Below, one piece after another: positions 1-64,000 of a stretch of DNA of 64,000 nucleotides (positions are counted from its first letter, which is position 1; every line of letters begins with the position of its first letter). The translations under genes were made by a program, and so were the position numbers. The stretch is from an uncultured virus (IMG/VR IMGVR_UViG_3300005239_004183) (Duplodnaviria > Heunggongvirae > Uroviricota > Caudoviricetes). The notes below the pieces were generated by a model. That model ran no database searches and had not been told where the DNA came from. It was given only the letters and a program-made list of their open reading frames with translations. The stretch lies in the IMG/VR virus record IMGVR_UViG_3300005239_004183, one strand, 5' to 3'.

Positions 1-693
1 TTACTTTTTATGCCCTACTATAATGCACAACCCAAGGGCAGTTGCAATAAATATTTTTTCAATATTCGTCATTGAAACAATCTTTTCTAAATCATATTCT
101 TCTGAATCCCAATCTAATTGCCAAGAATCTTGTTGTGATGAGTTATTTGAATCAGACCATGTAGTTTCATCTCTCCAAACATCATTATCAAGTGTGAGTA
201 ATTTATTGTCTATATCTAACACTACCTTACCCTTTAATTTTTCACCAGAATCAATTTGTTCTCCAGATTCCATAAAATAACCCCTCCCCTCAAACTCACT
301 AATTAAAATATCCATAGATGTATGATTTTTTCTTAGAACATATCCACTAATATTGCCCTCACTAAAATTAAATCTTTCACCACCTTTTTTTAGGGAGTTT
401 CTTGAATTAATATTTTTAGGGTGTGCCTCATAAATATTTCTAATGAAAGAATCTCGTATCTTGTATGTATCAACAATTAATCCTTCTGCCTTTTTAGGGA
501 CTTTATAACCATCTTGTTTAGCCCTACTAAATGAAACGGCTATGGCTCGCCTTAGAGCCGCATTTCGGGTCTTAGGTTTGCTCTTACCTATTTTACCTGT
601 CTTACCATATTCAAACATTAATGTTCTAATTTGAGAAGTAATGTAGGCTTGAGCCGGTGGTGAGATTGCACTTTTTTTAGCCAACCAAATCAC
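1..693 (-). CDS. Hypothetical tail-anchored protein with basic N-terminal domain (DUF6496-like)
   Basis: N-terminal LMFEY..GK.GKSKPK..RAIAVSFSRAKQDGYKVPKK resembles DUF6496 proteins and is followed directly by AE; C-terminal hydrophobic IFIATALGLCIIVG then HKK. Confidence 0.6.
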   Translation of the reverse strand: MIWLAKKSAISPPAQAYITSQIRTLMFEYGKTGKIGKSKPKTRNAALRRAIAVSFSRAKQDGYKVPKKAEGLIVDTYKIRDSFIRNIYEAHPKNINSRNSLKKGGERFNFSEGNISGYVLRKNHTSMDILISEFEGRGYFMESGEQIDSGEKLKGKVVLDIDNKLLTLDNDVWRDETTWSDSNNSSQQDSWQLDWDSEEYDLEKIVSMTNIEKIFIATALGLCIIVGHKK

Positions 694-694
694 C

Positions 695-2989
695 TTACTT
701 CTTCATAAACTTTCTAATTTGTGAGGGAGCAAAGATAGCGGCGGCTGAACCCAATGCCAAAAGGCCAATAATCATTTTCTTGTTCCGACCCTCTTGTTTA
801 ACCTTTGGAAGTAGTCGTGGATTTGGATTTCCACCCCTGTATGAAGATGTAGGTAACGGTGCTTCATCTAATCTATTTTGAGTAGCCAATTGACTTCTTC
901 TTTCAACATCTTGGTCAAACTCATCAAAATCAGAATATCCTTGTTGATGAGCCAAATCATCAATCATAGGCTTTAAGAATTCATCCATCTCATCTCCAAT
1001 AGTATATAACTCTTCTTCATGGAATTCAAGAGTTTCTGCACCCATAATATCTTCTGAACCCTCAACCATAGTGGGGTTGATTTGATTGATAGTTTCTGCT
1101 TCTTGTGAAAAAGGTCCTAAATCATCATCATCATCTTCTGCTTCTTGTGAAAAATGTCCTAATTCATCATCATCATCTTCTTCTGCATCATACATTCTAT
1201 CCATAGCATCTAAGGCATTCATGTAAAATGACTTTCTCTTTGCAGATTTATGAGCCATTACATCTTCTGCACCATATACTTCCATTCCTTCGTTTTCTTC
1301 TTCCATAATTTCACCATTCATATTTATTAATTTTGTAATATATTGTTCATCTTCTTTGAAATACCCGATATTAATACTTCTTCCATCCTTAGAATAGCCA
1401 ATAGAGGCACTTTCGGGTAAATCTTCATATATGTCATCGTAAGTTTCATTTGAAATAGTAATTTTTCCTGTTTCAAAAGTATTTTTAACTTCTGGAGTAG
1501 GTGAGTGAAGAGTAATTGGACTTTCAGCACCCATAACTTCCATTTGAACCATTAGCCTGTCTGTAACTGCTTCTTCAAATCCTTCACTATATTCATTTTC
1601 TGGACTAATCCAATGAATCGGTGAGAACATTTTACTGTATGGGCAATCCACACCTTCTTGATAATAAGGGCTTGAATATTCAGTTGCTACACAAAATCCT
1701 TCAATCTTTCTCAAACCTTTCTTTGAAATACCACACTTAGGACAAGTTAAAACACTTTCATCATTAGTTTCAATATATCTTTCTTTCGCAGATTCAGAAA
1801 TTGAATTCCAAACTTCGGGAGGAATGTAATCTTCATAAAGGAATGGAGGCATTTCTGCATCTGTTAAAACGGCTTCTTCTGCGTTGTATCGGTTTGCATG
1901 AGATTCTTGTTCATGTTCTGCCCAATCATCAAAACTATCATCCCCATGCTTTGTTGATTCATCATCAACCCATTCATCAAACGAAACATCTTCTCCATGA
2001 GTTTGCATTTCTTGGTCTGCCCAATCACTAAAAGAAAGAGCATCAAACATCTCGTTTTCTGCACTCATGCTCATAGCAGATTCATATTCTGCGTGAGAAT
2101 GACAAGGCATATAAACAGTTTTACCATCAATAATATGTGAGTGAACCTTTTCGCAACCAATTTCAGTTGCTCGCTTCATGGCATCTGCTTCATTATCAAA
2201 AATATCATCTTGGAATTTTCTTTCAAAAGATTCTTCATCTTCAATAGTATGAGTAAAATCAGATTCAGCCGATAAAGGCTCGGTCTGCAATCTTTCAATT
2301 AATTCTGCCTTTTTACCACTTACCTTTAAGCCTCTTGCCCTTAATTCAACCTTTAGTTGCTTTACAGTCATTTTAGAGTAATCAACATCTTCTCCTTCTA
2401 TTTGTTCTTCAACAACTAAATAGTCCCAAATATCACCTCGTTGTTCTGCATCTAATTCAGAATCAACCTTTACTTTAAACTCCGGTATTACTAACAAATC
2501 ATTATTAATATCTAAATTACCATCTTTGTATGAGTCGGCAACAACGGCATCCATGACTCCCGATTGTCCATCATAATCTCCAACCAATAGTTGTATTTCA
2601 GCCATATCGGTTTCATCTGTATCAATATATGTTTTAAATTTATTATTAGTAAGTTGATTTATTTTAGCACCATATTCATCACTAACATCAGCAATTTCAG
2701 CCCCTAAAAAGAAATTAGGCACTAATTCTTCCGATTCATAAACCATAACTTCTTCTGGAGGAATGTATGCGATTTCAGCGTCAAAAGATTCAACTCTTGT
2801 AGCGTCTAATTGAGTAAGCAAATCTCTTGCATTAGTTTCAGATGCAAAAACTGAAATGTTGTGTTCTCCATGCCTTCCCTTTATTTGCCATTTAATCCCC
2901 TTAGCAGTATCTAATGAATTAACTTCTGATACTTCAAAATCAACCTTGGCTTTCAAGGGTCTGCAATATCCATTATAAAGAACAGTCAT
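695..2989 (-). CDS. Modular acidic protein with SAP domain, Cys/His modules and C-terminal membrane anchor
   Basis: SAP motif YSKMTVKQLKVELRARGLKVSGKKAELIERL; GCEKVHSH..YMPCHSH module; CPKC..C..C module; many x-x-A-E motifs; C-terminal MIIGLLALGSAAAIFAP plus basic tail. Confidence 0.75.
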   Translation of the reverse strand: MTVLYNGYCRPLKAKVDFEVSEVNSLDTAKGIKWQIKGRHGEHNISVFASETNARDLLTQLDATRVESFDAEIAYIPPEEVMVYESEELVPNFFLGAEIADVSDEYGAKINQLTNNKFKTYIDTDETDMAEIQLLVGDYDGQSGVMDAVVADSYKDGNLDINNDLLVIPEFKVKVDSELDAEQRGDIWDYLVVEEQIEGEDVDYSKMTVKQLKVELRARGLKVSGKKAELIERLQTEPLSAESDFTHTIEDEESFERKFQDDIFDNEADAMKRATEIGCEKVHSHIIDGKTVYMPCHSHAEYESAMSMSAENEMFDALSFSDWADQEMQTHGEDVSFDEWVDDESTKHGDDSFDDWAEHEQESHANRYNAEEAVLTDAEMPPFLYEDYIPPEVWNSISESAKERYIETNDESVLTCPKCGISKKGLRKIEGFCVATEYSSPYYQEGVDCPYSKMFSPIHWISPENEYSEGFEEAVTDRLMVQMEVMGAESPITLHSPTPEVKNTFETGKITISNETYDDIYEDLPESASIGYSKDGRSINIGYFKEDEQYITKLINMNGEIMEEENEGMEVYGAEDVMAHKSAKRKSFYMNALDAMDRMYDAEEDDDDELGHFSQEAEDDDDDLGPFSQEAETINQINPTMVEGSEDIMGAETLEFHEEELYTIGDEMDEFLKPMIDDLAHQQGYSDFDEFDQDVERRSQLATQNRLDEAPLPTSSYRGGNPNPRLLPKVKQEGRNKKMIIGLLALGSAAAIFAPSQIRKFMKK
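1094..1186. repeat. 42-bp tandem duplication inside CDS (DDDDxLGxFSQEAE twice)
   Basis: ttctgcttcttgtgaaaa recurs at 1094 and 1136. Confidence 0.85.
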
Positions 2990-3023
2990 ATTTTTAACAC
3001 TCCATCGTAACTATTTAAGGGAT

Positions 3024-3563
3024 TCACCACCAACCGGTTGCCTTTGGATAATCCCTGTTAGTGCTTTGACCTACTGCACTACCAAACTCACCCAATCCCA
3101 ATGTTGCCAAGGTTTCAGCCCTTCTTGATTGCGCTTCTTCTGCTTCTTTGGTTTCTTTAACGGTTTCAGCCTCTTTTTCTTCTTCCGCATTTCTAATGAC
3201 TGTCTTGTAATATTCTGCTTGTTTTTGTGATGAAATACCTCTATTGACTTTACCTACGCTAAATCCTAAGAATCCTGCTCCTGCCGCCAACATCATGGTT
3301 CTCCAAGGCTCTAAAAACATAGGAACCCCATCTTCGCCCCTATTCTTAATTGAATCAAAAATCAAAGCACCAATCAATCCCATTCCAACTGAACCAGAAG
3401 CAGATGTTGAAAAATTATCAATTTCTCTTGCAATTCCATTCTTGGTAGTAATTTCGGGATTATCCATTTCTTCTGTATCTTTCTCATGCTCGGCTTCATT
3501 AATAGCAGAAGATAATCCCTCACTTTGAAGAATTTTCTCACCAATTTTAGCCAAATCAATCAT
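3024..3563 (-). CDS. Membrane protein with two Gly-rich hydrophobic segments
   Basis: VGMGLIGALIF and MMLAAGAGFLGFSVG; GGTGA SD before ATG at 3563. Confidence 0.7.
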   Translation of the reverse strand: MIDLAKIGEKILQSEGLSSAINEAEHEKDTEEMDNPEITTKNGIAREIDNFSTSASGSVGMGLIGALIFDSIKNRGEDGVPMFLEPWRTMMLAAGAGFLGFSVGKVNRGISSQKQAEYYKTVIRNAEEEKEAETVKETKEAEEAQSRRAETLATLGLGEFGSAVGQSTNRDYPKATGWW

Positions 3564-3568
3564 TTTAA

Positions 3569-3841
3569 TCACCCAATTACTCTTCCACTTGAATTCTGTC
3601 CAAGGCTACTAACTATTGTATCTAACTCATATCCACCTTCTTGGTTGTATGCAAGTGATTTCATAGATTGTTCACCATCAACCAATACCACCGAGCCATA
3701 TAAATCTCTTACATCGTTTCGGGTAGGTTCTGGTTCTTCATGTTCTGCTTCCATCGTAATTCCATTCTTCATAAAATATTTAAATGCAATTGAGCCTAAT
3801 AGACCTACAATTAGAAGCGATTTTAAATTTATTGTTCTCAT
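3569..3841 (-). CDS. Small N-terminally anchored membrane protein
   Basis: LLIVGLLGSIAFKY then MEAEHEEPEPT; GGTGA SD; N-terminus resembles 20996..21802. Confidence 0.7.
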   Translation of the reverse strand: MRTINLKSLLIVGLLGSIAFKYFMKNGITMEAEHEEPEPTRNDVRDLYGSVVLVDGEQSMKSLAYNQEGGYELDTIVSSLGQNSSGRVIG

Positions 3842-3907
3842 ATTATCACCTTATAGAAACCTCTATACTTAAATAATGACTCGTCTGTATATTAAAGATT
3901 TCGGTCA

Positions 3908-4417
3908 TCAAACTTTATCTTTAAACATTGAAGATAGATAAGCCAACATTTCTTCACCCTTTAAAACAAGGGCAATACCCATAACAGTTAATATATTATA
4001 CATAGCATCAGTTTGTTTTGAATTAGGCTTAATTTTATATTTATCCTCTTTACCATAGGAGGTTTTAATATTAACTTCTGAATATGAATCTATTAAATCA
4101 TCATTAGGCATATTATCAACATCAAATAATTCAGAATTAATAGGCAATAATTCATAATTGGGCATTCCGGTTTCTGGGTTTTCAAATTTAGTTAAAACTC
4201 CCAATTCATCTTGTGTAGTAGCAGAATCTATATCTCCAATAGACCTATCCACAATAGAACCCCATGCTTTTACTTTCTCCCATTTAACAGGTTTAGTAAA
4301 ATCTTCTTCTAAATTAGCCCATCTTCCTAATTTAATTTCGGATTTTAAGTTATCCATTGAATTAATTTCAGATTTACCTACTGAAATTGGGAAATTTAAA
4401 GGAATAGAAATGCTCAT
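3908..4417 (-). CDS. Hypothetical protein with C-terminal hydrophobic segment
   Basis: ORF with TATA box at 4440-4448; C-terminal ILTVMGIALVL. Confidence 0.65.
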   Translation of the reverse strand: MSISIPLNFPISVGKSEINSMDNLKSEIKLGRWANLEEDFTKPVKWEKVKAWGSIVDRSIGDIDSATTQDELGVLTKFENPETGMPNYELLPINSELFDVDNMPNDDLIDSYSEVNIKTSYGKEDKYKIKPNSKQTDAMYNILTVMGIALVLKGEEMLAYLSSMFKDKV

Positions 4418-4452
4418 GTTTTTAATTAACTATTCTTGATATATAAAACCTA

Positions 4453-4818
4453 TTATACAGGTGCTATATTTAAGCCCATAGTTAAACTCATTAAAACCAA
4501 TAATCCTATTGAAGAATATTTCATAACTTGTTGTTGTATCATCTTTTTAAACTCAAGAACAGGCTCTAATTGAATCTCCAGCCGATTTAATTTATCCTTT
4601 ACTAATTGAACATCAGTATGTAATTCTGTCATATCCTCTTTTTGATACTTGAAATCATCTTTAATATCTCTTAATGCTTCTCTAACATCTTGATTTCTTT
4701 CGCTATATTCATTTCTGAAATTATGAAAAGTTTCTTTAAATGTATCATCTTCGGATAATTTTTGACTAATATTTTGTAGGTGAATCATTATCTCACCAAT
4801 GGTATTTTCATCAGCCAT
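4453..4818 (-). CDS. Coiled-coil protein with C-terminal transmembrane helix
   Basis: Heptad-like charged region then SIGLLVLMSLTMGLNIAPV. Confidence 0.7.
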   Translation of the reverse strand: MADENTIGEIMIHLQNISQKLSEDDTFKETFHNFRNEYSERNQDVREALRDIKDDFKYQKEDMTELHTDVQLVKDKLNRLEIQLEPVLEFKKMIQQQVMKYSSIGLLVLMSLTMGLNIAPV

Positions 4819-4850
4819 ACTGTATATCTAACGCTTTTGTGATTTAAAGA

Positions 4851-6194
4851 TTACGAATATATATCTTCTAATGGTTTCCTAATTCCATAACTTATTGAAA
4901 TATTATTTTTCAATTGCTTTACTGTATCTAAAGCCTCATTTAAAATTTCTTGTGAAACAATAGATTTCTTCTCAAGGGAAATCATATATGCTACCATAAT
5001 TACTTCTCTAATGTAAGCCCCCGACATACCTTCTGTTCCCTTTACAATTCTTTTCAAGTCAATAGATTCTGACTCAACTTCTTCAAGATATTTTTCTAAA
5101 ATATATCTTCTTAAATTAGAATCGGGAAGTCCAAACTCAATTCTTAAATCAAATCTTCCCGGTCTATCTGCGAGCGCAAGGTCTAAGTTTTCTGGATAAT
5201 TAGTAGTGGCAATAGTAATAACTCCATCATTACCACCTACTCCACTTAAACAATTCAAAAACTCACCCAATAGAGGGTGATTTCCCTTTTCTCGTCTATC
5301 TAATCCACCTAATGTATCAATATCTTCAATGACAACTAATGCAGGAGATAACTTCCTTGCCAACTCATAAATTTCTTTAATTTGTCCCGTATGTTCAATT
5401 GTATCGCTTGTAACATAAATAGCGGTGCAATCAACAACATTCATAATAGTTTCACAACAAAGTGTTTTTCCCGTTCCGGGGGGTCCTGTAATCAATACAC
5501 CCCTACTTGTGGGCAATCCTCGTTTCTTATATTCATCTATATATTCAATAAAACTAACAATATGTCTATCAATTAACTTTTTATTATCATCACTCACTAC
5601 TATGCTTTGCCAATCTCTTTTACTTACATTAATAGGCTTCCATTTTGCATCAATTTTATTTTTTAGAAGAGGGCCTTGAGTAACGAAATAATCTTCCACA
5701 TCACCCCAAATCTTCTTAAAACTTGTTACTTGAGGGTTGAAAAATACCTCCAATTCAATATTAAAATCATCTGAAAATGGAGATAGATGCATAATAACCT
5801 TACCCCATTGAGGGTGTTCAGCAAATATATACCCCTTCACCATCAAACTGTTTTTTTCATGTCCAAAATCAAATTCATGATAGGATGGTGGTATCTCAAC
5901 TTGATTTTTGTAATGAAAATCAGTTGTTCTTACAACCTTATAATCCCTATCTATCACCGAAAATAAACACTTTAACATAGCCCCCGATTCATGAGGGCTA
6001 ATTGCGTGAAATTGAGTTTCATACCTACTATCGTCAAAGAAATTCTTCATTTCAGTATAAACTTTATTATCGTGTTCTTGTTTTTTAATCATACAAGTAT
6101 TAATAAAATCATAAATATCTTCCGTAGGTAATTCTATTTCTCCAAACGATGAGGTGATTAATATGTTTTTCATAGGTTTATCCGATTCGCTCAT
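4851..6194 (-). CDS. AAA+ family ATPase
   Basis: Walker A GPPGTGKT, Walker B VVIEDID, SRH TTNYPENLDLALADRPGRFD, GMSGAYI; ATG at 6194 fits TTTAAGTA box spacing. Confidence 0.92.
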   Translation of the reverse strand: MSESDKPMKNILITSSFGEIELPTEDIYDFINTCMIKKQEHDNKVYTEMKNFFDDSRYETQFHAISPHESGAMLKCLFSVIDRDYKVVRTTDFHYKNQVEIPPSYHEFDFGHEKNSLMVKGYIFAEHPQWGKVIMHLSPFSDDFNIELEVFFNPQVTSFKKIWGDVEDYFVTQGPLLKNKIDAKWKPINVSKRDWQSIVVSDDNKKLIDRHIVSFIEYIDEYKKRGLPTSRGVLITGPPGTGKTLCCETIMNVVDCTAIYVTSDTIEHTGQIKEIYELARKLSPALVVIEDIDTLGGLDRREKGNHPLLGEFLNCLSGVGGNDGVITIATTNYPENLDLALADRPGRFDLRIEFGLPDSNLRRYILEKYLEEVESESIDLKRIVKGTEGMSGAYIREVIMVAYMISLEKKSIVSQEILNEALDTVKQLKNNISISYGIRKPLEDIYS

Positions 6195-6258
6195 ACTATA
6201 AGTATTGCCAACCACCTACTTAAAAGATGTGAGTAAATGTAAATCACAAAGGAAATCG

Positions 6259-6321
6259 TGGAACAGGGGCGGAATCCAAAGTAGGTTAGACCGGCATTGG
6301 ACTCCGTGTGCCCCCCTGCCC
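6259..6321 (-). ncRNA. Putative small structured RNA (long GC-rich hairpin)
   Basis: GGGCAGGGG/CCCCTGTTC and CGGAGTCCAA/TTGGATTCCG stems in AT-rich intergenic DNA; TATA-like box at about 6343-6352. Confidence 0.5.
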
Positions 6322-6362
6322 AATTACAACTTATTGTTTTTACTATATAATATTTCTGCTAA

Positions 6363-6986
6363 TTATAGGGTATTTCTTAGCATCTTTTTGAAATCCATAA
6401 CCCTCTTTTCAGTTACAGGTGTGCCTTCATCCATAATCTTTTGAGCAATAATAGCATCTAAATCCGTGAACATAGTGTATTTTACAAATACTGCAACTGC
6501 TTCACTTTTTCCCGAAACTCCAGCATCATCACCTACAACACCCTCGGTGGAGGTGTAAATAATATTCCATGTTTGCCCCGGCATAACATAGATGGGTGGG
6601 TTTAATTCAAAGGAAGGTAATACTCCATTAGTCCCTTGACAATTACAAGGCGCACCGGGCGGATAGGGGCTTGATTTTCCGGGTATTCCATAATTTGCTC
6701 TATCATCTGGATTAACAAAGTAATCCGTATCGTCTATTCTCAATTGAGCAAAACTCCCTAAGTGGGGGCTACAAGCAATTTTAGTAATAATTATAAATTG
6801 ATTAGCCCGAACATAAGGTGCGGTGCTAATTACCTTACCTTTAGGTCCTGTAAATATGCTATATGGGGTATATGATTGTAGGGATTGAGTATAGAATGCA
6901 TTTCTTGATTCAGATTCAATAACTGTATTATTTGAAACAGAAGTAGTTAAATTATTCCACTCATAATGGGTAGGAATTATAGCCAA
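6363..6986 (-). CDS. Divergent member (subtype A) of the MAMRSQVYEW paralog family, putative structural protein
   Basis: Shares YEW, QFIII, ACSPHLG, TDYF, SPYP, IYVMPGQT, AVFVKYT motifs. Confidence 0.75.
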   Translation of the reverse strand: MAIIPTHYEWNNLTTSVSNNTVIESESRNAFYTQSLQSYTPYSIFTGPKGKVISTAPYVRANQFIIITKIACSPHLGSFAQLRIDDTDYFVNPDDRANYGIPGKSSPYPPGAPCNCQGTNGVLPSFELNPPIYVMPGQTWNIIYTSTEGVVGDDAGVSGKSEAVAVFVKYTMFTDLDAIIAQKIMDEGTPVTEKRVMDFKKMLRNTL

Positions 6987-6988
6987 TT

Positions 6989-7552
6989 TTAAACCCCCTG
7001 CTCATCATCATCATAAGAATACCCTTTATTCCTTTGTATAGTATCTGGCAAATACTCATGTGCTTTAAACTCAACTTCATCTAATACCATCTCAAAATCC
7101 TCCGCATTAGGCACTTCCATAGATGTTCTATACCACTTGATATTTTCTGGAGATACGGGAACACCCATCTCAACTAATTTTCGTGCGATTAGTGCATCTG
7201 AACCACTATAAAGAGTATATTTAATTAATATTTCAAAATCATCTTTTTGTAAGTCATCAGAATCATTTATATAAACTCCATTAAATTGAGTTGTGTTGGC
7301 AGGTTGTTGAATTTCTGTTGTAGTCGTAGTTGTAGTAGTAGTAACGGTTTCAGTTGTAATGGTTTCATCTCTTGTAGGTGTATCATTATAAACGACTCTT
7401 TCTAATGTTCCAAGTGATGTATCAGTAGCAGTTGAGGATACTGCAACTACTGATTGATGGTCAAATGTTGAAATCCCCAATGAAATTGAGCCACCTACAA
7501 TTTCACCACCTGCGAATAAAATCCGTTTAGCGGTGCTATTCAAAGTTTCCAC
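6989..7552 (-). CDS. C-terminal part of paralog-family protein, probably the frameshifted continuation of 7540..8955
   Basis: Contains only the family C-terminal block IKYTLYSGSDALIARKLVEMGVPVSPENIKWYR; overlaps upstream ORF with no clear RBS. Confidence 0.65.
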   Translation of the reverse strand: METLNSTAKRILFAGGEIVGGSISLGISTFDHQSVVAVSSTATDTSLGTLERVVYNDTPTRDETITTETVTTTTTTTTTEIQQPANTTQFNGVYINDSDDLQKDDFEILIKYTLYSGSDALIARKLVEMGVPVSPENIKWYRTSMEVPNAEDFEMVLDEVEFKAHEYLPDTIQRNKGYSYDDDEQGV

Positions 7553-8955
7553 ACCATAAATCCTGTTGAGGGGTAATTAATGTTAATTTGACATTCCGAT
7601 GATAATTCTGCGGTGCTTATCACCCCTCCATGTGAATTGACAGCATTTATGACTTGATGTTGGCCATTTATGGCGGGTGCGCCTACTGCGGTTGAATTGT
7701 TAGAAAATCCAGACAAGGTAATATAATCACCGGGTTGTAAAGACATTCCAGATTTGACATTTAGTAGTAAAGTATTTGAAGTCCCATCACCTGTCCATGA
7801 AGTTGCTCCATTTTCACCTAATGAATCCACCACCCTGTCAAATAAACCTTTGTAAATACCTGTCATATCTGCTTTAATAAGGATTTGTCCAAATACGGGA
7901 TTAACACCTGTTGAAACATGGTATCTATCGTTTGCAGTAGTGGTGTTAGGGTTAAAAATAGTAAATTTAAATGAAGGGCATGAAATACCACTTATAGTTT
8001 GATTAACTATTGCATGAAATAAATAAATATCCTTGTTTGAATGACTCATAGCATCTAATTGAGATTCAGAAGGTAAAGATGTGCTTGTAGTATGTATATT
8101 CCAACCAGCCCTTATTAGTATGTTTTGAATTAAAGAAAGAATTTCAGCACTACTATCATAACCACAATTAGCAATAGTAGTCCCTGCACCCCCTAATGAT
8201 GTAGCATAATTTGAAGCCATATTTCTTTTAGCAGGGGTAAGACCTGTTGTGGTTCCCCAATCCCAAATATCAAAGTCATCAATAAAATATTTGTTTCCAC
8301 CATATTGAGTAGGGTCAAATATGGAAAGGGTTCTAAGGACATACCCCCTTCCGGGTAAATATAGAGGGAATACACTTTGATTTGCACCTTCTGTTAAGAC
8401 TCTTCCATCACCTGCGACTGAACCATCAGACCACAATACATAACATTCAGTAGGTAATACAGAAGTAGTATCGGGAGGTTGTAAAATTTGTAGCCTTTTA
8501 CCTATATTTTGAGAAGTTGAATAATTAACTCCATTCAAACTTACTGCATCTCCAACACCGGTTACAATAGTTTCGGCTTCAAACATCTGAAAGACACCAC
8601 CGGGATTTGATTTGGCGAGGATATAAATTCTTTTGTAATTTTCCCAAAGACCAGCACCTACATGAAAAGGTGCGCCATCAGTCCATACACCTCCGCTTGC
8701 TGGTGGAATCTCAAGATAATTTACACCTGCTGTAAATCTAATTCTAAATGGTAATTTGTTTCCACTTTGATTACCGGGAAGATTCCAAGTAGCGTGAGTT
8801 TTAGTAACGGGGGCTAAACACATAGCCCTTATATCATAATCTGCGTGATTAAGGAGCATTTGACCCGTAGGTATGTTGGTGAATCTAAATGGAGTGATTG
8901 AACCGATAGGGCTTCCTAATCCGATTCCTTCTGTATTTCCAAAATATGCCGGCAT
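7540..8955 (-). CDS. Gly/Thr/Ser/Asn-rich beta-type protein, putative spike or receptor-binding domain
   Basis: AGGAGG SD; composition typical of virion or surface proteins; sits inside the paralog array. Confidence 0.6.
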   Translation of the reverse strand: MPAYFGNTEGIGLGSPIGSITPFRFTNIPTGQMLLNHADYDIRAMCLAPVTKTHATWNLPGNQSGNKLPFRIRFTAGVNYLEIPPASGGVWTDGAPFHVGAGLWENYKRIYILAKSNPGGVFQMFEAETIVTGVGDAVSLNGVNYSTSQNIGKRLQILQPPDTTSVLPTECYVLWSDGSVAGDGRVLTEGANQSVFPLYLPGRGYVLRTLSIFDPTQYGGNKYFIDDFDIWDWGTTTGLTPAKRNMASNYATSLGGAGTTIANCGYDSSAEILSLIQNILIRAGWNIHTTSTSLPSESQLDAMSHSNKDIYLFHAIVNQTISGISCPSFKFTIFNPNTTTANDRYHVSTGVNPVFGQILIKADMTGIYKGLFDRVVDSLGENGATSWTGDGTSNTLLLNVKSGMSLQPGDYITLSGFSNNSTAVGAPAINGQHQVINAVNSHGGVISTAELSSECQININYPSTGFMVWKL

Positions 8956-8973
8956 TTTTAATTCCTCCTTTTA

Positions 8974-9690
8974 TCAATCACCAAGGGTATCTGGTGGGTT
9001 TGGCTTAGAAAATCCTAAAGTAGTATCAAAATCAGTATCATTAGAATCATATTCTTGTTTGTTAGCGTGTGTATCCACATCAACATCAACATCAACATCA
9101 ACAGAAACTTCCACTTCATTACCTAATGAACCCCCCGACAAGGATAATCCATTACCAAAGAATGCCGTTCCCTTAAATGTTTGACCGGGAAAAACATACA
9201 AATTATAAGGCATAGTAATGTCTTGCATTCCTGCACCTGTATCGCTTTGCTTTGAATCAAATTCGGGAGGTATAGGCTCAATGGTTGAGAATATATCGGG
9301 TGATGGAGGGTAGGGTGATGCCGTTCCGGGTAATCCTTGATTTGGAGTCCCGTCTGGATTAGTAAAGTATTGAGAACCATTCACCTTAAATTGAAAATAG
9401 GCTCTTGGACCTGCTACGCCACCATAGATTTTCTTGCCTCTAAAAGTCGGATTAATACTTCCCGAATGCCGTGTTGAATTATCACCACAAACATAGTATG
9501 AAGGAGTCATAGCGACTCTTTCCACAACCATGAAAGCATCAGCAGGAACAGTATTGGGTTTCCTTAACTTCGTTCCTTTGTCATTGGTAAAAATATCTAA
9601 CGATTTACCTGCATCTTCCGATTTAACGGGTGTATTACCACCGGTTGTATCTGCCGCAGACCATTTATATATCTGCGATGAAATAGCCAT
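8974..9690 (-). CDS. Divergent subtype B paralog lacking the family C-terminal block
   Basis: MAISSQIYKW, GPRAYFQF, PGTASPYP, LYVFPGQTF; own TATA at 9713-9720. Confidence 0.75.
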   Translation of the reverse strand: MAISSQIYKWSAADTTGGNTPVKSEDAGKSLDIFTNDKGTKLRKPNTVPADAFMVVERVAMTPSYYVCGDNSTRHSGSINPTFRGKKIYGGVAGPRAYFQFKVNGSQYFTNPDGTPNQGLPGTASPYPPSPDIFSTIEPIPPEFDSKQSDTGAGMQDITMPYNLYVFPGQTFKGTAFFGNGLSLSGGSLGNEVEVSVDVDVDVDVDTHANKQEYDSNDTDFDTTLGFSKPNPPDTLGD

Positions 9691-9741
9691 GTTTTTTAAT
9701 TAGACACGCTACTATATAAAACTAATACCGAAGTATTTGTC

Positions 9742-10410
9742 TTATGCAGACCCTTCAAGAAGGCTTCGCTTATACCAATCCACATTGCCCGGATTGACAC
9801 TAACACCCATTTCAAGGAGTTTGTTAGCAATTAGAGCGTCTGGGCCATCGTAAAGAGTGTATTTAACGAATGCTTGCAATTGACCCTTATCTGCGCTTGG
9901 ACCTGTTACAGTTGAAGTCCCTGCGGTAGTATTAACACCGACGCTGTTATAATAAGTAACTCTTACATCAAAGGTTTGTCCGGGTAGGACATACACAGTA
10001 GGGTATAGGTTAAAGTTGCCTTGTGTGAAGGTTGTCTTTGGGTATGGTGCGGCTGTGCCGGGAATACCATCGTTTCCAATACCGTCTGGGTCAAGGAAGT
10101 AATCAGTCGTGTTGATTCTAACTTGTAGGTAGGCTCTTGGACCAGAAATAACTCCACCAAGACCACCATTTAGACCTCTATAATCAGCAATAGTTGTTCC
10201 TGTTGCCAAAACACCGTGATATTCAGTAGGTGTAACACCCACATCTTCAATAACGACGAATTGAGTAGCACTTGTGCTTGCTGGCTTGGAAATTTGTGTT
10301 CCGAATCCACCAATAAAGATAGAGTAAGAACCGCCTTCGTTTGTTCCAACAGTTGTTAGTGCCGTTCCTCTTCCTGCATCCCATTCATATACTTGACTTC
10401 GCATTGCCAT
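9742..10410 (-). CDS. MAMRSQVYEW family protein, subtype B (putative capsid protein)
   Basis: Start reassigned to ATG at 10410 after GGAGGTG SD; near-identical motifs to 11331..11942. Confidence 0.8.
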   Translation of the reverse strand: MAMRSQVYEWDAGRGTALTTVGTNEGGSYSIFIGGFGTQISKPASTSATQFVVIEDVGVTPTEYHGVLATGTTIADYRGLNGGLGGVISGPRAYLQVRINTTDYFLDPDGIGNDGIPGTAAPYPKTTFTQGNFNLYPTVYVLPGQTFDVRVTYYNSVGVNTTAGTSTVTGPSADKGQLQAFVKYTLYDGPDALIANKLLEMGVSVNPGNVDWYKRSLLEGSA

Positions 10411-10411
10411 A

Positions 10412-11314
10412 TCAGACACCTCCGTTCTCAAGTAGGCTTCTTTTATACCAATCCACATTGTTAGGATTGACAGTTACGCCCATCTCAAGGAGTTTGTTAG
10501 CGATAAGAGCATCTGGTCCATCATATAGAGTGTATTTGACGAAACAAGCGACACCTGCACCGTTTTGGTGGAAAACAATTTCCTCGTCTGAATCAAGAGT
10601 AATATCAGTTGCATCTTGCTCGGTTGAAATACCGAATACATTTGTTCCAACGCTATGGACATTGTAATATCCTGCATCTGGGGGGGTTGTTCCAGACGAA
10701 GAAGAAATGAATATCTCCGTTCCAGCCGCCATTCCGTGTGTTGATGAACCAAATTCGTTAGCAGTTGAAGCGTTAGAAGTTACTGTTGTAATTCCTGTGG
10801 TTGTGCTGGCTTCAACACCATTTGCAGTATCAAGCATAACCTTTACATCAAAGGTTTGTCCGGGTAGGACATAGATGCTTGGGTAAAGTGCAAAAGTATT
10901 CCAAACTGCCGTTCCCACTCCATCAGTAATAGATGTTGGGGCGATATTTTCTGCACCCGGTAGTCTTGCGCCTCTTGGATAAGGGGAAGCAAGTCCAGAA
11001 ACACCTGCAAAAGAGCCATCGGTGTATTTAATCTGGGTATCTGGGGTTTGGAAGTAGTCAGTTGTGTTAATAGTTACTTGCAAGGTTGCTCCAAGGTGAG
11101 GGCTAACGGCTAAATCTTCAATAACGATAAACTGTGTAGCATTCGTGTTTGCAGGTCGGGTAATGTTGTTTCCAACACCGCCTGTAAAGACTGAATACTG
11201 CTTGTTTGCCGACATGAAACTGCCGAATCTTCCACCTTTTCTTCGGGTTGTTGAAGTGTTAGAGGGAGTATCAACGATATTTGCCCACTCATACACTTGA
11301 CTTCTCATTGCCAT
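10412..11314 (-). CDS. MAMRSQVYEW family protein, subtype A with a long loop insertion
   Basis: Start at 11314 after AGGAG SD; motifs shared with 11989..12603; insert between PGQTFDV and VACFVKY. Confidence 0.8.
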   Translation of the reverse strand: MAMRSQVYEWANIVDTPSNTSTTRRKGGRFGSFMSANKQYSVFTGGVGNNITRPANTNATQFIVIEDLAVSPHLGATLQVTINTTDYFQTPDTQIKYTDGSFAGVSGLASPYPRGARLPGAENIAPTSITDGVGTAVWNTFALYPSIYVLPGQTFDVKVMLDTANGVEASTTTGITTVTSNASTANEFGSSTHGMAAGTEIFISSSSGTTPPDAGYYNVHSVGTNVFGISTEQDATDITLDSDEEIVFHQNGAGVACFVKYTLYDGPDALIANKLLEMGVTVNPNNVDWYKRSLLENGGV

Positions 11315-11330
11315 TCTAAACAACTCCTAT

Positions 11331-11942
11331 TTATTGTCCTGCAAGAAGGCTTCGCTTATACCAATCCACATTGCCCGGATTGACGCTAACGCCCATCTCA
11401 AGAAGTTTGTTAGCGATTAGAGCATCTGGACCATCGTAAAGAGTGTATTTAACGAATGCTTGCAATTCTCCCTTAGCGACTGTGCTTGATAGTGCGCTGG
11501 AGTTGTAAAGAGTAACTCCTACATCAAAGGTTTGTCCGGGTAGGACATAAACATCTGGGTAAAGGTTAAAGTTTCCTTGGAAGAAGGTAGTCTTTGGGTA
11601 TGGTGCGGCTGTGCCGGGAACACCATCACTTCCGATGCCGTCTGGGTCAAGGAAGTAATCAGTTGTGTTGATTGTTACTTGAAGGTAGGCTCTTGGACCT
11701 GCAACTTCATTACCCGAAGCGAGTTTTAGACCTCTATAAGAGGTAATTGACCCGTTAGATAGGTATTCTGATGGTGTAACACCAACATCTTCAATAACAA
11801 TAAACTGCGTAGCAGAAGTTTCTGCTGGCTTGGTAATATTGTTACCTGCTCCACCGATAAAGATAGAGGTTTTCGTTCCTACAAGTGCAGAAGCAGTTGC
11901 TCCAGCACAGTCCCATTCATATACTTGACTTCTCATTGCCAT
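11331..11942 (-). CDS. MAMRSQVYEW family protein, subtype B (putative major capsid protein)
   Basis: 203 aa, beta-rich; GGAGATGA leader identical to that of 11989..12603. Confidence 0.8.
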   Translation of the reverse strand: MAMRSQVYEWDCAGATASALVGTKTSIFIGGAGNNITKPAETSATQFIVIEDVGVTPSEYLSNGSITSYRGLKLASGNEVAGPRAYLQVTINTTDYFLDPDGIGSDGVPGTAAPYPKTTFFQGNFNLYPDVYVLPGQTFDVGVTLYNSSALSSTVAKGELQAFVKYTLYDGPDALIANKLLEMGVSVNPGNVDWYKRSLLAGQ

Positions 11943-11988
11943 AATTTTTCATCTCCATTATTTTTTAAGAGTTTTAAATCCCTTCGGA

Positions 11989-12603
11989 TTAAGCCATGCC
12001 TCCTTCAAGTAGGCTTCGCTTATACCAATCCACATTGTTAGGATTGACTGTAATTCCCATCTCTAACAACTTGTTAGCAATTAGAGCGTCTGGACCGTCG
12101 TAAAGTGTGTATTTGACAAAGCAAGCAACTGCATCAGTAGCCGCAAGACCTACACCGCTTCGGTAAAGAACATCAAAAGTTTGTCCGGGTAGGACATAGA
12201 TGCTTGGATAAAGTGTGAAACTTGGAAGAACCGAAGTTGAAACATCGGTTGCGTTTCCAACACCAGCCGCACCGGGTAGTGGTGCGCCTCTTGGGTAAGG
12301 AGAAGCAAGACCCGGAACGCCCGCTTGGTCAGTAACATCGGGGTTCTGGAAGTAATCAGTTGTGTTGATTCTAACTTGAACCGCACCTTCTAATTGTGGT
12401 GAACAAGCAACATCTTCAATAACGATAAATTGCGTTGCGGTTGTTTCTGCCGGCTTTGTGATGTTATTTCCCTTGCCACCAATAAAAATTGATAGGTCGG
12501 TATCTGCCGCCAAGGTTAAAGTCCCTGCGGCTCCACTTGCTCGGCCTCTTGCGGAATTGCCCGCAATAATGCTCCATTCATATACTTGACTTCTCATTGC
12601 CAT
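11989..12603 (-). CDS. MAMRSQVYEW family protein, subtype A (putative major capsid protein)
   Basis: 204 aa; first gene of the array, downstream of a TTTAAGTA box near 12668-12676. Confidence 0.8.
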   Translation of the reverse strand: MAMRSQVYEWSIIAGNSARGRASGAAGTLTLAADTDLSIFIGGKGNNITKPAETTATQFIVIEDVACSPQLEGAVQVRINTTDYFQNPDVTDQAGVPGLASPYPRGAPLPGAAGVGNATDVSTSVLPSFTLYPSIYVLPGQTFDVLYRSGVGLAATDAVACFVKYTLYDGPDALIANKLLEMGITVNPNNVDWYKRSLLEGGMA

Positions 12604-12691
12604 AATTTTTCATCTCCATTTTTTTTATATACTCCCTAAAGAGTTAATAGTATATTTCTTTTTTATACTACTTAAAGGTTTAGTTTAGTGT

Positions 12692-15136
12692 CTAAATTAA
12701 TTCATCATCTGGATTGAACATCATGGGCTTTCTCACTTCCCTTTTTGATGGAGGCTCATCTTGTTTCGGTTCAATTGAATCGGATTTCCCATAATCCTCT
12801 TGAGTCATTACATCTAAGGTAGGATTTACATACCAATTAATGAAACCTGTGGGTTTTCTTCCCAACACATTAATAACAGTTGTATTAGGGTAAAAAATAT
12901 TTGTCCAATCTTTACCCCACCCACCTCCATTTATCCTACCAATTTCAAGCGATTTTCTTAAACTATATTTAAATCTATCATCTAAACCTAATACAAAATT
13001 ATTTTCATCAATAGAGCCATCAAGCACTAATGTATTTCTAAATAGGTTGTAGTTAATCGGATTTGTTGCTTGTCCATCAGAAGTAGTAAAATATATTTCC
13101 TTGTCAAATTCCGAATCATAAACAGGAATATTTAAAATTGAATTATCTTCACCTATTGCCCGACTGAAAACTTTATCTTCCTTTGTATCAGAAGGATAAT
13201 TAGGGTGTAAATTAACCATTTGTAATAATTTATAGTGGGTGTGGTCTGGCTTTAAATAATTTCTATTGAAAGTGTGAGCCTTAGATGTATTAAATACTGA
13301 ATCATCATCATTGAATATAAATGCATTATTTCTTCCCCCTTCGTGTGATAATAGCAAACCAAGATATTTCAATAACTCGGCATTATCTTTTTCTGTTTTC
13401 TCGGTCAAATATTCATTTCCTATAACTAAAAGAGGTTCAGAATAAATCCTTGTGTCTAAATCATCATAAGAAATTTTTCCCATTAGTTTATTACCTGCCT
13501 GTTGAAAGGTGGTAGTGAATTGGCTATGAGGGGCTAATTTCCCCCACGCTTGAAGGGCATTAGGACAATATCTAATTAAATCATATTGAGATGCTTCAAT
13601 TTCTTGATGTTTTAATTTTAATATAATTTCGGGATTCGTGTTGTATGTTTTATCATCATCTTCTGCATTTCTTCCCCACCTACCTTTACCCCATCTTTTT
13701 CCAAAACTGTATCCATATCCATCAGACGACCCCCCTTTAGGTTTTATCTCATATCCTGCCCACCGCCAATCCTTCTCACCATCAATAGGGGAGTCTTTCC
13801 CTGCCATATAATGTAATAAATGTTCATCCCAAGAGTAAATTCTTACCTTTCCATTTGGTTGTGGAATGGCAAGAACAGGCTTTTGATTTCTTTTTCCTAT
13901 TAATTCAAAAAGAGAAATTAATTGAGTCGTAATATGTCGCCAATATTTTCTTTTGTTTGATAAAATATCTTGAGGATAATATTCTGGCCTATCACTCATA
14001 GCATCATAAAAGGCTTCATCAACATACCCCTTAGTATATTTATTATAAGGATTTCCACCCATTATCCTTCCGTTGGTATCTAATTGATTTTTAAAATCAT
14101 GCAATTGTTCAAATCCAAAGATTATTTCATAATTACTGTATTCAAAAGGTTTATGGGGAAATGTAAGTGGTGAAACCTTCCAAGCGTAATCAAAGAATTC
14201 AAAATTACCATGTCCTATTGAGGTATCATATTGTAAGTATCCATACTTTGATTGATTTTCGTGCCTTTTAATTTCATTATCAAAGGTTTTTACTTGATAA
14301 CCTTCTTTAGCGAGATAAAGGTCTAATAAATCTTGCATTAATAGATTAAATGATTTGGCTTTCGCACCGAATGATTTCATAGATAGCATTTCATAAGAAT
14401 AAGAAATAAGGGCTAAGGCTGAAATAGGAGGAAATAAAACTGAAAAAACAGATAATTTAATAATAGAAAATACAAGATTAACAAAAGAATGTATTGGTTC
14501 TGGTGCTACATCAATTAGGTTAGCAAACTTATCCCAATCATCACTCCAATCAAGATGCCCCTTTTCACTTGACCATTTTGTAAATGTAAGTTTTATATAA
14601 TTCTCAAGTAAATCACCCCACCCATCGGACTCTCCACCCAACATCAGCCAAGAATTAGCCTCATCAATACTAAATTGCTTGTGAATGTCTGCTAAGATTT
14701 CAAGAATTAAATTACACACTAATTGTGATTGTTCTTCGTAAATTGTGCAAACTTCAAGATAATCTAATAATGTTTGATTATCAATATCAGAATAGCCGTC
14801 GGGAATTTCGTATTTTAAATCTATTCTTTCAATTCTATCCCATCTTTCTTTAATTGAATTACCTATTTCCATATAACCATTAACAGGCAATATATTGTTT
14901 TTTGTTCTTTTATAATCTGAATCAACCATGCCTCTAATATATCTTTTTAGATAATAAGATGCATCAGTATATGAGTCATTAGTTGTTATATTTTGATTTC
15001 GGTAATTATAATGTAAAATATAATTCCTTAAAAAAGATTCAGAAACTTGATGCTTAAAAGTAATGTTTCCTTTATCGTCTGCATTCTTCCAATCAATTAA
15101 AGGTCTTGAATAACCTCTTTCATCAGAAGAAAACAT
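12692..15136 (-). CDS. Large hypothetical protein with an internal hydrophobic segment
   Basis: 814-aa ORF; TATA at 15159-15166; FVNLVFSIIKLSVFSVLFPPISALALI segment. Confidence 0.75.
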   Translation of the reverse strand: MFSSDERGYSRPLIDWKNADDKGNITFKHQVSESFLRNYILHYNYRNQNITTNDSYTDASYYLKRYIRGMVDSDYKRTKNNILPVNGYMEIGNSIKERWDRIERIDLKYEIPDGYSDIDNQTLLDYLEVCTIYEEQSQLVCNLILEILADIHKQFSIDEANSWLMLGGESDGWGDLLENYIKLTFTKWSSEKGHLDWSDDWDKFANLIDVAPEPIHSFVNLVFSIIKLSVFSVLFPPISALALISYSYEMLSMKSFGAKAKSFNLLMQDLLDLYLAKEGYQVKTFDNEIKRHENQSKYGYLQYDTSIGHGNFEFFDYAWKVSPLTFPHKPFEYSNYEIIFGFEQLHDFKNQLDTNGRIMGGNPYNKYTKGYVDEAFYDAMSDRPEYYPQDILSNKRKYWRHITTQLISLFELIGKRNQKPVLAIPQPNGKVRIYSWDEHLLHYMAGKDSPIDGEKDWRWAGYEIKPKGGSSDGYGYSFGKRWGKGRWGRNAEDDDKTYNTNPEIILKLKHQEIEASQYDLIRYCPNALQAWGKLAPHSQFTTTFQQAGNKLMGKISYDDLDTRIYSEPLLVIGNEYLTEKTEKDNAELLKYLGLLLSHEGGRNNAFIFNDDDSVFNTSKAHTFNRNYLKPDHTHYKLLQMVNLHPNYPSDTKEDKVFSRAIGEDNSILNIPVYDSEFDKEIYFTTSDGQATNPINYNLFRNTLVLDGSIDENNFVLGLDDRFKYSLRKSLEIGRINGGGWGKDWTNIFYPNTTVINVLGRKPTGFINWYVNPTLDVMTQEDYGKSDSIEPKQDEPPSKREVRKPMMFNPDDELI

Positions 15137-15318
15137 AATAGAAGATGATTAGAACGACTATATAAAGATAAAGTATAGATAGTTGTTTAAAAATAATTGA
15201 GTCCTTTTCGGAAGAATCTATAAAATAAATTCAACCTATAAAAATCTTAAAGATACACCCTGCGAGGGGTAATGTCTTATCTTTTATCGGTTTGGTATCC
15301 TAAGAGAAACTATTCGCT

Positions 15319-15651
15319 TCACTCAAAATCTTCTGCCCAGAATTCTTCTGCACTACCTTGAAAATCTTCCATGTAGTCGCCTTCGTGAGCATTAAAGACT
15401 CCACCGTATTCTCCAACTTCTCTTTGAAGGTCAAGAATATCAAGCCTACTTGAGAGCATAGAAACACCGATTGCGGCAGTTGCAAGACCCATCATACTTA
15501 GTGGAGTAACGGACATTCCCATAACACCGAATAGCCTCTTATTCATCCAACTTTGTCTAATACCTGCGAATCCTGCGGTCAAAGCACCCACCACTATAAG
15601 TGAGCCGCTAACTAATACCTTTCTGTAATCTATCATCATCATTTTATTCAT
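15319..15651 (-). CDS. Small two-TM membrane protein with acidic tail
   Basis: Two hydrophobic stretches; AGGAG SD. Confidence 0.7.
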   Translation of the reverse strand: MNKMMMIDYRKVLVSGSLIVVGALTAGFAGIRQSWMNKRLFGVMGMSVTPLSMMGLATAAIGVSMLSSRLDILDLQREVGEYGGVFNAHEGDYMEDFQGSAEEFWAEDFE

Positions 15652-15658
15652 CTCCTAA

Positions 15659-16333
15659 TTATTGACCCACAACATTGCCCATTCCTTCGGCATTAAAATT
15701 AAAGCCCAATGGAGTGCTTCGTGGGGAGTGTCTAACATCTTCTGCAAACCATTCATCAACACCATGCCCCTTTGCGGAGTTTAGGTTTGAATAGGTCTTG
15801 AATGGGTCATCAACAGGCATTGCACCATTTACCCAATCTGGGGAAGGTGCTTCGGAAGTTGGGTCTGGAATTTCCATCATTGGACCGCCATTGCCATAGG
15901 TTTCTGCGTGGCCGACAACATATCCATCATCTTCTTGACCAACAACATATCCTTCTGCACTGTGTCCAACAACATATCCGTCATCTTCGTGGCCCACAAC
16001 TTCTGCGCCTAATCCGAAAGTAGGTGCGCCAAAAGCAGACAAGAGCCTTCCAAGACCCATACCTGCAACAACAACACCAGAAACTTGAGTCATACTTCTA
16101 AGGACAGGATTTGCAACCCTTCCTGTTAGGCCGTATCCGTAAAGTCCAGCACCGATGAGGAATCACCANNNNNNNNNNNNNNNNNNNNTACTAAATGTCA
16201 ATTTGGTAGCAACCATACCACCAACAATACTACCAACTACGATACCTGCAATACCACCATAAAAGGTAGGCAAACCTGCAACATCAATAGCCGTTTCTCC
16301 AAAATCGCTCACTTCATCAACTACTCCAAACAT
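15659..16333 (-). CDS. Gly-rich membrane protein with GYVVG repeats (spans a short N gap)
   Basis: ATG at 16333 with GGTGA SD gives MFGVVDEVSDFG..GGIAGIVVGSIVGG; coding continues after the gap into ORF 15659..16093. Confidence 0.6.
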
Positions 16334-16344
16334 ATCTAATCACC

Positions 16345-16578
16345 TCAAAATCCATATTCCTGTGGGAAACAACAATCATAAAGAATGTATGCTCCACTAA
16401 CTGTTGCCACTACACCCAATGCACCCAAAGGAGTTACATTACCAACCATAGGAAGGTTAAAGAGTTTCATGGAACCAAATCCATCCTTTCCAAAGAAAGG
16501 AATTACATTAAATTGGTGGACACCAATTAGGAACATTGTTGCTCCGACTAACATTTTATTATCAAGCATATTCATCAT
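16345..16578 (-). CDS. Small two-TM membrane protein
   Basis: Hydrophobic segments; GGTGA SD; TATA at 16618-16625. Confidence 0.7.
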   Translation of the reverse strand: MMNMLDNKMLVGATMFLIGVHQFNVIPFFGKDGFGSMKLFNLPMVGNVTPLGALGVVATVSGAYILYDCCFPQEYGF

Positions 16579-16634
16579 TTTTGTTTCACCTGTTATTATT
16601 TGTTTTTACCTTACGACTATATAAAGATATTGAT

Positions 16635-17015
16635 TCAAAACTTCCTCCTTTGAAGTAATGAAACACCATTAAGATTCATTGGGGCGGCATTCGCTTGACC
16701 AATAGGGTTGCCGAAAGGATAATTAATTTTATTGCCCATGCCATCAACCTTAGATGGTTTCAAGGTAGGAGGGGTTGAAACTTCTGCGTGATGAACCCCG
16801 TTAGCCCAAGGAATAATCTTGTCATTGGGCTTCTTGAGATTAGGCATTGAATTAGCATTACCTAATTTAACACCCATTATTTGTTCAGCCGATTTAACAT
16901 CTTGGTGGTAAGCGTGTAATTCAAAGTTTTGCCCAAAGTTAGAGGAAATGGAATGCATAGCATTATCCATAGGTCCTCTCTTGAGAGCATTTTTAATCGC
17001 CAAGTCAAGATTCAT
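16635..17015 (-). CDS. Hypothetical Pro/Asn/Met-rich protein
   Basis: ORF with TATA at 17038-17045. Confidence 0.65.
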   Translation of the reverse strand: MNLDLAIKNALKRGPMDNAMHSISSNFGQNFELHAYHQDVKSAEQIMGVKLGNANSMPNLKKPNDKIIPWANGVHHAEVSTPPTLKPSKVDGMGNKINYPFGNPIGQANAAPMNLNGVSLLQRRKF

Positions 17016-17037
17016 ATTTTTAATAATCTAATTCTGA

Positions 17038-17049
17038 TATATAAAGATT
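17038..17049 (-). promoter_or_regulatory. Archaeal-type TATA promoter AATCTTTATATA
   Basis: Ends 22 nt before ATG at 17015; same motif recurs window-wide. Confidence 0.75.
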
Positions 17050-17061
17050 ACTTGTTTGAAG

Positions 17062-17502
17062 TTAAGCAAGAGATTTTAACTTTCCTGTTTTTACTTGAAT
17101 TAATCTTCTCGTTAATTTTGTAAAATCATTAACTTCACCTATGAAATAAGTATCTTTTAAATCACAATCAGCAATAAACCCCCAAGCAATATCTTTTTTC
17201 CAAAGTTTAGATAAACTAATAATTTCAGCCAATGAAGGATTCCCAAAAGGGTTATGAGATATTTTATTCATTGTTTGAATTAATTCGCAATTTTGAAAAA
17301 CCATATAATTTATTGCATAGGTATTAGGAGAATCTCTTTTTTTATCTAATGTATTATTGGAAAATAAAACACAATACTTTGTTTTCAAATCACCTGCAAT
17401 GCCGTCTAAACTCATAAAGTCAGACCGACTCATCCATTCACCACTATATTTAACAATGGGGGAATTAGGAGGTAATATGTTCTTAGTATATTCTGTATTC
17501 AT
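17062..17502 (-). CDS. Hypothetical protein
   Basis: ORF with GGTGA SD in operon. Confidence 0.65.
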   Translation of the reverse strand: MNTEYTKNILPPNSPIVKYSGEWMSRSDFMSLDGIAGDLKTKYCVLFSNNTLDKKRDSPNTYAINYMVFQNCELIQTMNKISHNPFGNPSLAEIISLSKLWKKDIAWGFIADCDLKDTYFIGEVNDFTKLTRRLIQVKTGKLKSLA

Positions 17503-17510
17503 TATATCAC

Positions 17511-18008
17511 CTAAAAAGCCTCATAGATACTTGTTTCATACCACGCTTGCTCATCCCAAGCAGTAATCAAATCCTTCAAATCTGAAATCCTGTCCACTAC
17601 TTTCATTATTAAAAATCGTTCACTTAATTGATATTTGTCTGTAAATGCCTTATGTGTTTTTGTAACCAAATCCCATGCCTTGTTATTTTCGTTCTCAATT
17701 TGCATCATAGTGGGGGCTTCGCCAAAATAATTTATTTCACTTATTATAACATCATCTCCAATATAATCACATACTGCACCATAGACCCCATAAGTTATAG
17801 GGTCGGGAATTAAAGTATCATTCATAAATATAAATAATACCGATAAGCCCTCTCCATTTTTGATTTTTTTATATCTTTCAATATGTTCATTATCTATTGA
17901 GCAATAAATATATTCTGAACACCAACCTCCGAATTCTTGAAGCAGAAATTTACTATAACAATTAGGATAATCGTCAATTAATCCAATATTATTAAGTATA
18001 TTTTGCAT
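17511..18008 (-). CDS. Hypothetical protein
   Basis: ORF with GAGG SD in operon. Confidence 0.65.
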   Translation of the reverse strand: MQNILNNIGLIDDYPNCYSKFLLQEFGGWCSEYIYCSIDNEHIERYKKIKNGEGLSVLFIFMNDTLIPDPITYGVYGAVCDYIGDDVIISEINYFGEAPTMMQIENENNKAWDLVTKTHKAFTDKYQLSERFLIMKVVDRISDLKDLITAWDEQAWYETSIYEAF

Positions 18009-18017
18009 ATTAAAACC

Positions 18018-18530
18018 TCATTTTGATTGAGTATTAATTAATCTTTCTGCAATATCGTCTAATAATTCTTCTAAATCCGAAGCACTACTTGTAAGCATAA
18101 CTGTATTGCTCTTCTTTTTAACACTCCAATCACTAATCCGAGCCATTTCTTCGTTTTCAACAGATACAAGTATATCTGCAAAATAGGGCAAGTTTCCTTC
18201 GTGATAAATTAAATCAAAATCATTATGTGTTAAAAAACCATGCCTATAAAATGAGTCTTTATCAATAGTTAATACTACCCCTTGTAAGATTAATTTAAAA
18301 GAAATCAGATGGTAGCCTAAGTTATAAGGTGTATTAGTAGTGATTAAGGGTGCGAAAAAATAGATTTCAGTTTTTTTATATTGTTGTTGAGTTTTTGCCA
18401 CCGGGTCTTTCATTTTTAACTTATAATTCATAAATGTATTATATTCCCTAACGGGTATCCACACATCATTAAAATTAATAGGGTCATACACCAAAGGCGT
18501 ATCATCGGGAATTATAAATCTTTCAGCCAA
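18018..18530 (-). CDS. Hypothetical protein
   Basis: ORF in operon, TTG start. Confidence 0.6.
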   Translation of the reverse strand: MAERFIIPDDTPLVYDPINFNDVWIPVREYNTFMNYKLKMKDPVAKTQQQYKKTEIYFFAPLITTNTPYNLGYHLISFKLILQGVVLTIDKDSFYRHGFLTHNDFDLIYHEGNLPYFADILVSVENEEMARISDWSVKKKSNTVMLTSSASDLEELLDDIAERLINTQSK

Positions 18531-18534
18531 TTCT

Positions 18535-19142
18535 TCAACCCCTATTTCTTAATAGAATAGGGATGATAGAGGCTACAATACCTGCACCTGCAAGATAATA
18601 CATATTTTTATCATCCACATTCTTAGAAGATACAAAAGATTCTGCATTCTTCAAGGTTTCAACTACCTTTTTAATGCCGTCTGTATCTTCTGGCATTTTT
18701 GAANNNNNNNNNNNNNNNNNNNNATTTGAGATAGAGTTTTAGATTTAGCCTCGTCTTTCGCAACTGATACTTTGTGTTGTTCAGTTTCAGTAAAACAAGT
18801 AAAACAAACGCCTGTTTTCTTATGGCAACCCTTATCTCTTAAATTAGAAATAACACAACTACATTTTGAACAGTTTTTTGGAACCATTTCTTCTGCCGAC
18901 TGAATTAATTTATCTTGCTTTTCATTAAAATCTTCAAGAGCCTTCATAAAAGCCTCTTCTGCTCTTTTCTTGTGATTGACATTTGAATTAGTTTTATCAA
19001 CCATTTCAATAGTTTTTCTTTGAACCTTTCGGGCATCCCTCTCAATACCTCTAACTTCTGGATTCTTTGAACCAGAATAAGGAGTTATAGCGATTTCATC
19101 AGAATCATTCTGTTGAACAGATTCATCAGCAAGATTATCCAT
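18535..19142 (-). CDS. Coiled-coil and Cys-cluster protein with C-terminal membrane anchor (spans N gap)
   Basis: CSKCSC..C..CFTC; after the gap another frame reads KNAESFV..YYLAGAGIVASIIPILLRNRG stop at 18535. Confidence 0.6.
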
Positions 19143-19182
19143 ACTTTAATACTTTCTGTGCCGATATATAAATCTTTGCTAT

Positions 19183-19737
19183 TCAACTTTGCTGAAACAT
19201 ATTATATTTAACTTTATTAAATGGGGCCTTTAGTGTGTGCTTTCCATTCCTTTTAGGTTCAGCCCAAGCACTAATAACTTGCGCCCTCCTTGAAATAACA
19301 TAATAAAAAGAAAAATTATCATCGGATTTCGTATCAACAACCACAACATTCTTAACATATTGTGAATCTTTAGGGGTGTCAAATGAAATGACTGATTTCC
19401 AATCCCCTCCAAAAAGGATAAATGACTGAACATCAAACTTAGGAATCTCCTTATCGGTTTTAGTGCAATACAGGTCTTGTTTAATGCCTCTTGTGATTAG
19501 TTTAGTTTTATGGTCGTATGATACTTCGTGAGGATAACCTGCTTGAATCTTGAATGTATCGGTTGCTTTGAATGGCTTTGATTTTTTACACATATCTAAA
19601 ACTTGAGCCTTGAATGTAGCATAACTTTCTGAAAACCATTCGGGAATAAAAATTGATTTATGATATGAATGATTTGTTTTCAAGTCATCCAATAGTCCAT
19701 TATCAATTAACACATCACCGATGGTATAATTGCTCAT
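19183..19737 (-). CDS. Hypothetical protein
   Basis: 184-aa ORF in operon. Confidence 0.65.
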   Translation of the reverse strand: MSNYTIGDVLIDNGLLDDLKTNHSYHKSIFIPEWFSESYATFKAQVLDMCKKSKPFKATDTFKIQAGYPHEVSYDHKTKLITRGIKQDLYCTKTDKEIPKFDVQSFILFGGDWKSVISFDTPKDSQYVKNVVVVDTKSDDNFSFYYVISRRAQVISAWAEPKRNGKHTLKAPFNKVKYNMFQQS

Positions 19738-19755
19738 AAGAACAATATCTTATCT

Positions 19756-20994
19756 TTACCTATTTAACAACTTTGCTCCTGCAATTGCAGAAACACCGAC
19801 TACAATGAATGATGCAAATAATTTACCCATAGGGAAAGGTGATACTTCTTGAACCAATTCAACTACATCTTCTGCATCCACAACTAAATCACAAGCCTTG
19901 CAGGTTATTGGGTGAACCCCTGCGTGTCTAATTCTTGGAGATTCACAAGAGCAGGATATTTCATCATCTTCTGCATCATAGAGAGCGACCATTTCTTCTT
20001 CATTTGGATAGGAATTGCATTTGTAGCAAGAGAATAATTTTCCATCGTCAGAAAGTAATGCCGCTTTGTGATTTTTCCCATACCCACAATATGAGCATTC
20101 TTTATCTCTCTTATGCGACCAATAGAGGGTTTCTGCTTCCAAAGCCATTTCATCTCCGCAACCACAAGAATGTTCTGCCTCAAAGGATTCTGCATCCATC
20201 CTATATTTAGGACCATCTCGGTTAATAACGACTTCACATTCTTCACAAGGTTTATTTATATTAAAATTATCATATTCACATGATGGACAAATGCCCTTTT
20301 TAGCATCTTTAATCATTTCTTCATCAAGATAACAGTCGCAATTCCCATCCTCCTGTAATCCACAACCTTCGCAATCAACATAAGGTTTTGGAAATTTGAA
20401 AGAACCGTCTTTATTATATGCATCTTCACTTAACGATTCTGCATCATACTTTCTTCTTCCTCCGCAATCAGCACAAAAGATTTCGGATTCAGCACCCATA
20501 ACATCTTCTGCCCCTTCCACGAAAATAGGATTTATTTGGTTTAGTGTATCTGCTTGGAATGTTTCTGCACTCTTTGAATCATCTTGTTGTTGTTTAAGAT
20601 ACTCTTTAATCTCTTGCTTTTTTGAATCTCTTGAAACGACAATAGTATCAACTGAATGTCTTGGACCTCTCATGTTCTTATATCTTCTGGCTTCTTCTCC
20701 AATTTGAAATACTCGTTTCTTATTCTTTCCCATTGGTTGTTGTTCACCCTCAACTATAAGAAATCCTTCTGCTTCATCATACTTGATAGCAATAGGGTTA
20801 AATCCATGATTATCTTGATTTCCGATTTCAAAAAAATAAGAGCATTGTTTCATCTCGGAATCTTCTTTTTTAGAAGAACCTTTGATAACTGTGAAATCGC
20901 CATACAGTTTTGTAGTTGAATCATAAGAATCTGGGTCAAAAATCCAGAAATCCTTACTACTAATCAATACCGCATGGTATTTTTTAAGACCCAT
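19756..20994 (-). CDS. Multi-zinc-ribbon modular protein with C-terminal membrane anchor
   Basis: Many CxxC pairs separated by x-x-A-E motifs; C-terminal LFASFIVVGVSAIAGA plus KLLNR. Confidence 0.75.
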   Translation of the reverse strand: MGLKKYHAVLISSKDFWIFDPDSYDSTTKLYGDFTVIKGSSKKEDSEMKQCSYFFEIGNQDNHGFNPIAIKYDEAEGFLIVEGEQQPMGKNKKRVFQIGEEARRYKNMRGPRHSVDTIVVSRDSKKQEIKEYLKQQQDDSKSAETFQADTLNQINPIFVEGAEDVMGAESEIFCADCGGRRKYDAESLSEDAYNKDGSFKFPKPYVDCEGCGLQEDGNCDCYLDEEMIKDAKKGICPSCEYDNFNINKPCEECEVVINRDGPKYRMDAESFEAEHSCGCGDEMALEAETLYWSHKRDKECSYCGYGKNHKAALLSDDGKLFSCYKCNSYPNEEEMVALYDAEDDEISCSCESPRIRHAGVHPITCKACDLVVDAEDVVELVQEVSPFPMGKLFASFIVVGVSAIAGAKLLNR

Positions 20995-20995
20995 C

Positions 20996-21802
20996 TCAAA
21001 CTCTCCTTAAAAGAGATTGATTACTACCACTAATTGCAATTGCCATTACTTGCATATCTGAAATCCTTTCAATGTGGTGAGTAGTCATCCATTCTGAAAG
21101 GGCGAGGGTTCTAAATCCATCAGTATAGGAATCATTTACATCGGGGGATAATGTATCTTGGCTACTTCGGTTAGCAACTGATAGTCGTGATAAATCTCCA
21201 TTTCTATTAATAGCACCTTTAATTTCATCTAATTTTAAATTAGCGTCTTGAATTTCTGGATGAGTAGTAGGTGTGTGAGTATTCATCATCTTAGGGGACT
21301 CTTGCCCAACTGAATCGTGATTTAAAAACATAGAGTTTTCTCTTTGCATCATCTTATGTAATGAAAATGGATTTGATAAATTATAATTAAATGGACTTAC
21401 TTTGTAAGTTTTAACATCTGAAACTCCGGGTCCAAATGCACCATCATTAACCATTGGTGATTGAACAGACTGATTTAAGAAATCAGCCCCTTCTTGAGCA
21501 GGTAATCTTCGGTTTGATGCAACAGTAGGAACAATATCAACAGTCATACCTGTTCTTTCAACATCAATAACTTCTAAATCAGAAGGTCTGAAATCCCCTG
21601 CAACATCAATTGTGCCTTCTTCAACAACCGGAGTTTCTGGCTCTTTAGTAGTGAATCTTGAAATTAGTTTTGAAAAAAGAGTTGGCTCTTCTTCTTCAAT
21701 ATGTTCAGCCGAAAAAACTTCTTTATTTGAATAAAGATATTTTGCAAGGATTCCAACACCCAATAGTGCTATAAATGGAGATGCATTTAATCTTCTTGCC
21801 AT
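20996..21802 (-). CDS. N-terminally anchored membrane protein
   Basis: PFIALLGVGILAKY then FSAEHIEEEEPT; TATA at 21825-21832. Confidence 0.7.
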   Translation of the reverse strand: MARRLNASPFIALLGVGILAKYLYSNKEVFSAEHIEEEEPTLFSKLISRFTTKEPETPVVEEGTIDVAGDFRPSDLEVIDVERTGMTVDIVPTVASNRRLPAQEGADFLNQSVQSPMVNDGAFGPGVSDVKTYKVSPFNYNLSNPFSLHKMMQRENSMFLNHDSVGQESPKMMNTHTPTTHPEIQDANLKLDEIKGAINRNGDLSRLSVANRSSQDTLSPDVNDSYTDGFRTLALSEWMTTHHIERISDMQVMAIAISGSNQSLLRRV

Positions 21803-21824
21803 AATTTTAATTTTAGCAAACAGA

Positions 21825-21836
21825 TATATAAAGATT
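21825..21836 (-). promoter_or_regulatory. Archaeal-type TATA promoter AATCTTTATATA
   Basis: Ends 22 nt before ATG at 21802. Confidence 0.75.
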
Positions 21837-21849
21837 ACTCAATCTAATA

Positions 21850-22191
21850 TTACTTTTTAATTTTAGATTCTTCATTAGAGTTATACTTTCTGCCCGTATA
21901 AAATCCCATAGAGCCAACTAAAGCAAGTGTCCCTAATGCCATATAATTATTAGAAACAAAAGAAATTAAATCTTCAAAAAAGCCACCTGCAAAGTTTTTA
22001 AAATACTCATTTCCAGACGAGGCTTCAAAGGATTCAGCAGGTTCAACAGGTTCAACCATATCTGGCTCTTCAATAGGTTCTGAAACTTCGGGTTCATCAA
22101 CTAATTCAGATGGTTCTGGTTCTGGCCTTTTTAAACCTAATTTTTCTAAAGTTAATGTTCCTACTCCAAACTCAATAGGGTCAAGTTTCAT
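21850..22191 (-). CDS. Pro/Glu-rich small protein with C-terminal TM
   Basis: EP repeats, AESFEAS, YMALGTLALVGSMGFY. Confidence 0.7.
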   Translation of the reverse strand: MKLDPIEFGVGTLTLEKLGLKRPEPEPSELVDEPEVSEPIEEPDMVEPVEPAESFEASSGNEYFKNFAGGFFEDLISFVSNNYMALGTLALVGSMGFYTGRKYNSNEESKIKK

Positions 22192-24137
22192 CACTCAACA
22201 CTTCCATTTCTTTGGTTTCTTCTCATTAAAATACCCAATACAAACAATCCTAACATAGAAACTCCGTAAGTTTTCATGTCTAATTTATTTGGAGGGTAAA
22301 TTTTATCCCAATTAATATCGGGTCGTGAACATCGGGAACAAAGATATGATGGACCTTTAACGGTCTTAATAGCCATCATCTCATCATTATAACCTTGCCT
22401 ATCGCACATTTCACATTCAACTTGTTTCCATTCTTCTGCCTCATATTGTTGCAAACCACCCATGATTGTGCCTCCTTCTTCAAACAAGAAATAAGTCCCA
22501 TCCCATTCTCGGTTCAAAATCTTTTCAATATCTTCAACTTTAATCCCCATAGGGTCTATAATACTTATAATTCTATCCTTAGAACCTAATTCTTTTCTCA
22601 CTACACTATCATGTCCGTATCTAATGGTTGCCATTTTTCCAACATAGAAAAGAACAGTATCTCTAAACACTTCAACTCGCTTAGGCCACTCATTATTTAC
22701 TTGAATATATTTGTCAGTAAAGTTTTCAGCACCAAACATCTCTTCCATCATCTCATCATAAAGGTCTGGGTCATCTTGTTGAAGTGATTTCATATACTCA
22801 AGAACATTTTTCTTATCAACAGGTTTTTCTCTAAATTCAACAGTAGCGGGCTTTTTGGCTCTTTTAGCCTTCTTTAATTCATCGTTCCATCTCGCACCGA
22901 TACCTAAGACAATTTGTTTTTTATTCCAACCTTTCCAATAAGAGTGTTTTCCAAGACCTCTCATAACATCTTTCAATTTTGCAACAGGCATAACTTGAGC
23001 AACGCCATCGGAACAAAGTGAAGGTTGTTGTTCTCCACCTTCAACTTTAGGGGGTCTTTGATTGTGAACCAGACCATAATGTTGCAAAGTTGTATATCCT
23101 TTCATTTGTGGAATACCCTGTTGTTCATTCCAATTTATTTCTGAAATGTGGGGTAATGCTCTATCATGGTAATGTTCATTTCCTATTCCCCTATTATAAT
23201 GTGGACTTGTAACCCTAACCTGCCTTTGCTCACCTTCATAATTAACATTTACAGTATTTCCATAATTCATCCCTCTTTGCAGAATTACATAATCTCTATT
23301 GCAATTTTCACATTCAATTACGGTTGAAACACAAATACCTTCACCATGTTGCGCTCTTGCTTCTGCTTCTGATACAAAGGAATTTCCACCCCACTTCATC
23401 ATTTGACCACAATGTTCACATTCTTCTTCGGTAAGCGGAGAACATTCATTCGCTTGGTGTTCTTCATGGGTATGTGGTGAAATTTTTAAATTTCTTCCTT
23501 GATTTTGTATCAGCCATTGTGAGGCGGCAGAATCGGGGTCATCTAATTGAGGATAATAATAAGTATCACAATTATTACATTGAACAGAAGGCCCTAAATT
23601 TAAAATAGCCGCCAATTTTTGTTGTAAATCTAAATGCCGATATATTCTAAATCTTGGACCCCCTAACCCATTCCAAATGCCCTCTTCATTATAGTAGTTA
23701 GGATACCGTTGAACAGTATAACTCAACGAGTTATCTTGCCATAATGAATTAACTGCCTCCATTTCTTCTTCTGCACCTTCAAGAGTCATCTGATATGGAT
23801 TACCATTATTGTTACCATCACCTTCTAATGTTATTCCACAATCATTACAAGAAACTCCGTGAAAAATAGGATATTGAACATATTGACCGGGAGGATACCG
23901 TATATTTCCATAATTCCGATTTTGATATTGAGGATTATTTGGAGGGTATTGGAATCCCAAATCTTGATAATGAACCTCTATGTTTTCAATCACTCCTTCT
24001 GCCCATTCTTGGAAGTGTTCTGGGTTAAAGGTGTATTCAAAATCGTGATAGCCTCTTGCAATACAGGCTTGAATGGCTTGTGCTTGTTGTTCTTCCAAGT
24101 CAAAAGATTCAACATCTTCTTCTTCTTCTTTTACCAT
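22191..24137 (-). CDS. Multi-zinc-finger modular protein with C-terminal membrane anchor
   Basis: Repeated CxxC..H..C units; C-terminal YGVSMLGLFVLGILM plus RRN. Confidence 0.75.
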   Translation of the reverse strand: MVKEEEEDVESFDLEEQQAQAIQACIARGYHDFEYTFNPEHFQEWAEGVIENIEVHYQDLGFQYPPNNPQYQNRNYGNIRYPPGQYVQYPIFHGVSCNDCGITLEGDGNNNGNPYQMTLEGAEEEMEAVNSLWQDNSLSYTVQRYPNYYNEEGIWNGLGGPRFRIYRHLDLQQKLAAILNLGPSVQCNNCDTYYYPQLDDPDSAASQWLIQNQGRNLKISPHTHEEHQANECSPLTEEECEHCGQMMKWGGNSFVSEAEARAQHGEGICVSTVIECENCNRDYVILQRGMNYGNTVNVNYEGEQRQVRVTSPHYNRGIGNEHYHDRALPHISEINWNEQQGIPQMKGYTTLQHYGLVHNQRPPKVEGGEQQPSLCSDGVAQVMPVAKLKDVMRGLGKHSYWKGWNKKQIVLGIGARWNDELKKAKRAKKPATVEFREKPVDKKNVLEYMKSLQQDDPDLYDEMMEEMFGAENFTDKYIQVNNEWPKRVEVFRDTVLFYVGKMATIRYGHDSVVRKELGSKDRIISIIDPMGIKVEDIEKILNREWDGTYFLFEEGGTIMGGLQQYEAEEWKQVECEMCDRQGYNDEMMAIKTVKGPSYLCSRCSRPDINWDKIYPPNKLDMKTYGVSMLGLFVLGILMRRNQRNGSVE

Positions 24138-24146
24138 CTATATCAC

Positions 24147-24935
24147 TTACTCCGTTGATTCAGTAGTATTATTTCCTGCATCAGTTGTTGAACCAGAAAT
24201 TTTAGTAAGTAAATAAGTTAATCCTCCAACAAGGCCAACACCCCACAAGACCTTGAAGCCAATTAGGGGATTCTTTCATAATCATCATAATGTTCCATTA
24301 ATTCAACCCCATTGACCATTATCATTATAATAACCCGGATGCCGACCAACATAAACTCCTTGCTCTTCCATTTCTTCTCTTAAAGCCCGATTGCCTCTAA
24401 TCATATCCATAGCGGCTCGGTCTGGATTGTAAATATCTCGGTCATCAATTTCATATTCCTTTTCTGGGATGGATACATTGTCCGACATTGCCTCATCAAA
24501 TGAATCGTAAGGTGCATTATCAAAATCGGCTTCAAAGGTTTCAGCCCCAAAATCTTCTGCTTCATATTCATAATTTCCCGCTTTACCGAATTTATTGAAA
24601 GCATTTTCAAATTTAGATTGGTGCGAAGAATCAAATTTAAAGTAATAACCATATCCATTTCCAATCTTTCTTACCGAACCTTTGGTTTTAATACCTGCAT
24701 CTTTTAGCATCTTTTTAACATCAGCCATTGTTAAGTCAGTATCATAAATTTGAACCCCCCATGTTTCAGCCTCAAATTGTTTATCTCTCAAATCTTGCGA
24801 CATTATTCTGTGCTTTCCAAGCCTTTGACTTAATTTTTCTATTTTAGAAGTAATATCAACACCATGAGGAATAACAATATTGGGCATTTCTGCATCAAAA
24901 GATTCTGCCTTTTTACAACCACAAGTATTACACAT
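24147..24935 (-). CDS. AE-motif-rich acidic protein, probably frameshifted near its 3' end, with C-terminal TM
   Basis: ATG at 24935 with GAGGTGA SD (MCNTCGCKKAESFDAE); ORF stops at 24303 but a downstream frame encodes GVGLVGGLTYLLTK..STE stop at 24147; breaks fall in G runs. Confidence 0.55.
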
Positions 24936-24945
24936 ATTAATCACC

Positions 24946-25398
24946 TCAAGCCGTAGTATTGGAATCTGTATCTGTTGCACCTGTTTCATTGGTAGCGTCT
25001 GCATCTTCGTCATCAGCAGGAGGTTCTTCACTTGGCTTGATAAACTTGTTATAAATTGCAAGGCCACCTAATGTTAGTAAAGTTAAGTTTCCAAACAAAA
25101 AGGACATACTTCCTGCATTCATACCTTCTGCTCGGTATTCTGTTGCATAATCATAGCCACCTTCTGCCATAAATCTTTTAGCCTCGGTTGTCATCTTTCC
25201 TTTTTGAAATAAACCTTCTCCCTTTGAACCCCATAGGATTGAACCTGCGGGGCTTAAAACTACTGAATTGCCTTGTTTTTCTGAAACTTCCATAGCCTTT
25301 TGAACCGCAGGTTGATAAGTTTTAAAATTACCATTTCCTTTCAAATGTCCATTCTTAGTTTCGTGTCCTACATAAAATTTCGGGTGTGTTCTTGACAT
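24946..25398 (-). CDS. Hypothetical protein with TM and short acidic tail
   Basis: MSFLFGNLTLLTLGGLAIY; GGTGA SD. Confidence 0.7.
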   Translation of the reverse strand: MSRTHPKFYVGHETKNGHLKGNGNFKTYQPAVQKAMEVSEKQGNSVVLSPAGSILWGSKGEGLFQKGKMTTEAKRFMAEGGYDYATEYRAEGMNAGSMSFLFGNLTLLTLGGLAIYNKFIKPSEEPPADDEDADATNETGATDTDSNTTA

Positions 25399-25405
25399 AT
25401 TTTTT

Positions 25406-25696
25406 TCACCTATTTCTTCTTTTCATTTCTGTTACGCCATCGGTGTGAACCAATTTGTAATTACCTGTTGAGCCTTTAATAATTAAACCATTATCAGTTT
25501 CGGCTTCTTTTGATTCTTTAGAGCCACAACCGCAATTTTCAGCATTGAGTGTGCCTCTATCCTCTCTTCCCATCTTCATACCTAACATGAATGCACCTCC
25601 AATAGCACCTGCTAATAAAAAGGTAGGGACCATAATTACCATTGATAAAGATTTAAGATTATCTAAATCAACTACATTTTTGGTAACTTCTGTCAT
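25406..25696 (-). CDS. Small membrane protein
   Basis: MVIMVPTFLLAGAIGGAFMLGM then LNAENCGC. Confidence 0.7.
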   Translation of the reverse strand: MTEVTKNVVDLDNLKSLSMVIMVPTFLLAGAIGGAFMLGMKMGREDRGTLNAENCGCGSKESKEAETDNGLIIKGSTGNYKLVHTDGVTEMKRRNR

Positions 25697-25751
25697 ACTA
25701 TCGCCTCATCTATTAGTTTTTAAATTTCCTGTGCCGATATATAAAGATTAC

Positions 25752-26066
25752 TTAAACTTCATCACTTAAAGGTTTCAACTTAATAATCTGGTTTTTGCCG
25801 AGCCTCCACCTTGAACAATACCAATGCCCCCTAACTGCGGCATTTATTAAACCACACATAGGCTCTCCTGCTTGGGTTCTTATTTCTTTTAAATGAATAC
25901 AATTTCCACAATGTTTTTTTTGATTACCAGAAGAATTAGGTTTTAACTGAACCTTAGCCCTATTTAATCGCCCAACCCATTCGGGTGCATTATCGTAAAA
26001 ATAATCTGGGTATTTTCTTTGCCTTTCGCTCTTTGGCTTGGTCTTTTTATCCACAGGATTAGGCAT
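25752..26066 (-). CDS. Small four-Cys protein, HiPIP-like pattern
   Basis: CGNCIHL..CGLINAAVRGHWYCSRW resembles the HiPIP CxxC..C..WCxxW arrangement. Confidence 0.5.
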   Translation of the reverse strand: MPNPVDKKTKPKSERQRKYPDYFYDNAPEWVGRLNRAKVQLKPNSSGNQKKHCGNCIHLKEIRTQAGEPMCGLINAAVRGHWYCSRWRLGKNQIIKLKPLSDEV

Positions 26067-26076
26067 GAGTAATCAC

Positions 26077-26535
26077 TCATTCCCAATTTTCTGCTTCATA
26101 ACCAATATCATCAAAGATTTCTGCTCCAAAAGATTCCGACTCAACCTTCAATCTATTCGCCATTTCTTCTGGAGAAATATCGTAGTCTTTCTTCATCTTT
26201 CGTGGTCGGTGCGGTTTCCCACTCATGGTTCTTACTCTTGGTCTGCCTTCTTCGGCCATTTTACCAAAAGCAAACTTTCCAAGTGAATCTCTATCGCCAC
26301 CAAAAACTTCACTAAAAGTAAGTCGTCTATTGACCGGATTTCCCATCTTCTTTCTCGCCTTCACACTTCTTTGTGCTAAAGTTTGCTTCGGTTCATCATC
26401 AACAGGCATTCCAATCATATTTTTTATACCATCCATAATTGGCTGACCTTTAACCTTCCTTTCATATATGGAAGTTTCCCAATCCTCATAAAGTGCATTA
26501 GGGTGTCCTGTAAGCATAGTATTTTTACCGGGCAT
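26077..26535 (-). CDS. Basic protein, likely continuation of 26424..27407
   Basis: Begins with LTGHPNALYEDWE, the end of the repeat unit seen in the upstream ORF (LTGHPSALYEEWE). Confidence 0.6.
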   Translation of the reverse strand: MPGKNTMLTGHPNALYEDWETSIYERKVKGQPIMDGIKNMIGMPVDDEPKQTLAQRSVKARKKMGNPVNRRLTFSEVFGGDRDSLGKFAFGKMAEEGRPRVRTMSGKPHRPRKMKKDYDISPEEMANRLKVESESFGAEIFDDIGYEAENWE

Positions 26536-27407
26536 AAATCTTCCAATAATCTCTCACCTTCTGCCCTTGTGAGCAATTCTAATCTTCGTGTAAGTGGAGT
26601 ATCTGGAACCGGATTTCTTGCCGTTCCATACCCTCTTTCCATAAACCATGCAAGGCCAGAATTACCACCCTTGTTTGAAACACCTCGGCTTTTAGCCCAT
26701 GTTCCAACTCTATCTCCCTTGTAAGTGATGATGCTTCTTTTGCCACCACCAATATTTGAATCCTTAATCCTTCTTGGACCACTCTTTGTCATTCTAACTT
26801 GACCTGTGGTGTTTTTAGGAGCAGGTCTTTGTTTGTATCCTGCATAATGCTTCTTAGCACCTTTCATTCCGTGTTTCTTAACCAATCCTTGCCACATAGT
26901 CAATTCTGCATCAAAAGCAGTTTCAGCACTATTAACTTGTTGTCCAGATACATTTTCCATATCTTCTTCCCATTCTTCGTAAAGTGCCGAAGGGTGTCCT
27001 GTTAATAAATCAGTCTTTCCTGCAATTCCTAATCTTCTTGCTAATGGAGTATCTGGAACAGGATTTCTCTTTGTTCCATATCCTCTATCCATAAACCATG
27101 ATTTACCAGACGCTCCCTTAGTCTTATTGCCTCCACTCTTAGTCCATGTTCCTACCTTATCACCTTTATAGAACAAATTACTTCTCTTTCCACCGCCAAT
27201 CTTGTTGCCCTTAACTCTTCGGGCTCCTTTCTTTGTGCTAACAACATTTCCTGTGGTTGTTGGAGGAACAGGTCTTTGAGAATATCCAGAATAGTGCTTT
27301 TTAGCACCTTCCACACCATGTTGTGAAACTAATTTCTGCCACTTGGTAGTTTTTACCTTCCTACCTCTTGAATCTGTAAAAGTTTTTCTGCCACCTTTCC
27401 GAGCCAT
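26424..27407 (-). CDS. Lys/Arg/Gly-rich protein with two tandem homologous domains (putative nucleic-acid-binding core protein)
   Basis: WQxLVxxHGxxGAKKHY..GGGKRS..YKGDxVGTW..WFMxRGYGTxRNPVPDTPL occurs twice; TATA at 27430. Confidence 0.75.
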   Translation of the reverse strand: MARKGGRKTFTDSRGRKVKTTKWQKLVSQHGVEGAKKHYSGYSQRPVPPTTTGNVVSTKKGARRVKGNKIGGGKRSNLFYKGDKVGTWTKSGGNKTKGASGKSWFMDRGYGTKRNPVPDTPLARRLGIAGKTDLLTGHPSALYEEWEEDMENVSGQQVNSAETAFDAELTMWQGLVKKHGMKGAKKHYAGYKQRPAPKNTTGQVRMTKSGPRRIKDSNIGGGKRSIITYKGDRVGTWAKSRGVSNKGGNSGLAWFMERGYGTARNPVPDTPLTRRLELLTRAEGERLLEDLCPVKILCLQDTLMHFMRIGKLPYMKGRLKVSQLWMV

Positions 27408-27453
27408 GTCTTTTTTTTCATCTTACGACTATATAAAACCTTTGACCGTCTTT

Positions 27454-27792
27454 TTAATTACCAGAACAAACTGAAATGTAATCTCTTTCATATTTAGTTT
27501 CATTGTATTTACAGTTTAATGTTTGAATACCACCTACTGCTATTCCACATAACATAGGTATCAAAAGATGTTTTGAATTAAAAGGAGAGGGTGATGCCAT
27601 AAATCTTGACTCACCAAAAATAGGGATAAATGGAATTAAAATTAAAGAACCCAATAGACCACCTAACAATCCATTTTCCATTTGAGTCTTAGAACATTTA
27701 TTTTTCATACCTTGAACATAATCATCAGAACCTCCAGCGCAGGTTCTTTTAATTTCTTCAAGAGTATCATAGTCCATAGAGTCCATAATCAT
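27454..27792 (-). CDS. Two-TM membrane protein with Cys residues
   Basis: GLLGGLLGSLILIPFIPIF and LLIPMLCGIAVGGI. Confidence 0.7.
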   Translation of the reverse strand: MIMDSMDYDTLEEIKRTCAGGSDDYVQGMKNKCSKTQMENGLLGGLLGSLILIPFIPIFGESRFMASPSPFNSKHLLIPMLCGIAVGGIQTLNCKYNETKYERDYISVCSGN

Positions 27793-27838
27793 CTATCTGC
27801 ATTTTAGATATATAAAGATTTATCTCTTTACAATCTGA

Positions 27839-28438
27839 TTAGAATAGGTAGGATTCAGAACCAAAGGTTCTTCCTTGACTGTTTCCAATTCCACCAAACA
27901 TAGAAGTTGAAGCAAGTGGTCCACCTAAATCAGACCTTCTGATAGGAGGAAGAACAGGTCTTGCCTCAACAGTCATTGGTGAAGGTGCTGAAACCATCTT
28001 TGCAAAGTTAGGAATGTTTGGAAGGTTTGCTCTTGGAAGAACAGTTTTTTCCATCATAGGGATAGATTTTGTTTCAGCCTTCATATTAATTTTAGGGGCT
28101 CCTTTAAAAATTGCTCTTGGATTTGTAGGTCGGTAAAAAGATTGTTCAGCCTCAAACTTAGGGCTACCGCCAAAAGTTTCTTGAACACCTCTATTAAATG
28201 CTAACTTTGGAATAAAGTTTTCAGCACCAACCTTAGATTCTGGCACTCTTATTTGAGGAAGTTTAGGCATAAAGTCGCCACTTGGTCTTGGACCTGTGCC
28301 TTGCATAAAAGGTTGTAATGAGGCATTATAAGCAGGAAGTGATTCACTCGCAAGATTAAAACTTGGAAATTGCGGCATATTCGGACTTGGTGGGGGAGTC
28401 GGTAAAACAGTATTTCCGATTTGTCTAACAGGATTCAT
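27839..28438 (-). CDS. Pro/Phe/Met-rich low-complexity protein
   Basis: GGTGA SD; repeated x-x-A-E motifs. Confidence 0.7.
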   Translation of the reverse strand: MNPVRQIGNTVLPTPPPSPNMPQFPSFNLASESLPAYNASLQPFMQGTGPRPSGDFMPKLPQIRVPESKVGAENFIPKLAFNRGVQETFGGSPKFEAEQSFYRPTNPRAIFKGAPKINMKAETKSIPMMEKTVLPRANLPNIPNFAKMVSAPSPMTVEARPVLPPIRRSDLGGPLASTSMFGGIGNSQGRTFGSESYLF

Positions 28439-28483
28439 TTTTAATCACCTACTTCTATTTTACTTGCTTTTGCTATATAAAGA

Positions 28484-28804
28484 TTAGCCTCTTCTGCCGG
28501 ATACAATAAATCTTGAAAGAATATAAAACGCACTTGAAGCAATACTTACAATTGCCGCACCTTTAACGAAATTGTTTTTAATTTCTGGAACACTTGAATA
28601 TAATTCTTCTGATTCTGTTGCAGACCATTCATATTGAGGCATCTTATTTTCTGACTCCATATCAATTTCGTTGTCATCATCACTATCATCATAATTAGAA
28701 TCATTATCTGCTGAAAATGCATCACTAAACGAATGTGGAGATTTAGATAGATTTTTGGAAGTATCTGATGAATAAGTATCATTAAATGATACCATAGGAT
28801 TCAT
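28484..28804 (-). CDS. Acidic protein with C-terminal membrane anchor
   Basis: GAAIVSIASSAFYILSRFIV plus SGRRG; true start may be upstream near 28866. Confidence 0.65.
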   Translation of the reverse strand: MNPMVSFNDTYSSDTSKNLSKSPHSFSDAFSADNDSNYDDSDDDNEIDMESENKMPQYEWSATESEELYSSVPEIKNNFVKGAAIVSIASSAFYILSRFIVSGRRG

Positions 28805-28882
28805 AGGTTGGGATAATTTAGAAACTACATTGATATTTTTACCTTTGTGTTGTGTTCTTCTTTCATATCAACTCTCCAACCA

Positions 28883-29767
28883 CTACATAGCTTGGTCTTT
28901 ATAATATTCGGGAGCATAACATACCATATCTCCAGATTCAGCATAAGTTATCCCCGACAAGATTTTATTAATTGTTGCTTTATCTGTTCCAAAGGATAAT
29001 TGTTCTTTAAGAGCATTCAAATCCTTTGTGTTAATAATATTGTGAATCATATATACTGATGCTTGTGAAAGTGCCTCTTTTGATACTGCCGCCGGTCTTT
29101 GTGAAATTAATGCAACCCCATAGCCCTTAGCCCTTCCTAATTTACATAATCTAACAATTGGTGCAAAAGATTGAGGTCTGCCCATTTGAGGGATGAAATC
29201 TTGACATTCTTCAAAAAAGGTCATCAAACCTTTATCACTAATCATAGTTTCTAAAATACCCTCGCAATAATCTGCAATTAATCTTTGTTGCATTTCTAAA
29301 CCTAATCCACTCATATTAATGATGAGTGATGAGCCAGACTGTTGTAATCTTTCAACAAGTTTTTTCATATTAATAGTTTCATGCCTTTGAGGTTCTATTG
29401 ATTCAATGCCATCCAATTCACAAAGATGCCCATGAGCATCAAGAGCATCAAAACAAACAAATTGTAATCCATGCCGTTCAAACTCTTCCATCAATACGGC
29501 ACTTGTCCAAGATTTTCCAGAACCTCTTTTACCACCTACGAACAACACTTGATAAACAATTTCCAATGGGAATTTAAATTTAGAACCTATTTGAACCATG
29601 TCTTGAGGGTTATTTGTTTCATCTTCGGGAGCATAACCAAAAGACATAGAATCTTCTAATGATAATTTTCCCGTCTGTAATCCCCAAGAATCATTAGATT
29701 CAGATTCAAACTCATCCTCATCATCATAATCAGATAGTGCAGATTCATCATACTCATAATCACTCAT
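28883..29767 (-). CDS. HerA/FtsK-superfamily P-loop ATPase (candidate genome-packaging ATPase)
   Basis: Walker A GKRGSGKS, Walker B FFEECQ, GRAKG arginine finger region, ISQRPA motif. Confidence 0.85.
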   Translation of the reverse strand: MSDYEYDESALSDYDDEDEFESESNDSWGLQTGKLSLEDSMSFGYAPEDETNNPQDMVQIGSKFKFPLEIVYQVLFVGGKRGSGKSWTSAVLMEEFERHGLQFVCFDALDAHGHLCELDGIESIEPQRHETINMKKLVERLQQSGSSLIINMSGLGLEMQQRLIADYCEGILETMISDKGLMTFFEECQDFIPQMGRPQSFAPIVRLCKLGRAKGYGVALISQRPAAVSKEALSQASVYMIHNIINTKDLNALKEQLSFGTDKATINKILSGITYAESGDMVCYAPEYYKDQAM

Positions 29768-29807
29768 GATTTTAAATTAACACTTTTATTACTTAAATGT
29801 TGTGCAA

Positions 29808-30218
29808 TCATTCTATGTTATATCCTTTATCTAAAAAATAAATATATAATCTTTGCCTTAAAAAAGAATATACTCTTGAATACCACCAAACATATTTAAT
29901 TAAATGTTTTTGAATTAATAAAATATCTTCGTATCTTGATTTATATGGATTTAGAGCCTCAATAAAATCATTGAAAGGAGAATGATACCAATAAGTAGCC
30001 CCTTTAGGTGATAATTTCTCAATGAAGTGTTCATTAAATAGCATATTCAAAAATAAATCTTTATCATCATCAGATGCCTCATCTGGAACATAATAAGGGT
30101 GAGATAAAATAAATCTTGCCATCATATCCATGTGAGATTTAGTGTGATTATTCATCATCCAATCTAACCAGACAGGCATCTGCTCTTGAACATATCGCTC
30201 CCAGATAGGATTAGCCAT
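29808..30218 (-). CDS. Hypothetical aromatic-rich protein
   Basis: ORF with GAGGGG SD. Confidence 0.65.
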   Translation of the reverse strand: MANPIWERYVQEQMPVWLDWMMNNHTKSHMDMMARFILSHPYYVPDEASDDDKDLFLNMLFNEHFIEKLSPKGATYWYHSPFNDFIEALNPYKSRYEDILLIQKHLIKYVWWYSRVYSFLRQRLYIYFLDKGYNIE

Positions 30219-30227
30219 TTATACCCC

Positions 30228-31121
30228 TCACTCTTCTTCTTCAAAGTAGTCTATAATTTCAGATTCGGCCATAGCCTCTTCAAGTATTTCAAGCCCAATG
30301 TCTGTATTCAATATGTCAATTTCCTCTCTTTCATTTTCTAATGTTTGGTCTGGATTTTGAGGATTTTTATAACTATCAGCATTATCTATTATTTCTTGAT
30401 TAACTCCTGCTTCGGCCATTAATTCTTCAAGAGTTGGTAATTTAGCCTTAGTTGATTCAACATAGCCTTCTGAATTAACGGTTTTTTCCTTGGCAGGTTT
30501 AACATCTCCAAACAAGGCTTCTTGTCTGGCTCTCATTTCATTTTCAGCCTTTTTTTTAGGATTTTCAAGACCCATCATTTCATACCAATCAATCGGTCCA
30601 TCATTTAATCCTGTTCCTTTTATCTGCTTAGGTTGTTCTGGCTCACTTGAGCCAATTTCAAGCATTTCGGAATCTTCGGAAGAAAACAAATCTGAAAAAT
30701 CACCAGAAGATTGCGCCTTAGATATTTCATTTAAAAACATTTGGTCCTCATCACTTAGGGCATTTCTTTGACCCGACACATAATCTGAAAGACCCTTTAT
30801 CACAGGTGCTATATCAGATAGCAACCCAATTACATTAAATGCTGATTGTGTAGTTTGACTTGTTCCAAGTTTATCACTAAATCCATACTTATCTAAAAGA
30901 TTAGCAAGAGGCACTAACACTTGACTTTTCATTTCTGGATTTAATTTATCTGCAAAATCTCCAATAGCAGTTTCAGATTCTAACATATCTAAAAATTTAA
31001 CACTATTTAAGTTTGCTGAAAAATCTTCATCATGGTCATGGCTCAAATCTTCAATATTATTTGACTCTCTTAAAGTATCAGTTGGAATAGACTCCATAAC
31101 ATCACCAAATTCATCGGACAT
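30228..31121 (-). CDS. Acidic hypothetical protein
   Basis: 297-aa ORF; TTTAAGTA box near 31146-31153. Confidence 0.7.
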   Translation of the reverse strand: MSDEFGDVMESIPTDTLRESNNIEDLSHDHDEDFSANLNSVKFLDMLESETAIGDFADKLNPEMKSQVLVPLANLLDKYGFSDKLGTSQTTQSAFNVIGLLSDIAPVIKGLSDYVSGQRNALSDEDQMFLNEISKAQSSGDFSDLFSSEDSEMLEIGSSEPEQPKQIKGTGLNDGPIDWYEMMGLENPKKKAENEMRARQEALFGDVKPAKEKTVNSEGYVESTKAKLPTLEELMAEAGVNQEIIDNADSYKNPQNPDQTLENEREEIDILNTDIGLEILEEAMAESEIIDYFEEEE

Positions 31122-31160
31122 AGTTAATATTTATGGGAGCAAACTACTTAAATGTTCCCG

Positions 31161-31593
31161 TTAGAGTATTTTATTCATTTCACTTTGCAATAAATTTGAC
31201 CAAGCATCTGCCATAGTTTGTTTATCGCTTTTACTTTCCCTTGCATTTAAGTTTTCACTAATATTTTCAAGAGTTATTGCAAAATTTAACAAATTTATAT
31301 CAGTATCATGACCTACATTACTAATAAAATGAGAAAAGTTTTTAGTTAATCTTTTTAATTCCCGTTCTCTTGCATTTTGTTTCATGTTCATTAAATGAAA
31401 TAAAAAAGACTTGTTCTTATGTCTAATTGCTTCCTTTAATTTACCGTCATTTAACTTTCCTATAAATTGTTCAAAAGAAGGATAATACTCATCAATTATC
31501 TCTTCATTCAAATTTAAGTTATCAGACATAAAGTTATGATATTGTTTTTGAATCGTTTTTTGCTCTTCTTTCTGCAACATCATCCTAATATTA
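31161..31593 (-). CDS. Hypothetical protein, 3' part (5' end in N gap)
   Basis: Open frame from the gap to stop at 31161. Confidence 0.55.
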
Positions 31594-32395
31594 NNNNNNN
31601 NNNNNNNNNNNNNNNNNNNNNNNNNNNNNNNNNNNNNNNNNNNNNNNNNNNNNNNNNNNNNNNNNNNNNNNNNNNNNNNNNNNNNNNNNNNNNNNNNNNN
31701 NNNNNNNNNNNNNNNNNNNNNNNNNNNNNNNNNNNNNNNNNNNNNNNNNNNNNNNNNNNNNNNNNNNNNNNNNNNNNNNNNNNNNNNNNNNNNNNNNNNN
31801 NNNNNNNNNNNNNNNNNNNNNNNNNNNNNNNNNNNNNNNNNNNNNNNNNNNNNNNNNNNNNNNNNNNNNNNNNNNNNNNNNNNNNNNNNNNNNNNNNNNN
31901 NNNNNNNNNNNNNNNNNNNNNNNNNNNNNNNNNNNNNNNNNNNNNNNNNNNNNNNNNNNNNNNNNNNNNNNNNNNNNNNNNNNNNNNNNNNNNNNNNNNN
32001 NNNNNNNNNNNNNNNNNNNNNNNNNNNNNNNNNNNNNNNNNNNNNNNNNNNNNNNNNNNNNNNNNNNNNNNNNNNNNNNNNNNNNNNNNNNNNNNNNNNN
32101 NNNNNNNNNNNNNNNNNNNNNNNNNNNNNNNNNNNNNNNNNNNNNNNNNNNNNNNNNNNNNNNNNNNNNNNNNNNNNNNNNNNNNNNNNNNNNNNNNNNN
32201 NNNNNNNNNNNNNNNNNNNNNNNNNNNNNNNNNNNNNNNNNNNNNNNNNNNNNNNNNNNNNNNNNNNNNNNNNNNNNNNNNNNNNNNNNNNNNNNNNNNN
32301 NNNNNNNNNNNNNNNNNNNNNNNNNNNNNNNNNNNNNNNNNNNNNNNNNNNCAATGGGAGATCTGTGGACACTAACAACTTCATCAGCATTAAAA

Positions 32396-32602
32396 CTAAT
32401 TTTCTTCTAAAACATTATGTTCGCTCATTTTCTTAAAACCTTTGATACCCTTACCCCTTACACATAAATTATATTTACCATTGCCCATTGAGGTGCAAAT
32501 ATCTTCAAATTCGGATTGTGAAAGTGGGGTTTTAGAAACAAAAACATCAGAAGTCCCAGAACCTCTTACTCCCTTTTGGTATCTTCTAATGAAAAACTCC
32601 AT
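32396..32602 (-). CDS. Small hypothetical protein
   Basis: ATG at 32602 (MEFFIRRY) fits TTTAAATA box near 32625. Confidence 0.55.
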   Translation of the reverse strand: MEFFIRRYQKGVRGSGTSDVFVSKTPLSQSEFEDICTSMGNGKYNLCVRGKGIKGFKKMSEHNVLEEN

Positions 32603-32642
32603 ACTTTTTTTTAGAGCGTCTTGATATTTAAAACATTGGGTT

Positions 32643-33077
32643 TCAAGACCAAATCTTTGCAACGCTTTCATAACAATCATCAATCCCTTGAGATTCAATA
32701 CCTTCAAGAACCTCAATGGTGTCTTTTATCTGTTGCCATTTTAAATCCCTCATCCTATCATACATCTTTCTATCTTCGGCCTTAGATGTATAACCCTTAG
32801 CAACCAAATACCTTTGCAAAGCAAGCATATCTAACCGCCACCTAATTCCACCCTTTCGTTCAGAAGATTGTGCGTGTCTAAACATAGGTCGGTTTCTTAA
32901 AATACCTACTACTTCCCGACTCGTATATCTTCTCGGTTTCGTTTGGACAATATGATATGATATTTCATTAGAATATCCATATCCCTTATTATCTAAAAGA
33001 TACTCAACAATATCTAACACTAAAGCCTCCGTTAGAGGCAAAGAAATCCTTTCACTCTTCTTCTTCTTCTCGGTCAT
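32643..33077 (-). CDS. Putative winged-helix DNA-binding protein
   Basis: IVEYL..YSNEI..TSREVVGILRN..F..WRL pattern. Confidence 0.5.
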   Translation of the reverse strand: MTEKKKKSERISLPLTEALVLDIVEYLLDNKGYGYSNEISYHIVQTKPRRYTSREVVGILRNRPMFRHAQSSERKGGIRWRLDMLALQRYLVAKGYTSKAEDRKMYDRMRDLKWQQIKDTIEVLEGIESQGIDDCYESVAKIWS

Positions 33078-33424
33078 CTGCGGCTACCTCCAATGTAGGG
33101 GTAGCGTCAGCCTCCGCTTCTGCCGCTAATTGTTCTCGCTCTTCTCTTTCCTTTCTATCTGCTTCCCAATCTTGCCAATTATCATAGCCTTCGGGCAACT
33201 CAAACATAGATTGTTCTGGACTAATATCTAAGATTTCAGCAACTTTTTGTGAAATGGTGGATTCATATTCTTCTTTGGCCAAATCTCTTGCTTCCTTTTT
33301 ATCAAGGCCATTAGCCATATGCTCACTCATAAGATTCTTAATAATGTTCACCTTATCCCTTTCCATTTGAGTCAATTGGAGAATAGCATCAATATCATCA
33401 GATATTTCAGCCTCAAAATATTCG
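33052..33424 (-). CDS. Acidic helical protein, 3' part (5' end in N gap)
   Basis: Open frame from the gap to 33052. Confidence 0.5.
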
Positions 33425-33456
33425 NNNNNNNNNNNNNNNNNNNNGTGTAAAACTAC

Positions 33457-33831
33457 CTATTTAAACCTTCTCCATTCTGAAACACTTTTTCCATTCTTAG
33501 TATTAAATATTCTTGAGGTTCTAAATCCTTGTTTTGCCCTAACACTATCTGAAATAAGCCTACCCCTACACTCTAAATCAAACATTTTCCTATATTTAAT
33601 CTGTTCATTTGAAGTCATAGGTGTTGGTTGGAGGATAGTGATACCACTTACTTCATCTAATATCACATCACCAATCATAACATGAAGCCCCTCTCCAGAA
33701 GATGAAATCCGATACCAAACTGAACCATCTCCAAAAATACTATTTAATTCATTTAAAGAATTAATTACTCGTTCATCATCAAAATTAATATCATCCCAAT
33801 CAAATGTGAGTCCAGAATATTCATCAGCCAT
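33457..33831 (-). CDS. Small protein with primase-polymerase (AEP)-like motifs
   Basis: FDWDD (DxD) and ISSSGEGLHV (SxSGxGxH). Confidence 0.5.
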   Translation of the reverse strand: MADEYSGLTFDWDDINFDDERVINSLNELNSIFGDGSVWYRISSSGEGLHVMIGDVILDEVSGITILQPTPMTSNEQIKYRKMFDLECRGRLISDSVRAKQGFRTSRIFNTKNGKSVSEWRRFK

Positions 33832-33842
33832 AATTTACAACT

Positions 33843-34412
33843 CTATTGTTTCAAAATATTTACCAATTCAGCCATTGGCTTTAGAGTGTCGGGATATATG
33901 AAATATGATTTCTTACCATATTTAACTTCCTTATTACCTCTTTCAATGTTTCCAGAATCAATTTCTTGTTGTATCTCTTCCATTTCTTCTTTAGGCATCC
34001 AACCAACAACCTCAACCTGTCGGGGATGGGCAGAATCAGAACCTATAAAATCAAAAGGCTTTACCAACACATAATAATCCCATTGTAGTTTTTGAAAATA
34101 TAACCTATTAAATCTTGTAGTTTTAACATCTAATGTTTTTTTACCATCAAAAAATGTAAAATCTGGGTCATTAGGAATGTTAGTTACAAAATCAACCCAT
34201 TCACCATCAATACTTTCAACTTTAAGCCAAATCTTAAACATGATTTCACCTAAAGCACCGTGAAAATCAGTAGGTCTATTAGGAAACTTATTGCTAATTT
34301 TAATCTTGTTAAAATCCTCTTGCATTTTCTTAGCCTTTTTAACCAAATTATCAGTTACAGGCAATTCAGTTAAGACAGAAGCATAATTTACTTGCATAAA
34401 TACAAGTTTCAT
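33843..34412 (-). CDS. PD-(D/E)xK nuclease-fold protein
   Basis: GALGE helix, PDF, LDVKT motifs. Confidence 0.65.
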   Translation of the reverse strand: MKLVFMQVNYASVLTELPVTDNLVKKAKKMQEDFNKIKISNKFPNRPTDFHGALGEIMFKIWLKVESIDGEWVDFVTNIPNDPDFTFFDGKKTLDVKTTRFNRLYFQKLQWDYYVLVKPFDFIGSDSAHPRQVEVVGWMPKEEMEEIQQEIDSGNIERGNKEVKYGKKSYFIYPDTLKPMAELVNILKQ

Positions 34413-34422
34413 CCCTACCTAT

Positions 34423-34569
34423 TTAACTATTACCTTTCTTTTTTTCATAATAATCAACCACAAGCATGGTTAATTGTTTATTTCTCCACAACACCCAATG
34501 GACAAAATAAACTTGAAGCGAACCATTAAAAATCAGATATAAAACAACAAAAAATAACCACAAATCCAT
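34423..34569 (-). CDS. 48-aa membrane peptide (not in ORF track)
   Basis: MDLWLFFVVLYLIFNGSLQVYFVHWVLW..; GAGGTG SD at the end of the upstream gene. Confidence 0.55.
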   Translation of the reverse strand: MDLWLFFVVLYLIFNGSLQVYFVHWVLWRNKQLTMLVVDYYEKKKGNS

Positions 34570-34571
34570 AT

Positions 34572-35741
34572 TTACACCTCAAAAGTATAAGTAGCCCCTT
34601 TAGCGGTCTTTTTCTTTTTCATCTTTTTATATTCAATACCTAAGTCTTGAAAATAATACCTCATAGACCCAATCTTATATCCATCATTAAATAGTTTTAA
34701 ATCACTTGAAGGCGGTAAAATAAGCCTCATAGTTGTTTTTCCACTATCCTCATCAACCTCAATAGTGTTGGAATGCTGTAAATCAAATCGCATACCTCGT
34801 TCCCTCCACAACAATCGTGAAAAACTATTAAGATGTTCACCTCTTGGCTCATAAGGGAGTTTGGATACACCTACTAAATTAATACCTTCTCCCTTCGTAA
34901 AAGTGTTGTATAATGAAATATAACCTTTTTGACCATCATGTTGCATTTTTAATAATGCAACTGCTTTATTTTTATTAGCAAGCGACCATGTATCTTCATC
35001 AAAAGAAGGAATTATATTATTAACTATGATATTGTGGACTTTAAATCCTTGGGTTTTCAAAAACTTGCAGGTTTTTATACATTCTTGATAACCTGCTTCG
35101 GTAGGAATACTTACAATATTAATATTTACAAAATCCTCATTCCTTAGAATAGATTTTAACCTATTAATTTTATCAATTGTTTCTTCTAAAAGTATAACTA
35201 ATTTCTTAGTATCTCCCTTTTTAATAAACATTGTTTTTAGCCCTTCAACTCTTGCTTTCATTCTTAAAATTCTTAATAAAAATGTATTCAAAGAATCGGG
35301 GGCGGTTAGTGCTTTTAATGTATGTCCTGTGGGAGCAGTATCAAAAACAATTAAATCATAATCAACACTTTGGACTAAATAAAGTAATTCTTCTAATGCA
35401 AAAACTTCATCCATACCGGGAAATGAAGCCCACTCGGTTAATAATTCGGGGTCAAAGCCCGGAAACCACTTACCTATGGATTTATCAATCCCTTCTTGCA
35501 TCTGCCCTACAAATTCCTTTGCTCTAATTTCAGAATAAATATTTTTAGCATAAAAATTTTCAGAAATCATAACAGGTTCAGAACCTACTGCAACACCTAC
35601 AACATCTTCGGTTGAGTGTGCAGGGTCGGAAGATACCAATAAAGTCTTATATCCTTTTTCAGCCCAACTATGAGCAGTAGCGGCAGATGTAGTGGATTTG
35701 CCAACGCCTCCCTTCCCGGTAAATAATATTAACTTAGCCAT
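34572..35741 (-). CDS. ArsA/Get3(TRC40)-family ATPase, single domain with C-terminal extension
   Basis: GKGGVGKST, SSDPAHS, PGMDE, DTAPTGHT, IPTE, IVNN motifs. Confidence 0.92.
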   Translation of the reverse strand: MAKLILFTGKGGVGKSTTSAATAHSWAEKGYKTLLVSSDPAHSTEDVVGVAVGSEPVMISENFYAKNIYSEIRAKEFVGQMQEGIDKSIGKWFPGFDPELLTEWASFPGMDEVFALEELLYLVQSVDYDLIVFDTAPTGHTLKALTAPDSLNTFLLRILRMKARVEGLKTMFIKKGDTKKLVILLEETIDKINRLKSILRNEDFVNINIVSIPTEAGYQECIKTCKFLKTQGFKVHNIIVNNIIPSFDEDTWSLANKNKAVALLKMQHDGQKGYISLYNTFTKGEGINLVGVSKLPYEPRGEHLNSFSRLLWRERGMRFDLQHSNTIEVDEDSGKTTMRLILPPSSDLKLFNDGYKIGSMRYYFQDLGIEYKKMKKKKTAKGATYTFEV

Positions 35742-35750
35742 ACCTTTTTA

Positions 35751-35999
35751 TTACTTATCTTTGTATTTAACAGTTGTTATAGGTGAAAGATGCCGTTCAT
35801 CATTTTTTTTCATTTCATCTAATTTCTTGGTTTCTTGTTTTCTTCTTTTCCTCCATTCAAAGTAAAAATAACTAAACATGAATAAAATAACAAGAAATAA
35901 TAATTCTAAGGCTAATTGAAAAACAGTATCTATTCCAAAATCATAGGGAACGCACCATGCAGGTATGACTCCATCAATTCCATCTTGACATACTTCCAA
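35751..35999 (-). CDS. Small single-TM protein
   Basis: LALELLFLVILFMFSYFYF followed by basic residues. Confidence 0.6.
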   Translation of the reverse strand: MEVCQDGIDGVIPAWCVPYDFGIDTVFQLALELLFLVILFMFSYFYFEWRKRRKQETKKLDEMKKNDERHLSPITTVKYKDK

Positions 36000-36398
36000 T
36001 TAAAAACCACCTAAATCAAAAAAGAATCGGTTATATTCATTTTCACCCTCTTCCTCTTCCTCATTACCCCCTAAAACTCGTATAATTATTTCATCATCAA
36101 ATACCAACATACCCTTTCCATAATAGGGAGTATTAAGGTGAGGACTTAACTTAATAACTATTTCATCCATTAATACATCTTGCTGACCCATTAACATCAT
36201 ATCCATTTGCATATAATTTTCTAATTTACAAACGGTCAAGGTTTCTTTTTTGTGTATAATCGTAATATTAAAATATTTGGCTAATTCTGATTTTGAAGTA
36301 TCTATTTGTATAGTTTTTATTATTGAACCCTGTGGCAATTTAATTTTTATTTCATCATTAGAAATATAATTATTAATAGATACTTGTTTAATTAACAA
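36000..36398 (-). CDS. Hypothetical protein
   Basis: ORF at the head of the operon containing the ArsA-like gene. Confidence 0.55.
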   Translation of the reverse strand: MLIKQVSINNYISNDEIKIKLPQGSIIKTIQIDTSKSELAKYFNITIIHKKETLTVCKLENYMQMDMMLMGQQDVLMDEIVIKLSPHLNTPYYGKGMLVFDDEIIIRVLGGNEEEEEGENEYNRFFFDLGGF

Positions 36399-36482
36399 TT
36401 TAATACCTAATAATTAATTTGATTATCTGATACATAAAGATAATGCAAAGCCTTTAAGTATTAGTATAACATTATTAAAAAT

Positions 36483-36764
36483 ATGTATTCAGTAGGGGAT
36501 ACAAAATATGGCTTGTGTTTCTTTCAGAATGAAGAATTAATTTCGTATTGTGAGTTTGATTCTGTTAGACCTGCAAAAGACCTTGTAAGGAAAAATAATT
36601 TAGAATATTTAATATTCGGTTGTAAAGAGATTAGCGAAACCAAAAAATTAGTATGGTTAGTGGATAATAATATATCTGAAAGTAATGAAGATGCTAACTT
36701 GTTATTCAATATATATTCGGATTTGTTTTCCTTCAATGATGCTTGGAAGAAACAAAATGTTTAA
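36483..36764 (+). CDS. Hypothetical protein (divergently transcribed)
   Basis: TTTAAGTA box at about 36452-36459 before ATG. Confidence 0.6.
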   Translation: MYSVGDTKYGLCFFQNEELISYCEFDSVRPAKDLVRKNNLEYLIFGCKEISETKKLVWLVDNNISESNEDANLLFNIYSDLFSFNDAWKKQNV

Positions 36765-36802
36765 TTGCAAAGAATTAAATATCAAAATGAGAAGGATATA
36801 GT

Positions 36803-37087
36803 ATGGTTGCTAAAGAATATCAAAAAACTACCTTAGCATTAGCATCTTCTATGGTTATGGCTTCATTTTATTTTGTAGTAGGTGAATCAACTGTTCCAAA
36901 GGATTCTAATTGCAACTATCTAAGTCCTTGGACTACTGACCTTATGGCTTGGATATTCGGGTTAGGAGTTTGCTATTATGGCTTTAAACACCAAGAACCT
37001 ATATTAGTATTTTTAGGAGGTTCAGTAGCGACCCTCCATGTGGCTCAATTTTCAGCACATAAAGTATTGAAAAGAAAAAACTCTTAA
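36803..37087 (+). CDS. Small multi-TM membrane protein
   Basis: Three hydrophobic segments; TTAAATA box upstream. Confidence 0.65.
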   Translation: MVAKEYQKTTLALASSMVMASFYFVVGESTVPKDSNCNYLSPWTTDLMAWIFGLGVCYYGFKHQEPILVFLGGSVATLHVAQFSAHKVLKRKNS

Positions 37088-37135
37088 CTCCCTCAAAAGG
37101 TAAGAGGATTGAAAACTAAAAGCAATATTAATTAC

Positions 37136-38824
37136 TCATTCTAATGAATCTAAGATTCCATCACCGTCATCATCCAAATCAAGGTAATCTTCTAAACCGT
37201 CATTATCGTGGTCAAATTGACCCGTCATATCATTACCATCATTGTTCTCAAACCAATCAGACAAACCATCATTATCGTCATCTAAATCAGAAGCATCCCA
37301 GATGTTGTCATTATCATGGTCATATCTATATGATGCCCAAGCACCACCGATTTCATCAACATCAAGAATGTTATCATTATCATCATCGGAATCTATACCA
37401 TCATTAAGGCCGTCATTATCATGGTCCCTCATAGCAGATGTTCCATTATCATAAACATCTTTGTAATTATCAATACCATCATTGTCAATATCTAAATCAA
37501 ACCTATCTTGGATGCCGTCATTGTCATGGTCGTAAATGTTGGTGTCGTCATTTCCATCATTAACTTCTTCTTCGTCGTTAATTCCATCTCCGTCATCATC
37601 ATCATCTTCAACATCAGCGATACCGTCATTGTCGTGGTCAAATGGTGAATCATCCATGTCATTAGGAATACCATCATTATCATTATCGTTGTCTAAATCA
37701 TTAGGGATTCCATCACCATCATTGTCGTTTTCACTTTGACCGTCTAATTGCTGACCCTGTTGTTGTGTATTTTGCTGACCCTGCTGACCTTGCTGACCAT
37801 TTTGAGTTTGACCTTGTTGTTGTTCATTTTGACCATTGTTGTTTTGACCATTCTGTTCCTGTTGTTGTTGCTCGGACTGTTGGCCTCCTTGTTGGCCTCC
37901 TTGTTGTTGCTGACCTTGGCCATTATCTTGTTGCTGACCTTGTTGGCCTTGTTGTCCTTGTTGTCCTTGATTACCTTGTTGGCCACCTTGCTGACCTTGC
38001 TGACCTGCTTGGCCTTGTTGTCCTTGCTGACCTTGCTGACCTTGCTGACCTTGCTGACCTTGGCCTTGGCCTTGTCCTTGTCCTTGTCCTTGTCCTTGGC
38101 CTTGTCCTTGTCCTTGTCCTTGCCTTGGCCTTGTCCTTGTCCTTGGCCTTGTCCTTGTCCTTGTCCTTGGCCTTGTCCTTGGCCTTGGTCCTTGTCCTTG
38201 TCCTTGTCCTTGGCCTTGGCCTTGTCCTTGTCCTTGGCCTTGGCCTTGTCCTTGGCCTTGTCCTTGACCTTGCCCTTGTCCTTGACCTTGCCCTTGGCCT
38301 TCGCCACCTGCATCTGATTCACCACCACCTTCTGTTCCTCCATTTCCAGAACCAGCATCAGATTCTTGGAAATCTGGGTCGTAAGCATCGGGGATACCAT
38401 CTCCATCGGAATCGGAGTATTCTCCATCGTTAGGGTCTGTTGGGAATTGGTCTGTATTATCGGGTTTGCCGTCACCATCAGTGTCGGCATTGTTAGGATT
38501 TGTTCCCTTAGCATACTCTTGAGCGTTGGTTAGACCATCACCATCGGGGTCTGCATTTCCATCACCACCATTGGTAGGATTGAGGCCGTTAGCGACTTCC
38601 CATCCATCGGGAAGGCCATCGCCATCGGAATCGGCATTATTCATGTTTGTGCCGTGATTTTGTTCTTCGGAATTTGTTAGTCCATCGCCATCCCAATCAG
38701 CCCCACCATCGGAGGGGTCAAGCGGGTCGCTACCATCAGCGAGAGCAATACCCGCAGACATAGCGAGCATAAGGGCGGTTATAATTGTTAGAATAGATTT
38801 TTTAATTGATTTGTTTTGATTCAT
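37136..38824 (-). CDS. Secreted protein with thrombospondin type 3-like Ca-binding repeats and a Gly-Gln linker
   Basis: Signal-peptide-like N-terminus; DxDGDG and DHDNDG repeats; (GQ)n and (GQQ)n tract. Confidence 0.85.
   Translation of the reverse strand: MNQNKSIKKSILTIITALMLAMSAGIALADGSDPLDPSDGGADWDGDGLTNSEEQNHGTNMNNADSDGDGLPDGWEVANGLNPTNGGDGNADPDGDGLTNAQEYAKGTNPNNADTDGDGKPDNTDQFPTDPNDGEYSDSDGDGIPDAYDPDFQESDAGSGNGGTEGGGESDAGGEGQGQGQGQGQGQGQGQGQGQGQGQGQGQGQGQGQGQGPRPRTRPRTRTRTRPRTRTRPRQGQGQGQGQGQGQGQGQGQGQGQQGQQGQQGQQGQQGQAGQQGQQGGQQGNQGQQGQQGQQGQQQDNGQGQQQQGGQQGGQQSEQQQQEQNGQNNNGQNEQQQGQTQNGQQGQQGQQNTQQQGQQLDGQSENDNDGDGIPNDLDNDNDNDGIPNDMDDSPFDHDNDGIADVEDDDDDGDGINDEEEVNDGNDDTNIYDHDNDGIQDRFDLDIDNDGIDNYKDVYDNGTSAMRDHDNDGLNDGIDSDDDNDNILDVDEIGGAWASYRYDHDNDNIWDASDLDDDNDGLSDWFENNDGNDMTGQFDHDNDGLEDYLDLDDDGDGILDSLE
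37750..38300. repeat. 6-bp and 9-bp coding microsatellites (GQ, GQQ)
   Basis: ccttgt/ccttgg and ccttgctga tandem units. Confidence 0.9.
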
Positions 38825-39053
38825 GTTTGTTCACAGTTTTAATTTTTAAGGACACCGATTGTCCTTCTCCACTCACTTTCATTATCTCTTATGCTATCTA
38901 AACATTCGTATCAAATGCTAACAAGAATATCACGCATCTAACTTGGTCTTAGACCACTCTTAGGTGCGGGGGCTTACGGGCAATACCATTCGCCATCAAA
39001 GCGGGGTAGGTGGCCGCTATCATTTAATTCAATNNNNNNNNNNNNNNNNNNNN

Positions 39054-39217
39054 GTCTGTTCTTCGGAGTTGGTCAAACCATCACCATCCCAATCAGCCCC
39101 ACCATCGGAGGGGTCAAGTGGGTCACTACCATCGGCAGTTACCACGCTTGCACTCATGGCAAGCATAATGGCGGTTAAAATTGTAAGCATCGTGTTTTTG
39201 AATCTATTTTCGTTCAT
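39054..39217 (-). CDS. 5' fragment of a paralog of the Ca-binding repeat protein
   Basis: Signal peptide plus ADGSDPLDPSDGGADWDGDGLTNSEEQ identical to 37136..38824; remainder in gap. Confidence 0.75.
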
Positions 39218-39351
39218 AATATCTTGTTCCTATATATGTTGTTCATAGGGAAACCGCTTTTCCCTCTAAATAAATAATTCTATGTTTAACTATTTAAACT
39301 TATGTTAATTCAATCAGTAGCATTTATATATTATAGGTTACAGGGAAGAAC

Positions 39352-39504
39352 ATGGAAAACAATGAAGATTACAAGTGTGAAGAATGCAATTCAGATACTA
39401 CTGAACATCAGTTTGGAAGATTTAAGGCATATTTTTGCCCTGTCTGCCATGCAGATATTGATACTGAAAAATTTATGGCAGAACATTGTGTTGAACAAGA
39501 GTAA
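39352..39504 (+). CDS. 50-aa zinc-ribbon protein (not in ORF track)
   Basis: MENNEDYKCEEC..FCPVCH; TTTATATA at 39323-39330. Confidence 0.7.
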   Translation: MENNEDYKCEECNSDTTEHQFGRFKAYFCPVCHADIDTEKFMAEHCVEQE

Positions 39505-39548
39505 TTCTTTAATAGGTAAAGCAATTAAATAGGTATTAGGTGATTAAA

Positions 39549-39947
39549 ATGGTTAGAAAATATTGGGGCGCAACAGGAATGTCCGAAGAAAAGCACAAAA
39601 TTTGGAATAAAGAATCAATTATTAAGTATTTTTATGATATTGAATATGACTTTAAAGAAGCAGATATTGATAAAGACACTATTTTTGAAATTATTCAAGA
39701 ACAATATTCAGATTTTACAATTGATGATATTAAAAAAATCATTAAAGACTTTGAAGCATGGAGAAATGATGGTTATGATGATATAATTGAGCAATTTTCG
39801 GGTCAAAAAATTGATAAAATTGTAAGTCAAATCATGGAAAATCCACTACACTATCATGGAAATCCAACAGGAAAGATTACAAATCTTCTAAATATGGATT
39901 CTTCAAAAATTGAAGAGTATGTAATGGATTATTTCGGTATGAATTAA
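39549..39947 (+). CDS. Acidic hypothetical protein
   Basis: GGTGA SD before ATG at 39549. Confidence 0.65.
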   Translation: MVRKYWGATGMSEEKHKIWNKESIIKYFYDIEYDFKEADIDKDTIFEIIQEQYSDFTIDDIKKIIKDFEAWRNDGYDDIIEQFSGQKIDKIVSQIMENPLHYHGNPTGKITNLLNMDSSKIEEYVMDYFGMN

Positions 39948-40366
39948 ACAAATGGAACATAAATTACATTGTTTTTATTAAAAGATTTCTCAAGATAATC
40001 CTTGAGGGGTAAAACCTTGAAGAAAATAAACGATTCATCAGTAGCCATATATTTATTCCATTCTAAGGATTGTGTAAAATTCTTAAATTTAACGGCATCA
40101 AATGGCCTTATGCCGAATTTATCAAATGCCTTTGTTAATTTTTCTTCTTTAAAACTTAATCCAAGTTTATATTCAAAGGTTTCAGAAAATATTTCATCAA
40201 TCGCTTCTGAAATTCCTAATAGGGCTTCTTTTTCATTTTTATAAGCCCCAAAGAACAAATCTGTAATGGGAATTGGGTTGTTATTTGCAAAACCTAATGT
40301 AGCATAAGTTACTATTTGAGTATCTTTTTGGAAGGTTTCATAATCTTCCGACTCAAATTTTTTCAT
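39944..40366 (-). CDS. Hypothetical protein
   Basis: Overlaps the stop of the upstream gene; starts MKKFESE. Confidence 0.65.
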   Translation of the reverse strand: MKKFESEDYETFQKDTQIVTYATLGFANNNPIPITDLFFGAYKNEKEALLGISEAIDEIFSETFEYKLGLSFKEEKLTKAFDKFGIRPFDAVKFKNFTQSLEWNKYMATDESFIFFKVLPLKDYLEKSFNKNNVIYVPFV

Positions 40367-43361
40367 TTTTTTTAAACTCTTCTGGGATGAATTCTGGCTT
40401 TAGCCAATCAAGAAGTTTATCACCTTTTACGATGGAATAAACATATTTTGCTTTCATGGAGTATCCTGTGTATTTTCTTTCATACACATCTGGCTTCAAA
40501 AACGCTAAAACTCTATGAACATTACTCGGATTTAACCCCCTTGTGGTTCGGTATTTTGAATTTGAATTGACTCTATCTGCCCAACCTGTTGCAGATAATT
40601 CACTACCATAATCATTCAAAGCCATAACTGCCTTCATAACATCAGACCTTCTAAATCCACCTCTTTTACCACCAAATAATTTAATTGTTTGATTCGCCAT
40701 CTTTGCTACTTCGCCATCAGCGTAAGTTTTACCTTTTGCAACAGGTTCGCCTGTAATCGGACACCGACCTTCGGCTTCAAATGTTTCAGCATTAAACAAT
40801 TCACTTTCAACAAAAGAGGTGAAATCTTCATTGTTCGCATTTTGATTCATGGTTACTGCGATAGCCATTGATTTTTCTTCAAAGGTTTTTGCATCACCGC
40901 CAATCAAAATTTTGTAAGCATAATTTACAAAATCCTTATCATTTAGATTTTGCTGAACCGCCTCAATTACCCATTCGGATTCAAAAGTTTCAGCATCTAA
41001 CCTTTCAATCTTGAGTGGCTTCTTTGCTTTCTTTGCATTCTTTCGTGCCTTTTCTAAAGCCTTAGCCAAAGGTCCTTCGGGGTCGCCACCAAAAGATTCT
41101 GCATTCATGTTTTCTTGAGTAATAAAATTGGTTTGGTCGCATTTGGAACAGTATGTATAATCGCCTTGAACCATTTCTGTTGAATTACAGTATTTGCAAA
41201 CCATTAAACCATCGTCATTCTCATACATACCATCAGCATCAAAAGATTCTGCCGATTTCCTAAACATAAATCTCTCATACCAAGCATCAAAACTTTCACC
41301 TTCTTTCTTGGTTTTCTTATACATTGGAATCCAATGCGGATTAGCCAACATCAATCCACTAATTTTTGATGGTTTGTTTCCCTCATCTTCTGCATCAAAC
41401 TTATTATGGTTTTCCATTAGCCAAGAAATAACATTTGGAGCATCATAATGGTCTGCAATAAACCAACTCATTTCTTGTGCATCTTCTGGGTCAATATCAA
41501 ACCTATAACAAAACTCTTTGTAAGCGATACTCCCTAAGTTTTTAACCATTTCATACATATCATCAACAGTTTTAATATCTTGTAATTCTTCCGCATAATA
41601 TCGGTCTTGCATCTTCAAGCCCTTGATGTAATCTCTTCTTTCTTGTTCATCAGCATAAGCCTTTTCTTCAAACACATAACCGCCCTTAGACATTCGCTCA
41701 TTTATTTGCCTCAATTCATTTCTATTGAAAATTGCAGTAACATCTTGATTATGCCTTACAATGTTCCAATAAGCCCTAATTGCTTCGGAAGTAATTGGCT
41801 TAAAATCATCATTGTGTAAATGTTCATGTTTCAAAGAAGTAAGCGTTGGTAATTCTGGAGATTGGAATTGATTTTCAGAATATAGCCCCTCATTCATTCC
41901 CTTTCTCATTCTGGAAGTTGAAATCCGAGTAGTTAGAATGCCCATTTTGCCCGTCTTTTGAGGAATAGTAGTGTCTATCCTATCCTGTTCTTCGTCAAAT
42001 TCCTTAGAAGTGATGTAAGTATTATACTCTTGCTCATCCGTTAAAGCAACCAATCCCCAATTATCAACAAATGGGAATTGACCATAGCCCATTTCAGACC
42101 AAATCTTTTTCTGCCTTCCAAGATTTCCACCATCATGGTCAGCACCCCTAACAATGTGAGTAACTCCTGTCATCTTATCATCAACAACAGATTGAAGATT
42201 CATAAGTGGGACACATAGATTTTCACCACCATACTCAACCATTCTAAACAAGATTTCACCTGCTCGGTTATCAAAATCCTTATTAATATCTCCTTTAGGA
42301 ATAGATGCAGTTAATTTTATTGCCGCTTCCCCTGCCGCATATTCACCCTGTAACATTGATGCAAATATGGATAAGTTGTTATCCACCCCACTAACCAACC
42401 CATCTCGTCTGGTATCACAAACTGCCTTTTCTTTTCGGATTGCATTAATAACTTCATTTTGATAAAGTGTAAATCTTTCAGAAGCAATAATAATATTTCT
42501 TTTTGGAATATCTGTATCTAATAACCACTCCATCTCATCAATAATTTGTTGAAACACATCGGGAATTCCATACTCACTCAAATCAGTTGATTTTGCAGGG
42601 TCAGTATCGTCAAATCTTAAAAGTAGTTTAGCCCCCGGATACCTTTTCTCATATTCTCCCAATAAACAAACTCCCCTGCTATGTCCAATACTTAAAGGTC
42701 CATTAGGAGTAGGTGCAAACCGAACCACGACTCTATCCTTAGTATCTTCAATAATTCCTGTTTGAATATCAACATTCATCAAATCATCGGGAGTGTGAGG
42801 GAAGTTAATGGGGATTCCATAATCACCTAATTTCTTTTCAAGCATTTCAATCTTGTCTGGATTTAATGGAACATACTTATTATATATTTTTTCATAGATT
42901 CCGATAGGTGCATCTAAGAATCCATTAAGAATAACTTGTCTTTTGCCGTAAATCTCATCAGACCGTTGCTCAAGAATTGGAATCAAAATTCGCTTCCAAA
43001 TAAACGCCTTATCATTTTCAATTCCTTCTTTAAATGCCCGATATACTTTAGCATGAACAATCATTTCAATATAATCTTTAATTTCAGAAGGAAGATACAA
43101 AGAGTTAAGCCTTTTCATATCAAGTTGTTTTTTTAATTCTTCTAAGGTTTGCTTAGATTGGATAGGATTATCAATTGCAGATTGAGCAATATCTTTCATC
43201 TGCCCCTTCATCATTCCAATAGCAGATTTATCAAAACCGGGAATTCTTGAAAACTTTCCTAACAAGGACATTTCAACAAAGCCTTTTGTCAAGGCTTCAC
43301 TTAGAACCAGATAGGTAGCATAATCAATGCTTTCATCTCTATTCATTGAAGAATCAACCAT
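40353..43361 (-). CDS. Fusion protein: archaeal-type glutamyl-tRNA synthetase catalytic domain plus unrelated AE-delimited modules
   Basis: VVVRFAPTPNGPLSIGH, LLRFDDTDP, VVDD..GVTHIVRGADH, ISTS, PELPTL motifs; no anticodon-binding region recognisable. Confidence 0.85.
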   Translation of the reverse strand: MVDSSMNRDESIDYATYLVLSEALTKGFVEMSLLGKFSRIPGFDKSAIGMMKGQMKDIAQSAIDNPIQSKQTLEELKKQLDMKRLNSLYLPSEIKDYIEMIVHAKVYRAFKEGIENDKAFIWKRILIPILEQRSDEIYGKRQVILNGFLDAPIGIYEKIYNKYVPLNPDKIEMLEKKLGDYGIPINFPHTPDDLMNVDIQTGIIEDTKDRVVVRFAPTPNGPLSIGHSRGVCLLGEYEKRYPGAKLLLRFDDTDPAKSTDLSEYGIPDVFQQIIDEMEWLLDTDIPKRNIIIASERFTLYQNEVINAIRKEKAVCDTRRDGLVSGVDNNLSIFASMLQGEYAAGEAAIKLTASIPKGDINKDFDNRAGEILFRMVEYGGENLCVPLMNLQSVVDDKMTGVTHIVRGADHDGGNLGRQKKIWSEMGYGQFPFVDNWGLVALTDEQEYNTYITSKEFDEEQDRIDTTIPQKTGKMGILTTRISTSRMRKGMNEGLYSENQFQSPELPTLTSLKHEHLHNDDFKPITSEAIRAYWNIVRHNQDVTAIFNRNELRQINERMSKGGYVFEEKAYADEQERRDYIKGLKMQDRYYAEELQDIKTVDDMYEMVKNLGSIAYKEFCYRFDIDPEDAQEMSWFIADHYDAPNVISWLMENHNKFDAEDEGNKPSKISGLMLANPHWIPMYKKTKKEGESFDAWYERFMFRKSAESFDADGMYENDDGLMVCKYCNSTEMVQGDYTYCSKCDQTNFITQENMNAESFGGDPEGPLAKALEKARKNAKKAKKPLKIERLDAETFESEWVIEAVQQNLNDKDFVNYAYKILIGGDAKTFEEKSMAIAVTMNQNANNEDFTSFVESELFNAETFEAEGRCPITGEPVAKGKTYADGEVAKMANQTIKLFGGKRGGFRRSDVMKAVMALNDYGSELSATGWADRVNSNSKYRTTRGLNPSNVHRVLAFLKPDVYERKYTGYSMKAKYVYSIVKGDKLLDWLKPEFIPEEFKKNEKI

Positions 43362-43404
43362 AATTTTAATTTACGGGTCTTGATATATAAAACTTAATGC
43401 TGAA

Positions 43405-43647
43405 TCACTTCTTAGATTTCTTCTTAGCCGGAGTTTTCTTAGCAGAAGTTTTCTTAGCAGAAGTTTTCTTAGCAGAAGTTTTCTTAGCAGTTGTCTTTGA
43501 ATCAGTCTTTGCATTCTTAGCCTTCAACTCTTGCCAAGCCTTACCCATAGCCTTTCCTCTTGCAGAAATAAACTGTGTGGGTTTTTCACTATCTTTCTTT
43601 GCTCTAAATTTGAATGTCTTTACAAATTCTTTGTATGTTTTAGCCAT
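43405..43647 (-). CDS. Small Lys-rich histone H1-like protein
   Basis: AKKTS 15-bp repeats; highly basic. Confidence 0.75.
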   Translation of the reverse strand: MAKTYKEFVKTFKFRAKKDSEKPTQFISARGKAMGKAWQELKAKNAKTDSKTTAKKTSAKKTSAKKTSAKKTPAKKKSKK

Positions 43648-43693
43648 AATAATCATTCCCTGTTTTTACTACTTAATGGTTCTCTTGAAAACA

Positions 43694-43912
43694 TTATTGA
43701 TAATAATGAGCATAGATTAATCTATAACCAAACAACATAGCACCCATACCACCTACATAAAGAGGTATTTTTACAATGTTGCCGTAATTAGAAAACCATG
43801 AAAGTGAAAATAATCCAAATCCAATACAGAAAATTGTTCCACTAATAACTAATTCAGCCCGAACAAATCCTTCAAGAGCATCATCCATTGAGTCTGCAAT
43901 ACTTTTAGGCAT
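43694..43912 (-). CDS. Small two-TM protein
   Basis: Two hydrophobic segments. Confidence 0.6.
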   Translation of the reverse strand: MPKSIADSMDDALEGFVRAELVISGTIFCIGFGLFSLSWFSNYGNIVKIPLYVGGMGAMLFGYRLIYAHYYQ

Positions 43913-43913
43913 C

Positions 43914-44189
43914 TCAATAACTCCCTAAAACATCGGCTTCCATTAAATAAAGTCCTGCAACGGTTGAACCACAAAATGCAGTTGCAGGTCCTAACAACAT
44001 TCCAACGGTTGAAGATTGTCCTTTTCTAATATATTGTAGTGAGTGGAGAGTTTCTGCAACTCCAATTGCCATCATTCCAAGTGCTACCGTGTAGCCAACT
44101 TTATGAATCATTTTATCTTCGGTAGCGTAATATCTCTTAGGATATTTCGTAATACTGTCTATTGCATTTTGCATTAAATCTTCAATCAT
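43914..44189 (-). CDS. Small two-TM protein
   Basis: GAGGTGA SD; two hydrophobic segments. Confidence 0.65.
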   Translation of the reverse strand: MIEDLMQNAIDSITKYPKRYYATEDKMIHKVGYTVALGMMAIGVAETLHSLQYIRKGQSSTVGMLLGPATAFCGSTVAGLYLMEADVLGSY

Positions 44190-44194
44190 TTTAA

Positions 44195-44306
44195 TCACCT
44201 CTTCCTCTTAGTTGTCTTTCGCTTAGTTGTCTTTTTCTTAGCAGGACTCTTTCGCTTAGTTGTCTTTTTCTTAGCGGGTGCTTTTCGCTTAGTTGTCTTT
44301 TTCTTC
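44195..44306 (-). CDS. 3' end of Lys/Arg-rich histone-like protein (rest in N gap)
   Basis: KKKTTKRKxPA 33-bp repeats. Confidence 0.65.
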
Positions 44307-44934
44307 NNNNNNNNNNNNNNNNNNNNNNNNNNNNNNNNNNNNNNNNNNNNNNNNNNNNNNNNNNNNNNNNNNNNNNNNNNNNNNNNNNNNNNNNNNNNNN
44401 NNNNNNNNNNNNNNNNNNNNNNNNNNNNNNNNNNNNNNNNNNNNNNNNNNNNNNNNNNNNNNNNNNNNNNNNNNNNNNNNNNNNNNNNNNNNNNNNNNNN
44501 NNNNNNNNNNNNNNNNNNNNNNNNNNNNNNNNNNNNNNNNNNNNNNNNNNNNNNNNNNNNNNNNNNNNNNNNNNNNNNNNNNNNNNNNNNNNNNNNNNNN
44601 NNNNNNNNNNNNNNNNNNNNNNNNNNNNNNNNNNNNNNNNNNNNNNNNNNNNNNNNNNNNNNNNNNNNNNNNNNNNNNNNNNNNNNNNNNNNNNNNNNNN
44701 NNNNNNNNNNNNNNNNNNNNNNNNNNNNNNNNNNNNNNNNNNNNNNNNNNNNNNNNNNNNNNNNNNNNNNNNNNNNNNNNNNNNNNNNNNNNNNNNNNNN
44801 NNNNNNNNNNNNNNNNNNNNNNNNNNNNNNNNNNNNNNNNNNNNNNNNNTTATCTATCATTTCAAAAAATTTAGATGCATCCATCTTCAAGTATTTCTTT
44901 AATTTATTCCAACTTAATTCTTTATCCATTTAAA

Positions 44935-45786
44935 TCACGCCTTGACCCATCTCTTAACTCGCTTGTTTCCTCTCTTGTAGGATTTACAAACATACATCTT
45001 TCCATCCCCACCTCTCATGGTTTTTCCAACATTCACCGATGTTGCAGATGTTGAAGGAGATTTTCTCTTCCCTCTATAAATCGTCTTTTTCTTTGTTGCC
45101 GTCTGTTTCTTTGTTGCCGTTTTCTTTCTTGCCACTTTCTTCACCGCCTTTTTCTTAGAGGGTGCTTTTTCTTTGATTGGTTTAAATGTCGTTTTAATCT
45201 TCCAATGACTTAAAACCTTTTTATCCTTAGCCCCAATCTTATTTGAATCTCTTATATTGTGAAGAGTTTTCATTAAAGACCATAAATCAGTTGAAGAAAC
45301 ACCTCCTTTCTTTAATGGTTTCCCACCACTATGATACAAATATTGAGCATCAGTATTATTAAATTTATACCATTTACTCCATGCAGAATTTTTGTAGGCG
45401 TTAAAGCCAGATTTCTTTTTAATCGTTGAAACTAAACTTTTGTTCTTAGCATAATATTTTTTCTGGTCGGCTAAATTCTTAGCCATAGCCCTTTTAAATT
45501 TAGCAGGATTGTCCTTTTTAAATTTAGCAATACTTTTAGGGGTTTGAGATTTTCCCGTTAAATCAAAAATAACATTATACTCACTTTCTTTCTTGCCCAT
45601 CATAGCATAAGGTTTTGCATCTTCAATCATCAAATCACAAAACTTAACCCTACAAGATTGCAAACCTTTAGAAACTCCCATTTGTTTCTGGTTTTTATCA
45701 AACCATTTAACTAAAGAACCACAATATGAATCCCACTTAACACCGCCATTAACTGCACTCCACCAAGAATCATCATCTCTTGCCAT
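44935..45786 (-). CDS. Lys-rich protein with C-terminal RKSP..GxDG..KRW module
   Basis: ATG at 45786 after GGTGAG SD; extremely basic. Confidence 0.75.
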   Translation of the reverse strand: MARDDDSWWSAVNGGVKWDSYCGSLVKWFDKNQKQMGVSKGLQSCRVKFCDLMIEDAKPYAMMGKKESEYNVIFDLTGKSQTPKSIAKFKKDNPAKFKRAMAKNLADQKKYYAKNKSLVSTIKKKSGFNAYKNSAWSKWYKFNNTDAQYLYHSGGKPLKKGGVSSTDLWSLMKTLHNIRDSNKIGAKDKKVLSHWKIKTTFKPIKEKAPSKKKAVKKVARKKTATKKQTATKKKTIYRGKRKSPSTSATSVNVGKTMRGGDGKMYVCKSYKRGNKRVKRWVKA

Positions 45787-45787
45787 T

Positions 45788-46132
45788 TCACTCACCCGCC
45801 TCATTATTTGAATCCGATTGAGAAACATCATTAGGAAGATTTGAGTTAGATTTCAAAGCCGAAACGGTTTTCGTAATTCCACTTAAAACTACCAAACCTA
45901 ATGCTACCTTTCCAACCCCTTCATATCCATTATTTCCAGATTTAACTTCTTTTCTAATCCTTGAAGCAGTTAAGAAAGCCCCAAGACCAACCAAAAGAAC
46001 AATTCCACCAAATACCTTACCTGCGGGTTCGTTAAAAAATGCAAGACCTAAGCCTCCACCAACAACCAATACTACACCCAATGCAGTTAATCCATAAGAT
46101 TGAAGATTAAGATAAGCAGAACCGACCCCCAT
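45788..46132 (-). CDS. Three-TM Gly-rich membrane protein
   Basis: Three hydrophobic segments. Confidence 0.7.
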   Translation of the reverse strand: MGVGSAYLNLQSYGLTALGVVLVVGGGLGLAFFNEPAGKVFGGIVLLVGLGAFLTASRIRKEVKSGNNGYEGVGKVALGLVVLSGITKTVSALKSNSNLPNDVSQSDSNNEAGE

Positions 46133-46503
46133 AATTATACCCTCTCTTGTGATGCATTAACAAATCTTGCAATAATGGCAATAAATACTATGCCTATTGA
46201 AATTTTTAGGAGTGAATAATCGGACTTGAACCTACTTGGTATATATGAATTTGAATAGTCCATAATTATTTACCTTCATTTCCGCTATATAATGCTTTAC
46301 CATTTATCGTATCTGAAAGATTTAATCCACCTTGTCCGTTTCCAGAACAAAACAGACACAAAAGACATAAAAAATAACAATAAAGATAATATCCCTATCA
46401 ATTCTAAATTATCCACATTATGCTAAAATCTTTTTAGATATTTAAAGAATAGTAAATTATCAAGGATACCTTAAAATCCCTCACTACCTCTCTTATCGTA
46501 AGG

Positions 46504-46580
46504 TGGTGGACAATATCGGACTTGAACCGATGGTCGCCCGGTTATGAGCCGGGTGCATTAACCTACTATGCTAATTGTCC
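46504..46580 (-). tRNA. tRNA with CAT anticodon (Ile2-like, alternatively Met), CCA encoded
   Basis: GGACAAT/ATTGTCC acceptor, CCCGG-CTCATAA-CCGGG anticodon arm, GTTCAAGT T-loop. Confidence 0.9.
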
Positions 46581-46583
46581 TTG

Positions 46584-46668
46584 TGGTGTCGGGGGCAGGA
46601 TTTGAACCTGCGAATCATTATGAACAGGAATTTAAGCCCTGCGCCTTTAACCACTCGGCCACCCCGAC
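46584..46668 (-). tRNA. tRNA-Leu(TAA), CCA encoded
   Basis: GTCGGGG/CCCCGAC acceptor, CAGGG-CTTAAAT-TCCTG arm, long variable arm. Confidence 0.92.
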
Positions 46669-46709
46669 CTGTTTCTTTGTCATTTTTTTTATATTTTTAA
46701 AATTACAGG

Positions 46710-46781
46710 CGGGCGTAGGAGGAATTGAACCCCCATCTCCGGCTTAGAAGGCCAGAATGCTATCCGTTACACCATACACCC
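46710..46781 (-). tRNA. tRNA-Arg(TCT)
   Basis: GGGTGTA/TACGCCC acceptor, CTGGC-CTTCTAA-GCCGG arm; followed by CCT not CCA. Confidence 0.9.
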
Positions 46782-46867
46782 TTTTGCCTGTAAATTAAAG
46801 TAATCATCAATACTATATTAACTTTACTTAATTATACTTTGAAATAATTATTTAATAGGTGCTAAAA

Positions 46868-46944
46868 TGGCGAGCGATAAGGGATTTGAACCCCTGTTAT
46901 CGGCTTAGGAGGCCAATGTGCTATCCAAACTACACTAATCGCTC
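46868..46944 (-). tRNA. tRNA-Arg(CCT), CCA encoded
   Basis: GAGCGAT/ATCGCTC acceptor, TTGGC-CTCCTAA-GCCGA arm. Confidence 0.92.
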
Positions 46945-46953
46945 ATGAATAAT

Positions 46954-47026
46954 TGGCGAGCCAGATGGGATTTGAACCCACACGCTTCGGATTCGCAATT
47001 CCAAAGTCCTATCCACCGGCTGACTC
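46954..47026 (-). tRNA. Atypical tRNA (probably Arg-GCG-like) with reduced D arm and 8-nt anticodon loop, CCA encoded
   Basis: GAGTCAG/CTGGCTC acceptor, GTGGG-TTCAAAT-CCCAT T arm, CTTTGGA-ATTGCGAA-TCCGAAG arm. Confidence 0.7.
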
Positions 47027-47064
47027 ATGTTTAACCAATTACTTATGATATATAAACCCTGTCA

Positions 47065-47283
47065 TCACTTGTATTGAGCAGGGATATTAGTTACAATATA
47101 TCGCATATATCGCTGACCTGTTGCATCAGTCCTTCGCTCATGCTCAAATACATAACCCATATCCTTCAAATCCATAATTCGTCGTGGAAGCGACCTAATC
47201 TTATAGACCGTGTGTGCTTCCATTACGCTTAGTGTTTCATTATCTTTAAAGTGTTCAATTAACATTTCCTTTTGTGTTGGCAT
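47065..47283 (-). CDS. Small helix-turn-helix protein
   Basis: TQKEML..LSVMEA..YKIRSLPRRIMDLKDMGY resembles phage winged-HTH proteins. Confidence 0.7.
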   Translation of the reverse strand: MPTQKEMLIEHFKDNETLSVMEAHTVYKIRSLPRRIMDLKDMGYVFEHERRTDATGQRYMRYIVTNIPAQYK

Positions 47284-47334
47284 TCTTTCTCACCTAAACC
47301 GACATAAGATGCTTTACCTTTATAATCTTTTATC

Positions 47335-47640
47335 CTAATTAGCAATCTCATTAATGAAACCTTCACTTTGCATCTTGACCCAAAACGGCCTTGACGACTC
47401 AAAGGTTTCAATGACAATGTGGGCATTTGGAAAGGCAGACCTAATTCTTCTAATCATTTTTCTGCCGAATCCACTACCCCTCATGGGCGACCTAACTATG
47501 AAGTTATCCACATACATTATTTTAGTCGCATTATCTTGAAATGTGCATCTTGCGACAGAATATCCATCCCAATATACAAAAACATTAGATTTTTTCTCAT
47601 CTCGGAGGATGCAATCTTCATAGCCCATAATAGGAGTCAT
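47335..47640 (-). CDS. GNAT family acetyltransferase
   Basis: VRSPMRGSGFGRKMI acetyl-CoA motif and SRPFWVKM. Confidence 0.8.
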   Translation of the reverse strand: MTPIMGYEDCILRDEKKSNVFVYWDGYSVARCTFQDNATKIMYVDNFIVRSPMRGSGFGRKMIRRIRSAFPNAHIVIETFESSRPFWVKMQSEGFINEIAN

Positions 47641-47699
47641 GGTATTATCACATTAACCATAGTATATAATCATTACGACTATATCTGATATATTTTAAA

Positions 47700-48077
47700 T
47701 TAGCCTAATATAGAAGTCGCTTGTTGTAATGCAGATAAATTTGAAATACCTTCAAAGACACCTACGGTATTCATACCCATCCAAATGATATTGACTAATA
47801 CCGGAGCCATTGCTTCATGATAAAACGCAGTAAGTAATAATCCGCTTGAGCCTATTAAACTAATTATATGATATGAAGTGGAAGTATTGACAAGCCAACC
47901 TCTTGAAACTGCGGTTACTGCCGCTAATTGTAGTGCGCCCCCTGCATAACCTACTGCATCCATAGCCTTTCGGCCATAATTATCATCTAAATAGGTTCTA
48001 ATTTTATTTGATTTCTTATTACCTAAATAAGAAAGTCCTGTAAATCCTAACAACACTCCTAATACTACTTTTCCCAT
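47700..48077 (-). CDS. Multi-TM membrane protein
   Basis: Four hydrophobic segments. Confidence 0.7.
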   Translation of the reverse strand: MGKVVLGVLLGFTGLSYLGNKKSNKIRTYLDDNYGRKAMDAVGYAGGALQLAAVTAVSRGWLVNTSTSYHIISLIGSSGLLLTAFYHEAMAPVLVNIIWMGMNTVGVFEGISNLSALQQATSILG

Positions 48078-48079
48078 AT

Positions 48080-48445
48080 TTATTCCTCTTCTTCAATTAT
48101 TATAATTTGTTCATCTTCTTGCAATTTACCGCTTGCTCTTTGAATATCATTTTCAGTCTTGTGTTTTCTTCTAATAGATTCAATATATTCTTCTTCTTCT
48201 GCATTCCACCTGTCAAAGAATCTTGAAATAGCCATATAAGCAGGACCAGAAAGAATACCCAATACTGCTATATACGCTTCAATATCTTCTCTTACTTGGT
48301 CATTGACAAATGCAGTAGTGATTAATTGATAGGATAAAATCATAAAAACGAATATCAAAGGTAAAGATACTAAGGCAACCATTACATTATTAAAGGTTAC
48401 TCGTATATCCCAATCAATTTTACTCATATTAGCACCCCTATTCAT
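48080..48445 (-). CDS. Two-TM membrane protein
   Basis: VMVALVSLPLIFVFMIL and YIAVLGILSGPAYMAI. Confidence 0.7.
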   Translation of the reverse strand: MNRGANMSKIDWDIRVTFNNVMVALVSLPLIFVFMILSYQLITTAFVNDQVREDIEAYIAVLGILSGPAYMAISRFFDRWNAEEEEYIESIRRKHKTENDIQRASGKLQEDEQIIIIEEEE

Positions 48446-48866
48446 CAATTTCTCTATTTAACCATGTTTCTTCAAGGTATTGAGTTTCACCATCAGCATC
48501 TTCCCAAATAGCATACCAATAGAAATCGTAATGTGTTGTGTTATTTACTGTAAAATTATCCAATACTAAGAATCTTGGGTCATCAGCATATCCTTGAATA
48601 TAATATGTTTGTGTTGTCCATTCAATTGGACCTGTCGCATTTGAACCACTATTTGTTTCATTAACATGATATACTAAGAATTGAACAGATACATTGTAGC
48701 CTTCAAGTCATTAGTATCTTCACACAATCAAGTCAAACCTACGGTTGCCGTAGTGGATTAGTAGTAGTTGATATAAAAGTAATTCACAAGTTTCTGCTCT
48801 TGTTTTCACATCTATACCCCACATCATAATAGATCACACTGAATCATATCATATCATAAGCAGTAA

Positions 48867-50462
48867 CTATTGGTGTCCAAGAATCACCGATAGCAACCCC
48901 ATCAAAAATATGAGTAAATCTTCTGCTACTGATGAATCATTCATCTCCCATGAGTGGGAATAATTAACCGATTGTCCGGGTTGTTTTAAGAATAAATCTA
49001 TTTCAACACCATCATCACAATAATTATTAGGGACAACTCTAAATGCAACTAAAATAGCATCTTGTTCAGCATCTTCACTTACATGACCTCTATAATGGTT
49101 AATAATTTCAACCTCACAAGGCTCATCTGGAGGATATTCACAAGTCCCATCATCATCAGTAGCCATAGAGTCATAATTTGTTGCTTCCGAATCTGTGCAA
49201 CCATATATTGCATCATCAATTTCATCAATTTCAACTTGATTACTCATTTCACAACAATCTTCATAATCATTTCCATTAGTATTGATAGTCCTAAATCTAA
49301 TTTCAACTTTCCAATTGCCATCTTCTAAGTCCTTTAAGCCTTCATAGTTTTCAATCTTGATATTTGTTGTTCCAAATTCTGATACTCTAAATGTTTCAAT
49401 TTCTGAATAGTCAATTGTTTCAATAAAACCATCATTTAAATAGGTTGAAATCATAATTTCAATATCCACTCCACAATCACTTTCATCTTCAAAATCAACC
49501 TCAACAGTTAAATCATTATCATTTGTAATTAACACTAAATTATTATAATTTGGAGATGCGACACAAGATTCTTCAAAATAATAATTCATTGGAGAGTCCC
49601 AATTCCAATTTGAACCATCATAAGTATCAAATCTAAATTGAATCGTATAGTCGCCCTCTTCTAAATCTTGAAATGTATGATAAATGTCGTATGATTCTCT
49701 AAAATTAATTCCAAAAAATTCATCTTCATCATAATGTTGTCCGTCTTTAAACAAGTGAACCCTAAAATTGCCTTCCATTTCGTGAGGGCATTGGAAACTT
49801 GAAAAACTACCTTCTATAAAAAGAGTATTTGATTGTCCATCATCTATATATGATGAATCAGACCAAGACCAATCACAATGTTGAGGGGGTCCTCCACCGC
49901 CACCATTATTATCATCCCAATAACAAGAACCATCATCCCATGTAGCCATAGGGTCATAATTATCTGCATCGGAAGCGGTGCAACCTCCATAATCCACATA
50001 ATAATCATCATCATCATAATCATTATCGTCATCTGAACCAAACCAATCTGTTAGTCCAACCATTTCCATACTACCACCTGTCAATAACAAAAAGACAGGA
50101 ACGAAAATTAAAGCAATCTTTTTAATGTTTTCAGCCTTCCTATGGACTGATGCTATTGCTCTATCAACAATATCCCCTTCAAGTGTAGTTTCCACCTTTA
50201 TATCAGTTTTATTATCTCCACCATTTAATACCTTATTTTCAGATACCTCTTGATTAATACTTTGAACAGTAGTAATTAATTCAGCCGCCTCTTTTAATTG
50301 AGTAACTAAATCTTTTTCGGGGGCTTTATGAGAATTATTTACAATACCATCATCTAATAAATCTGCAAGAACATCTGCTTCTTCTCGCCCCGTTGCTTCT
50401 GCAACTATTTTAGCCTGTTCAGCCAAATCGGATATATCCTCGGTCTTATTGTCATTAGACAT
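48867..50462 (-). CDS. Membrane-anchored acidic surface protein with GCTDxxAxNYD repeats (3' end degraded)
   Basis: TM IALIFVPVFLLLTGG; GCTASDADNYDPMATWDDGSC and GCTDSEATNYDSMATDDDGTC; coding-like fragments continue to about 48450. Confidence 0.8.
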   Translation of the reverse strand: MSNDNKTEDISDLAEQAKIVAEATGREEADVLADLLDDGIVNNSHKAPEKDLVTQLKEAAELITTVQSINQEVSENKVLNGGDNKTDIKVETTLEGDIVDRAIASVHRKAENIKKIALIFVPVFLLLTGGSMEMVGLTDWFGSDDDNDYDDDDYYVDYGGCTASDADNYDPMATWDDGSCYWDDNNGGGGGPPQHCDWSWSDSSYIDDGQSNTLFIEGSFSSFQCPHEMEGNFRVHLFKDGQHYDEDEFFGINFRESYDIYHTFQDLEEGDYTIQFRFDTYDGSNWNWDSPMNYYFEESCVASPNYNNLVLITNDNDLTVEVDFEDESDCGVDIEIMISTYLNDGFIETIDYSEIETFRVSEFGTTNIKIENYEGLKDLEDGNWKVEIRFRTINTNGNDYEDCCEMSNQVEIDEIDDAIYGCTDSEATNYDSMATDDDGTCEYPPDEPCEVEIINHYRGHVSEDAEQDAILVAFRVVPNNYCDDGVEIDLFLKQPGQSVNYSHSWEMNDSSVAEDLLIFLMGLLSVILGHQ

Positions 50463-50512
50463 ATATGTTAAATTACTCTTTAGATATTTAAAGATTAACT
50501 CTAATTTAAGAA

Positions 50513-50788
50513 TTACTCTTCTTCACCATCAACAGCGTCAATAATATCTTCAACCGCATCTGCAATATCTTCATCAATGACTCCTGCATCTTCAAGAGCC
50601 TCAACCAAATCTTCTGCTCTTTTCAAAACTTGACCATAAGAAGAGGCGGCACAAAGGAATGCTAATGCACTTGCAATAGGAGCATAAGCACTAACTTGTT
50701 CAACTTGACTCATAGAGGCTGATGCGGCGGTTAATGCGGTAACTGCGTGTAATCGGTATTGATTCAATTGGGCTTTACTTAAATCCAT
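50513..50788 (-). CDS. Small Ala-rich hydrophobic protein with acidic tail
   Basis: TTTAAGTA box at about 50811-50818. Confidence 0.7.
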   Translation of the reverse strand: MDLSKAQLNQYRLHAVTALTAASASMSQVEQVSAYAPIASALAFLCAASSYGQVLKRAEDLVEALEDAGVIDEDIADAVEDIIDAVDGEEE

Positions 50789-50878
50789 AGTATTAATTAT
50801 TGTGTTTTATTACTTAAAGGTTCTCACAACTATCTCTTTTAATAATTAATGGCTGGTTTAATGCCAGATTACTATTAT

Positions 50879-52429
50879 TCAAAACTTCTTTTTCTTTAAG
50901 TTTTTAATTCTTCTATTTCTTTCAGCATTTTTAATAATCCCTTGCTCAAATAAATATTTAGCCAAACTATCAGTCATCATCCCCATAGGCATTTTAGATA
51001 CTGATAATGTATTATAATATCTTGCAACTTTATTCCAATCTTGACCATATAATTGCACAAGGCTATATATGGAATCCACAACAGGTGCAATTATAGTTAA
51101 TTTACTTTCCTCATCAAAAACTATATCTTCATAATAAAACCAATTACTCTTTTTATAATAAGCAGGTATCACACCTAATAAGTTTTTAGTTTCCCAAAAC
51201 AAATTACTTCTTAAAAAAGATTGTATTTTTTCTATGGAAACAATATCGTCTGCCTTTCCGGTATCTCCATATATATCAGCCATAGGGAATTGAGTTTTGA
51301 ATTTTTTGTAATATTCAGAATTAATTTCTGAAAATAACATTCCGTCTAAATCTAATTCATCAAGATAATCAAATGTTGCCCCATACCACCTACCTATCAT
51401 AAAGTGGGCATTTTTTTGAAGAGGGTCAGTTGCTCCCTTCTCTATCATATATCTAATATAATCTATTTTCATCATGGCTCCAGATGGCGAATCTCCAAAC
51501 AAAATGTAATCTATAATAAAATCTCTATTTCGTTTATTCTTCATAAGGTTCTGCAATTTGTTTGTTAAAACCATTCTTTGTATTGATTTAAAATCATACT
51601 CAAATAATATTTTCCTACATTTACTCATTAATTCCTTTTCATCATCTTCCATTTTACTAATTAAATTATCGTAGGCTGAATCCATAAATACTCTATATTC
51701 TCTTTTGTTACCTACATTAATAGTTAAATCATCTTTTTCAAAAAGGACATTCATCCTTTTTCTAATATCCATAATTACATTATTATGTTTGAATTGATAT
51801 TTGTTTAAAATAAACCAATCTATATCTCTATAACTTTTAATGTTATCCATAGATGATACATCTTGCAACCTTAGATTTCCTGTTTTATCTATTCTAATGT
51901 TTTCGGAGTAAAATTTCCAATAGAAATCTTTATCCTTGAACACATCAAAATATAAATCTCTTGCACTCATTAATGAACCCATATCTTTTTGAGTTAGTGA
52001 ATCTTCAAATGTTTGATGATAATAATTCATAGTTTCAAAATATTCCTTTTGTAAATCAAATAATTTCTTTTGTTCAAATTGATTTAACTTAGATAGTATC
52101 ATACTTCGGTAATCTTGAACACCTTTACTATTATAAATAAATGGAGAATCTTCTAAAATTATTTCATCAAATACTCTTGGATATTTAGTAGTAATATCAT
52201 CAGCAATTTTAGATACAGATTTAGTATCATTGTTAATTGTTAATAATTTTTCAACATCATTTTGCATCTGTTCATAATATTTGTTTCCCGAATCAGAAGC
52301 AATTTCACCCTTAATGGTTTCTTTAAAATCATCATAAGCCCTAACTAATTTATAATTGTCAGTTGCTACTACTTTGCTTATATCGCCTTTTATGACAGGG
52401 GCTACATGGTAGTGAATTAGATGTTCCAT
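50879..52429 (-). CDS. Hypothetical helical protein (possibly linked to the upstream nucleotidyltransferase across the gap)
   Basis: 516-aa ORF starting next to an N gap. Confidence 0.65.
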   Translation of the reverse strand: MEHLIHYHVAPVIKGDISKVVATDNYKLVRAYDDFKETIKGEIASDSGNKYYEQMQNDVEKLLTINNDTKSVSKIADDITTKYPRVFDEIILEDSPFIYNSKGVQDYRSMILSKLNQFEQKKLFDLQKEYFETMNYYHQTFEDSLTQKDMGSLMSARDLYFDVFKDKDFYWKFYSENIRIDKTGNLRLQDVSSMDNIKSYRDIDWFILNKYQFKHNNVIMDIRKRMNVLFEKDDLTINVGNKREYRVFMDSAYDNLISKMEDDEKELMSKCRKILFEYDFKSIQRMVLTNKLQNLMKNKRNRDFIIDYILFGDSPSGAMMKIDYIRYMIEKGATDPLQKNAHFMIGRWYGATFDYLDELDLDGMLFSEINSEYYKKFKTQFPMADIYGDTGKADDIVSIEKIQSFLRSNLFWETKNLLGVIPAYYKKSNWFYYEDIVFDEESKLTIIAPVVDSIYSLVQLYGQDWNKVARYYNTLSVSKMPMGMMTDSLAKYLFEQGIIKNAERNRRIKNLKKKKF

Positions 52430-53005
52430 AGTAAATTCAGAATCCTTTTTATTTACAAATTCTCCAGAACCNNNNNNNNNNNNNNNNNNNNNNNNNNNNN
52501 NNNNNNNNNNNNNNNNNNNNNNNNNNNNNNNNNNNNNNNNNNNNNNNNNNNNNNNNNNNNNNNNNNNNNNNNNNNNNNNNNNNNNNNNNNNNNNNNNNNN
52601 NNNNNNNNNNNNNNNNNNNNNNNNNNNNNNNNNNNNNNNNNNNNNNNNNNNNNNNNNNNNNNNNNNNNNNNNNNNNNNNNNNNNNNNNNNNNNNNNNNNN
52701 NNNNNNNNNNNNNNNNNNNNNNNNNNNNNNNNNNNNNNNNNNNNNNNNNNNNNNNNNNNNNNNNNNNNNNNNNNNNNNNNNNNNNNNNNNNNNNNNNNNN
52801 NNNNNNNNNNNNNNNNNNNNNNNNNNNNNNNNNNNNNNNNNNNNNNNNNNNNNNNNNNNNNNNNNNNNNNNNNNNNNNNNNNNNNNNNNNNNNNNNNNNN
52901 NNNNNNNNNNNNNNNNNNNNNNNNNNNNNNNNNNNNNNNNNNNNNNNNNNNNNNNNNNNNNNNNNNNNNNNNNNNNNNNNNNNNNNNNNNNNNNNNNNNN
53001 NNNNC

Positions 53006-53724
53006 TCAATAGCCCTTAACATCATCCGAGGCTCTTCTTCAAATCGCCTAACAGGATTGCCTACTGTTTTTAAAATATTAGAATGAATATCCCACGACCC
53101 TTGAAAATAATCATAGATATATCCTCTTTCATCCATTATTAACGAATTGACAGTAAAATCTTTATTATTAATTTCATCTATAATCCTATTATATATTTCA
53201 TACATAGGAATAGTCTTAGAATCTTTAACTATCGGAGGTAAATATTTAGAATAAGTGGATATTTCAAATTTCCATCTTTTACCCTCAAGAGTTTTAGTAG
53301 CAGTTACTAATGGCCTATGCCCCTCAACTATATATTTATTATTCTTTTTCAAACCCTCTTCCAATTCCTTGATTTTATCAAATTCAGATACAACAGATAC
53401 CCCTCCATCAACTTTCTTATATTTTTTAAAGCCATTATTGATATTCTCAAATCCTAAATCACTTAGTATTTGTTCAACATCAGATGGTAACATAGGAGTA
53501 ATGAAATCAAAATCATTCACCTTCTTGTATTTTACCATATCCCTTACTGCACCACCCACTAAAAACAAATCTGTAAATTTGTCTGAAAAAGATTTAAAGA
53601 TACTTATAACTTCTTTATAAACTGTTGATTCGGAGGGTGTGATTTTTTTAATCTCTCTTTCTAACGAACCTTGAAACTTTTTTTTAGGTTGAGGTGTTTT
53701 CTTATTTTCTGATTCAAATATCAT
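53006..53724 (-). CDS. Class II CCA-adding enzyme / poly(A) polymerase family nucleotidyltransferase, N-terminal part
   Basis: LVGGAVRD..DFDF, DFTVNSL, IYDYFQG..DI..ILKTVG.P..RFEEEPRMMLRA. Confidence 0.85.
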
Positions 53725-53764
53725 AGTATCACCACCTATATTTTTAATAATGATGGTTTGTTAT

Positions 53765-54031
53765 TTAATGTTTTACCATCCATCTCATTTTTAAATCTAT
53801 ATTATAGCCATCTGCATTACACAATAAATAATTCATAGCGTCTGTTATTTCATTTTCAAAAACTTGGGTGGATTCACAAGAAATATATTCTTGAACACAA
53901 ATATTATATTCCACATAATAAGTTTTACTATCTATATCAAAATCATAATTATCTAATTCAATATCTTCCAAATTAATATGCTCTATTAAGGATTCAAAAA
54001 TAATATCTTCAACCTTTACAATATCTAACAT
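53765..54031 (-). CDS. Small acidic hypothetical protein
   Basis: 88-aa ORF. Confidence 0.5.
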   Translation of the reverse strand: MLDIVKVEDIIFESLIEHINLEDIELDNYDFDIDSKTYYVEYNICVQEYISCESTQVFENEITDAMNYLLCNADGYNIDLKMRWMVKH

Positions 54032-54052
54032 ATAAAAAGGTGATAGAAACGA

Positions 54053-54343
54053 CTATCTAAAGATTTTCCCATTTAACTTAAGAGGAAGATTTAATTCAAG
54101 ATTACATTTAATGATATAATTTATTTGCTCAAATAAATCAAAAACACAAGAATCGTTTAGCCATTGTTTAGGGTTTAGACTGATGCAAAGTTTTTCACAA
54201 CCCTCTTCTAATATTACATTTCCTTTAAAAAATATTTGGTCTAAAACTACTTCTATATCTTCTAAAGCATTATATACATTATTTGAAAACTCAATGTTTC
54301 GGGATAGGACTCTTTTAGCCCCATTAGTAATTTTAAGATTCAT
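54053..54343 (-). CDS. Small hypothetical protein
   Basis: ORF with GGAG upstream of ATG. Confidence 0.5.
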   Translation of the reverse strand: MNLKITNGAKRVLSRNIEFSNNVYNALEDIEVVLDQIFFKGNVILEEGCEKLCISLNPKQWLNDSCVFDLFEQINYIIKCNLELNLPLKLNGKIFR

Positions 54344-54549
54344 TTTAGGGACTCTCCCGTTCAACTATTTAATTTTTTTCCATACTTTATGCATATTTTC
54401 TTAATGGAAATACTACATCATAAAATCCTTCATACCACCCAAACTTAACATCTGGAACAGAATACGCTTGAATAGCATATCCCATGTGTTCCATAAAATC
54501 ACTCCAAAAATCTTTCATNNNNNNNNNNNNNNNNNNNNNNNNNNNNNNN

Positions 54550-55938
54550 TGCACAATTTCTAATCCCATATTCTCTAATTTTCTTTCTCAACCCCTTTTG
54601 CAAAGTTTTACAGAATCCCGAATCTAAAAATTCTTGACTCTTAAATGCGGGGAATGGACCTCGTTCAACGGCAAGATAAGTTGATGCCTCATAAGCCCTC
54701 TTTTTAATAAAATTAAATATTTTTTCAACCATTTTCCTACCGTCTGCACTATTGTATTTCAAACCTAATTGAATTAAACAATGTCCAAGACCCATAACAC
54801 CTAATCCAATTCTCCTTACATTATGGCAATTCTTTTCAATTTCGGGAGTAGGATAATTATTTACATCTAATACATCATCTAAAAATCTAACACCTAAGAT
54901 GACGGTATCTGCAAGTAAATCCCAATTAATATCTGATGCATCTTCAAGAATCATTTTAGAAAGATTAATTGAACCTAAATCGCAACAACCATAGGGTTCT
55001 AACCAAATTTCACCACAAGGATTTGTGCTAATGAGAGGGGTATGATACCAAATGTTATTCATTTCATTAGCAAGACCTTCATTAAGAATACCCGGCTCTC
55101 CAGATTCCCAAGAATTATTAACTATAATGTCCCAGATTTCTTTGGCAGGAATTTTACTAATTTCTTTATTTTGCCATTCAAAAACCACATCTTCCTCATT
55201 TTTAACCTTTTCAAAGAATTCATTATCCACCAAAACAGAAACATTTGAGTTTTTTAATTTTTGGTCTAATTGATTCTTAATTAGTTTTTGGTAAATTACA
55301 GAATTATCTTCTGAAAACATTTCAGTTAATTCTTTAACATCAGAATGTGGTAAATTAGGGAATGCATTTTGCAATTCTTGATTAATATTATCCCCTTCAA
55401 CTGAAACCTTATTAAATTTCTCTTCAAGAAACTCTAATACATCTGGGTGGTCATATCTTAAACATTGCATTAGAGCCGTTCTTCGCCCACCACCTGCTTT
55501 GATTACTTCTCCAACTTCATTAACTACTTGCATAAGTGAAACTGCACCTGTGGATTGCCCTCCGGAGCCTCTAATTGGAATACCTCTTGGCCGAATTGGA
55601 GAATAATTAATACCTACTCCCCCTCCTGTTCCACTAATAATTAACATATCTGAAACAGTTTTAGCCCAACCCTCTCTTGAATCTTCGGTAGGGATTACAA
55701 AACAATTTAGTAATTGACCCTTAGCCCTTCCAGAACCATACCAAATCCTACCGCCGGGAATAAATTTATTACTTACTAAGGCATTAGTAAATCTTTCAGA
55801 CCAATAATCCCTCTTTCCATTCTCGGCTTGAGATACATGATTGGCGACTCTTTTACAAGCCCCCTCCCAACTTTCACCTTCATTAAGTGCATATCTTTGT
55901 TTAAAAATTGTTTCTGCGAAATCTTTTGGCTCATACAT
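54550..55938 (-). CDS. nrdJ: Class II (adenosylcobalamin-dependent) ribonucleotide reductase, truncated by gap
   Basis: PGGR, LLNCFV, GGGVG, GGGRRTALM, TNPCGE, CDLGSINL, RRIGLGVMG, IRN motifs; no ATP cone. Confidence 0.9.
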
Positions 55939-56039
55939 TATTTTAGTCCTCCTATTGCTTTTTCCCTATCTTGATAACAACTATATAATACTTATTCACC
56001 CAACCGAGTAAAGAGTTTATAACTTAGTCTTTATCTATC

Positions 56040-57956
56040 CTAAATTGAGGGATAATATGTTTCAATATAGTCCACTACTCTATCAATCAAGACCATTCCC
56101 TTCGCAACTCCATACACAGGATGCCACATAGGGGTTCTTGAATAGGTTGATNNNNNNNNNNNNNNNNNNNNNNNNNNNNNNNNNNNNNNNNNNNNNNNNN
56201 NNNNNNNNNNNNNNNNNNNNNNNNNNNNNNNNNNNNNNNNNNNNNNNNNNNNNNNNNNNNNNNNNNNNNNNNNNNNNNNNNNNNNNNNNNNNNNNNNNNN
56301 NNNNNNNNNNNNNNNNNNNNNNNNNNNNNNNNNNNNNNNNNNNNNNNNNNNNNNNNNNNNNNNNNNNNNNNNNNNNNNNNNNNNNNNNNNNNNNNNNNNN
56401 NNNNNNNNNNNNNNNNNNNNNNNNNNNNNNNNNNNNNNNNNNNNNNNNNNNNNNNNNNNNNNNNNNNNNNNNNNNNNNNNNNNNNNNNNNNNNNNNNNNN
56501 NNNNNNNNNNNNNNNNNNNNNNNNNNNNNNNNNNNNNNNNNNNNNNNNNNNNNNNNNNNNNNNNNNNNNNNNNNNNNNNNNNNNNNNNNNNNNNNNNNNN
56601 NNNNNNNNNNNNNNNNNNNNNNNNNNNNNNNNNNNNNNNNNNNNNNNNNNNNNNNNNNNNNNNNNNNNNNNNNNNNNNNNNNNNNNNNNNNNNNNNNNNN
56701 NNNNNNNNNNNNNNNNNNNNNNNNNNNNNNNNNNNNNNNNNNNNNNNNNNNNNNNNNNNNNNNNNNNNNNNNNNNNNNNNNNNNNNNNNNNNNNNNNNNN
56801 NNNNNNNNNNNNNNNNNNNNNNNNNNNNNNNNNNNNNNNNNNNNNNNNNNNNNNNNNNNNNNNNNNNNNNNNNNNNNNNNNNNNNNNNNNNNNNNNNNNN
56901 NNNNNNNNNNNNNNNNNNNNNNNNNNNNNNNNNNNNNNNNNNATTTCTTTTACTGCCTGTTCCACCCCTACCTCCAAAAACACTACCCCTACTTCCTACG
57001 GGGTTGTTATCTCTCACGCCTCGGTTAGCAGTTTGTGATGTTTTTGCAACATATGTGTAAATCCAAGAACCTCCCACACAGGCCAATTTACTTTTTGCTT
57101 CAAATTTAGATAATGTATCAATTACACTTTGACTTGGTATTTTTTCAGCATTTCCTTTAATACTCACCTTTAAACACCCTCCAATATCTGTAACTCCTAC
57201 TATGCTTTCCTTTCGGTATTCTGCAATGTCCCAACATTCTAAAGTAATAGTTTCATCCTTTTCCTTTTTAGTTTCAAAATAAGAGAGCGCATAGAGCATA
57301 TCTCTAATTTCCATTTCAATCTCAACTTCATCGTGAATATACATTAAAAAGTCAAAATCTTTATATTTTCCTTTTGGAATATAAATTAGGTGATTTTCGT
57401 CTGGCTTATGATATTCAACTCCTTCGGGCAGTTTGTCTTTAATCAAATTATAGAATCCGTCTGTAATTCTAACAAATATGTCATAATCTCGCCCATATTT
57501 TTCTTCAAACTTATCCTCCAATTGGATTTTGACTTCACCCCTCGTATCCTTTGGTTTGTCATCAACTTTCTTATTTGTTTTAGATTTAGTAGTAGTTGCC
57601 AATGCAGTTGATTTAGCACCTACTCTTGGTTTGTATATAATTTTAGTCCCGCTTTCGTTAATTTTACTATACCCATCTTGAAAATGACCTAATGCTTTAG
57701 CATGACTTACCCATGCTTGTTCAGTTTTACCCTCATATTTACAACCGGGTGCATTACATTTAAATGGCTTTTTATTTTTGCTTGAATAATTAGAAACACC
57801 CTTTGATTTAGAGGTAGTTGTAGTTGCTTTCTTAGCCTTTTTATCCTCTATTACAACAACGGGCGCACCGGGAATATTATTATCATTCATGTGAACGACG
57901 GCTTCATCTCTCTTACCAAATTTTTCACCGTCAGGAGTTATATATTTCCGAGCCAT
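56040..57956 (-). CDS. Hypothetical protein with C2H2-type zinc finger (spans N gap; may be two genes)
   Basis: FKCNAPGCKY..WVSHAKALGH. Confidence 0.6.
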   Translation of the reverse strand: MARKYITPDGEKFGKRDEAVVHMNDNNIPGAPVVVIEDKKAKKATTTTSKSKGVSNYSSKNKKPFKCNAPGCKYEGKTEQAWVSHAKALGHFQDGYSKINESGTKIIYKPRVGAKSTALATTTKSKTNKKVDDKPKDTRGEVKIQLEDKFEEKYGRDYDIFVRITDGFYNLIKDKLPEGVEYHKPDENHLIYIPKGKYKDFDFLMYIHDEVEIEMEIRDMLYALSYFETKKEKDETITLECWDIAEYRKESIVGVTDIGGCLKVSIKGNAEKIPSQSVIDTLSKFEAKSKLACVGGSWIYTYVAKTSQTANRGVRDNNPVGSRGSVFGGRGGTGSKRNXXXXXXXXXXXXXXXXXXXXXXXXXXXXXXXXXXXXXXXXXXXXXXXXXXXXXXXXXXXXXXXXXXXXXXXXXXXXXXXXXXXXXXXXXXXXXXXXXXXXXXXXXXXXXXXXXXXXXXXXXXXXXXXXXXXXXXXXXXXXXXXXXXXXXXXXXXXXXXXXXXXXXXXXXXXXXXXXXXXXXXXXXXXXXXXXXXXXXXXXXXXXXXXXXXXXXXXXXXXXXXXXXXXXXXXXXXXXXXXXXXXXXXXXXXXXXXXXXXXXXXXXSTYSRTPMWHPVYGVAKGMVLIDRVVDYIETYYPSI

Positions 57957-57963
57957 ATATATT

Positions 57964-60900
57964 TCACCATCCTTTTACTATATCAAGGATTCTATCATAA
58001 GTTTCCGCTTCCACAATCTCATCACCATCAGCACCAGCACCATATCGGTCTTGATAAATTAAGAATTCTTCTAATCTTCTATCTCTAATTGAAGCGGCTA
58101 ATCTCTTAGTATCATTATTTGCATAGGGCCAATCAATCATAAAATAAACATAAGAAATATCAATTTGTTTTTCTGGAGTAGCAAGTAAATGTCCATATCC
58201 ATTTAATATCCAATATTGAATTTGTTGAATATAACCCATATTTAATTGTCTGNNNNNNNNNNNNNNNNNNNNCATATTATTTTCATCCCAAGTATTTCTC
58301 CATGCAGGTATTTCCTTTTGACCTTGGAAGGTTTCTGAATCGGCCATAACCAAAACCATACCTGTATCCCATTTAGCAGGGGTTCCTTTAAAGTTTAATT
58401 TAGTTTCAGACCTTTGACTTTCGGGAATGAAACTATATAATTCTTCAAGAGTTGTGGATTTTTGGAATTGTTTGGTGTTTTTTACTCCTGTTTCACCATC
58501 CCATGTAATTTCTATACCCTTAACCGTATAATATTTTCTTTTCTTTACAATACTTTGAACGAATAGCAATTCGGAAGAAGTTATTTCATTTCTTTTAATT
58601 CGCTTCTCAACTTCTCGTTGTAATATCTCCCCATCCTCTTCATAGTCCTCTTGAACCATCTTTATCTTTTCAGATTCATCAATGTCAAATTTCAAAATAT
58701 AATGAGGTCTATCTAAAACAGGTAATGCCTTATCTGCAATGGCCTCTCTTTGCCCGTCTTTATTGTAAAACATGGAGTTATTTACAGGGAGTTTCATAGC
58801 ACCTTTGTAAGTGCCCCCTCTCCAATACTCTAACCAATCGCCATTATTATTTATTACAGATTGTATATAATCTCTAACATTTTTTGGAGTGTTCATACTA
58901 AGTGTTGAATAAAAATTAGCATCACCATGTAGCCTGTCAATTCTATTAACATCTTGATTCACATTGATAGATAAAATATCTAAAATTGTATTAATTATAA
59001 TGTCATTTTGTGCAATTGATAATGAGGGATTACTTAACATTTGAATATGGTATTGATTAATATATTGTTTCCACTCAAAACCACTATCTATTACATCTGA
59101 TAAGCAAGGGTTAGAAAACAAAATCTCTCTCTTTTCTGGATATTCTTGGAAAAGATATTTCCAACCAGCAACACTTAATGATGGATTTTGTGTGAAATTA
59201 TTAATTACAATATTTAATACCTCATCATAATCACCCTCATAAGTTTCAGAAATTAACGACCATTTCATACCATAACTTCCAATTGTAGCAGGTAGCATCA
59301 GCCTCATTTGTAGGCTTTGAGGGGTGTAAATATTTTTAGAAAATCCTCTTGCAACTTGATTCAAAATGTAAATATATTCAGTATTTTCATTTAATAATTT
59401 ATATCTCTCACTCATCTTAGCAGGTAATTTAGAAAATACCGGTTTTCTAATTCCTTTTTTGTATAGTCCTTTTAAAGCAGTTTGCATAATTAGATTTTCA
59501 AAGAATATAAATGCTTTAGGTTCTATAATCCAACTTGCAACTTCTCTCCATCCAAGACCCCACAATAATTCTTGATTATTTAAAATATACCTCATAGCGG
59601 CAGGAGGGACTACATCTCTTTCTTCCATTGAGCCATGTTGATTAATAAAATCATAAGTCAATAATTGTTCCATTGAATCTCTTGGCAATCTTTTAAGAGT
59701 TTCAGTAAATCTTTTTTCAGTAATATACATATCTCGTTCCGATAAATTTATGTCCTCCCTATTAATGGTTTTAAACAAGAATTGTTTGAATGGTAGCCCA
59801 TATGCTTCAACATCATAAGATTTAATGACCTTATCAGTAATGACTCCACAATTAGTATATAGCCAATTAAATACTGAAACACTTCTAACATTCTCCCATA
59901 ATGCACTTGAAGGATAAATAGGAGTTTCTATGTCCAATGTTTCTTTATTCGTTTGGTATGGTTGAACCATTTTATTACAACCAGAATCTAAAGCATATTT
60001 AATAGCCTCAACAGTTTGTCTGTCAAAATTAGATTCAGATTCCAAGTAGGGTATATTTTGCAACCCTAAATAACCACCTTTGATTGTTTTTTGTCCAATA
60101 CCATAATCAGTTGCATTTTGTATAGGGATGCAAATTGACATTTCTATATCATTCATAAGTTGTATCAATTGTTGTCTAAATGTGCTGGCTATTTGAGTTT
60201 GTCTTTTGTGTGTGGGGGATTGTCCATTAATCCAAAGTCTAAAGTGAGAATAGTCTTTACCATGATGAGTCCGATATTCATTAAAAAGGTCATCAGACCA
60301 AACATAATCTCTAAATGATTTTAACAATAATAGATAATCCTTTTGAGTGAGATTTGGTGAAAACAAGATTCTTCTCATTGCTGAAATCCATTCTTGAATA
60401 ACTACCTGTTGATTTATAGTGGTTGTCCTCATTCCCGTTTTTAGGGTTTTTCTTTGCACACTCCCCAAACTTGATTTACCAAGATAAGCCCTCCGCCTAA
60501 GATTATCTCTTGCAATAAGCCTTTCAATATTGGCCTTTGTCTTTTTAAAATACATACAATTATGGGGGCCTTTAATCATATTTTTAACAATTTTTTGTAA
60601 AATCGGAGTAGGTGCATTACAAACCATTCTTTTTGATTTTAAAGAATTATAGTCTGAATTATTTTCAAGTCTGCCTAATAAACTTAAATAATGGATTTCA
60701 ATAATACTTCCAATTTTCTGATTTGTTCTAATGCCAGCCCCATTATCCCCTACCTTAAAACCTTTATGATTTGAAAATAAAGTCAAATGGATATTTGTTG
60801 AGGAATTAGGATGAGTAAGTAAATCTCTAACCAATGAATCATCATTTTTATATGAGGCATAATCATCATATTTATCATCATAAAAGGCAATATTTTCTGC

Positions 60901-62745
60901 AACTTCCACAAATATCCTTTCGGTTTCTGCTGTTGAAATTTTAGCCAACTCACCACCAATTAGTAATCTAAGAATTGTTTTTCTTTGTCTAATGTCATTT
61001 ATGAATCTTAATTCTTCAATAAATCTTCTAATGCTTCGGGGATAATTCCAAATAACAGGATTTTGTGCTAAGGCTCTAAGGATAGCCTCTCCACCCTCTT
61101 CTAAAAGAATACCTACTGTATTATATGAAATCTTAACATCAGAAGCCATCCTCACAAACATAGCCTCTTCATCTTCTAATTCAATTGCTTGTTGCCCACC
61201 TCCTGTTTTCAAACCAATTGAATCATAAGTAATAACAGTCCTTCCTCCAGACTTATCTGAATATCCTTCATATTTATATGGAGTTTTACAAACATCTCCC
61301 TCTCCTTGTCCGTATCTGTAAAATCCATTTTCTTTTAAAAGCATACCTAATGCTTTAATCATATTAAGACCCCAAGGAGCCTTTTTACCGGGTGAACCAT
61401 CTGGTTTAGTATAATATGTATCATATTCCACTCCAATATCGGGTCCATCATCTTTACCACCAACAATACCATTGCCCCACCGCATTATAATCCTACCATT
61501 TGCCTCATAATTATACAGGGGGTCAATATCAACTCTTTTAATATTACCATTTTCATCAGTAGCGTGTTTAACATCTTTAGGCTTATAAATCCAAATCATA
61601 GCATTACCATGTTTAATATCTGACCATGCACCTGACCGATAACCACCATACATAGATTCACAAGATGTAGTATCCCAACACCTTCCTGTTGATTTAGTTA
61701 GGGCGTGAAGCGGTTGCTGACTAATTTGAACAATATATTTACCACCCTTTCCTTTTGGCCATCTTGAACCTGCCTTTGTTTTCCCCGATGGGGGTTTATA
61801 GGCTCTCAAAAGAGTTTTAGAGTTGTCGTCTTTTACTCTTGCGATAATTTCTGAAACTCCAATAGTTTTAGCAACTTCTCTCAAGGAACCCTCACTCATT
61901 AAGTTATCTAAATTAGCATCGGGCAATGTTGCTAATTTTTTATTCAAACCATCAAGGTTTCCCTCACTTATTTCTTCTTCAATGTTGGCAAGGACAGGAA
62001 TCGCTATGTTTCTAACCTCTTGGAAACTCTTTCTTAGAGGGGCGTAAGTAGCCATAACTTTACCAAGTATGGCCTTCTCATTAGGAATATTTGCCTTACC
62101 ACTATCTAAAATTGTTTGTCTTAGGAATTTATCTAAAAGTTTCTTTGTTTCTTTAGCATCAATAACTCTTTCCATTTCCATCACAGTATAGTGGACTTTA
62201 TCTGTTCTATCAATACCAAATGGAAAACTATATTCAACCCCTTCCATTTTACCCGTTGAAGGGCTAACTCTCGTTTTAGCAGGTTTTCCGGTGGATGGGT
62301 CATTGTTTTTCAAAAATTCATCATTATTTAATACTTCTGTAAATGACCCTAACATTTCAAGTCTTTTCATAATTACCTTTTCATCAGTAATATTAACTTC
62401 ATAAAATCCTGCAATTTTCTCAAAAACAGTCCAACCAGCATTCCCAGATTTGTTTTTAACAAATCTATTTTTACAAGCACCAAACAAGTTTTCAACAATG
62501 TCCTCCCTTAAAGGGACAGTTTCAGTATCTCTTGAATACCCGTGATTGTAAATATTTGAATGTTTATTGTGTTTAAAGTTTCTAAACTCTTTCTTGATTT
62601 CATTAGCCCACCACCGAGCCTTTTCTTCTGCTGGTGATTTGGCAGTTAATCCCGAAGATTTAGGAAACTCATAAGCAGGATTGTCTGGATATAGAGTAGT
62701 ATCTCTTTGAATTAACCTTTGAGTTATCTTCCCTTTTCCAGCCAT
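57964..62745 (-). CDS. Very large hypothetical protein with helical xxxNP repeats
   Basis: About 1590-aa open frame; ALAQNP, FTQNPS, LFSNP, MLSNPS; TATA at 62768-62775. Confidence 0.75.
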   Translation of the reverse strand: MAGKGKITQRLIQRDTTLYPDNPAYEFPKSSGLTAKSPAEEKARWWANEIKKEFRNFKHNKHSNIYNHGYSRDTETVPLREDIVENLFGACKNRFVKNKSGNAGWTVFEKIAGFYEVNITDEKVIMKRLEMLGSFTEVLNNDEFLKNNDPSTGKPAKTRVSPSTGKMEGVEYSFPFGIDRTDKVHYTVMEMERVIDAKETKKLLDKFLRQTILDSGKANIPNEKAILGKVMATYAPLRKSFQEVRNIAIPVLANIEEEISEGNLDGLNKKLATLPDANLDNLMSEGSLREVAKTIGVSEIIARVKDDNSKTLLRAYKPPSGKTKAGSRWPKGKGGKYIVQISQQPLHALTKSTGRCWDTTSCESMYGGYRSGAWSDIKHGNAMIWIYKPKDVKHATDENGNIKRVDIDPLYNYEANGRIIMRWGNGIVGGKDDGPDIGVEYDTYYTKPDGSPGKKAPWGLNMIKALGMLLKENGFYRYGQGEGDVCKTPYKYEGYSDKSGGRTVITYDSIGLKTGGGQQAIELEDEEAMFVRMASDVKISYNTVGILLEEGGEAILRALAQNPVIWNYPRSIRRFIEELRFINDIRQRKTILRLLIGGELAKISTAETERIFVEVAENIAFYDDKYDDYASYKNDDSLVRDLLTHPNSSTNIHLTLFSNHKGFKVGDNGAGIRTNQKIGSIIEIHYLSLLGRLENNSDYNSLKSKRMVCNAPTPILQKIVKNMIKGPHNCMYFKKTKANIERLIARDNLRRRAYLGKSSLGSVQRKTLKTGMRTTTINQQVVIQEWISAMRRILFSPNLTQKDYLLLLKSFRDYVWSDDLFNEYRTHHGKDYSHFRLWINGQSPTHKRQTQIASTFRQQLIQLMNDIEMSICIPIQNATDYGIGQKTIKGGYLGLQNIPYLESESNFDRQTVEAIKYALDSGCNKMVQPYQTNKETLDIETPIYPSSALWENVRSVSVFNWLYTNCGVITDKVIKSYDVEAYGLPFKQFLFKTINREDINLSERDMYITEKRFTETLKRLPRDSMEQLLTYDFINQHGSMEERDVVPPAAMRYILNNQELLWGLGWREVASWIIEPKAFIFFENLIMQTALKGLYKKGIRKPVFSKLPAKMSERYKLLNENTEYIYILNQVARGFSKNIYTPQSLQMRLMLPATIGSYGMKWSLISETYEGDYDEVLNIVINNFTQNPSLSVAGWKYLFQEYPEKREILFSNPCLSDVIDSGFEWKQYINQYHIQMLSNPSLSIAQNDIIINTILDILSINVNQDVNRIDRLHGDANFYSTLSMNTPKNVRDYIQSVINNNGDWLEYWRGGTYKGAMKLPVNNSMFYNKDGQREAIADKALPVLDRPHYILKFDIDESEKIKMVQEDYEEDGEILQREVEKRIKRNEITSSELLFVQSIVKKRKYYTVKGIEITWDGETGVKNTKQFQKSTTLEELYSFIPESQRSETKLNFKGTPAKWDTGMVLVMADSETFQGQKEIPAWRNTWDENNMXXXXXXXRQLNMGYIQQIQYWILNGYGHLLATPEKQIDISYVYFMIDWPYANNDTKRLAASIRDRRLEEFLIYQDRYGAGADGDEIVEAETYDRILDIVKGW

Positions 62746-62767
62746 GTTTTTAATTTTCAAGAACGGA

Positions 62768-62779
62768 TATATAAAGATT
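62768..62779 (-). promoter_or_regulatory. Archaeal-type TATA promoter AATCTTTATATA
   Basis: Ends 22 nt before ATG at 62745. Confidence 0.75.
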
Positions 62780-63674
62780 ATGATAATTATGGAGGAAGTT
62801 TTAACTAACCTCTTTCAATTATTGATTATCTCTTATGTTTGCCATCTGATACAAATTAGGTGTTAAATTATCTCCACCCTNNNNNNNNNNNNNNNNNNNN
62901 NNNNNNNNNNNNNNNNNNNNNNNNNNNNNNNNNNNNNNNNNNNNNNNNNNNNNNNNNNNNNNNNNNNNNNNNNNNNNNNNNNNNNNNNNNNNNNNNNNNN
63001 NNNNNNNNNNNNNNNNNNNNNNNNNNNNNNNNNNNNNNNNNNNNNNNNNNNNNNNNNNNNNNNNNNNNNNNNNNNNNNNNNNNNNNNNNNNNNNNNNNNN
63101 NNNNNNNNNNNNNNNNNNNNNNNNNNNNNNNNNNNNNNNNNNNNNNNNNNNNNNNNNNNNNNNNNNNNNNNNNNNNNNNNNNNNNNNNNNNNNNNNNNNN
63201 NNNNNNNNNNNNNNNNNNNNNNNNNNNNNNNNNNNNNNNNNNNNNNNNNNNNNNNNNNNNNNNNNNNNNNNNNNNNNNNNNNNNNNNNNNNNNNNNNNNN
63301 NNNNNNNNNNNNNNNNNNNNNNNNNNNNNNNNNNNNNNNNNNNNNNNNNNNNNNNNNNNNNNNNNNNNNNNNNNNNNNNNNNNNNNNNNNNNNNNNNNNN
63401 NNNNNNNNNNNNNNNNNNNNNNNNNNNNNNNNNNNNNNNNNNNNNNNNNNNNNNNNNNNNNNNNNNNNNNNNNNNNNNNNNNNNNNNNNNNNNNNNNNNN
63501 NNNNNNNNNNNNNNNNNNNNNNNNNNNNNNNNNNNNNNNNNNNNNNNNNNNNNNNNNNNNNNNNNNNNNNNNNNNNNNNNNNNNNNNNNNNNNNNNNNNN
63601 NNNNNNNNNNNNNNNNNNNNNNNNNNNNNNNNNNNNNNNNNNNNNNNNNNNNNNNNNNNNNNNNNNNNNNNNNN

Positions 63675-64000
63675 TGGAGGTAAAAATATGTTCAGCACAA
63701 GCATCCCACAAAGAAGGAGTCCATAAGTAAATAGGTTCTTGTGATAAATTATAAATAATATCAGATATTCCATAAGTAGCCAATTGTTTTGAAACACCTG
63801 CTTCATTCGGCTTTCCTCTAATTATGTGTGTGCCACTCTCCGCCATTTCATTAATTTTATTTAGAATGGCTTTTCCTTCACTTCTTTGAACAAATGCTTG
63901 CATCAAGTGGTGTGATTTTTCTTGCAACCAAGCATATCTCCAATCGGGATATTCTGCTTGATTTGCTAATTTTTCAAACTCGGAATCTTGAAGAACGAAC
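63675..64000 (-). CDS. Partial hypothetical protein (runs off window, ends in gap)
   Basis: Open frame between window edge and N gap. Confidence 0.5.

Follow-up and report, generated by a model that had tools for sequence, protein, structure and literature searches.

The open reading frame at positions 34572-35741 of the 64,000-nucleotide stretch of DNA analysed (the window) encodes a Get3-like ATPase, as identified by its motifs, insert, family score, tree position and fold. The element that carries it is likely a large uncultured marine DNA virus of archaea, and sequence comparison indicates that the ATPase was likely taken from the Get3 of a probable Poseidoniales host. Delivery of membrane proteins with a tail anchor (TA proteins) by the ATPase is plausible. 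Three observations were new: the HerA-like ATPase of the element is itself a TA protein, a likely cleavage motif is overrepresented in the TA proteins, and the ATPase is accompanied by a 48-residue membrane protein. Neither a virus-encoded Get3 nor this element family was found in the accessible literature searched, and ArsA, arsen and Get3 were not mentioned in the accessible part of PMC11706807. The element appears to belong to an abundant, undescribed family of marine archaeal virus-like elements.

The ATPase and the gene downstream of it were located as follows.

34572-35741, minus strand: Get3-like ATPase of 389 residues, with a SIMIBI ATPase domain plus Get3 insert (about residues 1-312) and a C-terminal beta domain (residues 325-388)
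34423-34569, minus strand: 48-residue membrane protein with an N-terminal helix and a conserved FVxWxLxRN motif, 2 bp downstream of the ATPase gene

Proteins of the 64-kb window were scanned with Pfam. The ATPase matched ArsA_ATPase (E 1.9e-58) and contained one P-loop, in keeping with its description in the sequence-only reading as a single-domain ArsA-family protein. Against TIGR00345 (GET3/TRC40) it scored 186.5 bits, above the cut-off of 135; scores against TIGR04291 (arsenical-pump ArsA; 91.8 bits, cut-off 650) and NF050088 (Get3d; 71 bits, cut-off 325) fell below theirs. A protein search gave 6823 matches among 7996 candidates scored, and the 120 homologues listed were 48-97% identical to the query and mostly 382-416 residues long. 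The query was aligned with 38 of these 120, hand-picked for spread (n = 39). The P-loop, SDPAHST (with switch I Asp39), FPGxDE and DTAPTGHT were invariant or nearly so across the 39 sequences. Five phage records matched the ATPase weakly (24-29% identity), one of them annotated as an arsenite pump ATPase. Contigs from two RNA runs of one study overlapped parts of the ATPase gene; these are strandless and DNA carry-over is possible.

An AlphaFold monomer model of the ATPase (pLDDT 84.3) contained long helices at residues 147-167 and 178-199, corresponding to the Get3 insert. The hydrophobic helix noted earlier after DTAPTGH was present, and the C-terminal extension, also noted earlier, was modelled as seven predicted strands (residues 325-388). 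The top Foldseek match of the model was archaeal Get3 3ug6 (E 6.4e-23). With VIA-align the best match was archaeal Get3 3zq6 (Z 26.2, rmsd 3.9, 275 residues aligned), ahead of ArsA 1f48 (Z 21.1); all of these structural matches cover the ATPase domain only. Between switch II and the following strand, four element proteins have 63-64 residues and two proteins of Poseidoniales have 64, compared with 70-73 in three methanogen or eukaryote-type Get3 proteins and 38-50 in six ArsA domains.

Identification of the gene as an auxiliary arsenite-resistance gene for ArsA would account for database names such as 'arsenite-transporting ATPase' and for the fold and nucleotide-binding motifs that the element protein shares with ArsA (1f48, 9nbo). 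This identity is hardly credible on the other evidence. ArsA is a tandem two-domain protein, whereas the element ATPase is a single-domain protein with the Get3 insert. The metalloid-binding cysteines of LfArsA are C114, C173 and C422 (PMC12415280, partial text). In the element ATPase, FPG replaces the G/S-A/P-C of ArsA, which holds the first metalloid cysteine, and the site of the second is occupied by a hydrophobic insert lacking Cys. Residues 68-200 of the window ATPase contain no Cys, compared with two in each of four ArsA N-domains, and the only Cys column common among the 39 aligned sequences (column 221, 31/39) lies outside the metalloid sites. As the sequence-only reading had remarked, no arsenic-resistance gene lies nearby: a Pfam scan of 65 window proteins detected none. 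Neither ArsB nor ArsD was present in any of the five related records, and an Acr3-type SBF protein was found in 0/4.

A large tree was calculated from 144 rows, obtained from 191 by removing short rows and rows of >80% identity. A bootstrap tree was calculated from 50 of the 144 rows; neither tree included true Get3d. ArsA was split from all Get3-like rows with support of 100/100 in the bootstrap tree, and the same separation was present in the 144-row tree. The ATPase thus joined Get3 rather than arsenite-activated ArsA, and the alignment gave the same answer with respect to the metal ligands. The element ATPases formed one clade (100/99) on a long stem branch (0.71), and Poseidoniales-type Get3 formed another (100/99). 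Support for these two clades as sisters was only 89/75, or 90/98 with one deltaproteobacterial row added. One bacterial alpha-crystallin Get3 (L078) stood apart on a long branch of the bootstrap tree.

Among single-domain proteins, the best sequence and fold matches were the archaeal Get3 proteins of M. thermautotrophicus (3zq6) and M. jannaschii (3ug6/3ug7), which share with the element protein one ATPase domain, the Get3 insert and a lack of metalloid cysteines. Identity to these was 25-28%. The element insert is shorter by 6-9 residues and in three cases contains 4-6 Met compared with 8-16, and the element protein differs in being encoded by a virus-like element and in having an extra C-terminal beta domain. 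The CxxC zinc dimer motif of the methanogen proteins was not found in the element ATPase clade; it is also missing from many other Get3 groups (PMC6593721 Table 1, partial text). The nearest cellular clade was the alpha-crystallin-domain Get3 of Poseidoniales, which is consistent with archaeal group 11 in Farkas et al. 2019 (PMC6593721, partial text). These proteins resemble the element ATPase in the 64-residue insert segment, in having no CxxC and in C-terminal domains that align with its own, and differ in being only 31-37% identical, in the length of the element stem and in the loss of the beta domain from part of the element clade. No account of the function of Poseidoniales Get3 was found in the literature searched.

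No Pfam match was obtained for the C-terminal domain. In a profile-profile comparison it aligned with C-termini of the Poseidoniales clade over 73 columns (probability 76.5, E 2e-5; reversed control 0.4). Three of those C-termini matched ArsA_HSP20 weakly, under the cut-off, and the closest Atlas clusters of the element domain were all ArsA_HSP20 (0.79-0.82), which served as a lead only. On these sequence matches the domain is likely of alpha-crystallin type, divergent and acquired together with the host gene. It was missing from 13/28 element-clade metagenome loci, which encode shorter forms that retain the Get3 insert and ATPase motifs. This loss fits with the behaviour of alpha-crystallin-type Get3d, which captures a TA protein whether that domain is present or not (PMC10248533, partial text). 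The comparison with Get3d-type proteins drawn earlier was upheld for the presence of a C-terminal beta domain; on this domain the element protein is linked to the Poseidoniales alpha-crystallin-type Get3 rather than to Get3d proper. Plant and cyanobacterial Get3d (8elf, 3igf) and mycobacterial BagA/B (6bs3) share the Get3 fold, a C-terminal beta domain and the lack of CxxC, and are more distant (Z 16.7, 19.6 and 23.1, respectively; 16-21% identity). Switch I is intact in the element protein, whereas the sites of AtGet3d and NosGet3d are degenerate (PMC10248533, partial text).

The ATPase was present in five IMG/VR records (G001-G005), found by an alignment-based scan of viral contigs; a single-sequence scan of the same contigs gave no matches. 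An independent search with a conserved paralogue of the window protein 11989-12603 also gave four of the five. G004 is nearly a duplicate of G003 and was excluded from pooled counts. Inverted terminal repeats were present in G002 (166 kb) and G005 (160 kb), and co-occurrence over complete genomes refers to these two ITR-bounded records. Relatives that keep the TA proteins without the ATPase would count against a targeting role; the ATPase was present in each of the four records in which the main capsid-like gene was found. Near-identical DNA was present in marine and estuarine runs from 13 studies in total, 18 runs holding at least half of the stretch. Many contigs of 120-200 kb from the family were also encountered.

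From 263 open reading frames called in G002, 144 proteins were scanned, and the matches included both PolD subunits, TBP, TFB, PCNA, MCM, ligase and RNR.

L094:16782-19997 (plus strand), L099:12642-14009 (minus strand), L099:15369-15935 (minus strand) and L093:2914-3903 (plus strand): PolD subunits, TBP, TFB, PCNA and MCM region of G002

A search of 50,697 phage records gave no match to PolD or PCNA. No terminase, portal or capsid Pfam family was detected among the 144 G002 proteins and terminase PF03237 was found in 0/4 element records, divergent forms being possible in both searches. Magroviruses and Satyavativiridae of Poseidoniales are tailed and have terminase and portal (PMC13108676; PMC11706807, partial text). 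Two further features of G002 were observed: three tandem similar genes at L094:9189-11769 (plus strand), of which the first matches C5 DNA methylases, and, at L100:1-2656 (minus strand), a large protein with a Cu/Zn superoxide dismutase domain.

The TFB of G002 scored 345-355 bits in 4/5 genomes of the Poseidoniales-type Get3 clade, compared with at most 304 bits in five other archaea. Poseidoniales are the probable host because of this higher score. A search of 401 host-phylum genomes gave no member of the capsid-like family described below, so it provides no direct link to the host. Host-type Get3 was present in 156/301 genomes of the probable host order (the order of G006). Many of the listed host-order genomes in which Get3 was not found are smaller ones, from incompleteness or lineage loss.

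TA proteins were called by a rule requiring one hydrophobic window, no more than 30 residues from the end and beyond residue 40, in a protein of at least 60 residues. Calls were made with an ORF caller and a 17-residue Kyte-Doolittle window, without a signal-peptide predictor. The candidates of the window, including the ten listed in the sequence-only reading, are given below with the best 17-residue mean and the tail length in brackets.

1-693, minus strand: predicted TA protein with a clear helix (2.02, 3)
695-2989, minus strand: predicted TA protein with a SAP domain and many hydrophobic-x-Ala-Glu motifs, clear helix (2.08, 9)
4453-4818, minus strand: predicted TA protein with a clear helix (1.84, 2)
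18535-19142, minus strand: likely TA protein, broken by a 20-N scaffold gap, the C-terminal piece with a clear helix (1.95, 4)
19756-20994, minus strand: predicted TA protein, Cys-rich with hydrophobic-x-Ala-Glu motifs, clear helix (1.94, 2)
21850-22191, minus strand: doubtful TA protein with a weakly hydrophobic helix (mean 1.27)
22191-24137, minus strand: borderline TA protein (1.58, 10)
24147-25013, minus strand: likely TA protein, frameshifted in the window (1.62, 22)
24946-25398, minus strand: single-pass protein (mean 1.64) whose acidic tail of 35 residues exceeds the 30 allowed by the TA rule
28484-29767, minus strand: HerA/FtsK-like ATPase that ends in a membrane anchor and is split in the window; a candidate for both the packaging ATPase and a core TA client

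Four of the ten proposed TA proteins were clear. Two more were likely and broken by assembly faults, three were borderline or doubtful, and one was the tail of another gene. The frame 24147-24935 contains four stops in the window, and contigs of 4/4 public runs lack three single bases there; with these bases removed it is likely one TA gene. The frame 28484-28804 was rejected as a separate TA gene, as it encodes the C-terminal end of the HerA-like ATPase, a single ORF of 428 residues in L140. In all three public runs covering the split, three bases are present that are missing from the window, and their loss is likely due to assembly errors. Clusters of small indels relative to independent public contigs were located at 24241-24307, 26380-26578 and 28865-28890; they break several genes and are likewise likely assembly errors.

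The HerA-like ATPase was found in 5/5 records, with HerA profile matches that were weak and all under the cut-off. It has 394-433 residues with a terminal hydrophobic helix in G001, G002, G003 and G005, and likewise at L140:7862-9148. A long acidic linker precedes the C-terminal anchor.

Pooled over the window, G001, G002, G003 and G005, 72/750 genes encoded TA proteins. The same rule gave 6/406 in Poseidoniales DNA, an approximately sevenfold excess in the element (p 1e-8), 17/1104 in other cellular loci, and 0-1/140 in the tailed archaeal virus HGTV-1 (100 of 144 kb). The abundance of TA proteins proposed from the window was thus borne out genome-wide. Within the window itself the count was 6/75 (or 7/75), compared with the same host value (p 0.005, or 0.001). 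At the strictest hydrophobicity threshold it fell to 1/75, no higher than the host, and relatives remained at 5-9%; the window TA helices are only moderately hydrophobic. N-anchored single-pass proteins were also raised about twofold (56/750 compared with 16/406 in host DNA), and part of the TA signal is therefore general. The earlier statement that TA proteins lie alongside the ATPase held at the scale of the genome and not of the operon: TA genes were depleted within 10 kb of the ATPase (5/130) relative to those further off (67/620; p 0.013). An exception was the basal relative L167 (L167:95-10930), which has a shorter Get3 and, by eye, five ORFs with hydrophobic ends within 10 kb upstream. 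It is perhaps a distant family with an operon-level link between TA proteins and Get3.

The motif [FLMY]xAE was observed 112 times in TA proteins, with 21 expected, and 238 times in element proteins lacking a helix, with 113 expected. No excess was present in host DNA or HGTV-1. If this hydrophobic-x-Ala-Glu motif is a maturation-cleavage site, it would mark many of the TA proteins as virion precursors. No protease for the motif was identified in the element.

Host takeover, in which the viral copy would pair with or outcompete host Get3 and divert or block the insertion of host membrane proteins, is in keeping with the nearest cellular clade being the Get3 of the probable host, present in about half of the genomes of its order. 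We consider it very unlikely. The catalytic motifs are invariant, unlike those of a dead decoy, the ATPase shares only about a third of its residues with the host protein, and the host DNA encodes few TA proteins.

The gene for the 48-residue protein was directly or closely downstream of the ATPase in 5/5 records and 20/28 metagenome loci, among other neighbours that vary. It was undetected in 8/28 loci, four of which (L142, L143, L150 and L167) had enough downstream sequence and four too little. A profile search with the protein gave 30 clusters, all of 44-137 residues, and no match was found in the cellular loci searched, so that this partner also sets the element apart from Poseidoniales Get3. 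From its sequence and position the protein is a candidate receptor or dedicated client of the ATPase.

In the extreme case it could be the only client: the ATPase would bind the 48-residue protein alone, for example to restrain a lytic or membrane-remodelling peptide until release, in the manner of an antiholin. The linkage of the two genes amid changing neighbours and the uniformly small size of the protein across its clusters would suit such a pair. We regard it as quite unlikely, since the small gene was not detected by the ATPase in the four loci named above, its helix is N-terminal and not a tail anchor, and the TA excess would be left unexplained.

The virion type was examined from a cluster of paralogous proteins.

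6363-12603, minus strand: paralogous cluster of candidate capsid proteins (11331-11942, 11989-12603, 9742-10410, 10412-11314, 8974-9690 and 6363-6986)

At least six paralogues were present in the window cluster, and two closely conserved types were present in 4/4 relatives. SH1-type viruses have two capsid proteins, to which these two types were likened. Paralogue 11331-11942 had 1730 homologues, and its Atlas clusters were 95-100% viral. Its model (pLDDT 75) was a beta sandwich with a single jelly roll predicted. In both fold searches its best match was SPV1 6oj0, which was weak (E 1.4e-3; Z 6.8, rmsd 3.5, 131 residues aligned) and tied with non-capsid folds. SPV1 is a membrane-containing virus. 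The model points weakly to the paralogues being single jelly-roll capsid proteins.

The element resembles the single jelly-roll, membrane-containing viruses SPV1, SH1 and HHIV-2 in this match to SPV1, in the HerA/FtsK-like ATPase and in a similar TA share. It differs from them in having its own PolD, TBP and TFB, from SH1 in being about five times larger (160-166 kb compared with 31 kb), and from SH1 and HHIV-2 in encoding Get3. TA genes in SH1, PRD1 and HHIV-2 together numbered 7/100 or 4/100, not significantly below the element (p 0.47 and 0.09, respectively). No homologue of the ATPase was found in these three viruses, so membrane viruses can be TA-rich and manage without Get3. Adjoining the capsid-like cluster, a single-domain AAA+ ATPase (FtsH/PAN/CDC48-like; window 4851-6194, minus strand) was present in 4/5 records. 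It might extract or remodel membrane proteins.

These observations bear on a further reading, that the ATPase is a general holdase or quality-control chaperone for exposed hydrophobic segments, working with the AAA+ ATPase, and that TA richness is an unrelated feature of a membrane virion. A similar TA share in membrane viruses lacking Get3 and the recurrence of the AAA+ gene are both in its favour. Get3 has holdase activity, and alpha-crystallin-type homologues have been proposed as general chaperones (PMC6593721, PMC10248533, partial texts). TA counts are uncorrelated with most bacterial Get3 homologues, general chaperoning was proposed, and the Get3 insert alone does not predict TA targeting (PMC6593721, partial text). 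We judge this reading to be unlikely, though the weightiest of the alternatives to delivery. Relatives that have lost the beta domain still keep the Get3 insert and ATPase motifs, and the tight linkage to the 48-residue membrane protein points to a task at the membrane.

We lean slightly towards delivery: a Get3 of the host lineage would have been acquired and kept as an ATP-cycling chaperone that brings the C-terminal membrane helices of the element's own proteins to the virion-forming membrane. With a Get3 copy and about a tenth of its proteins predicted to be TA, the element probably brings its own escort for a membrane-containing particle. By analogy with other Get3 proteins, the ATPase would form a homodimer with a hydrophobic groove. 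It would capture TA helices after translation during infection, when many would be made at once. It would then dock at the membrane, possibly through the 48-residue protein, with insertion probably carried out by a host insertase. An EMC3/TMCO1-family gene (PF01956) gave one match in the host genome G006, and Get1/EMC3-like genes of this family were found in 0/4 element records. Anchored precursors, among them the HerA-like ATPase and the hydrophobic-x-Ala-Glu proteins, would line the future virion membrane and may be released by a protease. Of four archaeal Get3 homologues studied, only one delivered its cargo to a membrane (PMC6593721, partial text), which speaks against this reading, as do the depletion of TA genes around the ATPase and the Get3 that about half of the host-order genomes have of their own. 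If the delivery role is correct, this would be a virus that carries its own membrane-protein biogenesis factor.

A stronger version is offered tentatively and is, in our estimate, improbable in its full form. Here a widespread archaeal virus family of ∼160 kb with PolD and single jelly-roll capsids would run a private two-component GET route, in which the captured Get3 and a 48-residue receptor unrelated to Get1/Get2 would load dozens of TA precursors, including the packaging ATPase, onto the nascent virion membrane, and a protease would free them at hydrophobic-x-Ala-Glu sites. If true, a virus-encoded factor of this kind for targeting membrane proteins would be described for the first time, and a prokaryotic Get3 would gain its first defined set of natural clients. 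Which clients and receptors prokaryotic Get3 proteins naturally have is an open question (PMC6593721, partial text). The question becomes testable with few constructs for a Get3 in a small genome with defined candidate clients and one candidate membrane partner.

Several other genes of the window were observed. A secreted TSP3-repeat protein with a GQ/Q-rich linker is encoded at 37136-38824 (minus strand), and its ends are 79-88% identical in 5/5 records. Its beginning occurs a second time at 39029-39217 (minus strand), next to an N gap, and this copy may be an assembly duplicate. At 40353-43361 (minus strand), modules with the Ala-Glu motif are joined to the catalytic domain of a glutamyl-tRNA synthetase in one protein of 1002 residues. 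Four tRNA genes (Met, Leu and two Arg) and a CCA/poly(A)-polymerase-type nucleotidyltransferase were located at 46504-46944 and 52453-53724 (both minus strand).
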